In this document: piece by piece, positions 1 to 64,000 of the stretch | Layout of the letters: the number at the start of each line of letters is the position of its first letter | Position numbering within the stretch: the stretch's first letter is position 1 | From: an uncultured Hyphomonas sp. | GTDB taxonomy: Bacteria > Pseudomonadota > Alphaproteobacteria > Caulobacterales > Hyphomonadaceae | Direction of reading: 5' to 3' | DNA: 64,000 nt | NCBI GenBank assembly: GCA_964567455.1 | Contig: CAZMMU010000010.1 | Coordinates: forward strand, 496-64,495 | The notes under the pieces: model-generated | What the model was told of the DNA's origin: nothing | Databases searched by the model: none | The model's input: only the letters and a program-made list of their open reading frames with translations | Translations under genes and position numbers: made by a program

Positions 1-1
1 C

Positions 2-625
2 GGCATGAGTGATGCGGCGGCCAGCGTATCGGTCGAGATCGACGCCGAGTTTGTGTTGGAAGATTTAAGCGCGGCTGGGGCAGGCGAGCGGCTCTTTGCA
101 AAAGCTGCCGAGCGAGCGGGCCGGATTGACGGTGTTGTCAACAATGCAGGGGTTTATCTTGCTTCGCCGGTGCAGGGCGATGATTGGCACACCGGCTGGG
201 CGAAAACGATGGCGGTTAATGTGCAGGCTCCTGCTGATATCTGCCGCGCGGCAATCGCCCATTTCGGCACTCATGGTGGCGGCGCAGTGGTCAATATTGC
301 CAGCCGCGCAGGTCACAGGGGAGACGGCGGCGACCATGCTGCTTATGCTGCGTCCAAGGGTGCTGTCCTCGCCATGACGAAAACCTGGGCGCGGGCATTG
401 GCGGGGCAGGGTATGCGGTTCTACGCCATTGCGCCGGGCTGGGTCGAAACGCGCATGGCGCCTGAAGACATCAAGAAGCGCGCAGAGGCCGTTTCCGATA
501 TCCCGCTTGGCCGCGTCGCACAACCGGAGGAAGTGGGTGAACTGGCCGCTTTCCTTCTGTCTGATGCCTGTCCCTCTGCCGTCGGCGCGACGTTCGATGT
601 CAACGGGGCGAGCTATGTCCGATAG
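2..625 (+). CDS. Short-chain dehydrogenase/reductase (SDR), 5' end cut by the window edge
   Basis: The translation has NNAG and the YAASKGAV (YxxxK) catalytic motif. The N-terminal TGxxxGxG Rossmann segment is missing, so the gene starts upstream of the window. Confidence 0.8.
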   Translation, partial: GMSDAAASVSVEIDAEFVLEDLSAAGAGERLFAKAAERAGRIDGVVNNAGVYLASPVQGDDWHTGWAKTMAVNVQAPADICRAAIAHFGTHGGGAVVNIASRAGHRGDGGDHAAYAASKGAVLAMTKTWARALAGQGMRFYAIAPGWVETRMAPEDIKKRAEAVSDIPLGRVAQPEEVGELAAFLLSDACPSAVGATFDVNGASYVR

Positions 626-980
626 CGCAAGCAGTGAGGCTGCGCGCCGGATAGCCGATGCTCAGCTTGTGGCGTACAATGCGCGTGATATGGACGCTTA
701 TCTGGCGCTCTTTCATGAGGATGCGGTGCTGGTCAATCTGCCCGATCAGGGCGTGATTGCTCAGGGGCGCGATGCTATTCGCGCTCTGTATGAGGTCCGC
801 TTTGCGACGGCGGGCCTGCATTGCGAGGTGCATCACCGGTCCGAGATTGGCAATATCGCAATTGATCGCGAAACCGTTTACACCGATGCCGGTCCACCGG
901 TCGATATATTGGCCATGTATGAAGTGATTGATGGCAAAATTGTGCGTATCTTCTTCGTGCGTGGCGGAGAGATTGGCTAG
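615..980 (+). CDS. SnoaL-like / NTF2-fold family protein
   Basis: An internal ATG at 615 overlaps the upstream TAG (623-625). The roughly 120-aa product (MSDSASSEAARRIADAQLVAYNARDMDAYLALFHEDAVL...) is typical of the small alpha+beta NTF2-like fold. The longer ORF from 429 is only the overlap frame of the SDR gene. Confidence 0.6.
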   Translation: MSDSASSEAARRIADAQLVAYNARDMDAYLALFHEDAVLVNLPDQGVIAQGRDAIRALYEVRFATAGLHCEVHHRSEIGNIAIDRETVYTDAGPPVDILAMYEVIDGKIVRIFFVRGGEIG

Positions 981-1056
981 GCGAAATTGTTGACAATGAT
1001 GTTGCAGCGTCCGAGCCGCTTCCCCGTGCGCCCGGTTCGCTATATGCAAGAGCAGT

Positions 1057-2016
1057 ATGAGCTTTGATTTCTCTTCTTTGCCGCCGGCGCGCGGGACATT
1101 GATCGCTGACGCGCCGCTTGCGCCTTATACGTGGTTTCGCGTCGGTGGAGCGGCAGATGCCTTGTTTTTGCCTGCCGATGAAGATGACCTGGCGGCGTTT
1201 CTGGCTGCTTTGCCATCTGATACTCCGGTGACAGCGCTTGGGGTCGGCTCGAATGTCATCGTCCGCGATGGGGGCGTTGAGGGCGTCGTGATCCGGCTGA
1301 TGGGCAAATACTGGGGCGATGTCAGCTTGGATGACACAGGCGGGTACATCACGGCGCGGGCAGGGGCGCTTGATCTTTCAGTTGCGAAGTTTGCCGCTCG
1401 TCAGGGGCGGTCTGGCTTGTCCTTCCTGTCGGGCATACCGGGATCGGTTGGCGGGGCGGTGCGCACCAATGCAGGGTGTTATGGCAAAGAGCTGAAAGAT
1501 GTTCTTGTGCAGATCAATGGAGTGGATCGGACCGGCAAGCTGGTCCGCTATCAGGGCGGACTTAAAGATTTAGGGCTGCCGCAAATTTTGTTCGAGTATC
1601 GTCACACCAATTTTCCGTCCGATGTGATTGTGACGAGCCTCGTTCTGGCGACCGAAGGGGACGGCGAGGTTGGTCTGCTCAAAGCGCAGATCGAGGCGCA
1701 TCAGCGCCGGCGCGCTGACACTCAGCCTATCAGAGACAAAACATCCGGATCGACATTTGCGAACCCTGATCCGCCTGGTACGGAAAATCAGCGTTCGGCA
1801 TGGAAGCTGATTGATGCTGCGGGTTGTCGCGGTTTACGTGTGGGCGGGGCGCAAGTCTCGCAAAAGCATTGTAACTTCCTGATCAATACGGGCGAGGCTA
1901 GGGCGGCTGATCTTGAGGCGCTTGGCGAACTGGTTCGCGCGCGCGTGCTGGAGACCAGCGGGGTGGAGCTGCGCTGGGAAGTGCGCCGTATTGGCAGGCT
2001 GGCACGGCCGGACTAG
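1057..2016 (+). CDS. murB: UDP-N-acetylenolpyruvoylglucosamine reductase
   Basis: The 319-aa product has the FAD-binding N-terminus ([17 protein letters not shown]) and the C-terminal GSTFANP...[15 protein letters not shown] motif characteristic of MurB. Confidence 0.9.
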
Positions 2017-4187
2017 AAACTGCCGCGCAATTCTATCCGCAAAATCGCGCCAAATGTCCGGTCGCGTGTTTCGAGAAAATCAACCGGACTGTTGTCGCGC
2101 CGATCCACGAAAACAGCGCGTTCTTCAAAGTCGATCTGACCGATTATATTGCTGACCGCGAGTGTGCCTGTGAGCCCGAAAATGTCTTTGTGTTCGACAA
2201 ACAAGCCAAGGTCACCGCGCTCTGCAAATCGTATCATGGATTGGTCGAGTCGGAAGTTTCGGGCCCGGCGGTCGCGATCATAGTTCAACCCGAGTGCATA
2301 GGGTGTAGACGGAATATCATATCTCAGCTCGGCGAAGATGCGACTGACCAGATCATCATTGATCCGGCGGCTTTCTCCGGTCAGCGGATCGTCAAGACTG
2401 CTTGATTGCGCTGCGCCATCAAACTCGAATTGCAGGCCTTTCGCGCCAAAGCGGTCAAGCCTAAAAGTCGCATTCAATTCAATGCCATAGCGCGTGGCGC
2501 GGTCGAGGTTTCCGGGCGCCTCGGCTGTCTCGCCAATCGGGACCTGATCAACAATATCGTCAATAATTTCGCCATAGGTGCGGATGGTAAAAGCGCCCAA
2601 ATCGCCAAGTCTCTGTTCGAGTTCGATCTCGCCGAGCCAGGCTTGTTGCGGCACAATATCGGGATTACCTGCTTGCGCGTTGTCTAGGTTGAGATTTACG
2701 GTGGACACGAAGTCGAAAAAATTCAACTGACCAACTTCGCGTTCAATCCTTGTGCTGATCGTTGTGTTAGAGCTGGGTGTCCATGCCAATGAAGCAAACC
2801 CTTTGGGACGGACAAATTGACGTGTCAGACCGGTTGGACCCGATTGCGAGATCTCCGAAAACTCAACCCCGAGAGAGGCTTGCGCATTCAACTTTGGTCC
2901 GAGTTTCCGGCTGTGAGTGAGATTGGCTTCGCCGCGTAATTCTTCGACGCGGGTATTGTCGTCCTGCAGGCTGCCGGGGGTGAAGGTGCCTAACGTATCG
3001 ATTGAGAAGAGGTTTGATGTGTTGTCGAGACTGTTAAACGCGCCTTCGATCGAGAGTTGCCAGTCGCGACCGGTCTTCGGGCTCAGGGAATACTCCAATC
3101 GGCCAATCGATTCTATTTCCTCGGAATCTTGCGTAAAGCGTGACCCGTCGGAGCTGCCGTCGGCCAGAAGCGTCGTGACAACATTGTTCGACCGGAAATT
3201 TGTTCGAAACGTCTGGACCCCGATGAGTTTGAGCCGTCCCGGTCCCAGTCCGAATTCGAAGTCGCCGCTGATCTCGCCAACGCGGCCATCATTGCCGAAA
3301 TCGAATCGGCGGAAATTGTCTTCAAGCGGTAGGCCGATCGGGGTTCTGTCTCCCAGCTCACGTCCAGCGAAATTAAACTGATCATAGGACAGATTCAGAT
3401 TTCCGATATTGCCATTGGCCGGGCGCCAGCCAAGCGCGAGGGAGCCGGACGGGTTCTCGCTGGCAAAGCGGGTTTCCTCGTCGCGCAATTCAAGCAGGGT
3501 ACCAGCGCCATCAAGGACTTGCTCGATGCCTTCATTGCCGCGGCGCGGGTTTGAATTTTCAAGGCTGAGCGTCCAGTCGAGCGCGCCTGATTTGCCCGAC
3601 AGTGAAAGCGTGCCATTGAGCAATGACGGATCAAGGTTCCGCCGGAAGGTTGTTTGTGCCGTCCATGCGCCCGAAATTCTGCTGCTGCCGGACGTGATGA
3701 CATTGACGATTTGGCCGGAGAGGCCTGGGATATCGAGCTGCGCGCCATCTTGCACTTCTATCCGGACGACAGAGCGTGTTGGGATGCGCCCAAGCGCTTC
3801 GACGGCATCGTTTGATTTGCCCGAAAGCCGCTGTCCATTGATCAGCACATTGCCGGTGGCTTGCCCGAAGCCGCGCTGGCTGTTGTCTTGTGCTTCGATC
3901 TGGAAGCCCGGGATTTGCTCGACCATATCAAGCGCGGTTCTCGGTGTGAATTGCGCGAAATCTTCCGGCGTGAAGCTCTGCGTGGCGGCGCCCGTTGACG
4001 CTGCGTTTGTATTGGGCGGCGGGTCAGAGCTGGCTTGTCCGTGCGCCTGAAGTGCGATTATGGGCAAAATCACTGATAGGAAGCAGGCTTTGCGCAACAG
4101 AATATACTCCAGACCAAGTCTTGGGGCAGTCTTATGTCCAGTCGTGCCCCGATGCAAATCCACATTTGCGTGATTGGTCACATTCAT
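2013..4187 (-). CDS. TonB-dependent outer-membrane receptor
   Basis: 724 aa. It has a signal-like N-terminus, a plug region ([15 protein letters not shown]...[13 protein letters not shown]), a long beta-barrel-like Gly/Asn/Ser-rich body, and a C-terminal aromatic residue (...IELRGSF). The exact start is uncertain. Confidence 0.8.
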
Positions 4188-4272
4188 AACATGGAAAGGT
4201 CGATTTGATTGTTAAGACTGTCAGATGAGGGGGCATTGTGCCCGGCATGGTCTGCCAGAAGAGGATTATGGC

Positions 4273-5181
4273 ATGAAGCGAGTGGCAATTGTCTATGGTG
4301 GGTTCTCATCCGAACGCGAGGTATCGCTGTCGTCAGGGGAGGCGGTGGGACGGGCAGCGCGTCAGGCGGGATACGAGACGGTGATGATCGACGCCGGACC
4401 GGATCTGGCGGAAGTCCTGCTTGCGGAAAAGCCCGAGGCAATCGTGAACGCGCTACATGGCCCGTGGGGCGAAGATGGGTGCGTTCAGGGCGTGTTCGAG
4501 TGGTTGCAGATTCCCTATTCGCATTCGGGCGTGCTGGCTTCGGCGCTGGCGATGGACAAATTAAAATCGAAAATTGCTTATCGGCAAGCGGGTCTTGATG
4601 TCGCCGCCGACAAAGCTGTCAGCCGAGCAGAAGCGGCCGCCGCCCATCCGCTGCCCTTGCCTTACGTGATCAAGCCAGTGGCCGAAGGGTCGAGCTTTGG
4701 CGTTGTTTTTGTTCGGGAAGGGGCCAATGGTCCAGCCCGCGAAGTGCTCTCTGATGATTGGGCCTATAGCGATTATCTGATGGCCGAAGCGTATATTCCC
4801 GGCCGTGAACTTACCGTTTCAGTGATGGGGGACAAACCATTGGCGGTCACAGAAATCACCACGTTAAGAGAGTTTTACGATTTTAGCGCAAAATATGAGG
4901 CTGGAGGATCGCGACACACTGTGCCAGCCGATCTGCCCGAAGCGGTTACCGAGCGCGCCATGGCGGATGCGCTGACTGCACATCGGGCACTTGGATGTCG
5001 CGGCGTATCTCGGTCGGATTTTCGCTATGATGAGGCAAAAGACAGATTGGTCATTTTGGAAACCAACACCCAGCCGGGCATGACGCCCACATCACTGGTG
5101 CCCGAGCAGGCGCAGTATCTGGGTCTATCATTTGCCGATCTGGTCAGTTGGATAATTGAGGACGCGACATGTCAAAGGTAA
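4273..5181 (+). CDS. ddl: D-alanine--D-alanine ligase
   Basis: The start is chosen at [22 protein letters not shown], the canonical Ddl N-terminus. An ATP-grasp body follows, and the position before ftsQ fits. Confidence 0.9.
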
Positions 5182-6035
5182 AAAATTCAAAGTCTGGCGG
5201 CGGCAAGTCGGGCAGGGGACGTGCCCGACATGATGTGATCGATGATCGCGAAGAGGTGCAGGCGTCATCTATTTTGTTCGGTCTGGCGATTCTCACCGCA
5301 CTGATCGTTGCAGCGGCGGCGTGGATGGGCGGCTCATTGAGCCAGCTTGAACGTCGAGCGGGGCATATACTCGACAGTGCCGCGCGTTCGACAGGACTTG
5401 CTGTACAGTATGTTTCTGTCGAAGGGGTCAGCGACGAGATTGCCGACGAGTTGCGTTTCGCGGCCCTCGTCGAGCCGGGCGAGAACATGTTTCGGGCGGA
5501 CCCGCATCTGGTGCGCGAACGGATCGAGGCGACGGGCCGGGTCGTCAATGTGCAGGTCCATCGCTTCTGGCCAGACCATATTCTGATCCTTGCGGACGCT
5601 GTCGAGCCTGTTGCGCTGTGGCGTAACCCGGCGGCCAAAGATGCAAAATGGGCAGTGGTTGATGGCCTTGGCCGGATCATGCGCGAGCCCCCGCTGGATC
5701 ACAGCGAGCTTGTCCGGGTCGTCGGGGTTGGTGCTGACGAAGCGGCCCCTTTGCTGGCTTCAGCGCTTGAAGAATTTCCCCAATTGTCCGCGCGGATTGC
5801 CTTGGCCGAGCGCATCTCCGAAGAGCGTTGGGACCTCAAATTCGACACCGGGGTCATTGCCCAGCTGCCGCGTGATAGTTCGCAGGGACAGGCCATCCGA
5901 CGCCTGGCTTTTCTCGATCGCGATACCCAAGTCCTGAACCGTCCCGTGCGCCAAATTGATATGCGCCATGCCGAACAGGTCTATCTGTCTCCTGAGCGTC
6001 CTGCCACCGCCTCTTTGCAGCCCGAAGCCGGATAG
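5169..6035 (+). CDS. ftsQ: Cell division protein FtsQ
   Basis: 288 aa with a basic N-terminus, a single TM helix ([21 protein letters not shown]) and a POTRA-like region. It overlaps the ddl 3' end by 13 nt and sits directly upstream of ftsA. Confidence 0.85.
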
Positions 6036-6037
6036 GT

Positions 6038-7333
6038 ATGGCCCGGTTCAAGAACCGCTTTCCGGCCCGTTCTGGTCCGCGACCGGGGGAGGTGTTCGCC
6101 GCCCTCGATATTGGCTGTTCCAAGATTACCTGCCTGATTGCCCGCCGCGATGCTGACGAGCCGCAAGGCTACAAGCTGCTTGGTGGCGGACGCCAGCAGT
6201 CACGGGGATTTCTTGCCGGGGCTATTACCGACATGGAAGCGCTTGAGCGGGCCATCCGCCTCGCGGTTGAGGATGCCGAACGTCAGGCGGGCGAACGGAT
6301 CGAACATGTGGTGCTGGGTATTACCGGTCCAAAATTGCAGAGCCATCTGATTTCCGCCCAGATCCCAATGGATGGCAGCACGGTCAGCGCGCGCGACCTC
6401 AAGCGCCTCCACGCTGCCGCGCTGGCCAAAGCGGCTTTGAAAGACCACACCCTCCTGTCGGCCCATCCGGTGGCTTACCGGATTGATGCGCAGGACGGTA
6501 TCCGTGATCCGCGTGGCATGCATGGCAGCACGCTTGGGGTGATGGTCAATGCCGTATCGGCACCGGAAAGCCAATTGCTCAACTTGCTCGAATGTGTCGG
6601 CCGCGCCCATCTTGAAGTGTGCCAGCTTGTGCCCTCGGCTGTGGCGGCTGGTATGGGCGCATTGATCGAGGATGAGCTGGAAAACGGTGCCGTGTGTATT
6701 GATCTTGGCGGCGGCGTGACGACGGCTGCAATTTTCCGCAATGGCGTGCCAGCCTGGTTAGGGCTTGTCCCAGCATCCGGATTGCACATCACCCGCGACA
6801 TCGCTCAGGGGCTCGGCACCACATTTGCGGCAGCTGAAAGGCTCAAGACTTTGCATGCCACGACGGAGCGGAATGTGATGGCGGCCAATGAAGAGATCGA
6901 GTGTCCGCGTCTTGGTGATGATGGGCGTTTGCAGGCGGGCCGGATCAAGCGCAGCGAGTTGGCCGATATTGTTGCCCCGCGCCTTGAGGAAATTTTCGAG
7001 ATCATGCGCGACCAGCTGTCAAAGTCGGCAGTGAAGAAAGTTATGCCCCGTCGGGGCGTATTGACTGGCGGAACAAGCCAGATCGGCCATATCAGGGAAA
7101 CGGCAAAGTCCGTTTTGGGCATGCCGATCCGGCTTGCGCGTCCTGTTGCTGCTGATCGGTTGGGCGAAACCTACACCAATCCGGCCTTTTCAACCGCGGC
7201 AGGTTTGTTAACCTATGTGCTTGCAGGGCTTCCAGATGCGCTTGAAGCACTTGACGGGCAGTCATTTTTGTCCGCAAATGGACAAGTGGGCATTGTTAAA
7301 AAAGCATTTTTCTGGATGCGTGAAAATTTCTGA
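6038..7333 (+). CDS. ftsA: Cell division protein FtsA (actin-like ATPase)
   Basis: 431 aa with ALDIGCSKITCLIA and CIDLGGGVTTAAIF phosphate-binding motifs. It lies between ftsQ and ftsZ. Confidence 0.9.
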   Translation: MARFKNRFPARSGPRPGEVFAALDIGCSKITCLIARRDADEPQGYKLLGGGRQQSRGFLAGAITDMEALERAIRLAVEDAERQAGERIEHVVLGITGPKLQSHLISAQIPMDGSTVSARDLKRLHAAALAKAALKDHTLLSAHPVAYRIDAQDGIRDPRGMHGSTLGVMVNAVSAPESQLLNLLECVGRAHLEVCQLVPSAVAAGMGALIEDELENGAVCIDLGGGVTTAAIFRNGVPAWLGLVPASGLHITRDIAQGLGTTFAAAERLKTLHATTERNVMAANEEIECPRLGDDGRLQAGRIKRSELADIVAPRLEEIFEIMRDQLSKSAVKKVMPRRGVLTGGTSQIGHIRETAKSVLGMPIRLARPVAADRLGETYTNPAFSTAAGLLTYVLAGLPDALEALDGQSFLSANGQVGIVKKAFFWMRENF

Positions 7334-7429
7334 TTTAAATCAGATGCGCTTAACTGTCTTTTAGCTCTGCCAAGGCAAACTTCAGGTCTCAGGCCCTTTT
7401 TGTAGTGTGTATAGTTTCAGGCGGATATA

Positions 7430-8893
7430 ATGACGATAGATCTCAGACCCCGAATAGTCGTTTTTGGTGTTGGTGGCGCAGGCGGTAATGCCGTCGACAA
7501 TATGATTGAACGCCAATTGCAAGGTGTGGAATTTGTCGCGGCGAACACTGACTCCCAGGCGCTCGCGCGATCTAAAGCTGCGACCCATATCCAGCTTGGC
7601 CCAGAAACAACTCAAGGTCTTGGCGCTGGCGCGCGGCCTGAACTTGGTGCGGAAGCTGCCGAAGAATCCAAAACCCAGATTGAAGCCGCTCTGAAGGGCG
7701 CGCACATGGTGTTTATTGCAGCCGGAATGGGCGGCGGCACAGGCACGGGTGCTGCGCCCGTGATTGCGCGTCTGGCGCGGGACATGGGCATTCTCACTGT
7801 TGGCGTTGTGACCAAACCGTTTGGCTTCGAACATCATCACCGCATGAAGCTCGCCGAAGTTGGTGTTGAAGATATCCGCCAATATGTCGATACGCTGATC
7901 GTTGTGCCCAATCAGAACCTGTTCCGCATTGCCAATGAGCGGACGCCGTTTTCCGAAGCCTTCCAGATGGTCGATGACGTATTGTATTCGGGCGTGCGCG
8001 GGATTACCGATTTGATGGTGATGCCAGGCTTGATCAATCTTGATTTTGCTGATGTCAGAGCCGTTATGGCGGGCATGGGCACCGCTATGATGGGGATTGG
8101 TGAGGCTGAAGGTGAGGGGCGGGCACTTGCTGCGGCACGTGCGGCGGTCGATAATCCCCTGCTTGATGACGTCTCGATCAAAGGCGCACAGGCGGTTCTG
8201 ATCAATATTACTGGTGGCAATGACATCACATTGTTCGAGCTTGACGAGGCGGCGAATGAAATCCGCGGCGAAGTTTCCGAGGATGCCAATGTTATTCTAG
8301 GGTCGGCTTTTGACGACACGCTGAACGGGAAGCTGCGTATCTCGGTTGTTGCAGCTGGATTGCACGTCGGTGCGCAAAGTGCGCCCAAGCCGCCCGCAGC
8401 CACCCCAGAGCCAACACCTGCGAATGAGTTTGTGGCGCCGGTTGTGGTCAATCGATATGCGACCACGGCGGAGGACGCGCCTGCGGCGTCTCAATCGTCC
8501 AATCCCGAAGAGTCTGCGGAAGTGGATGTCCGTCCCGATTTCAGCGGCCGCGAATTGCCCGCAGCCCATATTGATGGCGAGCAAGGCGCCGATCATGTCA
8601 GCGCCGATGCTGTGTTCGGGGCGAATGCTGCGCCTGTAACCGAGCCTTCGCCTGTTGAAGAGCCAGCCGAGAAGGTCGAGTCCGAGCCGGCGGAGAAGAC
8701 TGACGATCATCAAGCCGGGTTTGCAGGTCTGTTTGGCTGGCGCCGGAATCATCAGCCTGAGGCGCAGTCCAATGATGAAGAAGCCCCCGCGAAGACGCCC
8801 AAGGCCCCATCAGCCGATACGCCCGAGCCTGCGCCGTTTGACGATGCAGATCTGGAGATTCCCGCGTTCTTGCGTCGGTCCGCCAATCACTGA
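7430..8893 (+). CDS. ftsZ: Cell division GTPase FtsZ
   Basis: It has [11 protein letters not shown] and the tubulin signature [12 protein letters not shown] long acidic, Pro-rich linker is followed by the conserved C-terminal peptide [10 protein letters not shown]. Confidence 0.97.
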
Positions 8894-9075
8894 TATTCCC
8901 CTTTGAGGGGTAGATCATTCTGGAGAACGAAATCCAGAGTGATCGACCCTGAGCGTGCAATATTGCGAAACATTCCGTGTATTGAGCCAACCCATCTGAC
9001 TGGATAAGGTTCTTCCGTGGGGGCGAAAGAGATGTTGAGACACGACGTCGTAGCGTTCAGGGGAAGTCGTATAGT

Positions 9076-10017
9076 ATGATCGAGCAACGGACTTTATCAC
9101 GAAAAATCAAGGTGTCTGGTGTGGGTCTCCATTCCGGCCTCTACGTTAATATGACGCTCCACCCAGCAAATGTTGATCACGGCATCCGCTTTCGCCGGAC
9201 GGATATGATCGGCCCGACGGCTGATATTTTCGCCTCTGTTGATTGTGTAAGCTCGCTTGAACGGGCGACCACTTTGTCCAATGACGCCAAGCATTCGGTT
9301 TCAACTGTCGAGCATCTTGTGGCCGCGTGCCGCGGACTGGGCATCGACAATATTCTGATCGAGTTAGATGGCCCTGAAGTGCCAATCATGGATGGATCGT
9401 CGCTCGACTTCTGTAATCTGTTCAAATCGAGCGGCTTTGTCGGGCAGTCGAAGCCACGCAACCTGATCCGCATTCTCAAACCGGTCGAAGTCCGTGAGGG
9501 GGAGAGCTTTGCGTCACTGGAGCCGACTGACCGCAATGTGCTTAGCCTGTCGGCACAGATCGCGTTTAAAGAAGCCGCGATCGGGACGCAGAAAAGGTCT
9601 CTGGTGCTCGATCAGGGTGTTTTTTGTAAGGAATTGTCTTTCGCACGTACATTTGGACTGAGCTGCGAGCTGGAGAGTCTGCATGCGCGTGGCTTGGCGC
9701 TGGGCGGCTCGCTCGATAATGCTATCCTCATTGATGGCGACCGCATCGTCAATCAGGGCGGCTTGCGCAGCGCAGATGAATTTGTCCTTCATAAGCTACT
9801 CGACGCTATTGGTGATCTGGCGTTGGCGGGTGGCGCAATTGCGGGTCATTACGAGGCGGTGCAGCCTGGACACAGGCTGAACATTGACCTCGTCAAATCG
9901 CTGATGGCGACGCCGGACGCGTGGTGCTGGGAGCAGCAAGAGGCCGATTTGGGCTTGCCCGTGGTCCCTGAAGTACTGTCTGATGTGGAAACGGTTTTGC
10001 CAGCGCCTCCGGTGTAA
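9076..10017 (+). CDS. lpxC: UDP-3-O-acyl-N-acetylglucosamine deacetylase
   Basis: 313 aa with N-terminus ...QRTLSRKIKVSGVGLHSG and the TVEHL and HKLLDAIGDL motifs of LpxC. The position after ftsZ is as in other alphaproteobacteria. Confidence 0.9.
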   Translation: MIEQRTLSRKIKVSGVGLHSGLYVNMTLHPANVDHGIRFRRTDMIGPTADIFASVDCVSSLERATTLSNDAKHSVSTVEHLVAACRGLGIDNILIELDGPEVPIMDGSSLDFCNLFKSSGFVGQSKPRNLIRILKPVEVREGESFASLEPTDRNVLSLSAQIAFKEAAIGTQKRSLVLDQGVFCKELSFARTFGLSCELESLHARGLALGGSLDNAILIDGDRIVNQGGLRSADEFVLHKLLDAIGDLALAGGAIAGHYEAVQPGHRLNIDLVKSLMATPDAWCWEQQEADLGLPVVPEVLSDVETVLPAPPV

Positions 10018-10153
10018 TGTGGGCACGTCTCGTGCTTGGGCAGCCGCGCGCGATTAACGTCCTGACAATTAATTTACCGTCACTGTACAGCTCAGCGTCT
10101 TGAACAATGATCCCAATGTAGGTCATAGTTCAATTTATCAGGAGATAAATGTG

Positions 10154-10978
10154 ATGAGCCCACTAAAAACCGCCCTCATGGTCGGCGTTGCCACAGCAAG
10201 TCTGACACTTACGGCATGTCAGAACAATTCACGCAAAGCGCAACGAGCTTATATCGAGCGGCCGGTTGAGGTGCTCTATAACTCTGCCGCCTCGGAGCTT
10301 GATAAACGCGATTATGCTGAAGCGATCGAGTTGTTTAACGAGGTTGAGCGCCAGCACCCTTATTCCGAATGGGCGCGCCGCTCCACGCTGATGAGCGCTT
10401 TTGCGGCCTATCAGTCTCGCCGCTATGATGACGCCATCGGCACCGCTCAACGGTTCATCGCCCTCAATCCGGGCAGCGAGAGCGCGGCTTATGCCTATCA
10501 TCTCGTGGCGACCAGCTATTTCGAGCAAATCGTCGACGTTGGCCGCGACCAGCGCACCACCGAGCAGGCCGCCGCCGCGCTGAACGAATTGATGCGGCGC
10601 TTTCCGACAACGGAATATGCCAAGGACGCACAGCTGAAAATGGACATGGTCGAAGACCAGCTGGCCGGCAAGGAGATGGAGATCGGCCGCTGGTATATGC
10701 GCCGAAACGAGCATCTGCCTGCAATCAATCGATACCGGACCGTCATTACCGAGTATGATACGACCACGCATGCGCCCGAAGCGCTGTACAGGCTGGTTGA
10801 GGCCTATCTGTCGATTGGCCTCAAAGGCGAGGCGCTCGCATCGGCGGCGGTGCTCGGCTACAATCATCCAGAATCCGAATGGTATAAGGATGCTTATCGG
10901 CTGATGTCAGACGAGGGGCTTGATCCCGATGCCGTGCCTGAGGAACGCAAGCGCGGATTGTTATCCCGCCTGTTCTAA
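10154..10978 (+). CDS. bamD: Outer membrane protein assembly factor BamD (lipoprotein, TPR-like)
   Basis: An ATG at 10154 follows a GGAG Shine-Dalgarno. It has a lipobox (SLTLTAC) and a TPR-like body (YNSAASELDKRDYAEAIELFNEVERQHPYSEWA...). Confidence 0.8.
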   Translation: MSPLKTALMVGVATASLTLTACQNNSRKAQRAYIERPVEVLYNSAASELDKRDYAEAIELFNEVERQHPYSEWARRSTLMSAFAAYQSRRYDDAIGTAQRFIALNPGSESAAYAYHLVATSYFEQIVDVGRDQRTTEQAAAALNELMRRFPTTEYAKDAQLKMDMVEDQLAGKEMEIGRWYMRRNEHLPAINRYRTVITEYDTTTHAPEALYRLVEAYLSIGLKGEALASAAVLGYNHPESEWYKDAYRLMSDEGLDPDAVPEERKRGLLSRLF

Positions 10979-11009
10979 AGGGCCTTTCCAAAAATATTTC
11001 TCTCGACTT

Positions 11010-11024
11010 GTTCTTTCTTTGTTC
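11010..11024 (+). promoter_or_regulatory. Candidate alphaproteobacterial LexA (SOS) box GTTC-N7-GTTC upstream of recN
   Basis: The exact direct repeat GTTCtttctttGTTC ends 19 nt before the recN ATG. TTGTTC (11009-11014) and TATAGA (11031-11036), 16 nt apart, could be a -35/-10 pair. Confidence 0.65.
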
Positions 11025-11042
11025 TTTTGATATAGAACAGAG

Positions 11043-14872
<3,830 letters not shown>

Positions 14873-14911
14873 GACCGAAAGCCCTTTCTGGTGAGTTTTT
14901 GTCCACAGATT

Positions 14912-15256
14912 CTAGATCTGCCAAAGCCCGTATTCGATTCCGCCGACGATATAAATCGCGAACGTGCCGCGCCCTTCAATCTGGGTTGGCGGAAGCGCGA
15001 TCTCGGCTCCTTGCTTGTCGAGCGCGTCCACTGTCTGGGCGATTGTCTCGGTTAGGAAGTAAGGCCGAACCACAGGCATTTCCGTGTCACGAAGCGGGCT
15101 ACGTACCGCAATAGAGCCTCCCATTGGTGCCGCGGCAATGCGTGCGCCACCGAGTTCGGGCACCGGTTCACCAAATTCCAATTGCTGCGCCGTTTCGAAC
15201 AGTTTGACCTCGCGATCTACGTCGTTCGTCACAATTTCAAGATAGTGAATGTTCAT
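14912..15256 (-). CDS. VOC / glyoxalase-bleomycin resistance fold protein
   Basis: The product is about 114 aa starting MNIHYLEIVTNDVD..., a small paired beta-alpha-beta-beta-beta type sequence. The longer call to 15286 is less likely. Confidence 0.5.
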   Translation of the reverse strand: MNIHYLEIVTNDVDREVKLFETAQQLEFGEPVPELGGARIAAAPMGGSIAVRSPLRDTEMPVVRPYFLTETIAQTVDALDKQGAEIALPPTQIEGRGTFAIYIVGGIEYGLWQI

Positions 15257-15296
15257 ATGATCAATTCTCCCGCTTCTCCAAAGCAATCAGACAGAT

Positions 15297-17108
15297 CTAA
15301 ATCGGTGCGCAGGCGGACTTTAACCAGTCGTGCGCCTCGCCATCAATGATCGGTCCAATCTTGTCCCAGACCTTCCCATGATAGGAATTGACCCAAGTGA
15401 TCTCGGCCTCGCTCAGCAATGCCTTATCAATCAGCTCACGGGCAAGCGGTGCCCATGTCAGATTTTCAAAGCCGAGCATGTCAATTTCGCCGCCCTCTAT
15501 GGCTGCCGGTTCGGTGACGTATTGCAGGTTTTCAATCCGTATGCCGAAGGCATCCGTTTTGTAATAGCCCGGCTCATTGGACACGATCATCCCCGGTGCG
15601 AGTGGTATCGCGTTCCATGGTTTTGCTATCCGCTGTGGACCCTCATGGACGCCAAGATAAACGCCGACGCCATGGCCGGTGCCGTGGCCATAATCAAGTC
15701 CCGCCTGCCAGAGTGCATGCCGGGCCAGAACATCCAAATGCGTTCCCGTGGTCCCTGCCGGAAAGCGCACTGCGGCAAGCGCAATATGTCCTTTGAGGAC
15801 TTGAGTGTAGCGGGTGCGCATTTCATCCGTAGGCGCGCCAATAGGAACGGTGCGTGTGACGTCGGTTGTGCCGTCGAGATATTGCCCGCCACTGTCAACG
15901 AGGAACAGTCCGCCGCGTTCAAGTTTGCGATTGGTGGCGGTCGAGACGCGGTAATGCACAATCGCACCATTTGGCCCGGCGCCAGAGATGGTTTCAAAGG
16001 AAAGATCGTTCAGTTCGCCCGTCGCGTCGCGAAAGGCCTCAAGCTTCATTACGGCCTCAATCTCGGTCACCTCGCCGGACTGTGCTTCGGTGTCGAGCCA
16101 ATGCAGAAACCGCGTCAGGGCCGCGCCGTCGCGAATGTGTGCAGCGCGCGTGCCTGCAAGCTCGGCTTCATTCTTACACGCTTTCGGCAAAGCACATGGG
16201 TCGGGCGCGCGGAGTATTTCTGCGCCCGCATCTTCGAGCGTATTGAAAAACCATGCCGAGGCGACAGACGGGTCAAGGCTTACACGTTTGCCCGCTAAGC
16301 CAATGAGCTTCGTCTCGAGTGCTTCGATCGGGTGCAGGCTGACGCCGTTTCCCAAATGCTCAAGAAGGGCGGGGGAGGTTTTCGCTTCTGCGAGGAATAG
16401 ATCTGCTGTTCCATCCGCATGCAGTATGGCGCGCCCAAGCGGTAGTGGGGTGCACATAACATCGCCGCCGCGAATGTTGAACGCCCACGCCAGAGATGCT
16501 GGCGAAGTGACGATTGCGGCGTCCGCGTTGTTCTCGCGCAAGCCTTCGGCGAGCCTGGTCCGCTTGTCCGCCGCACTCATGCCGACATATTCGAGTGGTT
16601 GGGGCAGGACGGGTGCCATTGGCGCGGGGGGGCGGTCGGTCCAAGCGGTGTCGACTGGATTGGGAGATGTCGCGCGGAGCGTGCCCCCGGCGCGGGACAC
16701 GGCGCTTTCGAGAATTGCCAGATCGTTCGGGCTAACGAGTTGAGGGTCATAGGCAACCGTTTTGCCGGACAGGTTCGCGCCCCCGAGCCATGCAAAAGGG
16801 CCAGGGTCTGGGAAGCCATGCGTTTCAAACAAGGCCGCGTCGAGCTGGTCGGCAGCCTGCAATGTGTAGCGCCCGTCGACGAAAACGGCGGCTTGTTCGA
16901 GTCCGATCACCGCGCAGCCAGCCGATCCGGTAAAGCCCGTGGCCCAGGCCAATCTTTGCGCATTATCGGGTAAATACTCGTTTTGATATTCATCTTCGTG
17001 CGGCAAGTAGAAAAAATCGACCCCATCGGCAGCCATTTGCGTGCGGAGACGGGGAAGGTTTCTGCGGCCCATATCGGCGCCGCCTCGAATATCAAAGCTC
17101 TGTTTCAT
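15297..17108 (-). CDS. Xaa-Pro aminopeptidase (aminopeptidase P, M24B family)
   Basis: 603 aa with the metal-ligand motifs of the pita-bread fold: VDSGGQY, DVTRT, HGTGHGVG, SNEPGYY, RIENL. Confidence 0.85.
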   Translation of the reverse strand: MKQSFDIRGGADMGRRNLPRLRTQMAADGVDFFYLPHEDEYQNEYLPDNAQRLAWATGFTGSAGCAVIGLEQAAVFVDGRYTLQAADQLDAALFETHGFPDPGPFAWLGGANLSGKTVAYDPQLVSPNDLAILESAVSRAGGTLRATSPNPVDTAWTDRPPAPMAPVLPQPLEYVGMSAADKRTRLAEGLRENNADAAIVTSPASLAWAFNIRGGDVMCTPLPLGRAILHADGTADLFLAEAKTSPALLEHLGNGVSLHPIEALETKLIGLAGKRVSLDPSVASAWFFNTLEDAGAEILRAPDPCALPKACKNEAELAGTRAAHIRDGAALTRFLHWLDTEAQSGEVTEIEAVMKLEAFRDATGELNDLSFETISGAGPNGAIVHYRVSTATNRKLERGGLFLVDSGGQYLDGTTDVTRTVPIGAPTDEMRTRYTQVLKGHIALAAVRFPAGTTGTHLDVLARHALWQAGLDYGHGTGHGVGVYLGVHEGPQRIAKPWNAIPLAPGMIVSNEPGYYKTDAFGIRIENLQYVTEPAAIEGGEIDMLGFENLTWAPLARELIDKALLSEAEITWVNSYHGKVWDKIGPIIDGEAHDWLKSACAPI

Positions 17109-17450
17109 ACCGACACATTACGCCGCAATGCGTCACCGCGAAAGCAAAAAGAGATATGCGATATTGCATGAGCGCCCTGCCAAACGGTGCGTTTAAATGC
17201 AATCGGGTCGCCCCATATGCCGGTCAACAGCGACATCAAAGTGGCTGATTGCAAATAGAAAGTACCCTCCCATGAAAACCACTCCAAGCCAGATTAACAG
17301 CGCTATTATCGTTCCAAACGCGGGTGCCGGCCAAGCCGGGAATGCGATTATGCCACAGTCCCGGACCAGCCCCACTCCGCGTGCGCATATCATCGATCGA
17401 CGTGCTGCACGTTGGGCGCGCCGCCGCGCGCACTAGATGCACATGGACAC

Positions 17451-17488
17451 AATTCGGGCAGGACAAGGCCTGCCCGAATTTTTGTGTT
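17451..17488 (+). terminator. Strong Rho-independent terminator (plus-strand orientation)
   Basis: It has a perfect 12-bp stem, AATTCGGGCAGG (17451-17462) paired with CCTGCCCGAATT (17469-17480), and a 6-nt loop. A TTTTTGTGTT run follows. There is no T-run on the opposite strand. Confidence 0.7.
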
Positions 17489-17522
17489 GCGTCGGGCACC
17501 GCATGTGTGCAGGGATTGCCAG

Positions 17523-18218
17523 ATGAGTTCGCCAACAAACCCTGATAATCCGCCCAGAACTCCGGCCTTCGTTATCGCTATTTCCGGCGGGTCAGGGTCG
17601 GGCAAGTCTACGCTCGCCCATGCGCTTGAGACGGCTTTGAAACCACGCGCGGTCGCCCTGTTTCTGGAAGACGCCTATTATTGGCCGCGTGCGCACTATC
17701 CGTCTGATGTCGCGGTGACAGACATAAATTATGATGATCCTTCGTCGAAGGACAACGCATCGCTGGTTGCCGATCTGGGCAGGCTCAAAAGCGGACATGA
17801 CATTGCCCAGCCGCGATATGATTTCGAGCGTCACGACAGAGTGGGCGGGGTCACCGACCGGCTCGCTGCGGCAGACCTGATTATCTTTGAAGGCATCCAC
17901 ACCCTGTCATTGCCCGAGGCTGACCCGCTGATAGATTTGCGGGTGTTCGTTGACACGCCTGATGATTTGCGCCTGGCGCGCCGTATTCGCCGCGATGTCC
18001 TGGAGCGGGACCGACCTGTGGAAAGCGTGCTCGGGCAATATATGTCTACCGTCCGGCCCGCCCATTATGCGCATACATTTCCGGCCAAGTTCAAAGCTGA
18101 TCTCGTCATTGCAGATGAGGGGCTGCCCGCTTATGGCCATGTCGCTCCCACCGATCGAGCTGTGGCCCGCATGTTGGCGCCTGTTCTCAATCGGCTCGAA
18201 AAGCTTGGCGTTGTTTAG
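17523..18218 (+). CDS. udk: Uridine kinase family protein (P-loop nucleoside kinase)
   Basis: The start is chosen at MSSPTNPD... It has the P-loop FVIAISGGSGSGKSTLA and the family-typical LIIFEGIH and RRIRRDVLERDR segments. Confidence 0.7.
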   Translation: MSSPTNPDNPPRTPAFVIAISGGSGSGKSTLAHALETALKPRAVALFLEDAYYWPRAHYPSDVAVTDINYDDPSSKDNASLVADLGRLKSGHDIAQPRYDFERHDRVGGVTDRLAAADLIIFEGIHTLSLPEADPLIDLRVFVDTPDDLRLARRIRRDVLERDRPVESVLGQYMSTVRPAHYAHTFPAKFKADLVIADEGLPAYGHVAPTDRAVARMLAPVLNRLEKLGVV

Positions 18219-18787
18219 CGCTGTGCCAGTTTGACCGGCTTGAAGCTCATTCTGTGTTCCGCGCAGGGCCCCAGCCGGGTCAGGGCTTGGGCATGCGCTT
18301 TGGTGCCATAGCCTTTATGGCTGGCAAAGCCATAGTCCGGATGTTGTGTGTCCAACTCTATCATCAGCCTGTCCCGGGCCGTCTTTGCCAGAATAGACGC
18401 AGCCGAAATCGCTGGCTCGGTCAGATCGCCTTTGATGATCGCGCGAGCTGGGCAGGGCAGTCCGTCAGGCACATCATTTCCGTCGATGATGATCGCGGTC
18501 GGTGTCAGGCCGAGCGCCTCGACCGCCCGACGCATCGCCAAATGGTTCGCCTGCCGGATGTTCAATGCGTCGATCTCCTTCGGGGACGCCCAGCCCAGAC
18601 CCCACGCCAATGCTCGCGATTTGATCTGGGGTTCGAGTGCGTGCCTTTTGGTTTCGCTCAATTTCTTGGAGTCCGTCAGTCCGTCTATCGGGCGCGCGGG
18701 ATCAAGAATCACAGCCCCCGCTGTGACAGGCCCGGCCCAGGGTCCACGTCCTGCCTCGTCTATTCCGCAAAGTGTCTCTATGCTCAT
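18215..18787 (-). CDS. rnhB: Ribonuclease HII
   Basis: The start is chosen at MSIETLCGIDEAGRGPWAGPV, the canonical RNase HII N-terminus containing the DEAGRG catalytic motif. DSKKLS lies downstream. Confidence 0.88.
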   Translation of the reverse strand: MSIETLCGIDEAGRGPWAGPVTAGAVILDPARPIDGLTDSKKLSETKRHALEPQIKSRALAWGLGWASPKEIDALNIRQANHLAMRRAVEALGLTPTAIIIDGNDVPDGLPCPARAIIKGDLTEPAISAASILAKTARDRLMIELDTQHPDYGFASHKGYGTKAHAQALTRLGPCAEHRMSFKPVKLAQR

Positions 18788-18833
18788 GACCAGACACTCA
18801 TCAGATTCCCGCCTAGCCGTAAAGGAACCCGCC

Positions 18834-19805
18834 ATGACCCAAGCCACCGCCATCCGCATCCACACAATCGGAGGTCCCGATGTTCTGACCGAAGAGCAGA
18901 TCACGCTCGACGCGCCGGGCAAAGGTCAGGTTCTCGTCCGCAACACGGCCATTGGCCTGAACTTCATCGACACCTACCACCGCTCCGGCCTTTATCCAGT
19001 GCCCCTGCCGTTCACGCTCGGCTCCGAAGGCGTTGGCATTGTCGAGGCTGTGGGTGAGGGCGTTGCGCATATAGAGATCGGCCAGCGTGTTGGCTATTTC
19101 GGGGCGGGCGCCTATGCCAGCCATACGCTGGTCGGGGGCGCGGCATTGGTGCCACTGCCAGACGAGGTCGATGACGAAACTGCTGCTGCGGTGCTCCTGA
19201 AGGGGCTGACCTGCTGGATGCTGCTGTTCAAGGTCCATCGCGCAAGTCCGGGCGAGACCGCGCTCGTCTGGGCTGCGGCTGGCGGGGTCGGGTCTTTGCT
19301 CGTGCCTTGGGCGACCAGCCTTGGCATGGAGGTGATCGCGATTACAGGCACCGAAGAAAAAGCCGAGCGGGCCAGAACGGCTGGCGCGGCGCATGTCTTG
19401 CTGGCGAGCGATGATATTCCTGCGAAGGTGCGCAAGATTACTGGCGGACGCGGCGTCGAGGTGGCCTATGACAGCGTCGGCAAAACCAGCGCTGAAAGCT
19501 CCCTGTCGAGCCTTGCCGAGCGCGGCCTCTTCGTCTCCTATGGCAATGCGTCAGGCCCCGCAGACCCGATTGCGCCGACGCGCCTTGCTAGCGGCGGCTC
19601 GCTTTATATGACGCGGCCAACCCTGTTTAATTATTTCAATTCACCCGCGCGGATGAAAGAGGGGAGCGCGGCCTTGTTCGGCGCGCTCAGGACGGGCACG
19701 ATCAAAGCGCACATCGGCCAACGCTTCGCCCTGTCCGACGCGGCAGAGGCCCACGGCGCGCTTGAGGGACGCAAGACGGTGGGGTCTACGGTGCTGTTGC
19801 CTTAG
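18834..19805 (+). CDS. NADPH:quinone oxidoreductase (zeta-crystallin-type MDR)
   Basis: The start is chosen at MTQATAIRIHTIGGPDVL... It has the MDR fold with the nucleotide motif AAAGGVGS. The upstream part of the 18348 ORF is antisense to rnhB. Confidence 0.85.
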   Translation: MTQATAIRIHTIGGPDVLTEEQITLDAPGKGQVLVRNTAIGLNFIDTYHRSGLYPVPLPFTLGSEGVGIVEAVGEGVAHIEIGQRVGYFGAGAYASHTLVGGAALVPLPDEVDDETAAAVLLKGLTCWMLLFKVHRASPGETALVWAAAGGVGSLLVPWATSLGMEVIAITGTEEKAERARTAGAAHVLLASDDIPAKVRKITGGRGVEVAYDSVGKTSAESSLSSLAERGLFVSYGNASGPADPIAPTRLASGGSLYMTRPTLFNYFNSPARMKEGSAALFGALRTGTIKAHIGQRFALSDAAEAHGALEGRKTVGSTVLLP

Positions 19806-19974
19806 CCGCTCTGTTTCTCCCGGTGCTCGGTGTCGATGGGTCGAATTTGCCCGTCTCCACAATGTTGACCAATCGCCGCCAAACCTCCAATTCCCCCGCC
19901 GCAGGGATTGAATGCGTTAACACTTCGTGCACTACTCCTTTCTAGCTTTTGTTAGAAAGCTTGTGAGGGAAGCC

Positions 19975-20364
19975 ATGTTTGATGCGAGGGTCGCGCCTGA
20001 AAGCGCTTTGGGACTGCACTATATAATAGAGTTCTTCGGCGCGCGAAATTTGATGGATACGGGCCCCGTGCAATGCGTTTTGCGGGAGGCTGCCGAAAAG
20101 GCGGGCGCGGTTGTGCTCGATGAAAACGTGCATGATTTTGGCGAGGGGCAGGGGGTGACGGGTGTCGTTGTGCTGGCTGAATCGCATATCTCGATCCACA
20201 CCTGGCCCGAACACGATTATGCCGCCATCGACATTTTTATGTGCGGTGACCGCGTGTCGCCTGAAACGAGCCTTGATCATTTGCGGGCCTTTTTCAAACC
20301 CGAAAGCGAGAGCGTCAGCCGACTGCAACGTGGACTGGTTCCCGCCTCTGTGGGCCGCGATTGA
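19975..20364 (+). CDS. speH: Pyruvoyl-dependent S-adenosylmethionine decarboxylase proenzyme (small prokaryotic class)
   Basis: The product is about 129 aa and carries the self-processing/active-site segment VVLAESHISIHTWPEH. The start could also be the GTG at 19927. Confidence 0.75.
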   Translation: MFDARVAPESALGLHYIIEFFGARNLMDTGPVQCVLREAAEKAGAVVLDENVHDFGEGQGVTGVVVLAESHISIHTWPEHDYAAIDIFMCGDRVSPETSLDHLRAFFKPESESVSRLQRGLVPASVGRD

Positions 20365-21707
20365 ACGCAATTGTCCGCATTCTCCACACTTATAAAGTAA
20401 CGCTCGGCGTCATCGCGCTGGCCGTGTTCACTTATGCCGCGTTCGGAAAAGGCGGGCTCGTACCGTCTGGAACTGGGCTGGGGGACAGTTTGTTTACGGC
20501 TTTTCTAAACGTCTTTCGGCATGGAACGGACAGGCATTTGTTTGGCAATCTCGTGCTTATTTTCTGGGCGGGTACCCGTGTTGAGCCGCGAATCGGAAAT
20601 GCGCGCATGGCATGGTTGTCATTGGGGTGCATTGTTTTTGCGACTTTGCTGCAAACCCTGCTCGTGGATGGATACTTTATTGGACTGTCGGGGCTGGCTT
20701 ATGGAGTCATAATTTATGCACTTATCCAACGGGTTTCGCTGCCTGTATCCCTTTTCTATTTTGTGCTTGGCTTGCTAATCGTTGGCAGCGAAGTCTTATT
20801 CATGTCAGACAAGATTGCTGTGTTCGCACATCTGGGCGGACTGGTTTTTGGAGGAGGACTGGGCGTGTTTGAAAAACTGTTTGGAAAGAAGGGTGAGGCA
20901 GAACCCCAACAATCTCAAGACCCTGACCAGCCGCAACTGCGCCCTATGGAGGCTGAGGATCATGATGCGGTTATCGCCATTATCAACCAGACAGATGATG
21001 ATGACGCTGAGGACGCCGACGAAACGCTCCGCGAGCGCGGCTATGGGGGAATGTATTGCCTCTGGCATCGCGGCCAGATTGTCGGATGCACGGGCTACGC
21101 TCATTCGGAAGCGGGCATGGATGTCGTCTGGCTGTCATGGACCTATCTTGATGGACGCGCGCGCGGGCAGGCACTTGGCCGCTATATGGTCGACGAACTC
21201 TTGCGGATGCTCAATCATCAAAAGGTGAGAAAAATCTTCATTGCAACAAGTGATTACACCGAAGATGGCCGGGATGTTTATGCGGATGCGCGAAAATTCT
21301 ACGAGACTTTGGGCGCGACGCTGGAGATTACGGTGCCGGGCTTTTACGCTGTGGATGAAAGCAAACTGATCTATGGGCTGGAGAATCCGGGCATGGCCCG
21401 CGAAGAACGGCTCGACGATCTTGGTACACGGGGGGTGCGCTTTGTGGATGTGTCACTGGACGAGGACAGCGATGATATTGGCGCGGTGTCCTGGGAAGAG
21501 CAGGATGAAGGCGTAAGCGGGCTGGACGCTGTGCTGGGGCTCGCAAACTCGCGCCAGTTCCGGCAGGTGCTGGTCGCTCTGCCAGCGGACATCTCTGATA
21601 CGGCAACCGCCCATCTTGAATCTAAAGGATTTACGCGCGTTGGCGTGCTTGAAGATTTCTATGCGCTCAATTTAGGGCAAGTTTGGTGGGCGATTCAACT
21701 TGGTTGA
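20361..21707 (+). CDS. Fusion protein: N-terminal rhomboid intramembrane serine protease domain + GNAT acetyltransferase domain + about 100-aa C-terminal extension
   Basis: Rhomboid motifs: HGTDRHLFGNLVLIF (H..H...N), GLSGLAYG (GxSG catalytic Ser) and FAHLGGLVFGG (catalytic His). The GNAT core has the CoA-binding-type RARGQALGRYMV segment. The only available start is a TTG overlapping the speH stop (TTGA). Confidence 0.7.
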   Translation: MNAIVRILHTYKVTLGVIALAVFTYAAFGKGGLVPSGTGLGDSLFTAFLNVFRHGTDRHLFGNLVLIFWAGTRVEPRIGNARMAWLSLGCIVFATLLQTLLVDGYFIGLSGLAYGVIIYALIQRVSLPVSLFYFVLGLLIVGSEVLFMSDKIAVFAHLGGLVFGGGLGVFEKLFGKKGEAEPQQSQDPDQPQLRPMEAEDHDAVIAIINQTDDDDAEDADETLRERGYGGMYCLWHRGQIVGCTGYAHSEAGMDVVWLSWTYLDGRARGQALGRYMVDELLRMLNHQKVRKIFIATSDYTEDGRDVYADARKFYETLGATLEITVPGFYAVDESKLIYGLENPGMAREERLDDLGTRGVRFVDVSLDEDSDDIGAVSWEEQDEGVSGLDAVLGLANSRQFRQVLVALPADISDTATAHLESKGFTRVGVLEDFYALNLGQVWWAIQLG

Positions 21708-21778
21708 CGGTTATAGCAACTTGGTATTAACTGTTGAATGGAAGACAAAGGGGTGAGGGATACCTCGGGAGGAAGACT

Positions 21779-22363
21779 ATGAATGGTGCTGTTGTAAAAT
21801 ATGGGCTTATTGGCTTGGCGGTCGTGGCTTATCTTGGTTATACATCGTTGCGCGGTAGCCAGCCAGCTTCTGCGGATCTGGGCAATGTGCTTGATCGGAC
21901 AGACTATGCGCTGACAAATTACGACGTCAGCAATGCTGAGGGCGACGTTACTGAAGCTGAAATGGAAATGTTCACCGATTATCTGACCGATGTCATGAAT
22001 GCTCAGCCGGCTTTCTATCAAGGCCCAATTGGTATGAGCCTTGGGGCGGATGCCATGTTTACCGGATATCAGGACACAAATCAGAACAAGGTGCGCGATA
22101 GCGGCGAAGATAGCATCTTTACTGTCGAAGTCGACGCCGAGAATGAGCGCCTGATCGCGACCGATGTATCGGGCAATTCCGTACATCATCGTTATTCAGG
22201 ATCGGGTCTTGTTACTGGCCTGCTGATCGGCCGCCTGTTGTCGCGGCAAAGCGCTGCAGGCATTCGCCGTGGCTCCTTCAACAATCGCCGCACAACATCC
22301 CGCGCAAGCTATTCTGGCGCGCGGTCGCGGTCACGCTCGGGCGGATCGCGTACGGGTAAGTAA
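21779..22363 (+). CDS. Hypothetical membrane protein with Arg/Ser-rich C-terminal tail
   Basis: An ATG at 21779 is preceded by GGGAGGA. It has an N-terminal TM (YGLIGLAVVAYLGY), a second hydrophobic segment (GLVTGLLIGRLL), and the tail RRGSFNNRRTTSRASYSGARSRSRSGGSRTGK. I recognise no family. Confidence 0.55.
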   Translation: MNGAVVKYGLIGLAVVAYLGYTSLRGSQPASADLGNVLDRTDYALTNYDVSNAEGDVTEAEMEMFTDYLTDVMNAQPAFYQGPIGMSLGADAMFTGYQDTNQNKVRDSGEDSIFTVEVDAENERLIATDVSGNSVHHRYSGSGLVTGLLIGRLLSRQSAAGIRRGSFNNRRTTSRASYSGARSRSRSGGSRTGK

Positions 22364-22400
22364 TCTCCAGTGTCAGCTGGACGAATGGCTGTTTAACTTG

Positions 22401-22434
22401 AAAGCCCGGAACGCAATGGCGCTCCGGGCTTTTT
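22401..22434 (+). terminator. Candidate intrinsic terminator between the small membrane protein gene and the aminopropyltransferase gene
   Basis: The stem is AGCCCGGA (22403-22410) paired with TCCGGGCT (22423-22430), with a 12-nt loop. It is followed by TTTTCAATTTT. Confidence 0.55.
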
Positions 22435-22456
22435 CAATTTTCTATGGACAAAAAAG

Positions 22457-24055
22457 ATGACCCAAACTGTGAGCGATGACGGGCGAGCAGTCGATGCGCC
22501 TGCGCGATTGGACAAAACCAAGCTATCCGTTCTGCTGATCTCCATCCTGATTGTGGCTCTCTGCGGGATTGTTTACGAGCTGATTATCGGGACGGTTTCG
22601 AGCTATTTGTTGGGCAACTCGGTTTACCAGTTCTCGCTCACCATTGGCTTTTTCATGTTCGCTATGGGCGTTGGGTCGCATCTCTCGCGTTATGTTGAAA
22701 CGCGCTTGCTGGAGACATTTATCTATGTCGAAATGTTGCTCGCGCTTGTGGGGGGATTGTGTAGCGTATCACTGTTCATGCTGTTTCCGTTTGCGCCGTG
22801 GCTCTACACGGCGGCCATGTTTGGATTTATCTTTATCATTGGCGGCCTGGTCGGGATCGAAATTCCGCTTCTGATGCGTATTCTGTCTGAGCATCATGGC
22901 GCGCGTAAATCTATCGCTGATGTCTTGTCGCTTGATTATATTGGCGCTTTGTTTGGATCGGTTGCGTTTCCGTTGCTCTTGTTGCCCAGTCTCGGACTGA
23001 TAGCGTCTTCATTTGCGATTGGGCTGATCAATGTTTTCGTAGCGTTTTTGAATGCGGTCTGGTTGCGCGAGCATCTGGCATCAGCGACGCGCATGATCTG
23101 GATGACGGTCGCAATTTTTGCAGGGCTGGTGGTGCTGACCTTGTCTGCAACGCGGATCACGTCTTATGCACAGCATCACCTCTATTTTGATCAGGTTGTT
23201 TGGGAGAAGCAAAGCCCGTACCAGTCTCTCACCGTGACAAATGCTTGGCCTAACAATGATTTGCGGCTGTTCATTGATGGCCACTTGCAGTTTTCCGAGC
23301 AGGATGAGCATCGCTATCACGAGGCGCTTGTCCATCCGGCTTTGGGGTGGAGCGGGGCGCCAAAGCGTGTGCTTGTACTTGGGGGCGGGGACGGTTTGGC
23401 GGTGCGCGAAATTCTCAAACATGATGGTGTGGAAGCGATTGATCTCGTCGATCTCGATCCTGAAATGACATGGCTCGGGCAGTCCTTTGCGCCCGTTGTT
23501 GCGCTGAATGAGGGCGCGTTGAACGGGCCAAAAGTGACCGTCTACAATCAAGATGCGTTTGTCTTTATTCAGCAGAGTGATGCCAAGTATGACCGCGTCA
23601 TTATCGACTTTCCCGATCCCCATAATGAAGCCATCTCGAAGCTCTACTCGCAGGAGTTTTACGCGCTGGTTAAAGCCCATCTGACCGATGCGGGTGTGAT
23701 CGTCACGCAAAGTTCCTCACCGTTTTTTGCACGGCGGACTTATTGGTCCATCGGCGAAACGCTCGAAAGCATGTTTCCCGGTGTACTGAGCTATCAGATT
23801 ACGATCCCCTCTTTTGGCGTCTGGGGCTATCACATGGCGTTTGCAAATTCGGGTGGGACGCTAGAGCGTGTCCCTGACGGATTGGCAGCCATGTCCGTGC
23901 CGGTGTTCGAGGCGGCGCAGGTGTTCCCATGCGATATATCGAAACCTGAAGGCGTCGCGGCGAACTCAATCTTTGACCCGACCCTCTATGAGGCCTACAC
24001 AGACGATTTGCGCATCTCACCGCACAAAGGCCTCGGGAGTTGTCGAAGTTCGTAG
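22457..24055 (+). CDS. speE: Membrane-anchored polyamine aminopropyltransferase (spermidine synthase-like)
   Basis: 532 aa. The first roughly 230 aa contain multiple hydrophobic helices. The C-terminal catalytic domain has QSPYQSL, VLVLGGGDGLAVRE and IIDFPDP motifs of spermidine/spermine synthases. Confidence 0.8.
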   Translation: MTQTVSDDGRAVDAPARLDKTKLSVLLISILIVALCGIVYELIIGTVSSYLLGNSVYQFSLTIGFFMFAMGVGSHLSRYVETRLLETFIYVEMLLALVGGLCSVSLFMLFPFAPWLYTAAMFGFIFIIGGLVGIEIPLLMRILSEHHGARKSIADVLSLDYIGALFGSVAFPLLLLPSLGLIASSFAIGLINVFVAFLNAVWLREHLASATRMIWMTVAIFAGLVVLTLSATRITSYAQHHLYFDQVVWEKQSPYQSLTVTNAWPNNDLRLFIDGHLQFSEQDEHRYHEALVHPALGWSGAPKRVLVLGGGDGLAVREILKHDGVEAIDLVDLDPEMTWLGQSFAPVVALNEGALNGPKVTVYNQDAFVFIQQSDAKYDRVIIDFPDPHNEAISKLYSQEFYALVKAHLTDAGVIVTQSSSPFFARRTYWSIGETLESMFPGVLSYQITIPSFGVWGYHMAFANSGGTLERVPDGLAAMSVPVFEAAQVFPCDISKPEGVAANSIFDPTLYEAYTDDLRISPHKGLGSCRSS

Positions 24056-24288
24056 CGCTTGATCTGGGCGCGTTTGAGGATGAAAATGCCCCGCGGGTGG
24101 TCGATCATGGCAAGGGTGTTCATGATATTGCTTTGGTAACGATTTTTTGTTCGAAAAACCCCGATTTTTGATGAGATCATGCCTCGTATTGAATTGACGG
24201 CACAATTTAATTCTATTATTATGTCAGGTTAGGGCTGAATTGTGCAAGAGCCGTATTTTTGGAATGAATATTGTATTTCAACTTTTGA

Positions 24289-25566
<1,278 letters not shown>

Positions 25567-25567
25567 T

Positions 25568-26581
25568 ATGGCACGGATGACAATGATCGAGGCGATCCGA
25601 AGCGCTCAGCATGTCGCCATGGGCCGGGATGACAATGTCGTGGTTTTTGGCGAGGATGTCGGCTATTTTGGCGGTGTTTTCAGGTGTACCCAAGGGCTGC
25701 AGGAGACTTATGGAGCGTCACGCTGTTTCGACAGTCCGATCAATGAAAGCGGCATCATAGGCGCGGCTATCGGAATGGCGGCGTACGGCTTGCGTCCTTG
25801 CGTGGAAATCCAGTTTGCAGACTATATGTATCCCGGATATGATCAACTCAGCCAAGAGGCGGCGCGTATTCGATATCGTTCAAATGGCGATTTTACGACT
25901 CAGATAACAGTCCGTATGCCGACTGGTGGGGGTATATATGGCGGGCAGACCCATTCGCAAAGCCCGGAGGCTTTGTTTGCGCATGTTTGCGGCTTGAAGA
26001 CGGTGATCCCATCAAATCCGTATGATGCAAAAGGTTTGCTCGCAGCGTCCATCGAGGATGATGACCCTGTGATTTTTCTTGAACCGAAGCGGCTCTATAA
26101 CGGCCCGTTCGATGGCCATCATGATCGGCCGATTACGTCCTGGGCCAAGCATGCGCTCGGTGAGGTTCCCGAGGACTATTACACGGTGCCGCTCGGAAAG
26201 GCCGCAATCGCACGGCCGGGCGAAGAGGTGACGATATTGGCTTATGGAACCATGGTGCATGTGGCGCTGACGGCTGCTGAAGAGACCGGTATTGATGCGG
26301 AAATCATTGATTTGCGGACAATTTTGCCGCTCGATCTGGAGACAATTGAAACCTCGGTTAAGCGCACGGGTCGCTGCGTGATCCTGCATGAGGCGACGAA
26401 AACGTGCGGCTTTGGTGCGGAGTTGATGTCGCTGGTGCAAGAGACGTGCTTCTATCACCTTGAGGCTCCGATTGCGCGGGTGACAGGTTGGGACACGCCA
26501 TATCCGCATGCTCAGGAGTGGGACTATTTTCCCGGCCCCAAGCGCGTTGGGGCGGCACTTAGAAAAGTCATGGAGGGGTAA
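25568..26581 (+). CDS. bkdA2: Branched-chain 2-oxoacid dehydrogenase E1 beta subunit
   Basis: The start is chosen at MARMTMIEAIRSAQHVAM...VVVFGEDVGYFGGVFRCT, the canonical E1 beta N-terminus. It begins 1 nt after the E1 alpha stop. Confidence 0.9.
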   Translation: MARMTMIEAIRSAQHVAMGRDDNVVVFGEDVGYFGGVFRCTQGLQETYGASRCFDSPINESGIIGAAIGMAAYGLRPCVEIQFADYMYPGYDQLSQEAARIRYRSNGDFTTQITVRMPTGGGIYGGQTHSQSPEALFAHVCGLKTVIPSNPYDAKGLLAASIEDDDPVIFLEPKRLYNGPFDGHHDRPITSWAKHALGEVPEDYYTVPLGKAAIARPGEEVTILAYGTMVHVALTAAEETGIDAEIIDLRTILPLDLETIETSVKRTGRCVILHEATKTCGFGAELMSLVQETCFYHLEAPIARVTGWDTPYPHAQEWDYFPGPKRVGAALRKVMEG

Positions 26582-26585
26582 GGGC

Positions 26586-27875
26586 ATGGGCGAGTTTGTT
26601 ATCAAATTGCCGGATGTCGGAGAAGGGGTCGCAGAGGCGGAACTTGTTGAATGGATGGTCGAAGACGGCCAATCGGTGCGCGAGGATGATGTGCTCGCAG
26701 CGGTCATGACGGATAAGGCGACTGTGGAGATTCCTGCGCCTACAGATGGTGTGGTTGTTTGGCGCGGCGGAAATATTGGCGATGTGTTGGCTGTTGGATC
26801 GCCGCTGTTGAAGCTGGAGGTGGCCGGCGAGGGGAACGCGGCAGAGATGACCGAGGCCGACGCGGTGAACGAGGTGGCTGCGCCAGTTAACGAGCCAGCG
26901 AAGACGGCTGCGCAGCCAACCGCCGCAGAGGTCAAGCCTGTTGCTCCGGCGCCGTCGGTTCCGGTCGCAAAGACGAGCGCCGGTGCGCCGCGCGCGGAGG
27001 GTGAGAAGCCCATCGCATCCCCGGCGGTTCGCAAGCGGGCGATTGAAGGCGGTGTGGACCTTCGACGTGTGGCCGGGAGTGGTCCGGCTGGACGGATTAC
27101 GCATGATGATCTTGATGCCTATTTTCATGCTGGTGCGGGAGCGCGATCCGGTGCGATGGTACGGGCTGCGAACACGTCGGTGAAAGATATTCCGATGATT
27201 GGTTTGCGCCGGAAAATTGCAGAAAAGATGGCGCTATCGAAATCACGTATTCCGCATATCACTTATGTCGACGAGATTGATATGACTGCGCTTGAGGCGT
27301 TGCGCGGACAGCTCAATAGCGCGCGTAAGGCCGACCAGCCCAAGCTCACCCTGTTGCCGTTTTTGATGCGGGCGATGGCGATGGCGATTGCCGACCAGCC
27401 ACAAATGAACTCGATCTATGATGACGAAGCCGGGGTGATCCATCAGCATGGCGGCTTGCATATGGGCGTTGCTGCGCAGACCGATAATGGGTTGGTCGTG
27501 CCCGTGGTCAAACATGTCGAGGCGCGCGGGCTTTGGGATTGTGCGGCTGAGGTGGCGCGACTGGCTGAGGCTGCCAAAGAGGGGCGGGCAAGCCGTGATG
27601 AGCTATCAGGCTCGACCATCACCATCACGTCGCTAGGCAAGATGGGCGGCATTGTGACGACGCCTGTGATCAACCATCCGGAAGTCGCCATTATCGGTGT
27701 CAACAAGATGCGAACTCTGCCGCAATGGGATGGCACGGCTTTCCAACCGCGACAGATGATGAATTTGTCGTCGAGTTTTGACCATCGCGTGATTGATGGC
27801 TGGGATGCAGCGGTCTTTATACAGAAGATCAAATCTCTGTTGGAATCACCCGCTATGATCTTTATCGAGGACTAG
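26586..27875 (+). CDS. bkdB: Dihydrolipoamide branched-chain transacylase E2
   Basis: It has a lipoyl domain (VMTDKATVEIPAP), an Ala/Pro linker, an E3-binding segment (ASPAVRKRA...) and the catalytic SFDHRVIDG. Confidence 0.9.
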   Translation: MGEFVIKLPDVGEGVAEAELVEWMVEDGQSVREDDVLAAVMTDKATVEIPAPTDGVVVWRGGNIGDVLAVGSPLLKLEVAGEGNAAEMTEADAVNEVAAPVNEPAKTAAQPTAAEVKPVAPAPSVPVAKTSAGAPRAEGEKPIASPAVRKRAIEGGVDLRRVAGSGPAGRITHDDLDAYFHAGAGARSGAMVRAANTSVKDIPMIGLRRKIAEKMALSKSRIPHITYVDEIDMTALEALRGQLNSARKADQPKLTLLPFLMRAMAMAIADQPQMNSIYDDEAGVIHQHGGLHMGVAAQTDNGLVVPVVKHVEARGLWDCAAEVARLAEAAKEGRASRDELSGSTITITSLGKMGGIVTTPVINHPEVAIIGVNKMRTLPQWDGTAFQPRQMMNLSSSFDHRVIDGWDAAVFIQKIKSLLESPAMIFIED

Positions 27876-27881
27876 AACAAG

Positions 27882-29276
27882 ATGACCGAACTTAAGTGCA
27901 AGCTCCTTGTGATTGGTGCTGGTCCTGGCGGATATGTGACGGCCATCCGCGCGGGTCAACTTGGCGTTGATACGATCATTGTGGATATGGACGCGTTGGG
28001 CGGAACGTGTCTGAATGTGGGGTGCATCCCATCTAAGGCGCTTATCCATGCGGGTGACGAATTTTACGCCGCGCGGCATCTTAGCGGGGGCTCACCGCTT
28101 GGTATTTCGGTGTCAGAACCGAGCATTGACCTGCGGGCCACAATGAAATGGAAGAACGGGATCGTCAAACGGCTCACGGGCGGTGTCGGGGCGCTCTTGT
28201 CCAAAGCCAAAGTGCGGGTCGTTCCCGGCCGCGCTTCGTTTATGGATGGCAAGACGGTTGAAGTGTCCCATACGGACGGCACGACCACGATCCGTGCCGA
28301 GAATATCGTGGTGGCCACTGGGTCGCGTCCTGTCGAGCTGCCTTTCCTGCCCTTTGGAGGCAAGGTTATTTCGTCCACCGAGGCGCTGGCTCTGAAAAAA
28401 GTACCTGAGACGCTCGCCGTGATCGGAGCTGGTTATATCGGGCTGGAGCTCGGCATGGCGTATGCGAAATTGGGTGCCAAGGTGACGATCATAGAGGCCA
28501 TGGACCGCATTCTGCCGACATATGATGCCAAGCTCACCCGCCCGGTGCTCAAACGGCTTGAGAGCCTTGGTGTCGCGCTTCATACCAGCGCGCGGGCGAA
28601 AGATTTGTCGGGCGATAAAGGGGCGCTCGTTTTTGAGACCAAGGATGGCAAGCGCCAACAGCTTCTGGCTGACAAAGTGTTGGTGACGGTCGGGCGAAAA
28701 CCGGCGACGGATGGCTGGGGACGCGAGGCCGTTGTACTCGATATGGATGGTCCATTTATCAAGATCGACGAGCAGTGTCGAACCAGTATGAGCGGCATTT
28801 ATGCTATTGGCGATGTGACCGGCGAGCCTATGCTTGCTCACCGCGCCATGGCGCAAGGCGAAATGGTGGCCGAGATTGTTGCCGGGCACAAACGGGTCTG
28901 GGACAAGATTGCCATTCCAGCGGTTTGCTTTACGGATCCCGAGGTTCTGGTTGCGGGGCTTTCGCCTGATGAGGCAAAGGCAGCGGGCCACAAAGTTCTG
29001 GTTTCGGAGTTTCCATTTGCGGCCAATGGGCGTGCGATGACGATGGAGGTTGACGACGGCTTTGTCCGCATCGTTGCGCGTAAGGATAATCATCTCGTGC
29101 TTGGCATTCAGGCGGTTGGCAAAGGTGTTTCCGAATTGGCTGCTGCTTTTGGTCTCGCGCTTGAAATGGGTGCCCGGCTTGAGGATATTGCGGCGACAAT
29201 CCATGCGCACCCCACACAAGGCGAAGCGCTACAGGAGGCGGCCCTTCGCGCGCTTGGCCAAGCGCTGCATATCTAA
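27882..29276 (+). CDS. lpdV: Dihydrolipoyl dehydrogenase E3
   Basis: 464 aa with FAD motif GAGPGGY, the redox disulfide [13 protein letters not shown] and the C-terminal interface segment HAHPTQGE. Confidence 0.92.
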
Positions 29277-31453
29277 TCGGCGCGCGCTGCGTTCGCTCCG
29301 CCAACAACGTAGTCGCGGGTGGCCTCTGCGAGCACAGCTTCGAGGGTCATGGGCGGTGTGCGAAAGCCCTCATCAGCAAACAGTTTTGTTTGGTCGGCAT
29401 AGTGCGGAGAGGTCTCGTCATGGGTCGCTGCACCATATTGATGTATGGTCTGGATGGTGGGTTTGCCTGTTTCATCCCAGTCCGCATAGAGAATATAACT
29501 GTCGCCCGCAATTGCGCCCAGTGATCCATCCTTGGGATTGTCGATAGAGTATATGGCTCGCAACACGTCAGGAGCGCCGTTTACGGGTATGTCCAGGTCG
29601 CCGCGTTTGTGGCGGTTGACGTCGCGCCATTCGGGATCGATCCGTCCGAAGCCTTCAATGTATTCGGCTATGGCCTGGGACAGTGCTTGGGCATGGTCCG
29701 GGACCTCTGCGCCGTCTCCGCGCATTTCGATGCCGTTGGCAAGCTGGGTCGCGCGAATGGCAAGCCCGGCAACGCGGCTGTCGGAGGTGACATGTCCGTC
29801 CCAATCGGAGAACAAAGCCAGCGCGTCTGCGAAGTCAGGATTGGTGTTAATGTCGGGGCTTGTGGCTAGCGTGCGCAGATGGGTCATGATTGCTGAGGCA
29901 GGGTCGAAGCGCGTGTCCATCTTGTAGCTCACAAACTCTTCGCCGCTGATTTCAAGGTCGCCGCCGTAAAGGGCTTGCGCGCGCAAGCCTCGGTTTGTCG
30001 GAAGATCCGAGATGCCGTAATGGGCGGGGAAGTCGGCTCGTTTTGGTTTGTCAGGTGCGCCGGTGGATTCGAATGGTGTGTGATTGGAATTGATCACATA
30101 GCCCGAGCTGGGATTGCTGACGAGGGGTGTTGCCGTACCAAATGGACGGGTGCCTTGCCAAACCAGATCAGAGCGGTCGCCGGGTGCCATTTTTGACCAA
30201 TCCCATTGAGGCGAACGGATTGGCACCAATGCGTTGTAATAATAACCGATATTCCCCTCTGCATCGCCGTAAACGAAGTTGAAGCTCGGAATACCCTGCA
30301 CGGCCATTGCCTCTTGCCACTCGGCATAGGTTTGCGATTTGTTCATGCGGAACCACTGCTCGACTGCGCGAATATTGCCCGCGCCTGCAAAGGCGACAGC
30401 GACAAAGCCGTTTGGCGTATCGAAGACAGGGCCATGAACCGAGCGTCTCAGCGTCTGTTTCGAGGGGAAGCTGAACGGTCCCCAGAGTTTGACGCGAATG
30501 GTGATGGTCTCGGTCTCGAAGTCGCGCCATGCGCCGTCAAACATGTATTGGGTGGGGGCTTTCTCATCATTGACCGTCAGCTGATAAAAATCGACCAAGT
30601 CAGGTTTGTTCACTGTGATCGCCCAGCCAAGCTTTGGGCTTGCGCCAAGCGAGATCAGCGGGGTGCCCGGAAACAGTCCGCCAACCATGTCCCAGCCTTC
30701 TTCTGACTTTACGCGTGCTTCATACCACGCCACGGGACCAATGAAGGGTTGGTGAGAATTGACCATGAGCCGCGTGTGCCCGTCTGTTGAGCGGGAGGGG
30801 GCGACGGCGATGGCGTTCGAGCCCGGTGTGATGCGATGGTCCGAACCAAGATATGCTTCACGCGTGGCCTCTGCGGCATCGACCATTGCTACGTCGCCAT
30901 CGAAAAGCTCGGTGAGGTAGCGATCGAGCCCGTAGAAGAATGGCGTTCGGGAGACGTAGGATGAGACAATGTCAATCGGTGTGATTGGCGCGAAGCCCGG
31001 TTCGCAGCGGTCTGTCTCTTCGGCGCAATAGAGGTTTATCCCTGCGGCATAGCCTTCAAGCGCTGAACGCGTGTCGGCAGAAAGTTGGGCTTCGTATTTC
31101 TCTTCAGCGAATTTGTGTGCCTGCATGGTGGCAACCAGATAGTCTGTGATTGCGCCCTCGGTGCCTGTGGCCAGTCCCATTTGCCCGCGCGCAAATCGTC
31201 TGCTGTCTTGCATGTTGATGATGTCATCTTCGGCATGGGCATAGGCGAGCCCGAACGCGACATCGGCATCGCGCGTGCCATAAATATGCGGTACGCCATA
31301 AGCGTCGCGGACAATGCGAACCTGATAGTCTTTGGCAGTCTCAAGCGCAGCTTGCCGGTCGAATGCGGCGGGCGCGGGTGTTTTGAGCCAGAGGCCAAGC
31401 CCTATAAGTCCGGCCAGCAGGACCAGCCCCGAAATTTGCAATGCACTTTTCAT
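29273..31453 (-). CDS. Penicillin acylase family (Ntn-hydrolase, peptidase S45) protein, secreted
   Basis: 726 aa with a signal/TM N-terminus and an internal autoprocessing-type site, [12 protein letters not shown] (the beta-chain would start at SN). Substrate (beta-lactam, AHL or other) cannot be told from the sequence. Confidence 0.75.
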
Positions 31454-31618
31454 CTGCCGCGTCCCTCGTTCTTGCTCTTTTTATGCCTCATGCTTACAGG
31501 CTTGTTTCGAAAAGGCCAGTCAGGCCCATGCCGATTGCCGTCACTCTTGCGGTTGCGACCGATTTGTCTTTGACTGGACGGACAGGAAAATGACCGCTGG
31601 CGAAGACAGGCATCCGAT

Positions 31619-32179
31619 ATGAAACTCCGAGTTCTTTTGCGTAAAGTCCATCATTGGGGATCTATTGTCATTGCGCTCCCGCTGCTTGTAATGATCGGTG
31701 CAGGCTTGCTCTTGATGCTGAAAAAAGAAGTGAACTGGATACAGCCGCCCACAGTCTCCGGCGTGTCTGCGCAGATGCCTCAGCTTGCAATGTCCGATCT
31801 GTTCGCTGCTGCACAAAGCGTCGATGAGGCGGATTTGCGCGATTGGGCTGATCTTGACCGGGTAGACATAAAACCCGCCAAGGGGGTTATCAAATTTATT
31901 GGTGAAAACCGCTGGGAGGTGCAGGTCGATACCACGACAGGTGAGGTGTTGCAGGTCGCCTACCGGCGTTCTGATTTGATTGAAAGCCTGCATGATGGCA
32001 GCTTTTTTGCGGACTGGACCAAGTTGTTTCTATTTCTCCCCTCGGGCGCGATTCTGCTTGTTCTGTGGGGGACGGGTTTATACTTGTTCTTTTTGCCACA
32101 TGTGAAAAACTACCAGAAACGACGGGCAAAGCGGCAGATCATTGCCTCTCACGCCAAAGACGATACGGATCGGGGTTGA
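31619..32179 (+). CDS. PepSY-domain membrane protein
   Basis: 186 aa with the N-terminal LRKVHHWGSIVIALPLLVMIGAGLLLM motif typical of PepSY-associated TM helices. A second TM lies near the C-terminus. Confidence 0.6.
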   Translation: MKLRVLLRKVHHWGSIVIALPLLVMIGAGLLLMLKKEVNWIQPPTVSGVSAQMPQLAMSDLFAAAQSVDEADLRDWADLDRVDIKPAKGVIKFIGENRWEVQVDTTTGEVLQVAYRRSDLIESLHDGSFFADWTKLFLFLPSGAILLVLWGTGLYLFFLPHVKNYQKRRAKRQIIASHAKDDTDRG

Positions 32180-32190
32180 GGAGCTTACGA

Positions 32191-35100
32191 ATGTTGAAAC
32201 AATTTTTCGCCGGAACAGTGCTGTTGATCCTGTCGGGCTTGTTCGCCGCGTCGGCGCAAGAGGTCGATCCCTCGCTCTATTCAGGGTTGGAAGCGCGCCT
32301 TGTCGGCCCTGCGGGAATGAGCGGCCGAATTGCGGCGGTGGATGCTGTGGCGGATGATCCCAATCATATTGTGGTTGGTGCATCGACGGGCGGGGTGTGG
32401 ATTTCCGAGAATGGCGGGCTCAACTGGACACCAGTGTTTGATGACCAGCCTGTGGCCTCCATCGGTGCGGTGGCGATCAATCAGACCAATCCCGATATTA
32501 TCTGGGTCGGCACCGGCGAGGGCAATGTGCGCAATTCGACTTCGGTCGGCGGGGGCGTTTTCAAATCGCTTGATGGCGGGCAGACTTGGACGCATGTCGG
32601 GTTGGAGGGGACGGAGCGTATCCACCGGATTGCGTTGCACCCGACCAATCCAGATGTCGCCTATATTGCCGCGCTCGGCCCGCTCTGGAGCGCAGGCGAG
32701 GATCGAGGGCTTTACCGAACGACAGATGGCGGCGAGAGCTGGGAGAAAATTCTCTATGTGAATGACAGCACGGGCGCGACGGATATTCGCATGATGCCCG
32801 GCAATCCTCAGAAACTGTTCGCTGGGATGTGGGAGTTTCGCCGCTGGCCGTATTTTTTCAAGTCGGGCGGTGAAGGGTCTGGTCTTTACGTCTCGCATGA
32901 TGGCGGGGACAATTGGACCGAATTGACTGAAGATGATGGTTTGCCCAAGGGCGAGCTTGGTCGCTCGTCCTTTGCGATGTCGCCCGCCGATCCAAAACGC
33001 GTCTATGCGCTGATTGAGGCGGAGGAAAGCGCGCTGGCCCGTTCCGATGATGGCGGACGAAGCTGGACGCTGGTGAATACCGACTTCGACATTAATGACC
33101 GACCGTTCTATTATGGTGATCTTGCCGTTGATCCGCAGAACGCCAATCGGGTTTACCGGATTGGGAGCCGTGTGAAAGTCTCCGAGGATGGCGGCAAGAC
33201 CTTCGAATATATGCCTGCGATTGATTGTTGTGCCGCGTCCAATACGGTCCACATTGACACCCATGCCTGGTGGATCAATCCAAACGATCCGCGCCATATG
33301 ATTGATGGGAATGATGGCGGCATAGCGATTACCCATGATCGCGGCGAGACTTGGCGCTTTGTGCGCAATTTGCCGCTGGCGCAGTTCTATCACATCGCGG
33401 TGGACAATGAGGTGCCCTACAATATTCTCGGCGGCTTGCAGGATAATGGCTCATGGCGTGGGCCGTCCGAAGTGTTCGAGAATGGCGGCATACGGAATTT
33501 CCATTGGCAAGAAGTGGCTTTTGGTGACGGGTTTGATACGCGCGCTGACCCGGAGAATGCCAATCGCGGTTATGCGATGAGCCAGGGCGGTGTCCTCTAT
33601 CGCTGGGATCTGGATAGCGGTGAAAGCCGATTGATTAAACCGGATCCGGTTGCTGGGACGGATCTCCGGTTTAACTGGAATGCTGGTTTTGCTCAGGATC
33701 CGTTCGATCCAGCGACCATTTATCTTGGCAGCCAGTTTGTCCACAAGTCCACTGATCGCGGCCTGACATGGCAAGTGGTTAGCGGTGACCTGACGACCAA
33801 TAATCCCGACGTTCAGACCTTTCGTGAAAGCGGTGGCTTGACCCCGGATGTAACAGCTGCGGAAAACTACACGTCGATCACGATGATTGCGCCAAGTCCG
33901 TTAGAAGAGGGTGTCATCTGGGTTGGCAGTGATGATGGCCGTGTTCATGTCAGCCGAAATGCTGGTGAAGATTGGCAAAGTGTTGAAGGCCGGCTGACTG
34001 ACGGGCCGGATGGTGCATGGGTGCCAATGATCTATCCGTCACCGCATGACGCGTCGGTCGCCTTTATCGTGCTCGACGATCACCGCAATGGTGACATGAC
34101 GCCTTATGCCTACAGGCTAGAAAATTATGGTCGGACATGGGTGCCGTTGGTCGATGGTGCCGTGAGCGGTTACGCAACGTCGATCCTGCAAGACAGTGTT
34201 GATCCCGATCTGTTGTTTCTTGGAACGGAGTTTGGTTTGCACATTAGCCATGATGGCGGGCGCCGCTGGATGAAGTGGACCCAGGGCGTGCCCACGGTTC
34301 AGATTGCAGATTTGGCATTACAAGCCCGCGAGAGTGATCTGATTGTTGGCACGCACGGCCGCGCCGCGTTCGTGATCGAAGATATTGCGGCCATCAGAAA
34401 CCTGTCTGCACGTAATTTCTCCGAGCGGTTCGCTCTGCTGAACATCACCCATGGCCAGCAGTACAGACCTGCACAGACCCCATCGACCCGATTTACAGGC
34501 AGTGGCGAGTTCCGTGCGTCCAATGCACCCTATGGCGTGATGATTACATTTATGGCGAGCGGCTCGGATCTGACCCATCCGGATAAGGAGCGCGAACGCG
34601 CGCGGGCTGCGGCAGCGCGGCGAGCGGCTGGTGAGGACAAGGATGACGTGTCCAAACCGCTAAAGGCGACCATTACAGTGATGAACGCGGCGGGGGAGAC
34701 CATACGCACTTTCAAAACGGATGTGCATCAGGGGATCAATCGCGCGGTATGGAATCTGCGGCGTGATGGCTTGCGACCGGTTTCTGCGGATGATGCTCCC
34801 AAAGACGGCACCCTTCCAGCGGGCCGTGAGGTTGTGCCGGGGACTTATACGGTCCGAATTGCATTTGATGGACGACAAGCGAGCGGCGCTATAGAGGTGC
34901 TCGCCGATCCACGCAGTCCATACTCGCTCGATGCGCAGGTGGCGAATGCCGCAGCGCTTGACGAGGTTGAAGCTCTGCAAGAGCGGATGAACGGGGCCTT
35001 GCGGAATATTCTCGCCGCGCGCCGAGACGTCGAAACAGTTGAAACATTGATCAAAGCCGAGACAGCAGGACTAGAACCTGACGCGCACCCGTATGCGGAT

Positions 35101-35424
35101 CTGGAGGCAGGTGCCAAGGCTCTTAAGGATGCTTTGACAGAGGCGGAGACGCGTTTCCGTGTTCCACCAGAAACCAGAGGTATCGTCTTTAGCGCGGACA
35201 AGGTTGGCAGTCAGATTGGCACAGCGGCCTTCTATCTGGGTTCGACATTTGACGGGCCGTCATCGGCAGCTCTGGCCGAGTTGGACCGCGCGCGTGTGGC
35301 CGTTGATCAAGCCATCACCAGCACGAATGATGTGCTCAACACGCAGTTGGCTGATTTCCGCACCGCTGTCGAGGCGGCTGGGCTTGGCCTGCTCAACCAG
35401 AGTCCGGTGACGCAGACGCCTTAA
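32191..35424 (+). CDS. Large secreted BNR/Asp-box repeat (sortilin/VPS10-like beta-propeller) protein
   Basis: The start is at MLKQFFAGTVLLILSGLFAASAQE (signal peptide). It has repeated S-x-D-x-G-x-T-W-type Asp-boxes (SENGGLNW, SLDGGQTW, TTDGGESW, SHDGGDNW, SDDGGRSW, SEDGGKTF, THDRGETW, STDRGLTW, SHDGGRRW). Confidence 0.75.
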   Translation: MLKQFFAGTVLLILSGLFAASAQEVDPSLYSGLEARLVGPAGMSGRIAAVDAVADDPNHIVVGASTGGVWISENGGLNWTPVFDDQPVASIGAVAINQTNPDIIWVGTGEGNVRNSTSVGGGVFKSLDGGQTWTHVGLEGTERIHRIALHPTNPDVAYIAALGPLWSAGEDRGLYRTTDGGESWEKILYVNDSTGATDIRMMPGNPQKLFAGMWEFRRWPYFFKSGGEGSGLYVSHDGGDNWTELTEDDGLPKGELGRSSFAMSPADPKRVYALIEAEESALARSDDGGRSWTLVNTDFDINDRPFYYGDLAVDPQNANRVYRIGSRVKVSEDGGKTFEYMPAIDCCAASNTVHIDTHAWWINPNDPRHMIDGNDGGIAITHDRGETWRFVRNLPLAQFYHIAVDNEVPYNILGGLQDNGSWRGPSEVFENGGIRNFHWQEVAFGDGFDTRADPENANRGYAMSQGGVLYRWDLDSGESRLIKPDPVAGTDLRFNWNAGFAQDPFDPATIYLGSQFVHKSTDRGLTWQVVSGDLTTNNPDVQTFRESGGLTPDVTAAENYTSITMIAPSPLEEGVIWVGSDDGRVHVSRNAGEDWQSVEGRLTDGPDGAWVPMIYPSPHDASVAFIVLDDHRNGDMTPYAYRLENYGRTWVPLVDGAVSGYATSILQDSVDPDLLFLGTEFGLHISHDGGRRWMKWTQGVPTVQIADLALQARESDLIVGTHGRAAFVIEDIAAIRNLSARNFSERFALLNITHGQQYRPAQTPSTRFTGSGEFRASNAPYGVMITFMASGSDLTHPDKERERARAAAARRAAGEDKDDVSKPLKATITVMNAAGETIRTFKTDVHQGINRAVWNLRRDGLRPVSADDAPKDGTLPAGREVVPGTYTVRIAFDGRQASGAIEVLADPRSPYSLDAQVANAAALDEVEALQERMNGALRNILAARRDVETVETLIKAETAGLEPDAHPYADLEAGAKALKDALTEAETRFRVPPETRGIVFSADKVGSQIGTAAFYLGSTFDGPSSAALAELDRARVAVDQAITSTNDVLNTQLADFRTAVEAAGLGLLNQSPVTQTP

Positions 35425-35984
35425 AGCTCGAGTTTGAGGTCGAAGGCCCTTTTGGGCAGGGGCTTGTGTTCAGCAAGCTCCTCCAGCGTGCAGCCTTTCA
35501 TTTCATGCGGGAAGACGAGCCAGTCATCGACTTCATGGATGTAGAAGTCAGGGACGCGCTGGGTCTTGTTTTTTCCGGGCTTGTAGTAGACGGTCGCCAC
35601 TTTAATATCGTCGGGCGTGTTGCGACGGCTCTTGGCCTGCAAATTTTCGAGAATGGCGGAAATGCTCCGTCCACTGTCGAACACGTCGTCAATAATCAGA
35701 AGCTTGTCATCGACATTGATGGTATCGACGACATGTTGAAGGCCGAACACCTGCACCGTGTCCGAAGCCACCATGCCGCTGCCATAGGACGAGGTGCGGA
35801 TCGCGAAATGGTTCATCTTCAGACCATATATTTCGAACAATTCCTGAACGGCAATGCCAACCGGCGTACCGCCACGCCAAACGCCAAGCAGAAAAGTAGG
35901 TCGGAACCCGGATTCCAGCACCCGCATGCCAAGCTCGAATGAGTCTCTGAGGAGATCTTCAGCGCTGATAAATTGCTTGCTCAT
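35421..35984 (-). CDS. Phosphoribosyltransferase family protein (purine PRT-like)
   Basis: 187 aa with the PRPP-binding motif LLIIDDVFDSGRS. Confidence 0.7.
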   Translation of the reverse strand: MSKQFISAEDLLRDSFELGMRVLESGFRPTFLLGVWRGGTPVGIAVQELFEIYGLKMNHFAIRTSSYGSGMVASDTVQVFGLQHVVDTINVDDKLLIIDDVFDSGRSISAILENLQAKSRRNTPDDIKVATVYYKPGKNKTQRVPDFYIHEVDDWLVFPHEMKGCTLEELAEHKPLPKRAFDLKLEL

Positions 35985-36164
35985 ATGGATTTACACACCG
36001 TTCTGATTTCTGAGTTGGGTCTATAGCAGGGGAAGGTCTGCCTGTGTCCAGAAAAATGTAAATGTAGAGTTGTTGTGCCGCTGGACGGCCCTATACTCCG
36101 GCCAAGGTTTGGGCATCAGATCGTCATGTGTGCTCTGCTCGAGGATGGGTGAGGAAATGCCAGA

Positions 36165-37085
36165 ATGAAAATGATTATTGATACGGACCCGGGCGTTGAT
36201 GATGCTATGGCCTATTTTTATGCGCGCGCGCACCAAGAGATCGAACTCATTGCGCTGACCACGATTTTCGGGAATGTCACCATAGAAGATGCAGTGCAAA
36301 ACGCGCTTTGGCTCGGTGATCTGTCTGGTGGACGCGAACCTGTCTATCCTGGGCATGCTGTCCCGCTTCAGATTTCGCCCAATCCGCCAGCTGATTTTGT
36401 CCATGGGAAGCACGGGTTCGGCGATGTCGAAATTGGCACAATCAAGCGGAAGGCAGAAACCGAGGATGCGGCTGATTTTCTGGTCCGCGCTGCGCGTGAG
36501 GCGCGGGGAGACATCACACTTTGCGCGATTGGTCCGCTGACCAATGTGGCACGTGCGATACAGAAAGATGCGGAGTTTGTGTCCAATCTTGCCCAGCTCG
36601 TCATTATGGGCGGGGCGCTTGATGCGGTCGGTAATGTGGGGTCCTTTGCCGAAGCAAACTTCTGGAACGATCCGCATGCAGCTAATATTGTCGTCAATGC
36701 GCCCGGGAGTGGCCGGATTATTATTGTTGGACTGGATGTAACGAGCCAGATCGAATGTCGGGTGCAGGATTTTGATGCATTGGTAGACGCATCCCCGATT
36801 GCCGGCGAATTTCTGCGCCAGATTGCGCAATTCTATATGGAGTTTTACAAAGCAAAAACGGGACGCCTCAGCTGTCATTTGCATGACCCGTCGGCGGTTA
36901 TTGCTTGCACCATGCCCGAGCTTATGGAGATGGAAGAAACCGCGCTGAGCGTTGTGACGTCTGGTGAAGAGATTGGTAATCTGGTTCGCAAAACGGGGGG
37001 CGGGCGCAAGTGCTTCGTGTGTATGGGAGTGCGGGCGGATGCTTTGTTGGATGAGTTTCGGCGCACGGTCGCGTTAAACCCGTAA
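36165..37085 (+). CDS. Nucleoside hydrolase (inosine/uridine-preferring family)
   Basis: It has the N-terminal fingerprint IIDTDPGVDDA (DxDxxxDD). Confidence 0.85.
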   Translation: MKMIIDTDPGVDDAMAYFYARAHQEIELIALTTIFGNVTIEDAVQNALWLGDLSGGREPVYPGHAVPLQISPNPPADFVHGKHGFGDVEIGTIKRKAETEDAADFLVRAAREARGDITLCAIGPLTNVARAIQKDAEFVSNLAQLVIMGGALDAVGNVGSFAEANFWNDPHAANIVVNAPGSGRIIIVGLDVTSQIECRVQDFDALVDASPIAGEFLRQIAQFYMEFYKAKTGRLSCHLHDPSAVIACTMPELMEMEETALSVVTSGEEIGNLVRKTGGGRKCFVCMGVRADALLDEFRRTVALNP

Positions 37086-38047
37086 TGTCTGAGAGGTTGG
37101 AGCGCTATATGGATCGAGGTGTATTGGTTGTTGGCAGTATCAATCATGATGCGATTTATAATGTGGCGCACCTGCCAAAGCCACATGAGACTGTGCCCGC
37201 GAGCGGGTTTACGACCGCGCCCGGCGGCAAAGGCGCGAATCAGGCGGCCGCTTGTGCTCTGGCGACCGATCGTCCCGTGCGGATGCTTGGCTGTGTCGGA
37301 GACGATATGGCTGCCGCCTTCTGCCTGACCTATCTGGACGGGCAAACGGTGGATACTTCGCATATTGTGCGGCACGATGCTCTGCCGACGGGGACGGCTT
37401 GTATTCTGGTGAATGCGGCGGGGGACAATCTTATTGTTGTGGCGGCTGGAGCAAATGGCGGCCTTACGCCGGCGCATATCTCGGGCGCGCGCGATCTGTT
37501 CGCTGACAGCGAGATCATACTGACGCAATTGGAGAGCCCGCTTGATGCCGTGCGCAGCAGTTTGATGCAGGCGCGTGAACTGGGCAAACTGTCGATCCTC
37601 AATCCGGCTCCTTTTGTCGAGGGAGCCGGGACACTTGTCGCTCTTGCTGATGTGATCACGCCGAACCAGACCGAGGCCAGCTCGCTGACGGGCGTTGATG
37701 TACAGGATGAAGCGGGCGCACGTCTGGCCGCTCAAGAGCTGCTGGACATGGGTGCGCAGCAGGTTGTCGTGACACTTGGTCAGAATGGTTCGCTGGTCGC
37801 GACGCCGACGGCTGTGCGCTATGTGCCAGCTTACAAGATTGACAATGTCGTCGATACCAGCGGGGCGGGCGACGTCTATAATGGCGCGCTTGCTGGTGCA
37901 TTGTCGGATGGGGCCAATCTTGTGGAGGCAGCGCTTTTCGCTTCGGCGGCGGCGGCCATGTCTGTTCAAAAGCCCACCGCGAGCCATTGCGCGCCGACCC
38001 GCAAGGAGACTTTGGCTTTTCAAGCTGCGCGGCGTGCCGGACAATGA
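37085..38047 (+). CDS. rbsK: Ribokinase (PfkB family)
   Basis: It has GGKGANQA and the C-terminal DTSGAGDVYNGAL motifs. Its start overlaps the nucleoside hydrolase stop (TAATG). Confidence 0.85.
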   Translation: MSERLERYMDRGVLVVGSINHDAIYNVAHLPKPHETVPASGFTTAPGGKGANQAAACALATDRPVRMLGCVGDDMAAAFCLTYLDGQTVDTSHIVRHDALPTGTACILVNAAGDNLIVVAAGANGGLTPAHISGARDLFADSEIILTQLESPLDAVRSSLMQARELGKLSILNPAPFVEGAGTLVALADVITPNQTEASSLTGVDVQDEAGARLAAQELLDMGAQQVVVTLGQNGSLVATPTAVRYVPAYKIDNVVDTSGAGDVYNGALAGALSDGANLVEAALFASAAAAMSVQKPTASHCAPTRKETLAFQAARRAGQ

Positions 38048-38703
38048 CGAGCCCCTTCTTCGTTGAAGACGGTTTGGAGGTCTGGCGCACCAGCATTGAC
38101 ACAGGCGTATCAGCTTCGCCAGAAACGCTTGGCAAGATGTCCGCCGAGGATCGGGCGCGTTATGAGCGGCTCATTGTTCCGTCCGAGCGGAGCGCGTTCG
38201 CGGAATCCCGACGTGTGCTTAGGCGGATTGTCCAGCGGTCGAAGCTTGTGGCGAGTGATGTCGAAATCAGAGCGGATCAGGCGGCGCGGCCCGTGTTCTC
38301 GGGGAACACGAAGGCGCATATTTCCTGGTCGAGAAGTGGCCGGGCTATGGCCGTGGCTATCTGCACAAGCGGGTCTGTTGGGATTGATATTGAGCACCGA
38401 CGCGCGATGTCATACGCGCCCATGCTCGCCATGATCAGCGATGACGCTGAGCGCGCCGCTTTTGCGCAAATTCCTGCGCACGAGAAAGAGCATGCGTTCT
38501 TGCGGCTGTGGACGATCAAGGAAGCTGTTCTAAAATGTTTGGGCACAGGCTTCCAGACCAATGCGAAACGCATTGTGCCGCCCGTTACAGCTTATGCAGC
38601 GATGCCGATATCGCCTGTCTTGCTGACCTGTCTGGACCAAGGCTTCCGGCTAACCCTCTTTGAGGACGGTGCAAGCCTTATGTGTCTGGCGCGAGCGGTT
38701 TAG
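38044..38703 (+). CDS. 4'-phosphopantetheinyl transferase, Sfp-type
   Basis: The start is at MTSPFFVEDG (ATGA overlap with the rbsK stop). It has the VGIDIE and WTIKEAVLKCLG motifs of Sfp/PfaE-type PPTases. Confidence 0.8.
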   Translation: MTSPFFVEDGLEVWRTSIDTGVSASPETLGKMSAEDRARYERLIVPSERSAFAESRRVLRRIVQRSKLVASDVEIRADQAARPVFSGNTKAHISWSRSGRAMAVAICTSGSVGIDIEHRRAMSYAPMLAMISDDAERAAFAQIPAHEKEHAFLRLWTIKEAVLKCLGTGFQTNAKRIVPPVTAYAAMPISPVLLTCLDQGFRLTLFEDGASLMCLARAV

Positions 38704-41700
38704 GGGGCTTTCGGGACCAGTCTGATGGATAGATCATTGGCTTCGTAGATGCGCAGGGCGTCACACCATAGAGATCCACGTGCGGTGATGAGCTGCGTAT
38801 CGCCAGCGTCCACGATGCTGGTGATCTCGATAATTGTCGTCACCCGTTTCCGGATCGGCGTGACTTGCCCACGATAGGACCAGCTGACCGGTTCGCCCGT
38901 TGCGGTGGATTCAAATCGTAGCGTGCTGTCATCCAAGGCCAAACCTTTGAGGATGGCGGCGCGCTTTAGGAGTTGGACCATGGCGTCAAGGCCCAATGAA
39001 CCTGGCTGAACAGGGTCCTGGTAGAAGTGGGCTTTGAAATACCAGGCATAGGGGTCAATGTCTTGTTGACCACGGATCAGGCCAAGTCGAGCTTCGCCGC
39101 CGCTGGGATCAAAATAGTCGACGCGGTCAAGCATTCTCATGCGGCCATCGGGCAGCAGGGACTGACCCTCATTTATGATTTGCGGTGTTTCGGGCAATGC
39201 CAAGAACGCGCGTTGTGCGTCTGTGGTTTTTAGTCCAGCCTGGCGGACCAGTGCGTCGAGCGGGAAGAAACCGAAGCTGGTCTCTAGCGTCATGACAATT
39301 TCGCCGTCCGGAAGTGTGGCGGTCAGTTCGAAAAAGACGATGGTCATCGGACCTGCGCGCGAGAACCGCGTCATTTTTGATGTCACCCGTATTGGCCCGT
39401 CGCCCGGGCCGATCTCGCGTAAGACGTGGCCATTGCCATCAAGATTACGAAAGCACTCTCCGCCATTGAGTGCAAATCCACCATGGCTGGCGAGCCAGCC
39501 ACAGGGTTGGAGGACGACTTCGACAAGCACGGCGAACGGCATTTTTCCGTTGGCATTGTCAGCGAAATACCAGGCGTCGTCAGGGACATCATATTCGGTG
39601 ACGACGGTTGCGCCGTCTTCGGGGGCGTTAGGACGTGTCGAGATCGATAAGACGCGCGAAATAAAGTGGTAGGGCGGTTGTGGCAGGCGGGGTACGCGTC
39701 CAGCGGTATCGAATGGCTTGTACATGGCACCAAATGCGTCTGATGGTGCGCCATCTCCACACGCCTGAAGCGCTGCCCAATCGCCGCGTGACTCACCTTG
39801 GGGGCCAATCGGTGTCTTGATCGTGCCAGCGGGTACAACCGGCCAATTGCGCCGCAGGCGAATGCCGAATCTTGGACAGTAAAAGACTTTCTTCCCGTCA
39901 CTTGTCGCGAGCAATGCTGCAAAGAGCACTGGTGTGTCGCCGTCGATAATTTCGTCGATGAAAATTTCATATTCGAGATCGTGAGGCATGTCCGGGATGA
40001 CTTGGCCTCGGCAGACAAATTTAAAGGTCTCGTCGCTGACGGGTTCAATCGTAAAACCATCGCAGGCGATGGTTAGCCCAATCGCGGCGGCGTAGAATTC
40101 GAGCGCTTGCACGGCCGCTTCGGCCATCAGCGTTCCTGGCATGCAGGGGTCTTCATGGAAATGGCCATCATAGAACCACGCATCCGTAGGCACATGGGCG
40201 TGGGCCTTCAAATAGCCGCGTTTCCACGGGCCGCCGTTTGGCGCGAAGATAGAAACGTGGTCGAAGAGAGCCAGTTGAGCGTCCGGTATGTACGGCGGGT
40301 TCGTATGTGGCGCACAGGCTTCGAAGCCCTCTCCGAAGCAGGCATACGCGTCTCCTGTGCGAAATTTTGCGAGATCATTGGGTGAGAAACTTGTTTTCTG
40401 TGAGACGGTTTGCGGGGTGAACGGAGCCGGAGCGGCTGTTGGCGGGGCGCTCTTTTGGGCGCTCCAGAGTACGCCCTTGCCAGCGGCCAATTCGTCATCT
40501 GTGAAGAACCCCGCCTGTCCGTTGCGGACGGAAAATAGACGGCGGCCATTTGTGTAACAATCATACTGGAAAAAGAACATGCGTACACCGCTCAGTGTCG
40601 CGTGGCCTGTGATCTCGATCTGGTATTTCAGCGTGTCGCCTGCGCGAGGCAGTCCGCCATCATGGAGGGTGAGCTCGCAGCCAAGCAGCCTGTAGACCCG
40701 TTCATCGCAATTTTTGAGATCGGCCCCCATCCATGAAATCAGCGATAGATCGGCTTGCCCGGCTTCAATCAGAGGGCCCGGCCGCATAAAGCCCTCATGC
40801 ATATACCACGCATCCTCGTTTACGTCGGTTTCTGTCCAGATGCGCCCCTTGCCTTCGGTGAGCGGGGCTGCGTCAATTCCGGTAATTCGGTCGACGAGCA
40901 AAAGGGGTGGGTTAGGCAGTCGGACCTGACGACGATACTGATCCTGCCTGGAGAAGGCTTCGCCGAACAAATCGGAGATCAAGCCTGTCGACGCTTTCTC
41001 GATTTGCGGACGGGCGAAGCTGGGGCCAGTTGGCGGGAAAGGCGGAAGGGCCAGTTTGCTGGTGGGGATACTATTGGGCGCAGGCGCTCTCTGGGGGATA
41101 TCTGCCACCAATGTCCCGAAATTCGGGCGCGCGAGCGATGGGGCGACTGGCATTATGGCGCGATCTGTCATGGGGGCTTCTGTGTCCGTGATTGGGTCCA
41201 AGCGAGGCGCAGGGAGGTGAGCTGGATGTGTCAGTTTTGGCGATGGGCCGGACGCGTGGGACCAGCCTGTTTTGCGGGCAGCCTCAAGTGTCGCGCTGAC
41301 CTTGGCCATGTCTGGCGACCGTCCATCGGCGAAGAGCGCACAAGACAGGGCCGTGATCTGACCAAGATCGGACATGTCAATCCGGTCCGCCGGAATGGCA
41401 AGGTGCGGCTTTTGTCCGAGGGTTTTTGCAATGCCCTGCGAGAGGGTATCGCGGGGGCCGATTTCGACGAAGGTGCGGACGCCGTCCTGATAAGCCTGCT
41501 TGACGGTGGCTGGAAAATTGATCGGACTGATCGCTTGCCGCGTCAGTACGCTCGCAACTTTCGCCTTGGTTGGTTTGTAGGCAGCGTTCCCCGCATTGCT
41601 ATAAAGGCGCACATCCGGCTTGGCCGATGTCGGACGTGTATGCAGCCGACGCCACGTATCGGCATAGGGCGTCATGGCATTGGCGTGGACGATCAAGTGC

Positions 41701-44700
41701 TGGTTCATTGCCATGCCTGATCCCGCGCCGAGGCGCGCAGCGACCGCTTTGCAGGCGTCTGGCGGACCGCCTATGACGCAATCTTCAGGGGAGTAGATGA
41801 TCGTGATCTCGACGTTCGAGCCTTCCGGAATCGCCTTCTCCACGGCGGCAATGGGCGCGTAGATATGCCAGTTGGTCCACTTGGCAGGATGGTCTAAGCC
41901 CCAGGCCTCGCGCGCCGTTTCAAACGCACCGCCGAGGTGACGCTCATACATTTCGTCCGCCGCGATCTCGTCAAGCAGATAACCTGCATCTTTCCAGAAT
42001 TTAAAAGCGATCAGGGCATTGGTTTCGCCAAGCGATAGGCCCATCACGGCATCTGGTTTCAGGCCCAGCATGTCGCGCAACAGCAGGGTTTGCACCTGAC
42101 TTAGCAAGGTCACAGCGCAAAGCTGCTCATAGGCGCTGAGTTCGGGCTTGGACAAAAGATGCGCAATGCGTGCGGCCTCCGGGAACGCGTCACCCATGCG
42201 GGCTGAAAGGTCCGGAAAGGCCATGAACAGGCCTCGCCCCATGCGCGGATATGCGGCGGCAGATCCGGTAAATACGAAGGCCATCTCGCCGGTTGCTTTA
42301 CCTGATCCGAATGTGATGCCTTCGCTCGCCGGTACTTGACCCGCTTGGAGCGCCATTTGCGCGATCCTCTGGCGTTTGGCGAGACTATCAGCGCTGGATG
42401 CATGTATTGCGATGCGGGCTGTGCCAGCGCCGCCCGTCTTGTTGCGTTCGATGCGCGCGGCAAGCGCCTTTTTCGACTTTGCTGCGGCCCAGTACATGTG
42501 AGGCGCAGGTCGCAGGGGGTCGCCCGATGTTGCAGCTTCGGTGAGTTGCCAAGCGCCATAGGTCGGTGGTGCTTTGGTCACGCGTGGTTTCGAATAGGGC
42601 TCTGGTCCGATGCGATGCCCTTTGCGCGCCAGAAGGGCTGCCGCTGCAAGATGGAAGAGATCGTCTGCTATGGGGGCGCGGCCATAGACGGTTTCGATCA
42701 ATTTGTACGCATGGTGATCTACTCCGAAGGCTTTGGCGGACGCGACTGTGGCATACTCGACCTCACTTTCGCTTAGGTCACTTCGGCGCTTGAGTATGAG
42801 ACATGCAGCCAGATCGGCTGGCACGGTGGTTTGTCCGCTGGTGGCGAGCGCCTGAGCGCGGACGGGCTCGGTTGCAAAGTCAGCGGCGGCGACAATGGCG
42901 AGGTCAATCTCCCCCGCTTGCAAGGCCTCCAGGGCGAGGGCGAGTACTGTGCGGCCCGTTTGCTCTTCGGCAGAGATGGTGAACCCCTGACCACGTAGGT
43001 CAACCGCTGCGTTCAGACGATTGGCTGGCATATTCGGCATGGCCCCGAGGACATCCGCGCTTTCAATCGGGGCGGCGATCTGGTCTTTGCGCTGGTCAAG
43101 ATCCGGTTTGTCAAGCGTCTCGCCGAGCCGAGCGTCCAGCCTTTCGCGCAGGAGCCAGCGAGCTGAATCTGCTGCACATCCCATTCCCGTAAAGACACCA
43201 ACTCTGTGCAGAGGCCCAAGCTCGATGTTTGCCAGCGCTTCTTCGCTCGTGTCCAGAACTGCGAGTTGTTGAGCTTCAGCCTGCTTCAGATCGGCGGGGG
43301 GGACGCGGGCAAACGCTGGATTGAGTGGCAAGGTCTCGGATCTTCCTTGGCGTTGCAATGGGGGAGACATCAGCCGCCGGACAATTCGATTTCCGCCGCG
43401 ATCAGGCCCGGCCAGCGCGCCGATCCCGCATATCGAGATGGTATGCTGAGAGGCCCTTAAGGATGGCGCGGTTTGCTGGCGCGCGCGGTTCTTCGGTGGT
43501 TCTTCGAGAATGAGGTGGGCATTGTTGCCGCCAAAACCGAAATTGCTGATCGCTGCGCGCCTTGGCGCGTCTGCGTGCCATGGCGTTGCGGTTCTATGCG
43601 GGGTCATGCAGGTCGTGTCGAACGCGTCTATGGCGGTGTCGCTCAATCGCGTCGGCGGCAACGTCTTGTGCTCGAAGGCGCTTGTCATTTTGAGCAAGCT
43701 GGCCATCCCCGCTGCCGTAATCAAGTGTCCGGTGTTTGATTTGAGCGAGCCGACGGGCAGGGCGGAGCGGTCTTTAAACAGGCGTGCAGCAGAGCGGATC
43801 TCGACGCCATCACCCACAGGGGTACCGGTTGCATGGCATTCAAGATAGCCAATGGTATCAGGATGAATTTTCGCTGCGGCGTATGCGCGTTTCATGGCTT
43901 CGAGTTGGCCATCTTCGTCTGGCGCAAGCAGACCTCTGCGGCGGCCATCATTGGACAGACCGGTGCCTAGAATCAGACCGAAGATTTTCTCACTCTTGCT
44001 GACATCGGCAAGGCGTTTGAGCACAACAGCCGCAGCTCCTTCAGCAGGGATAAGGCCGTCGGCGCTTGTTGAAAAAGGTCTGGACTGACCACTGGGGCTC
44101 AAGGCGCGCAGGGCTTCAAACCCTTTGTGAAGCATGAGATTGTCAGATGCATTGACTGCGCCAACAAGGGCCACGTCAATTGTGCCGTGGCGTAGTTTCC
44201 GGCAGGCAATGTGCAGCGCATACAGAGATGAAGCGCAGGCTGCATCAAGGGAGAAAGCCGGGCCAGTTGCGTCGATCGACTGCATGATCAAGCTTGAGGG
44301 CAGTCCGGAATTGAAAGCGTTACGCGGATCAATGTCAGAGTGTCCGTTGAGCCAGATGTCGCCCGCATAGTCGGCTTTGGCGCGGCTCGGATAGGAGAGA
44401 TTCGCCAGAATGACGGCCGTGCGCCCGTTGGGCGCTTCGGGTCGTTCTGCTTCTATCCATGCGTCCTGCGCTGCTTTCAATGGCCATTGGAAAACCGGAT
44501 CAAGAGTTGCTGCGCCTAGCGGTTCAAAAGTGCTCGCGTCGAATGCGTCGGCAAAGCCTGAGACATATCCACCCGGATAGGAAAGTTTCGCGGCCTCTCT
44601 GTCGGACAGTCCCCAGATGTTTTCAGGTGGAGGCGTGATCAGGCTCTTGTTCTGCACGACGGCATCCCACAAAGCGTCGGGCGTCAGACAGCCGGGGAGT

Positions 44701-44750
44701 ACGCACCCGCGTCCGATAATCGCAATCGGCGTTTGCGGTGTGTCGGTCAT
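38700..44750 (-). CDS. pfaC: PfaC-like multidomain synthase: KS - chain-length-factor - acyltransferase - 2x (pseudo-DH + FabA-like DH)
   Basis: 2016 aa. The KS has [22 protein letters not shown] and [11 protein letters not shown]. A second KS-like region lacks the active-site Cys ([10 protein letters not shown]). The AT has GLSLGE. Two FabA-type dehydratase sites are present: [16 protein letters not shown] and [16 protein letters not shown]. Confidence 0.9.
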   Translation of the reverse strand: [2016 protein letters not shown]

Positions 44751-45940
44751 GACCAGGTGTCCCCGATCAAGAGTTCGATATGGTCGTGGGCACCATGCAG
44801 CATTTGGCTGGAGAAGATATGCGCCCCGGCGTGAAGAGGGATCAGGGCGATGCCCTGCGCTTTGAAGTGGGCTGCAAGACCCTCATCCACCATGCCCCCG
44901 TCCCAAGGCCCCCAGTTGAAGGATTTAATATTCGCATGCGGAAGAGCCGCGCGCAGTCCATAAGCGGCTTGATTGAGCGCCTCGTTCGCCATGGCATAAT
45001 CCGATTGGCCGATATTGCCAAACCGGGCGGCAGCGGAGGAGAACAGAGCGATATGCGTCAGGGCCTGGACGTCCAATTGCTTCAGAACGGTGTGGAGCCC
45101 TATGGCTTTTGTGCTGAACACGCGATCAAATTCGTCGCGCGATTTGTCCATGATCAGCTTGTCCGCCAAGACACCGGCGGCATGGATGAAACCCGTAATC
45201 TCGCCAAGTGATGTTCGCACGTCCTGGAGGGTCGAGGCCACTTGTGCGCCATCGGTTAGATCGCAGCTATAATAGTGTGCCGAGCCGCCCGCCTGTTTGA
45301 TGGCCTGAAGCGAATGACGGATTTCGGCACTGGCAAGCATGCGTCTTGCTGATTTGTCTATTTCGGCAAGGCTTGGCTTCTGGCCCGCATTGCGCGCCTG
45401 CCCGATGAGGGCACCGCGCAAGGTTTTGAGGTCGCTGGTTGGGTCAACACCTTGGGGCCAATCGGTAATCTTTGAGCGGCCCAGAAGTGCAAATCTGTCG
45501 CCGGTTCTTGCAGCAAGATCTGCAATGCAGGCGGCTGTTACGCCGCGCGCGCCGCCTGTGACGAGCCAAGTCTTGCCAGTCTGTCGGCGTGTGCGCTCAA
45601 TATGTTGAATGCTCGCCGCAAGGACCGGCGTGGCTGTTGTTCCAGAATGGTCAATGCGGACCTCCGGCGCGGCCAGCGAGAGGACTTGTCCGATGTTTGA
45701 CGCAGAGTGCGCAAGTGAGATGCTCTGGACCGACATGTCTGGCCATTCGCGAGCTGCCGTCTTGGCCAGGCCGGGGAGGCCGTAATTGAATTGCGAAAGA
45801 TCGTCAGCGTGGGAGGCGAGTGGGGACAGAATGACGAGCCGTTTGCCAGACAGACACCGAAAATCGCGGGCATGAGACAGTGCCGCCCAGTGTGCATCCG
45901 GCGCGGGCAATCGAGAAAAGCCGGAGGTAATGATGGCCAC
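44747..45940 (-). CDS. Ketoreductase (SDR) module of the pfa-like synthase; N-terminus probably incomplete as called
   Basis: It has TGGARGVTAACIADLA (NADPH site) and SSAAARFGNIGQSDYAMANEAL (catalytic Tyr). The called GTG start is simply the first start codon in a frame that stays open up to 46246. ATGA overlap couples it to the PfaC-like gene. Confidence 0.75.
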   Translation of the reverse strand: MAIITSGFSRLPAPDAHWAALSHARDFRCLSGKRLVILSPLASHADDLSQFNYGLPGLAKTAAREWPDMSVQSISLAHSASNIGQVLSLAAPEVRIDHSGTTATPVLAASIQHIERTRRQTGKTWLVTGGARGVTAACIADLAARTGDRFALLGRSKITDWPQGVDPTSDLKTLRGALIGQARNAGQKPSLAEIDKSARRMLASAEIRHSLQAIKQAGGSAHYYSCDLTDGAQVASTLQDVRTSLGEITGFIHAAGVLADKLIMDKSRDEFDRVFSTKAIGLHTVLKQLDVQALTHIALFSSAAARFGNIGQSDYAMANEALNQAAYGLRAALPHANIKSFNWGPWDGGMVDEGLAAHFKAQGIALIPLHAGAHIFSSQMLHGAHDHIELLIGDTWS

Positions 45941-46188
45941 ATCCGCGCGGGACGTGAATGTTTCGACCAGAGAGGCGGTGTGGCCGCCGTCTGTGAGCTG
46001 AGCGAGGAGGCTTGCGGCCAGTTCGCCACCGTCTCGGGTGATCTCGATATGCCCTGTCGGTGCGGATGTCGCCTGATTAACTGGCGCTATCTCCTGCCAT
46101 ACGAGCGGACAAACGCTGACACCATCATATGTATACAGATCAGGCGTGGTTTGGGGACGTATCTGGGCCGTCGGCGACGAACCGCCCC

Positions 46189-49100
46189 CTATTGAAAAAA
46201 ATCGCTGATCTTCCGAATTGTGCGCAGCTCGGCGAGTTGATCGGATTCAATTTCTGGCAGATCGGGGAGGCTTTCACGCAAAGCGGAGAGAATTTCAACC
46301 TGTTTGATTGAGTCGATACCGAGTTCGCCTTCCAGATCCATGTCTTCTTCCAGCATGTCAGCCGGATAGCCGGTCTTCTCGGCGATTAAACTGCGAATAG
46401 CGTCTATGCTGATGCCGGAGTTTGGTTGGGCTGTCACAGGGGCGGGGCTTGGCGCGGAGGTGGTAGCGGGAGCAGGATGGGTCGGCGCGCTAATTGATCC
46501 GCTAGAGCCGGGCGCTGATATCGTTTCAGATTGGGCCACGAAACCGGCAATCAGACGGATCGTGCGCAGCTCGACCAGCTTTTCCGCTTCGACTTCCGGC
46601 AAATTCGGGATTTCTTCGCGCAGGGTGGAGAGAATTTCGACCTGTTTGATCGAGTCCACGCCGAGTTCGCCTTCAAGGTCCATATCCGGGTCGAGCATGT
46701 CTGTCGGGTAGCCGGTCTTGGTCGCAACGAGAGACCTGACGAAAGCGAGAGGGTCGACCCCTGGTGCGCGGGCGGTTGCAGGGGGGGCTTGCGGCACGGC
46801 TGCGCTCGGAACATTTTCTGGAGCTGGAGCTGGAGCTGGAGCTGGAGCTGGAGCTGGAGCTGGAGCTGGAGCTGGCCGGGTCGCTTGTGGAGAAGCCGCA
46901 GGGGCTGGCGCTGATGCGGCAAAGTGCGGCATCGCGGGCGGACTGTGCGAAATGACGGGCACAGGCAGTTGCGGCGGCGGTGTGCTGCTGGAAAAAGCGC
47001 TCAGGAAGGCGGTGTGTGCAGCCGTCATCAGGTGCATATATTCTGCGTGCCGTGCTGAAAGATGGCTATAATAATCCGCGGGCAGCGGCGCATTGTGCTG
47101 TGGTGCGGGCTCGGCAGGGTGCGAGATGGGCGCAGCGGGTGGTTGCAGATGACTGGTGTCGGGCATGGAATCGGTCCTGATGTTTTCTGGCGTTGGGGCA
47201 GGCGCGGAAGCTGTGTTTGGTGGGGGAAGGGCAGATGCGCCGTCTGGTGGCGGATAAGGTTTTTGATAATTCGCGCCGCATATATCGACGGAAAATTTCG
47301 GTGGCTCAGCTTGAGCCGGGCATGCTGGAAGATTTGTGTACAGATTTTCAATATTCAGCGGCAGTCCCAGAATGGCGAGTTTTCCGATCGCTGATAGAAA
47401 TGTCTCGACCTCGTTCTGACGCTTGTGATCGAGCGAGATGATTTCGACATCGGACGTGTCCAGATTGTTCTTTGCCAATGTTGACACGACAGAGCCCGGA
47501 CCGATCTCGACGAAGATACGCGCGCCCGCCTCATACATCGCGGCAATGCTCTGACGGAACCGGACCGGCTTTCCGATTTGGTCGCCGAGGCGTTTCTGCA
47601 TGCTTCTGGGCGTTTTCGGGTAGGGGGCAGCGGAGCTGTTGGCGTAGACCGTGCGCTGTGGCGTAGAAAAAGTGTAGGCGGCCAGCTTGTCCTTGAATGG
47701 CGTCACCGCTTTCTCGACGCAGGAAGAGTGAAATCCTGTGGCCACGTTCAGCCTGTGTGCCTTCAGCCCTGCTGCTTTGCAACGCGCTTGAGCGGTGTCG
47801 ATCAAGGATAGTGGTCCGGATAGAACAATCTGATTTGGCGCGTTATCATTGGCAATGACAAGCTCTGGTGTCAGTCCTTCCAAAATCCCAGAGATGTCTT
47901 CGATTCCGGCTTGCACAGCGAGCATGCCGCCTTCGCTGGACTGCGCGGCGTCTTGCATAATACGGCCACGCAGGCGCGCAATTTTTACGGCTGTCGCTGA
48001 ATCGAAAACTCCCGCAGTGTGAAGCGCCATGACTTCCCCGAAGCTATGACCGGCGCACATGTCGGGCGATAGGCCCAGATCGTCGAGAAGAGCAAGCTGG
48101 GCGAGGCTGACCGCGGCAATTGCGGGTTGGGCGTGCACCATGTCCGTCAGGGTTCTGGTTTGCTCGGCCGCCTCTGCTTCGGTGAACGCTGCGGGTGGGA
48201 AGGCGACTGTGTGCAGGGCCGTCTCGGCTGGTCCGGTATCTCCTGCACAGATGTCCCAGACCCGCCGCGCATTTGGGAAATTGCGGGCCAGGGCCGCGCC
48301 CATGCCAACATATTGGCTGCCCTGTCCGGCAAAGAGATAGGCGAGCTTGCCTTGAGCGGGCGCGCCTGACTGATAATGCAGACCGGCGCCAAGGGGGGTG
48401 TTTTGCGGAGTGCCGGCCGCGATGAAGTGTTCGAGTTTTCGCGCTTTCTGCCCGAGTGAGTCCGGTGTCGCGGCAATTATGGCGATGCGGTATTGGGCGT
48501 CGGATTTGAAGCTTGCATGGCTTTGGCTTGCCAGACGGGACAGGTCGTCCTCATGCTTGACTGCCCCCGCAACCGATTGGACCGCGCGCAGCAAATCTTC
48601 CTGCGTGTCTGCACCAAGCAGGAACAGTTCCGCATCCATCACGCGGGGTGGGTGGGCTGCGTTAGAGCCTTCATATTCTTCAAGCGTTACATGGAAGTTG
48701 CTGCCACCAAAACCGAAGGAGCTGACAGATGCGCGCCTCGGAGTATCGGGCGCTGCGATCCATGGGCGGGCTTCGGTGTTGATATAAAATGGTGTGTCGC
48801 CGGATAGTGCCGGGGCAGGGGTCTCAACTTTCAAGGTTGGCGGGAGTGTTTTCCGACTAAGCGCGTTGACGATTTTGATCAGGCTCGCCGCTCCGGCGGC
48901 GGCTTTCGTATGCCCGATTTGAGATTTGACCGAGCCAATCGCGCACCATGGCTTCTGATCATCTTCAGGTTTGCCAAAGACCTTGTGTAAGCCGTCCAGT
49001 TCAGCCTTGTCCCCCGCAATCGTTCCGGTGCCGTGGGCTTCAACCAATTGTACCGTATCTGGCGCGTATCCAGCTTGGTTGTATGCGCGGCCCAGCGCCA

Positions 49101-50073
49101 GTGCCTGACCAGATGAGAGCGGCGCATAGATTGCGGTTGCGCGGCCATCGGATCCGCCGCCAAGACCGCGAATGACTGCATGAATGCGATTGCCATCTCG
49201 CTCGGCATCGTCGAGCCGTCTGAGCGCCAGCATGCCGATGCCCTCGCCAAGCATGGTGCCGTCGGCCTCAGCAGAGAAAGGGCGGCAGTCACCGGTCGGT
49301 GACAGCGCCGGCGTTTTTGAAAAGCACATGAACATCAATATATCGTTGAGCGTGTCCACACCGCCCGTCAGCACCGTATCGGAATCGCCGGAGTTCAGTT
49401 CGTGTAAGGCAATTTGCATGGCCGAGAGGCTGGAGGCGCAGGCTGCATCGGTGACATAGTTGCTGCCGCCCAGATCGAGGCGGTTGGCGATGCGGCCCGC
49501 AATGACGTTGCCCAGAAGGCCGGGAAATGTGCTCTCACGCCACTCTGTGAAGTTTGAGGCGATCCGGTCGGCTATATCTTGCACATCGCGTTCGGCAAGT
49601 CCGGCTTCGCGCATGCCTTTGATCCACGCAGGCCGGTGCAGGCGTCCGGCCATATGCGCGGTTAGCTCGGTTGCCGATGCGACGCCGAGGACAACGCTGG
49701 TACGCGACGTGTCGATTTTGCCACCGCTTTCACGCATGGCTTCGTCAAGCACTTGCTGAGCGGCAATCAAGGCCAGCAATTGAGATGTGTCGGTGGAGGC
49801 CAATGCGTTTGGTGGTACGCCAAAGGCGACCGGGTCGAAGGCCTTGGGGGAGAGAAATCCGCCGCGTTTTCCATATGTTTTGTCAGCGGCGCTGGCGTCT
49901 GGATCGTAATAATCTTCGGGCAACCAGTGAGAAGCAGGAACGTCTGTGAATGTATCAACACCTTCGACGATGTCACGCCAGAAGCCTGTCGTGTCACCGC
50001 GGCCCGGAAAAATTGCGCCTATACTGACAATGGCGATTCCGTCACGAGTGGGTTTGCGCCGTCTTTGCGTCAT
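46189..50073 (-). CDS. pfaA: PfaA-like multidomain synthase: KS - malonyl-CoA:ACP acyltransferase - long Pro/Ala linker - 2 tandem ACPs
   Basis: 1294 aa. The KS has [22 protein letters not shown] and [11 protein letters not shown]. The AT has GHSFGE and GFHS. The ACPs have [13 protein letters not shown] (Ser codon 46651-46653) and [13 protein letters not shown] (Ser codon 46309-46311). Confidence 0.9.
   Translation of the reverse strand: [1294 protein letters not shown]
46818..46871 (-). repeat. Perfect hexanucleotide tandem repeat (CTGGAG)x9 on the plus strand, encoding a (Pro-Ala)n linker in the PfaA-like protein
   Basis: Read directly from the sequence: nine uninterrupted CTGGAG units. 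The minus-strand translation is [23 protein letters not shown], upstream of ACP1. Confidence 0.9.
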
Positions 50074-50075
50074 AT

Positions 50076-51707
50076 TCAGGTATAGATCCTTGGACTAAAT
50101 GAAAACATGTCTGCTGGAACTGCGACCCCGACACTGCGCAGTTGACCCGCGCGGGTCAACACAGCACCACCTTCCAGGAGATTCCACGCAATTTGTTTCA
50201 CCGTCCGAGCGACAAGAGGTTCTAGCGGCGTGCCTTTGACCCACTCATTGAATGCGCCCATGGCGGGGCCGCACCATATCTGGAAGTCGGATTTGCGCTC
50301 TTCGACGCCCTCGCGTGCCCATTGTGCGCCCATGAACAGATAGCGGCGACAGACCAGCGCGAATCTCTTATTGCCGTCTTCATCTGCCTTTGCGACGGTG
50401 TCCGGATTGATGTTCAAAAGATAGGCGCGGGTGGCTTGCCATGCACTTTCGAAGGGTTCGCCAAGAACGCTTTCGACCCAAGCTTTGTCCTTCGGCGGCA
50501 GATGATCGAATTGGGCACCGCTGCGATACATAGCGTAGAGCTTTTCGCCACGCATGGCGAACAGGGTGCCGCGCTTGAGTACCTGGACTTTTACCCCCTG
50601 TTCGAACATGTCGGCGGCCGGCGCCATCATAACATCCGCCGGTCCGGCGCCCGCCAGCGATTGCCTGCCAGCCTGTGACAAGCCAGATTCAACAGCAGAC
50701 TGATTAACTGAGCCGGTGAGAACATAGGCTGCGCCCATCTGGAAAGCTGATGCGACCGCGTGCGGTGTTGCAATGCCGCCAGCAAGGCCGATGCGGATTG
50801 TGTTGGGTGGATACGAGTGTCGCCGCGAGATACGGGCACGGGCCTGGGTGAGTGAGCTGAACACCACGCTAGCGGGCCGATTGTCCGTGTGCCCGCCCGA
50901 ATCCGCCTCTGCTGTAATATCAGCGGCGACCGGGACGAGCGCTCCAAGGCGGGCTTGTTCGGCGGAGATGTGTCCGCTTTGGACAAGTTGATCAAGGATT
51001 TTTTGCGGGGCGGGGGCCATGAACTGTTCGGCGACTTCGGCGCGTGAGACTTTCGCGAAGACATGGTTTTGCCGCTTGATCTCGCCATTGCTGGCTCGTG
51101 TTAGCCCAAGGCACGTATATCGAACGATCTCGGGCGACAATCGCATATAGGCAGAAGCAGAGACCCGCCGAACCGATTGCTCCAGGAATAAATCTATGAC
51201 CTCGGCTTCGTATCCGGGCTGCTGGGGCGTGTGGATGACATTCGCGCCCCACGAGGCGGTGGCATCTGGCAAGCCTTGGCGGATTTCGGTCAGCCCAAGC
51301 CTGATCTCTTCGACCTGTAGTCCGGCGCTGCCATAAAATCCGAGCAGACCTGCTTTGGCGGCAGCGACAACCATTCGCGGCGTTGCGATCCCACGTGCCA
51401 TTTCACCGACAATGTAAGGAAAACGGATATTGTGATCCTCGGTGAATTGTCTGTCACCCAGACGTTCAGGATAGATTGGCGGCAGATGATAGCGTTCCGA
51501 GGCCGGCGGAACCTTCGATGCGTCCAGCGGGTGCGCAAGGACGTTCGCTCCCGTGTCCTCAAACACAACTGGCCGGCGGGGATTGAGGATCAAATCGTGA
51601 AGGGCTTCAGTTTGCGTCTTGTGTGTCACGTGCCCATCATGTCCGAGTAAGGAGTGTTTAACGTCGTTTTGACTTTGACAGTAAGCACCTCGACTTGGAC
51701 ATGTCAC
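50076..51707 (-). CDS. pfaD: PfaD-type enoyl reductase (FMN TIM-barrel, nitronate monooxygenase-like)
   Basis: 543 aa with NIRFPYIVGEMARGIATPRMVVAAAKAGLLGFYGSAGL and IGLAGGIATPHAVASAFQMGAAYVLTGSVNQ segments typical of PfaD/trans-ER proteins. Its stop lies 2 nt before the PfaA-like ATG. The GTG start is uncertain. Confidence 0.85.
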   Translation of the reverse strand: MTCPSRGAYCQSQNDVKHSLLGHDGHVTHKTQTEALHDLILNPRRPVVFEDTGANVLAHPLDASKVPPASERYHLPPIYPERLGDRQFTEDHNIRFPYIVGEMARGIATPRMVVAAAKAGLLGFYGSAGLQVEEIRLGLTEIRQGLPDATASWGANVIHTPQQPGYEAEVIDLFLEQSVRRVSASAYMRLSPEIVRYTCLGLTRASNGEIKRQNHVFAKVSRAEVAEQFMAPAPQKILDQLVQSGHISAEQARLGALVPVAADITAEADSGGHTDNRPASVVFSSLTQARARISRRHSYPPNTIRIGLAGGIATPHAVASAFQMGAAYVLTGSVNQSAVESGLSQAGRQSLAGAGPADVMMAPAADMFEQGVKVQVLKRGTLFAMRGEKLYAMYRSGAQFDHLPPKDKAWVESVLGEPFESAWQATRAYLLNINPDTVAKADEDGNKRFALVCRRYLFMGAQWAREGVEERKSDFQIWCGPAMGAFNEWVKGTPLEPLVARTVKQIAWNLLEGGAVLTRAGQLRSVGVAVPADMFSFSPRIYT

Positions 51708-51918
51708 GACGAAATATTCTTTTATTTTGTGCTGAGATTTATTTGCGAGTTTTGTATTCGGACGCCCGTTGTAAATCTGGCGGCTGCATTAACCAATGTA
51801 AGTCTTGTGGCGATGGGGGGTCTGGGTGATCGTGCGGACGTTAATCGCATCTTGCAAATCTGGGTATCTGTTGTAGGCTGAACCAACCGATTTCTATTCA
51901 GGCTGCGAGGATAAGACT

Positions 51919-52425
51919 ATGGCGACACTGATCGTAAACGGACGGCGGGAGGCGTTGGATGTCGATCCGAACCAGCCATTGCTTTGGGCCTTGCGCGAGA
52001 ATTTGAAGTTGACGGGCACTAAATTTGGCTGCGGGATCGCGCAATGTGGTGCGTGCACTGTGCATGTTGATGGTCAACCCGTGCGGTCCTGTTCGACGCC
52101 TGTTGCTTTTGCAGATGGAAAAGAGATCACGACCATTGAAGGACTGAAAAGCGCGGATGGAACGCTGCACGCGCTCCAGCAAGCCTGGATTGATAATCAG
52201 GTGCCCCAATGTGGATACTGCCAGTCCGGTCAGATTATGTCTGCAGTGGCCTTGCTTGAATCGAAGCCGCGCCCGACGGACGCTGATATAGATACGGCCA
52301 TGCGTGGCAATATCTGCCGTTGCGGGATGTATTCGCGCATTCGCAAAGCCATAAAGGAAGCTGCTCTGACATTGCCGGTGTCCGCACCTGATTTGACAGA
52401 TGTGGAGGGTCAGCCCAATGAATAA
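51919..52425 (+). CDS. (2Fe-2S)-binding small subunit of an IorAB/aldehyde-oxidoreductase-type molybdoenzyme
   Basis: 168 aa with [11 protein letters not shown] and QCGYCQSG...CRCG cluster motifs. Confidence 0.85.
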
Positions 52426-54631
52426 GTGGACACGTAGAGGTTTTATCACTGCGGGCGTTCTGACGACAGGCGCGCTTGTTGTTGGCGTTGCCATTCGCCC
52501 GGGTCACAGAGCGCCGAAACTGGCTGGCATGGTGGCAGATGGTGAGGGCGAGGTGCTCGTCAACACATGGGTTAAAATTGATGCCGATAACCTCGTCACG
52601 GCGATCGCGCCTCATAGCGAGATGGGACAGGGCGCGCCTACTGCGCTGACGCAGATGCTTGCTGACGAAATGGATGCGGACTGGGAGAAGATTGCCTATC
52701 AGGAAGCCCCCGCCCACGAAGATTTCGCCAATTATGCGTTGGCGCGAGAGTTTATTGCGGGGGATATGTCGATCCCGCGATTCCTGGATGATACGGTTGA
52801 TGGTGTCTTCCTGAATTTGGCCAAGTCTGATCTGGTTGGGCAGATCACAGGCGGCTCGACTTCTATACGGTTGACCGGTCAGCGCGGCATGCGAATTGCC
52901 GGAGCGGCGGCGCGTGAAATGATCGTCAAAGCAGCGGCGAAAACGTGGAAAGTGCCCGCCCGTGAGCTGCGCACTGAAAATTCGCAGGTGTTTCATGACG
53001 GGTCTGGCCAGTCGGGACGGTATGCTGATTTTGCGGAAGAGGCGGCCAAGCATATGCCGCCTTCCCAGCCCAAGCTTAAGGCGGTGTCGGAATACCAAAT
53101 TATGGGCAAGCCGAAGCAACGGTTTGACATTCCGTCCAAAGTTGATGGCACAGCGATGTTCGGCATAGATGTCGACCTGCCTGACATGAAATATGCTGCC
53201 GTCATGGGAGCGCCTGTTATCGGATCAACGGTGAAAACTGTGGACGCCAGCACCGCGGAAACGATGCCTGGCGTGGTGAAGATCGTCAAGAAAGACCATT
53301 TCGTTGCCGTGGTTGCTGATGGCTATTGGCAAGCGCAGCAAGCAATCCATGCGCTTAATGTTACGTTCGACGAGGGCGAAGCGGGCGCGCGCGATCAGGA
53401 TGGTATTTATGAGCGCTTTCGTACTGCGATGACCGAAGCGGTTGATCAGGGAAAAGAGAAAGAAGACATTTCCCATGGCAACGCCCGCAAAGCAGCCAAA
53501 TCAGCGGCGCGCACGTTCGAGGCTGAATATTCAGTTCCGTTCCTTGCCCATGCCGCTATGGAACCGCTAAATGCAACCGTGCGGATCGATGGCAAAACCG
53601 CCGAGGTCTGGACGGGCACGCAGAATCCACTGCTCACGCGTAACGCGGTTGCCGAGGCAATTGGCTTCAAGACGGCTGATGTTGCCGTGCACAACCAGTT
53701 TCTTGGGGGCGGATTTGGCCGCCGGGCCAATCCTGATTATTCGATCATGGCTGCACAGATTGCGCTCGACTGCGGTTTCCCTGTGAAAATGATCTGGTCT
53801 CGTGAAGAGGATACCCAGCAAGACTGGTATCGCCTTGCATCTGTTAGCCGGTTCAAAGTCGGGCTCGATGATGAGGGCATGCCGGTGTCATGGGAACAGC
53901 AATATGTCGACAAGCATGATCCGCCCGAAGCGGCCCATCCGATCTACAATCTCGACAATGCGTTCGTGCACTATATCGAAAGCGATCACCATATGCGTTT
54001 TGGCGCGTGGCGGTCAGTCGATCACACCCAGCACGGTTTCTATATTGAAAGCGCGATTGATGAATTGGCGCATGAGGCGGGCAAGGACGGATACGAGTAT
54101 CGCCGCGCGTTGCTTGCAGGCAAGCCGCGCCATCTGGCCGTGCTTGATGCGGCGGCCAAGGCGGCAGGTTGGGGCAAGACGATGCCGGATGGGCACGGCC
54201 TCGGCATTTCGATTGTCGAAAGCTTTGGCACGCTTTGCGCCCAGGTGGTTGAAGTTGACATGACGGGCAGCGTTCCAAAGGTCAGCCATGTCTATGCGGC
54301 CGCTGATCCGGGCTTTGTTGTCAATCCTGACGGATTTACGGCGCAGATCGAGAGCGGCGTGATCTATGGTCTGACAGCCGCGCTTTATGGTGAGATCACA
54401 ATTGAAGCGGGTCGTGTGATGCAGTCCAATTTCCATGATTACGAGATTGTCCGCATGGATGAAGCGCCCGAGATTCATGTGACCTTGATCAATTCCGGTG
54501 CCAAGCTTGGCGGTGGGGGAGAACCCGGCACGCCGCCAATCGCGCCTGCGCTCGCCAATGCGATTTTCAATGCAACGGGCAAACGGCTACGGACCTTGCC
54601 GCTGGCGTATCAGGATACGGGCTCGGTCTAG
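52418..54631 (+). CDS. Molybdopterin-binding large subunit (isoquinoline 1-oxidoreductase beta / aldehyde oxidase family), Tat-exported
   Basis: The start is at [23 protein letters not shown] (twin-arginine motif). It overlaps the small-subunit stop. The size and the GGGFGRR motif fit the family. Confidence 0.85.
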
Positions 54632-54750
54632 AAAATTGGTTGCCCTCGGGCTTGTGCCTTCAGTCTGCCGCAAATCAGGGTAAGACTGGAGGTAAGCCAA
54701 ATGGGGATTGCGCTTGTGACGTAAACCCAATGACTCAGGGAGAGCTTGCG

Positions 54751-55203
54751 ATGAAAACAGGGTATTTGACAGCGTTGGTCGCCACCGGACTTGCATATGC
54801 GTGGTCCGGGACTGCGATGGCCGACGAGCAGTGGACGAGCAACGGAAAGACGATTGTCTACGAGGCTGAAGAGGGCGATATGGCTGTGCTCTCTGTCGAT
54901 GGCACGACGATCTATATTGAGGGCCTTGCGGGGGTCTATCAGGATCGCGGCACCTATGGCGGCATCTGGATGCTCGACGAGCCCCCAATGGTTGAAAACG
55001 AAGCGGGCGAAAGTGTTCCAGCGGAGGGGTGCGGATTTTCCATGCTCCGTCCGGGCAAGAGCGGGGACGTCTCAGCCTATTGGGGGCAAGTTGAAGTCAC
55101 GTTCATTGATGCTGATTTCCCAAGCGTTTGGATTGGCTATTTCGGCGATTGTTTCGATCCACCATCGGATACGATGATTGCCCGTCCGCTCGTAGGAGAG
55201 TAA
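54751..55203 (+). CDS. Hypothetical secreted protein
   Basis: It has a signal peptide (MKTGYLTALVATGLAYAWSGTAMA). I recognise no family. Confidence 0.5.
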   Translation: MKTGYLTALVATGLAYAWSGTAMADEQWTSNGKTIVYEAEEGDMAVLSVDGTTIYIEGLAGVYQDRGTYGGIWMLDEPPMVENEAGESVPAEGCGFSMLRPGKSGDVSAYWGQVEVTFIDADFPSVWIGYFGDCFDPPSDTMIARPLVGE

Positions 55204-55205
55204 CG

Positions 55206-55739
55206 ATGCGTGCGCTCGCAGCTTTGTTTGTCCTGTCTGGTTTGGCAGCCTGTTCTAGCTTTGGCGACGTGATCAATCGGCCCTCGGCGCCGGTGATCCG
55301 TGGCGAGCCACGCCCGGCCGCCGGGCCATCGACGCAAATCTCGCAATGCCGGTCGGCAGGTGCCCGCGACGCGCGCATTCAATATCCTGCCGGATGGCAC
55401 CGCCGGGTGGCTGCCGTCGAAGTGGAGGACGAGTTGCTTGGAGGCGGGCCGTCCAGCGGGGTGGCATCATCGTCAACGCCGACGCCTGCGGGCTCGCTGG
55501 TCCCGTCTTATCCGAAAGCGGCGCTGTCGCCCCCGACCGAGGGGGTCTGCGAGGTAAAGTTCGACCTGTCACGGCGCGGCGTCGCGAGCAATGCCATCGC
55601 CGCCTGCTCGAACCCGCTCTTTCTCGCCGAAGCTGTTCGGGCGGTGGAAGCGACGAGATTTGAACCGTTTCGCGTTAATGGACAGATTGCCACCGGTATA
55701 AACCAGATCTATCCGTTAATGTTCTGCTTGGCCGATTAG
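55206..55739 (+). CDS. Lipoprotein with TonB C-terminal-like domain
   Basis: It has a lipobox (LSGLAAC). The C-terminal approximately 80 aa (SYPKAALSPPTEGVCEVKFDLSRRGVASNAIAACSNPLFLAEAVRAVEATRFEP) resembles the TonB_C fold. Confidence 0.5.
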   Translation: MRALAALFVLSGLAACSSFGDVINRPSAPVIRGEPRPAAGPSTQISQCRSAGARDARIQYPAGWHRRVAAVEVEDELLGGGPSSGVASSSTPTPAGSLVPSYPKAALSPPTEGVCEVKFDLSRRGVASNAIAACSNPLFLAEAVRAVEATRFEPFRVNGQIATGINQIYPLMFCLAD

Positions 55740-55777
55740 TCTGGGTTGAGCGGGCGCGAGACAAAAAGGGGAAGTAA

Positions 55778-56200
55778 ATGATGCTGAAAACGGCTGTTGA
55801 GACGACGGGCTATTCGCCTTGGCTGCAGGCCTGGATGGACTATTTCGAGAGCCACGAGCCGAGCAGGCTTCATACGCTTTTGCATGATGATGTTGTGTTC
55901 CACAGCCCGGTTGTTTTCACCCCGCAACGGGGCAAAGCCATCACAATGGCGTATCTCGGTGCGGCAGGTAAAACCCTGTCCAATGACCAGTTTCGCTATA
56001 TTCGCGTGTTTGATTGTGGCCAGCGTGCTGTGCTCGAATTTGAAACCGAAATGGATGGGAAATACGTCAACGGTCTGGATATGATCGAATGGGATGCGGA
56101 CGGCAAGATTACTGAGTTCAAGGTTATGGTGCGGCCATTACAAGCCATGCAGACCGTTCATGCGGCCATGGGCGCCATGCTTGCCAAGATGAAAAACTAG
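55778..56200 (+). CDS. NTF2-fold (SnoaL-like) protein
   Basis: 140 aa. The size and pattern (DVVFHSPVVFTPQRGK...AVLEFETEMDGKYVNGLDMIEWDADGKITEFKVMVRP) are typical of the family. Confidence 0.55.
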   Translation: MMLKTAVETTGYSPWLQAWMDYFESHEPSRLHTLLHDDVVFHSPVVFTPQRGKAITMAYLGAAGKTLSNDQFRYIRVFDCGQRAVLEFETEMDGKYVNGLDMIEWDADGKITEFKVMVRPLQAMQTVHAAMGAMLAKMKN

Positions 56201-56268
56201 CCTAATTCGCACATGCCATCACGCGAAACTCCTTTGCCTTGGCGGAATCTCGCGCTAATCAGATCGGC

Positions 56269-57228
56269 ATGACGACATATCTTGATTTTGAAAAGCCGAT
56301 CGCTGAACTGGACACCAAGATCCACGAGCTTGAAGCGCTTGCCGCCACCCGTGAAGGGCCATCTATTGCGGACGAGGTCCAGAAACTGCGCAGCAAATCT
56401 GCGAGGCAGTTGAAAGACCTCTACTCGGATCTCTCTGCCTGGCGCAAAACCCAGGTCGCAAGGCATCCTAACCGACCGCATTTTCTCGATTATGTAACGC
56501 ATCTTTGCGAGGATTATCAGGAATTGTCCGGCGACCGCGTCTTCGGCGATGACAATGCGATATTGGGGGGGCTCGCGACGTTCAATGGACGCTCGGTGGT
56601 GGTCATGGGCCACGAAAAGGGGCGCACCACCGAAAGTCGATTGAAGCATAATTTTGGCATGGCCCATCCTGAAGGTTATCGCAAAACCGTGCGCCTGATG
56701 AATTTGGCGGAGAAGTTTAATCTGCCCGTTTTATCCTTTGTTGATACTGCCGGAGCCTATCCGGGTAAGGCGGGCGAGGAGCGCGGACAGGCCGAGGCGA
56801 TTGCCCGTTCGACCGAGCGCTGTCTGACGTTACCTGTGCCGATGGTGGCGCTGATTATCGGGGAGGGCGGCTCTGGTGGTGCTATTGCCATTGCAGCGGC
56901 CAATAAAGTCCTGATGCTGGAGCATTCGATCTATTCCGTCATTTCGCCAGAGGGGTGCGCGTCGATCCTTTACCGCGATGCCGTCAAAGCGAAGGACGCT
57001 GCCGAAGCGATGAAGATAACCGGGGAGCACTTGCTGAAGCTCCATATTGTCGATCACGTCATCAAGGAACCCGTGGGCGGGGCCCATCGCGATCCCGAAC
57101 AAGCGGTCAAAAATGCGGGCAAAGCGATCGAAAAAGAGCTGAAAAGCTTGCTCAAGCTGACACCTGAGGAGATCAAACGCCAACGACGTGAGCGGTTTTA
57201 CGCCATCGGTCGCGAAGGCATGAGCTAG
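56269..57228 (+). CDS. accA: Acetyl-CoA carboxylase carboxyltransferase alpha subunit
   Basis: The start is at MTTYLDFEKPIAELDTKIHEL, the canonical AccA N-terminus. FVDTAGAYPG and GEGGSGGALAI-like motifs are present (IGEGGSGGAIAIA). Confidence 0.93.
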   Translation: MTTYLDFEKPIAELDTKIHELEALAATREGPSIADEVQKLRSKSARQLKDLYSDLSAWRKTQVARHPNRPHFLDYVTHLCEDYQELSGDRVFGDDNAILGGLATFNGRSVVVMGHEKGRTTESRLKHNFGMAHPEGYRKTVRLMNLAEKFNLPVLSFVDTAGAYPGKAGEERGQAEAIARSTERCLTLPVPMVALIIGEGGSGGAIAIAAANKVLMLEHSIYSVISPEGCASILYRDAVKAKDAAEAMKITGEHLLKLHIVDHVIKEPVGGAHRDPEQAVKNAGKAIEKELKSLLKLTPEEIKRQRRERFYAIGREGMS

Positions 57229-57237
57229 CGGCCGTAT

Positions 57238-57696
57238 ATGGATCAGCACGTCAAAATAGAAGTTTGTCCACTTGCCCATTTCGATGGGTTGTCTTTGCCC
57301 GCCTATGAAACGGCTGGATCGGCTGGCATGGATTTGCGCGCGGCAGTGCCGGTGGGCGAACCTGTGGTGCTACGCTCCGGCGCGCGCGCGATGGTGCCGA
57401 CCGGATTGTCGTTCGCTATTCCGCTTGGCTATGAAGTCCAGATCCGGCCGCGATCAGGGCTGGCCGCCAAGCATGGTATCACCTGCCTGAACACGCCGGG
57501 CACGATCGACAGCGATTATCGCGGCGAAATCAAAATTATCCTGATCAATCTGGGCGACTCGGATTTTGTGATCGAGCGTGGTGACCGGATTGCGCAGATG
57601 GTGCTGGCCCCCGTCACGCAAGCGGTTTGGGAAGAGGTTGTTCTTCTCGATGAGACCTCGCGTGGTTCTGGCGGCTTTGGGTCAACGGGCCAATAA
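57238..57696 (+). CDS. dut: dUTP diphosphatase
   Basis: 152 aa with the [20 protein letters not shown] and GGFGSTG motifs. Confidence 0.95.
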
Positions 57697-57733
57697 TCCT
57701 TGTTTGCCACTTGCAATTCGGCTGCTGACCGTA

Positions 57734-57752
57734 CATATTGATATTCAATATG
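57734..57752. promoter_or_regulatory. Inverted repeat CATATTGA-tat-TCAATATG upstream of the first small membrane protein gene
   Basis: It has perfect 8-bp arms and ends 17 nt before the ATG at 57769. It overlaps the motif TACATATTG..TCAATA, which is also present at 58065-58083. Confidence 0.5.
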
Positions 57753-57768
57753 GATTGAGGAGAGCGGT

Positions 57769-57999
57769 ATGGGCGTGTTTGAAATGGTCGTCGCCATTGT
57801 GGTGATCGGGTGTGTGACCAGCAGCATCGATAATTGGGTAAAACATAAAGCCAAGTCTGAGAAAAACCGTGTTCAGGATGGCGAGATTGAGGGCCTTCGG
57901 TCTGAAATCGCTGATCTTAAAGCGCGGATGCAGGTCATGGAAAAGCTTGCGACAGATAATGATGCCGATTTGCGCGCCGCCTTCCGCAAGCTCGCCTAA
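57769..57999 (+). CDS. Small single-pass membrane protein with C-terminal amphipathic helix (PspB-like architecture)
   Basis: 76 aa. The GAGGAG Shine-Dalgarno lies 6 nt upstream. It has a TM (MVVAIVVIGCV), a basic stretch, and then IEGLRSEIADLKARMQVMEKL. Confidence 0.55.
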   Translation: MGVFEMVVAIVVIGCVTSSIDNWVKHKAKSEKNRVQDGEIEGLRSEIADLKARMQVMEKLATDNDADLRAAFRKLA

Positions 58000-58063
58000 G
58001 CCGAGCCTTAGTCGAAAATTTGAATAATTGTTCAGTTAAGTCTTGTAAGTGGAAGATCGCTCA

Positions 58064-58098
58064 TTACATATTGTTTATCAATAAAAACTTATATGTAA
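58064..58098. promoter_or_regulatory. Inverted repeat TTACATAT-N19-ATATGTAA upstream of the second small membrane protein gene
   Basis: It has perfect 8-bp arms. The right arm abuts the AAGAGG Shine-Dalgarno of the ATG at 58109. The left arm carries the shared TACATATTG motif. Confidence 0.45.
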
Positions 58099-58108
58099 GA
58101 GGACCCCG

Positions 58109-58315
58109 ATGAACCTGATCGTTATCGCTATCATTGTCTTGATTATTGTTATGATTTCCAAAGAACCTCGCTCGGAGCGCAAACATGGCCGTCGCCGTGA
58201 TGGGCCCGCCCCGGAGGCGCGCCGGATCGACGAATTGTCTCACCGCGTGGGTGTTCTGGAGGAGATCCTGCTTGATCGGGAGCGTCGGCTTCGGGACAAG
58301 TTCGGAGACTTGTAG
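58109..58315 (+). CDS. PspB-like envelope-stress small membrane protein
   Basis: 68 aa with an N-terminal TM (LIVIAIIVLIIVMI), a basic stretch, and RRIDELSHRVGVLEEILLDRERRL. This resembles the PspB C-terminal helix pattern (RI..LE.ILD.E). Confidence 0.55.
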   Translation: MNLIVIAIIVLIIVMISKEPRSERKHGRRRDGPAPEARRIDELSHRVGVLEEILLDRERRLRDKFGDL

Positions 58316-58320
58316 ACCAG

Positions 58321-59325
58321 CTAAATCTGGGCTGTGTACTGGTTTGCCTCATAGACGCCGCGAGCGATGGCCCGGGCCAGGGTGCTGGCAGCCAATTCAC
58401 CGATCCGCGCCAAGTTTAGAGGTTTCGGCGCTGAAAGGGGCTTATTGGCGGTTGAAAGGACAAAAACTGCGTCCCCGTCAAATGGTGCAAATACCGGACG
58501 AATTGCGCGTGAAAAGCCTGAAAGCGCCATTTTTGCAACGCGTTTGGCCTCATCAGTTGTCAGAGCTATGTCGGTCGCAATACAAGCAATTGTCGTATTC
58601 TGGCCCAGCGCCGGATTGATCTTTGCCGCGCCCCAGTCATCGGCGTCAGCAGTATAATCGCTCGGAGGGCGTACGCCTCCGAATTCGTCCTTTATTTCGA
58701 AAGGCCAAGCCCAGAACGCGTTTGTCCCCGGCATTTTGGTTGCACCAAAACAATTGACCGCTGCCATCGCGCCAATTGTCATTCCGTCATTTGTAATAAG
58801 GCTGGCAGAGCCCAGCCCGCCCTCAACGGCGCCGGCCCGCGCGCCAAAGCCTGCGCCTGCCTTGCCCAATTTGAAAATGGGGTCCGAAGCGGCCGCTTGC
58901 TCGAATGCACTCCGGCCCAATTCTTGATAAGGGGATCGTTCTCCCCATGCTTTATTTCCGCCATTGGCCAGATCATAAAGGATCGCGGCGGGCACAATCG
59001 GTGTCTTCGGTACGCCGGGTAGATCCATCAGCCCAAAGCCGCGTCCCTGTGCATGCAGACCTGCGGCGACACCATCGGCAGCGGCCAGTCCGAATGCGCT
59101 GCCGCCTGAAAGACATATCGCATCCACTGCATCAACCAGTGTGCCAGCGTCGAGCAGGTCTGTCTCTCGCGTACCAGGTCCGCCGCCTGCAACAGCGACC
59201 GCACCGACGCATGGTTCGTCTGCCAGAATAACGCTTACGCCTGTGCGCACGTCTGCATCCTCAGCATGGCCGACAGAGAGTCCGGCGACATCAGTGATTA
59301 GATTGTGCGGTCCGGGGTTGCTCAT
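58321..59325 (-). CDS. P1/S58 family peptidase (DmpA-type L-aminopeptidase/Ntn hydrolase)
   Basis: 334 aa. The N-terminus NLITDVAGLSVGH and the overall Gly/Ala-rich pattern are typical of the DmpA/BapA family. Confidence 0.7.
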   Translation of the reverse strand: MSNPGPHNLITDVAGLSVGHAEDADVRTGVSVILADEPCVGAVAVAGGGPGTRETDLLDAGTLVDAVDAICLSGGSAFGLAAADGVAAGLHAQGRGFGLMDLPGVPKTPIVPAAILYDLANGGNKAWGERSPYQELGRSAFEQAAASDPIFKLGKAGAGFGARAGAVEGGLGSASLITNDGMTIGAMAAVNCFGATKMPGTNAFWAWPFEIKDEFGGVRPPSDYTADADDWGAAKINPALGQNTTIACIATDIALTTDEAKRVAKMALSGFSRAIRPVFAPFDGDAVFVLSTANKPLSAPKPLNLARIGELAASTLARAIARGVYEANQYTAQI

Positions 59326-59508
59326 CGTGTCTGTCCTGTTGGCAAGGGTTTGTCTCTTCCCTAATCGGCCTGCGCCATGAATGCAAAACTGCGCGAGCTT
59401 TCGGGAAGATAATCGGCACAGAAAAAGCCGATAGACTTGCGCTGGCGAGCCCCCTGTGGGAACCCATTAGGTAGCAAACTCCATCCGATGCAACACGGCG
59501 GGCACGAT

Positions 59509-61275
59509 ATGAAACGATCACTCTTTTCTGCACTTCTGTTGGGACTGGTAGCCTGTTCTGCAGATGCGCCTCCGCCAAACGTGTCGGGGGCTGTCGCTTC
59601 AGATGCGGCGCAGGAGCGTCAGACACAGGTCTGGGATAAGGGCGCTATGGTGGCAGCGGCAGATCCGCGCGCGGTCGAAGCGGGCCTTAAAGTTCTGCGC
59701 GAGGGTGGGCATGCGGTCGATGCTGCGATTGCGGTTCACGCTGTGCTTGGTCTCGTCGAGCCACAAAGCTCGGGGCTGGGCGGCGGCGCGTTTATGCTCG
59801 TCTATGATCGAGCGTCTGGCATGACGACCGTGTTTGATGGACGCGAAACGGCACCATCTGCGATTGACGAAAATCTTTTTGTCAAAGATGGCGAGGTGAT
59901 GGGATTTATCGAGAGTTGGCAGTCTGGGCGCTCGGTTGGTGTGCCGGGCCAGATTGCGCTCTACAAAACCGCTCATGATGCGTTTGGCAATGCGCCTTGG
60001 AGCCGCCTGTTCGAGAGCGGCATTTCGCTCGCCGAAGATGGATTTGTCGTGGGACCGCGGCTTGCAAATCTGCTGAATAGCGACCGGTTGCGCAGCGCGG
60101 TCAAGCTTGATGAGAATCCCGGGGCATCCGACTATTTCTACCCTCAGGGGACGCCTCTGCAGGCAACGGATGTGCGCGACAATCCTGACTATGCCGCTAC
60201 GCTGCGCACGATCGCAACGGAGGGACCAGCGGGCTTTTATGGTGGCGCGATTGCCCAATCGATGGTGGAGGCTGTTCAGGCAGGTGGAGGCGCTATGACC
60301 CTTGAGGATCTGGCTGGATATGAGACGGTAACGCGCGCGCCGCTGTGTGGAAAGTTCCGTACCTATCGCATCTGCTCTGCGCCGCCGCCGTCCTCCGGCG
60401 GGGTTGCCCAGAACATGATTATGGGACTTTACGAGCGTCTGCTCAAAGCCGGACCTGATACGCCTTCGGCCTCGGATCGTCTGATTGCTTTTGTCGAAGC
60501 CCAGCGGCTCGCTTACGCAGACCGGGACCACTATGTTGCCGATGCTGACTTTGTGCAGGTGCCCTTCGAGGACCTCATTAATCCGCGGTATCTTGATGCG
60601 CGCGCCCAGCAGGGAGGGCCGGCAGACGAGACACCTCAGCCGGGCGATCCGGGCGAAGTGTTGGGTCGATCCGCAATGATAGACATGTGGGGGCGTGACA
60701 CGACTGAAGACGCGCCGGGTACCACACATATTTCGATTGTTGATCAGAACGGAAACGCCGTTTCTATGACCGCAACTGTGGAAGCGGCGTTCGGCTCTTC
60801 GATCTGGGCCTCCGGATTTTTGCTGAACAATGAACTCACCGATTTTGCGCGCCAGCCAGAGATCAATGGGAAGCCCGTGGCCAATGCGCCAGCGGCGGGC
60901 AAACGGCCGCGCTCTTCCATGTCACCTACGCTTGTATTCGATGCCGAGGATGACTTGTATATGGTGACGGGTTCGCCGGGCGGAAACTCGATTGTTGCCT
61001 ATGTGGCCAAGACCTTGGTCGGTGTGCTTGATCTGGGGGAAACCGCACAGGATGCGACCGGATCGCCTAATATTATTGCGCGTGGGCAAAGCGTCGGCGT
61101 GGAGGTTGATCGCGGCAATGGGCAGTCCATTGCGGACGAGCTTAAATCGCTTGGCTATGTCGTACGCGAACGACGTGGCGAGAATTCGGGTCTGCATGTC
61201 ATTGTGGTGCGGGAAGACGGTCTGGAGGGCGGGGCAGACCCGCGTCGCGATGGTGTGGCGCTTGGGCTGGACTAG
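59509..61275 (+). CDS. ggt: Gamma-glutamyltransferase
   Basis: The start is at MKRSLFSALLLGLVACS (lipobox-like signal). It has the autoprocessing nucleophile segment PGTTHISIVDQNGNAVSMT and the C-terminal GSPGG motif. Confidence 0.9.
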   Translation: MKRSLFSALLLGLVACSADAPPPNVSGAVASDAAQERQTQVWDKGAMVAAADPRAVEAGLKVLREGGHAVDAAIAVHAVLGLVEPQSSGLGGGAFMLVYDRASGMTTVFDGRETAPSAIDENLFVKDGEVMGFIESWQSGRSVGVPGQIALYKTAHDAFGNAPWSRLFESGISLAEDGFVVGPRLANLLNSDRLRSAVKLDENPGASDYFYPQGTPLQATDVRDNPDYAATLRTIATEGPAGFYGGAIAQSMVEAVQAGGGAMTLEDLAGYETVTRAPLCGKFRTYRICSAPPPSSGGVAQNMIMGLYERLLKAGPDTPSASDRLIAFVEAQRLAYADRDHYVADADFVQVPFEDLINPRYLDARAQQGGPADETPQPGDPGEVLGRSAMIDMWGRDTTEDAPGTTHISIVDQNGNAVSMTATVEAAFGSSIWASGFLLNNELTDFARQPEINGKPVANAPAAGKRPRSSMSPTLVFDAEDDLYMVTGSPGGNSIVAYVAKTLVGVLDLGETAQDATGSPNIIARGQSVGVEVDRGNGQSIADELKSLGYVVRERRGENSGLHVIVVREDGLEGGADPRRDGVALGLD

Positions 61276-61278
61276 GGG

Positions 61279-61575
61279 TCAGTTGCGGCGGAGCGTTTCG
61301 ATCGTGTCTGCCAGTTCTCCGATCGTCCTGATCTCGCTGATCGCTTCCATAGGAAACGTCACGTCGTAATTGTCTTCGACATCCATGATGACATCAAAAA
61401 TAGCAACGGAATCGACTTCGAGATCCTCTGCGATCTGTGTATCACGCGTCAGTGTTACCTTGTTCCGATTGAAAGGTTCCAGCAGCGCGTAAATATTCCC
61501 CAGCGCATTTTGCGTATTGGTGGACGAGGTGGCCGTGTCAGCCCCCTTGAAAATGCCATCCATAATATCCCTCAT
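61279..61575 (-). CDS. Stand-alone acyl carrier protein-like protein
   Basis: 98 aa. It has the phosphopantetheine-attachment type motif EDLEVDSVAIFDVIMDVE and an acidic helix-II context. An approximately 30-aa N-terminal extension precedes the four-helix core. Confidence 0.65.
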   Translation of the reverse strand: MRDIMDGIFKGADTATSSTNTQNALGNIYALLEPFNRNKVTLTRDTQIAEDLEVDSVAIFDVIMDVEDNYDVTFPMEAISEIRTIGELADTIETLRRN

Positions 61576-61776
61576 GCTCCCGTTTGAAGGTTTTGTGACT
61601 GCCTACATGGATTAGATAAATTGTAAAACTGTAGCTCGTCGAAAATAGCAGATTGTGTGGACCAATTCCCCAGATTTATGCAGTTGTGCCCGTTTATTGT
61701 CTCGATTGTTTGACTTTTGGGCACTCTGGCAAGAGTGTCACTGGTATTGCGGATGCAATGGGAAGGTGCCTTTGCT

Positions 61777-62100
61777 ATGGACAAATCCCCTTATAAGCCT
61801 ATCGCCCACGCCTTGCTGCGCACCTATAAGGCGACGTTTTCGGTCATCTTTTACGCGTTTGGTGTGCGATGTCGTCATTTGCCGACCTGTTCGGAGTTTG
61901 GCGCCGAGGCCGCTTCGCGCCATGGCTGGTGGGTTGGCGGCTGGATGACACTGGGGCGACTGACGCGCTGCCGGCCGGGCGGCTCGTCGGGCTATGATCC
62001 TGTGCCAGAGGAAAAGCCTCAAGCGCCGTTTTTTGCGCCGTGGAAACTTGCACGCTGGCGAAAGCACGTTAAGTCCTGTTCTCACGATCACACAGAATAG
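61777..62100 (+). CDS. yidD: Membrane protein insertion efficiency factor YidD
   Basis: It has the [11 protein letters not shown] ... [14 protein letters not shown] signature. The start is chosen at [11 protein letters not shown]. Confidence 0.85.
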
Positions 62101-62108
62101 AGACCGAT

Positions 62109-64000
62109 ATGATACAGGTAACGCTCCCCGATGGCTCCGTACGCGATTATGAGGCGGGTGTAACACCGATGGATGTCGCCAAATCGATTTCGAATTCATT
62201 GGCCAAAAAAGTGTTGGTCGCGCGGGTCAATGGCGACCTCTATGACATCACACGGCCGTTAGAGGGGCATGTGTCGGTCGAGCTTCTGACTGCGAAAGAC
62301 CCCGATGGGCTGGAGTTGATCAGGCATGATGCTGCGCATGTTCTGGCTCAGGCTGTACAAGAATTGTTTCCCGGAACACAGGTGACGATCGGGCCGACAA
62401 TCGAAGACGGTTTCTATTACGATTTTGCCCGTGAAGAGCCGTTCTCGACGGACGACTTTGAAAAGATCGAAAAGAAAATGGCGCAGATTATCGACGCCGA
62501 CTATCCGATCATTCGCGAAGTCTGGCAAAAAGGGCAAGCGATCGAAACGTTCAAATCTATCGGCGAGGATTACAAAGCCCAGATCATTGATGATATTATC
62601 CCCGAAGGTGAGGCGATCACGGTCTATCGCCAGGGTGACTGGTATGATCTGTGCCGCGGACCGCACTTGGCGTCGACCGGGAAGCTGCCAAAAGCCTTCA
62701 AGCTGATGAAGCTCGCAGGGGCTTATTGGCGTGGGGATTCCAACAATGAGATGCTCCAGCGCATTTACGGGACAGCATGGGCTGACCCTAAGCAGCTAAA
62801 AGCGCACCTGACCAAGCTCGAAGAAGCCGAAAAACGTGACCACCGGAAACTCGCCACGCAACTTGAACTGTTCCATCTCGATGGACAGGCCGCAGCCGGC
62901 TCGGTGTTCTGGCACCCCAAAGGCTATCAGATCTGGTTGCAGGTCGAGGCGTATTTGCGGCGGCGGCTCGACATTGAAGGCTATGATGAGGTCAAATCTC
63001 CTCAATTAATGGACGCAGCCCAGTGGGAAAAGTCTGGCCATTGGGGGAAGTTCCGCGAGAACATGTTTGTCGTGCCTGATTTTGCGCCTGATGGTGAGGG
63101 CGACGTGATCGTCCCTGCGGATGCAAAATTGATGGCAATCAAGCCAATGAACTGTCCGGCCCATGTCGAGATATTCAAACAAGGCCAGAAGTCTTATCGC
63201 GACTTGCCCTTACGCTTGTCGGAATATGGTTGCTGCCATCGCAATGAGCCGCACGGTGCCCTGCATGGCATTATGCGTGTTCGGCAATTTACCCAGGATG
63301 ACGGGCACATTTTCTGCCGTGAGGATCAGATTGTCAGCGAGACCCAGAAATTCTGCGCGCTCCTGCAAAGCGTCTATGATGATTTTGGTTTTACCGATGT
63401 TGCAGTGAAATTGTCGACCCGTCCAGAGGTTCGGGCAGGTGATGATGAGACATGGGACCGTGCCGAGAAATCACTCGAAGATGCCATCATCGCTTCTGGT
63501 CTTCCTTACAAGATTCTGGAAGGCGAGGGCGCGTTTTATGGACCAAAGCTTGAATTCCAGCTCACAGATGCGATTGGTCGCGTTTGGCAGTGTGGAACGT
63601 TGCAACTCGACTATGTGGTGCCCGGGCGCCTTGGGGCGGACTATATCGGCGAAGATGGTCAGAAATATGTGCCCGTTATGCTGCACCGTGCGATCTTGGG
63701 GTCAATGGAGCGCTTTATCGGCATCCTGATCGAGGAATTTGCCGGCGCTTTTCCGCTCTGGATGGCGCCGGTTCAAATTGTTGTGGCGTCTATCTCCGAG
63801 GGGGCGGGAGATTATGCCGAAGCGGCTGCCGCCGAGCTTCGCGCCGCCGGGTTGCGGGTTGAAACAGATTTGCGGTCTGAAAAGATAAACTACAAGGTCC
63901 GCGAGCACTCTGTGAAAAAAGTACCGATCATCGCCGTGGTTGGCGCGAAAGAAGCCGAAGAAGGAACATTGGCCCTGAGACGCTTCGGGTCAAAGGCGCA
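62109..64000 (+). CDS. thrS: Threonine--tRNA ligase (3' end beyond the window)
   Basis: It is not in the ORF track because the frame is still open at the window edge. My own translation from the ATG at 62109 is [46 protein letters not shown] (TGS domain). Then come [21 protein letters not shown] and the class II core ([23 protein letters not shown]). Confidence 0.93.

Follow-up and report, generated by a model that had tools for sequence, protein, structure and literature searches.

A pfa-type lipid synthase locus of an uncultured Hyphomonadaceae bacterium with a predicted -1 frameshift at its ACP/KR boundary

The 64,000-nt stretch of DNA analyzed here (the window), from an uncultured Hyphomonadaceae bacterium, encodes a pfa-type iterative secondary-lipid synthase whose PfaA-like subunit is, as we read the sequence, probably decoded by a -1 ribosomal frameshift. 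At the boundary between the acyl carrier protein (ACP) gene and the ketoreductase (KR) frame, the element U_UUU_UUY, one sense codon, a stop codon and a covarying 35-nt hairpin were present in 26 of 26 loci of the clade, 22 of them from genome and metagenome scans and four fetched afterwards. A conserved -1 frameshift at this junction, apparently undescribed, would be the real novelty of the locus.

Domain content and spread of the layout

The locus comprises a PfaD-type enoyl reductase (ER), KS-AT-ACP-ACP, KR, KS-CLF-AT-DH-DH and a convergent PPTase (Table 1). Domain searches and motifs bore out the preliminary description: the alphaproteobacterial locus is an iterative FAS/PKS of the pfa type, intact and with a dedicated PPTase. 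Annotation by Pfam and NCBIfam recovered PfaD, KS-AT-ACPx2, KR, KS-(CLF)-AT-FabAx2-3 and an ACPS-type PPTase. From the coordinates of the open reading frames there follow, as had been described, a 2-nt gap at 50074-50075, an ATGA overlap at 44747-44750, where the start of the pfaBC-like gene overlaps the KR stop, and overlapping convergent stops of the PPTase and the last synthase gene at 38700-38703.

Table 1. Features of the synthase locus, in window coordinates
Feature	Position	Strand	Basis
PfaD-family FMN enoyl reductase (trans-acting ER); longest frame 543 aa	50076..51707	-	TIGR02814, Pfam NMO + FabD_helical_ins
pfaA1 zero-frame product, KS-AT-(Pro/Ala linker)-ACP-ACP, 1294 aa, ending ...ISDFFQ and stop	46189..50073	-	Pfam, NCBIfam, motifs
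Slippery heptamer U_UUU_UUU, zero-frame codons GAU UUU UUU	46195..46201	-	read from sequence
GC-rich hairpin of ~35 nt, presumed frameshift stimulator, beginning 6 nt 3' of the heptamer	46154..46188	-	folds, covariation
KR coding region, 482 codons + stop, linker + complete two-subdomain ketoreductase	44747..46195	-	-1 frame, open reading
pfaBC-like KS-CLF-AT-DH-DH (FabA-type), 2016 aa	38700..44750	-	Pfam, NCBIfam, motifs
Sfp/HetI-type 4'-phosphopantetheinyl transferase (PPTase), convergent; listed frame 37987/38044-38703	38044..38703	+	PF01648, L002 gene call, synteny

The ER scored 539.8 bits against TIGR02814 (cut-off 449.25), as a member of the PfaD family; its start codon is uncertain, the longest frame being 26 codons longer than the 517-aa gene call on the near-identical contig L002. 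The pfaBC-like protein is PfaC-like by its matches to PF00109 (twice), PF02801 and PF07977 (three stretches, 246 bits), while the second AT barely cleared the cut-off of PF00698 at 35 bits and, at 70.9 bits, fell under the 144.3 cut-off of the PfaB-type model TIGR02816. With 55.5 bits against PF01648, the PPTase is a dedicated enzyme of the Sfp type; it scored 63 bits with the HetI equivalog model, under the cut-off, and simple patterns did not pick out in it the P0 and P1 motifs of Shulse & Allen. Every catalytic motif that had been called intact was verified in the translations. In pfaA1 these are C212, H347 and H388 of KS1, GHSFGE of AT1, and the ACP serines S1141 and S1255, each within DSIKQVE; the KR has YAMAN; and the pfaBC-like protein has C172, H306 and H342 (KS2), GLSLGE (AT2) and the FabA-type histidines H1530 and H1908.

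Domain searches and inspection of the flanking genes found no AGPAT, TE or PKS-type DH in or beside the locus, in agreement with the earlier statement that AGPAT and thioesterase are missing. A scan of the whole window against Rfam, at the gathering threshold, gave zero matches. The PPTase was the sole neighbor syntenic across the clade, and no conserved neighbor hinting at the product (TE, AGPAT or ole genes) was found. On the flanks are genes for a PfkB kinase, a nucleoside hydrolase, a Fer2/MoCoBD oxidoreductase and a TonB-like protein, none of them related or conserved.

The partition of domains had been proposed as an uncharacterized architectural type, a claim that did not survive comparison with relatives. 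In tblastn domain maps of 164 related loci, the layout ER / KS-AT-ACPn-KR / KS-CLF-AT-DH-DH was very common, and the exact layout of the window (two ACPs, separate KR frame, convergent PPTase) recurred in Hyphomonas, Henriciella and other genomes; the gene order is shared by these two genera and by related MAGs. The domain partition is thus not new: the layout with the ER first and the AT within the PfaC-like protein is known and widespread, and split pfaA together with fused pfaBC was catalogued in 2011.

The KR frame and its beginning

The KR frame lies in -1 relative to the ACP gene and is open across the stop of that gene. The same was found in 41 of the 44 loci whose ACP and KR are in different frames, nearly all of the 41 having a run of T6-8 or A6-10 just ahead of the stop. 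As called mechanically in the list of open reading frames, the KR would extend from a GTG (44747-45940, minus strand, 397 aa). This codon, GTG 45940, is the first ATG, GTG or TTG in the frame, 248 nt past the upstream stop and within the conserved KR fold; homology to both standalone and fused KRs starts before it, near LYTYDGVSV. In the stretch that precedes it, pN/pS was 0.41 in the KR frame vs 0.96 and 1.31 for the two alternative frames, and by this measure the seemingly intergenic codons ahead of GTG 45940 are under purifying selection. The AF2 model of the KR (pLDDT 89.4) has an ordered N-terminus, in which the residues before GTG 45940 are predicted to form strands and a helix of the structural subdomain, and the whole model was aligned by Foldseek to complete PKS KR didomains. 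We rejected GTG 45940 as the true KR start, since the 86%-identical relative L001 has ATT in its place and since initiation there would delete the ordered elements of the structural subdomain in the AF2 model.

We also weighed a KR made as a separate protein. Its translation would begin in the -1 frame at a near-cognate codon (AUA, for instance, or the CUG of the conserved D-L-Y) or by reinitiation once ribosomes had terminated on pfaA1; the hairpin and U-run would then be incidental or would serve coupling or mRNA stability. This we consider unlikely. The CTG is conserved between the window and L001, and public annotations in the clade give standalone KR proteins of 409-507 aa; the annotated N-termini, however, vary by genome. 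In six clade loci (L084, L085, L088, L089, L090, L091) and in L164, the conserved N-terminus is closely preceded by an in-frame ATG or GTG, and because of these codons the KR could be initiated independently in those seven loci. On the other hand, in most clade loci the stretch ahead of the conserved Y-x-x-V-x-V motif contains no start; a canonical start ahead of the conserved KR region is missing from the window, L001 and L004; and no SD-like motif precedes any in-frame KR start across the clade loci. The KR frame is thus an overlapping -1 coding frame that lacks an initiation signal, although a few relatives do have an in-frame start. Further, a separate KR would leave unexplained the invariant -1 relation of the frames, the retention of GAU UUU UUY at synonymous sites despite codon bias, and the fixed 6-nt spacing to the covarying hairpin, and the linker is kept in frame at 20, 22 or 23 codons. 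The earlier statement that the KR sits on its own frame stands literally; as regards an independent gene, the evidence favors a -1 frameshift extension of the PfaA-like gene.

The candidate frameshift cassette

The ACP gene ends GAU UUU UUU CAA UAG, such that one sense codon and the zero-frame stop (46194-46189) follow a heptamer of the form X_XXY_YYZ in zero-frame phase. Heptamers of the form H_HH.U_UU.Y are among the most efficient in E. coli, with U_UU.U_UU.Y in the high-efficiency class (PMC4066793). The arrangement GAU UUU UUY-NNN-stop-hairpin was found in 22 of 22 scan loci and, as a prospective test, in each of the four loci retrieved later. In several clade loci TTT makes up only 5-15% of Phe codons; the heptamer is nonetheless invariant, and GAU and UUU are retained at the junction against codon bias.

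The hairpin lies 6 nt downstream, within the 5-9 nt expected of a stimulator, and is conserved by covariation. In a gapless alignment of 19 sequences, 80.5% of its cells were paired, vs 50-56% in slid controls; nine pairs had compensatory changes, and 0 of 500 shuffles attained the observed values, shuffle-based statistics that are inflated by the relatedness of the sequences. RNAalifold predicted the lower 10 bp, and a covariance model of the hairpin matched this site and nothing else in 1.36 Mb. In single-sequence folds, the inner stem of the window's own hairpin is weak, and the z-score is only modest (-1.4 to -2.0). An SD-like stimulator upstream of the heptamer was considered and rejected, as no GGAGG-like sequence is conserved 5' of the heptamer. 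A terminator scan of both strands found no intrinsic terminator at the junction; the U-run comes before the hairpin, not after it.

The same fusion could arise by transcriptional slippage, in which one extra U, inserted by RNA polymerase within the T run, restores the fused frame with no ribosomal frameshifting. Slippage is known to occur at homopolymeric runs of A and T (PMC1088944; PMC4066793), and the A9-A10 runs found at the same junction in other phyla have a length typical of the process. Many members of the clade, however, have only T6 (UUUUUUC), which is short for the polymerase and good as a ribosomal heptamer; the zero-frame phase of the heptamer is invariant; and a conserved hairpin exactly 6 nt downstream is a hallmark of ribosomal -1 frameshifting. 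We infer that slippage is ribosomal, and regard the transcriptional route as improbable. More improbable by far is a frame break due to a homopolymer error in sequencing or assembly, or to a recent inactivating mutation that left a decaying pseudogene. The break does fall at a T7 homopolymer, a classic hotspot for errors and mutations, but the ACP/KR junction is identical in four independent assemblies, the break is also present in cultured isolates and many MAGs, and T6 variants show the same frame relation. Moreover, the KR is under purifying selection (pN/pS 0.22), and the clade, which is monophyletic and deep (40-50% KR identity), has kept the break in every member.

Predicted products, significance and known systems

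Under -1 ribosomal frameshifting, most ribosomes would stop at UAG 46191-46189 and yield KS-AT-ACP-ACP, whereas some, stimulated by the hairpin, would slip on the heptamer and read a linker of about 20 residues and then the ketoreductase. Joining pfaA1 to the -1 frame in this way gives a predicted KS-AT-ACP-ACP-KR protein of 1775 aa, with a trans-frame junction peptide such as ISDFFSIGGGSSPTAQIR, and thus the KS-AT-tandem ACP-KR arrangement of a PfaA-like protein: the canonical PfaA order minus the terminal PKS-type DH. Against TIGR02813 (PfaA, cut-off 1010.1) the predicted fusion scored 1255.7 bits and the zero-frame product alone 979.6. The conceptual product is collinear with fused PfaA proteins, and fused homologs spanned the junction in a single local alignment that covered 93-100% of it. 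Among the best 120 matches listed, the junction-spanning ones were all from other clades (33-39% identity), and none was an in-frame fused member of the T-run clade. The synthase would then consist of a trans-acting PfaD enoyl reductase, the PfaA-like subunit, a PfaBC-like KS-CLF-AT-DH2 protein and a PPTase that primes the two ACPs.

If the KR came only from frameshifting, it would be substoichiometric to the KS. This is unusual for an enzyme required in each elongation cycle, and counts against the frameshift reading. The ratio of the two products may matter, and the presumed frameshift efficiency may tune subunit stoichiometry.

The lipid product would be a fatty acyl chain, long and probably cis-unsaturated. 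The sequence does not reveal which lipid is made, a point on which we agree with the preliminary description, and the question that the original claim leaves is that of the product, not of the architecture. We found no literature linking Hyphomonas-type pfa clusters to a product, and no characterized close relative. To our knowledge, PUFAs have not been reported for Hyphomonas or Henriciella.

Beyond the window, we lean toward the view that the "split pfaA" of the whole clade (Hyphomonadaceae, Granulosicoccus and related MAGs) is one recoded gene: how much KS-AT-ACP2 is made relative to KS-AT-ACP2-KR would be set by a conserved -1 frameshift, not described before, where ACP meets KR. On the same view, recoding at this boundary has evolved repeatedly in PUFA-synthase-like megasynthases, as is suggested by the analogous A8-A10 tracts found there in Cyanobacteria, Desulfobacter, Paenibacillus, SAR324 and Lambdaproteobacteria. 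No description of recoding at the pfa ACP/KR junction was found in the searchable literature, and no open-access paper found joins ribosomal frameshift, ketoreductase and acyl carrier protein; neither PKS nor fatty-acid synthases are mentioned in Antonov 2013 with its supplements, in the Atkins 2016 review or in a 2025 frameshift survey. If true, our reading would bring to recoding biology a textbook -1 frameshift cassette in a bacterial gene family that is neither mobile nor viral, the first such cassette, as far as we could find, within a fatty-acid/polyketide megasynthase. Annotations of a standalone "SDR family oxidoreductase" in these clusters would then probably be wrong, and heterologous "pfaA2" expressed from the annotated start would yield a truncated or absent KR.

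In the scheme of Shulse & Allen (2011), Types D and H combine a split pfaA [KS-AT-ACP / KR] and a fused pfaBC [KS-CLF-AT-DH2], and Type L comprises pfaD-first clusters (PMC3098273). By its domain map the locus resembles Types D and H, with pfaA1 [KS-AT-ACPn] and pfaA2 [KR] in separate frames, pfaBC [KS-CLF-AT-DH2], and the ER gene and PPTase adjacent, a likeness judged by layout; where those types were described as having two genes, however, the split here is a predicted -1 frameshift site. Like Type L and the myxobacterial pfa1-pfa2-pfa3 clusters, the locus opens with the ER gene, but it is not of the myxobacterial kind: no DH follows the KR, and the DH pair is not followed by the acyltransferase (AGPAT) of pfa3. 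In contrast to Types D, H and L and to pfa1-3, there are only two ACPs. With canonical pfaABCDE of marine Gammaproteobacteria (Shewanella, Photobacterium, Moritella) the locus shares KS, AT, tandem ACP, KR, KS-CLF, a FabA-type DH pair, the PfaD ER and the PPTase, and its PfaD and (fused) PfaA clear the curated cut-offs; it differs in gene order, in the AT embedded in the PfaC-like protein, in ACP number (two vs 4-7), and in a PfaA-like protein that lacks a PKS-type DH and is predicted to be decoded by frameshifting. The closest likeness of the cassette itself is to the orfA-orfB transposases of the IS3 and IS1 families and to E. coli dnaX, which have an X_XXY_YYZ heptamer, a 5-7 nt spacer and a downstream stem-loop; U_UU.U_UU.C is used by some IS elements (PMC4066793). 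As in those systems, one mRNA is predicted to give two products, a short protein from the zero frame and a trans-frame fusion with the catalytic domain. Unlike in those systems, the zero-frame stop is one codon past the heptamer, no upstream SD-like stimulator was seen, and the site falls between the ACP and KR domains of a biosynthetic megasynthase gene.

Domain content and genomic setting of the locus

The four minus-strand frames and the convergent plus-strand frame of the preliminary description were reproduced by a mechanical ORF list, and the ORF coordinates account for the 2-nt gap, for the ATGA overlap and for the convergent stops that overlap, all reported there. Domain annotation with Pfam and NCBIfam matched its domain inventory, and all of the catalytic motifs that it had named could be read off the translations: Cys212, His347 and His388 in KS1, GHSFGE in AT1, the DSIKQVE serine (twice) in the ACPs, YAMAN in the KR, Cys172, His306 and His342 in KS2, GLSLGE in AT2, and two FabA-type HF..DP..PG sites. 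As had also been proposed, neither an AGPAT nor a thioesterase was found within the locus or its flanks; nor was a PKS-type DH. Where the ER gene starts is ambiguous: the longest ORF, initiating at a GTG, encodes 543 aa, versus 517 aa in the gene call on a near-identical contig, and the match to the PfaD model starts only at residue 79.

Features of the synthase locus and its surroundings in the window
Feature	Position	Strand	Basis or remark
PfaD-family reductase (ER)	50076-51707	-	ORF list; TIGR02814, 539.8 bits (cut-off 449)
Ambiguous ER start	51630-51707	-	
KS-AT-ACP-ACP frame	46189-50073	-	ORF list; Pfam and NCBIfam
U_UUU_UUU heptamer	46201-46195	-	
PKS-type KR frame	ends 44747	-	ORF list; Pfam and NCBIfam
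KS-(CLF)-AT, then FabA-like domains	38700-44750	-	ORF list; Pfam and NCBIfam
ACPS-superfamily PPTase, convergent	38044-38703	+	ORF list; Pfam and NCBIfam
accA	56239-57228	+	acetyl-CoA carboxylase carboxyltransferase alpha
Branched-chain 2-oxoacid dehydrogenase operon	24340-29276	+	complete (E1 alpha, E1 beta, E2, E3)
A/T run within E1 alpha	24862-24868		in frame (GFFS)
Penicillin-amidase family protein	29273-31453	-	
Large BNR/Sortilin-Vps10 repeat protein	32065-35424	+	

AccA shares 91% identity with its counterpart in a Hyphomonadaceae MAG and 76-79% with those of Henriciella and Hyphomonas, indicating that the host is an uncultured member of the Hyphomonadaceae. The accA gene, whose product supplies malonyl-CoA, lies approximately 4.5 kb upstream of the ER gene; its synteny with the cluster is absent in relatives, and the PPTase gene is the sole gene outside the synthase genes that is syntenic within the clade described below. 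The dehydrogenase operon lies approximately 9 kb from the locus, and its E1 alpha gene, the frame of which is unbroken, contains the only other A/T run of at least 7 nt in the window. The BNR-repeat and penicillin-amidase proteins, both unrelated to the lipid locus, flank nucleoside-salvage genes beside the PPTase.

The junction between the ACP and KR frames

Upstream of its GTG at 45940, the KR frame stays open across the stop that ends the ACP gene, and the 248 nt of this frame that precede the GTG contain no ATG, GTG or TTG. Despite the absence of a start codon, this stretch is coding. Homologous KRs, whether standalone or part of a fusion, align to this stretch from approximately LYTYDGVSVCP on. 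Over the 66 codons before the GTG, comparison with an 86%-identical relative (L001) yielded a pN/pS of 0.41 in the KR frame, whereas the two remaining frames gave 0.96 and 1.31, and there were no indels; the GTG itself is ATT in that relative. An AlphaFold2 model of the 462-residue KR beginning at LYTYDG (pLDDT 89.4) forms ordered strands and a helix over residues 1-65, and superposes on complete two-subdomain PKS ketoreductases (TM 0.67-0.74 over approximately 480-510 columns).

Relative to the ACP gene, whose 3' end reads GAU UUU UUU CAA UAG, the KR lies in the -1 frame. Slippage by -1 on the heptamer would produce ...SDFF/SIGGGSSPTAQ... and lead directly into the KR, with ISDFFSIGGGSSPTAQIR as the predicted trans-frame junction tryptic peptide in the window organism. 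In the cultured clade member Hyphomonas beringensis 25B14_1, the corresponding predicted peptide is AIADFFQIR, whereas the zero-frame C-terminus would read ...AIADFFR. A GC-rich hairpin, with a weak inner stem in the window's own copy, starts 6 nt past the heptamer. Because the junction is the same in three other independent assemblies, it is not an assembly artefact. Heptamers of the form H_HH.U_UU.Y rank with the most efficient -1 frameshift sites of E. coli, and U_UU.U_UU.C is employed by IS elements (PMC4066793).

The window's clade, with a T run at this junction, is monophyletic in a KR neighbour-joining tree. The cassette layout, GAU UUU UU(U/C), one sense codon, a stop and a hairpin of ~35 nt with the base GGGRYGG...CCRYCCC, was present in all 22 clade loci whose junction lies on the contig, and the Asp and first Phe codons are invariably GAU and UUU, even where TTT accounts for just 5-15% of Phe codons. 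In a gapless alignment of 19 sequences, 80.5% of cells were paired in the two-stem hairpin, versus 50-56% in slid controls; compensatory changes occur in nine of the 14 pairs, and none of 500 shuffles reached the observed values, although relatedness among the sequences inflates these statistics. The lower 10 bp were independently recovered by RNAalifold. A covariance model derived from the alignment matched only these junctions in 1.36 Mb (E-values up to 2e-5; next-best match, E = 0.15); among its matches are L087, absent from the training alignment but with a 54-nt element seemingly identical to that of the trained L086, and L092, which is identical to L006. Four further relatives fetched as a test, including a Granulosicoccus MAG, all carried the cassette, and the model detected each.

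The closest relative of the window KR among species-representative genomes (L004, a Pseudomonadales MAG; 47% identity) and another clade member (L168, a Granulosicoccus MAG) are labelled Gammaproteobacteria, so that the T-run type of cluster is not confined to Alphaproteobacteria; horizontal transfer or mis-binning may lie behind this.

Independent initiation of the KR is possible in seven clade members, in which an in-frame ATG or GTG lies just upstream of the conserved N-terminus. In most of the clade, the conserved N-terminal motif has no start codon ahead of it, and where clade loci do have in-frame starts, none is preceded by an SD-like sequence. Further, fused PfaA homologues from other clades produced a single local alignment across the junction, covering 93-100% of the query (ACP2, linker and KR), and the predicted 1775-aa product, at 1255.7 bits, exceeded the cut-off of 1010.1 bits of the curated PfaA model, while the zero-frame product of about 1294 aa alone, at 979.6 bits, fell below it. 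The conservation of the cassette, together with these alignments and scores, makes a single recoded pfaA gene the best reading, from which two proteins, KS-AT-ACP2 and KS-AT-ACP2-KR, are predicted. The carrier and ketoreductase parts of this PfaA-like subunit would thus be joined by a conserved, apparently undescribed, putative -1 programmed frameshift. Frameshifting in PKS or PUFA synthases did not come up in full-text searches, in Antonov 2013 with its supplements, in the Atkins 2016 review or in a 2025 survey.

Homopolymer runs at other ACP/KR junctions

In 44 loci the KR is not in the frame of the last ACP; in 41 of these it is at -1 and open across the stop, and in each of the 41 except L096 a T6-8 or A6-10 run lies no more than 40 nt from the stop. 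On the KR tree, the A-run loci are scattered over five or more separate positions, and those that are identifiable derive from a cyanobacterium (Xenococcus), Desulfobacter, Paenibacillus, Myxococcales, SAR324 and Lambdaproteobacteria; in the low-GC A-run genomes, the -1 frame is open from the run into the KR. In these other phyla a pfaA-like ACP gene ends right past an A8-A10 run (A6 in the Myxococcales contig), with a -1 KR open from the run (L019, L097, L032/L134, L049, L051, L060, L099/L101/L105, L119, L137, L136, L162, L066 and L024/L113). Judged from sequence, this looks like recurrent recoding at the ACP/KR boundary, possibly by transcriptional slippage, which fits the A9-A10 tracts at least as well as ribosomal frameshifting. 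As five fused pfaA loci (L033, L036, L071, L073 and L152) carry an in-frame A10 in the ACP-KR linker, the homopolymer occurs among relatives both with and without a break of the frame.

L116, whose KR groups with canonical Vibrio/Photobacterium-type pfaA, has an A8 run ~11 nt before the stop and a -1 ACP/KR break. A pseudogene, a mistake in the assembly or slippage could each explain this break. In L136 (1057-4521), the -1 frame product past the A10 run is 1155 aa, far longer than a KR alone; our impression is that a DH-like region follows the KR and that the C-terminus, in which there is an NHQ motif, resembles an acyltransferase, an architecture that, if true, differs from the window's.

Predicted product and comparison with known clusters

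The lipid product is not readable from the sequence, and no paper assigning a product to a Hyphomonas-type cluster was found in the literature. An acyl chain that is long and probably cis-unsaturated would fit the FabA-type DH pair and the trans ER, a suggestion left tentative because a PKS-type DH and offloading enzymes are absent and only two ACPs are present.

We scanned genome and metagenome collections with an alignment of KR homologues, and mapped the window domains by tblastn onto 164 loci. The ER / KS-AT-ACPn-KR / KS-CLF-AT-DH-DH layout proved to be very common, occurring in Myxococcota, Actinomycetota, Acidobacteriota and Planctomycetota, among others, and the exact layout of the window (two ACPs, a separate-frame KR and a convergent PPTase) recurs in Hyphomonas beringensis, other Hyphomonas, Henriciella marina and several MAGs. 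Thus, the earlier interpretation of a real pfa-type locus with an unassigned product stands, but the domain partition that it presented as novel was already known, and the locus gains in interest for its putative frameshift, not for its architecture. A split pfaA (KS-AT-ACP5 / KR) with a fused pfaBC (KS-CLF-AT-DH2) constitutes Type D, the type of Psychroflexus, of which P. torquis makes both AA and EPA; Type H likewise has a split pfaA plus a fused pfaBC, and Type L comprises the pfaD-first clusters (Shulse and Allen 2011; PMC3098273).
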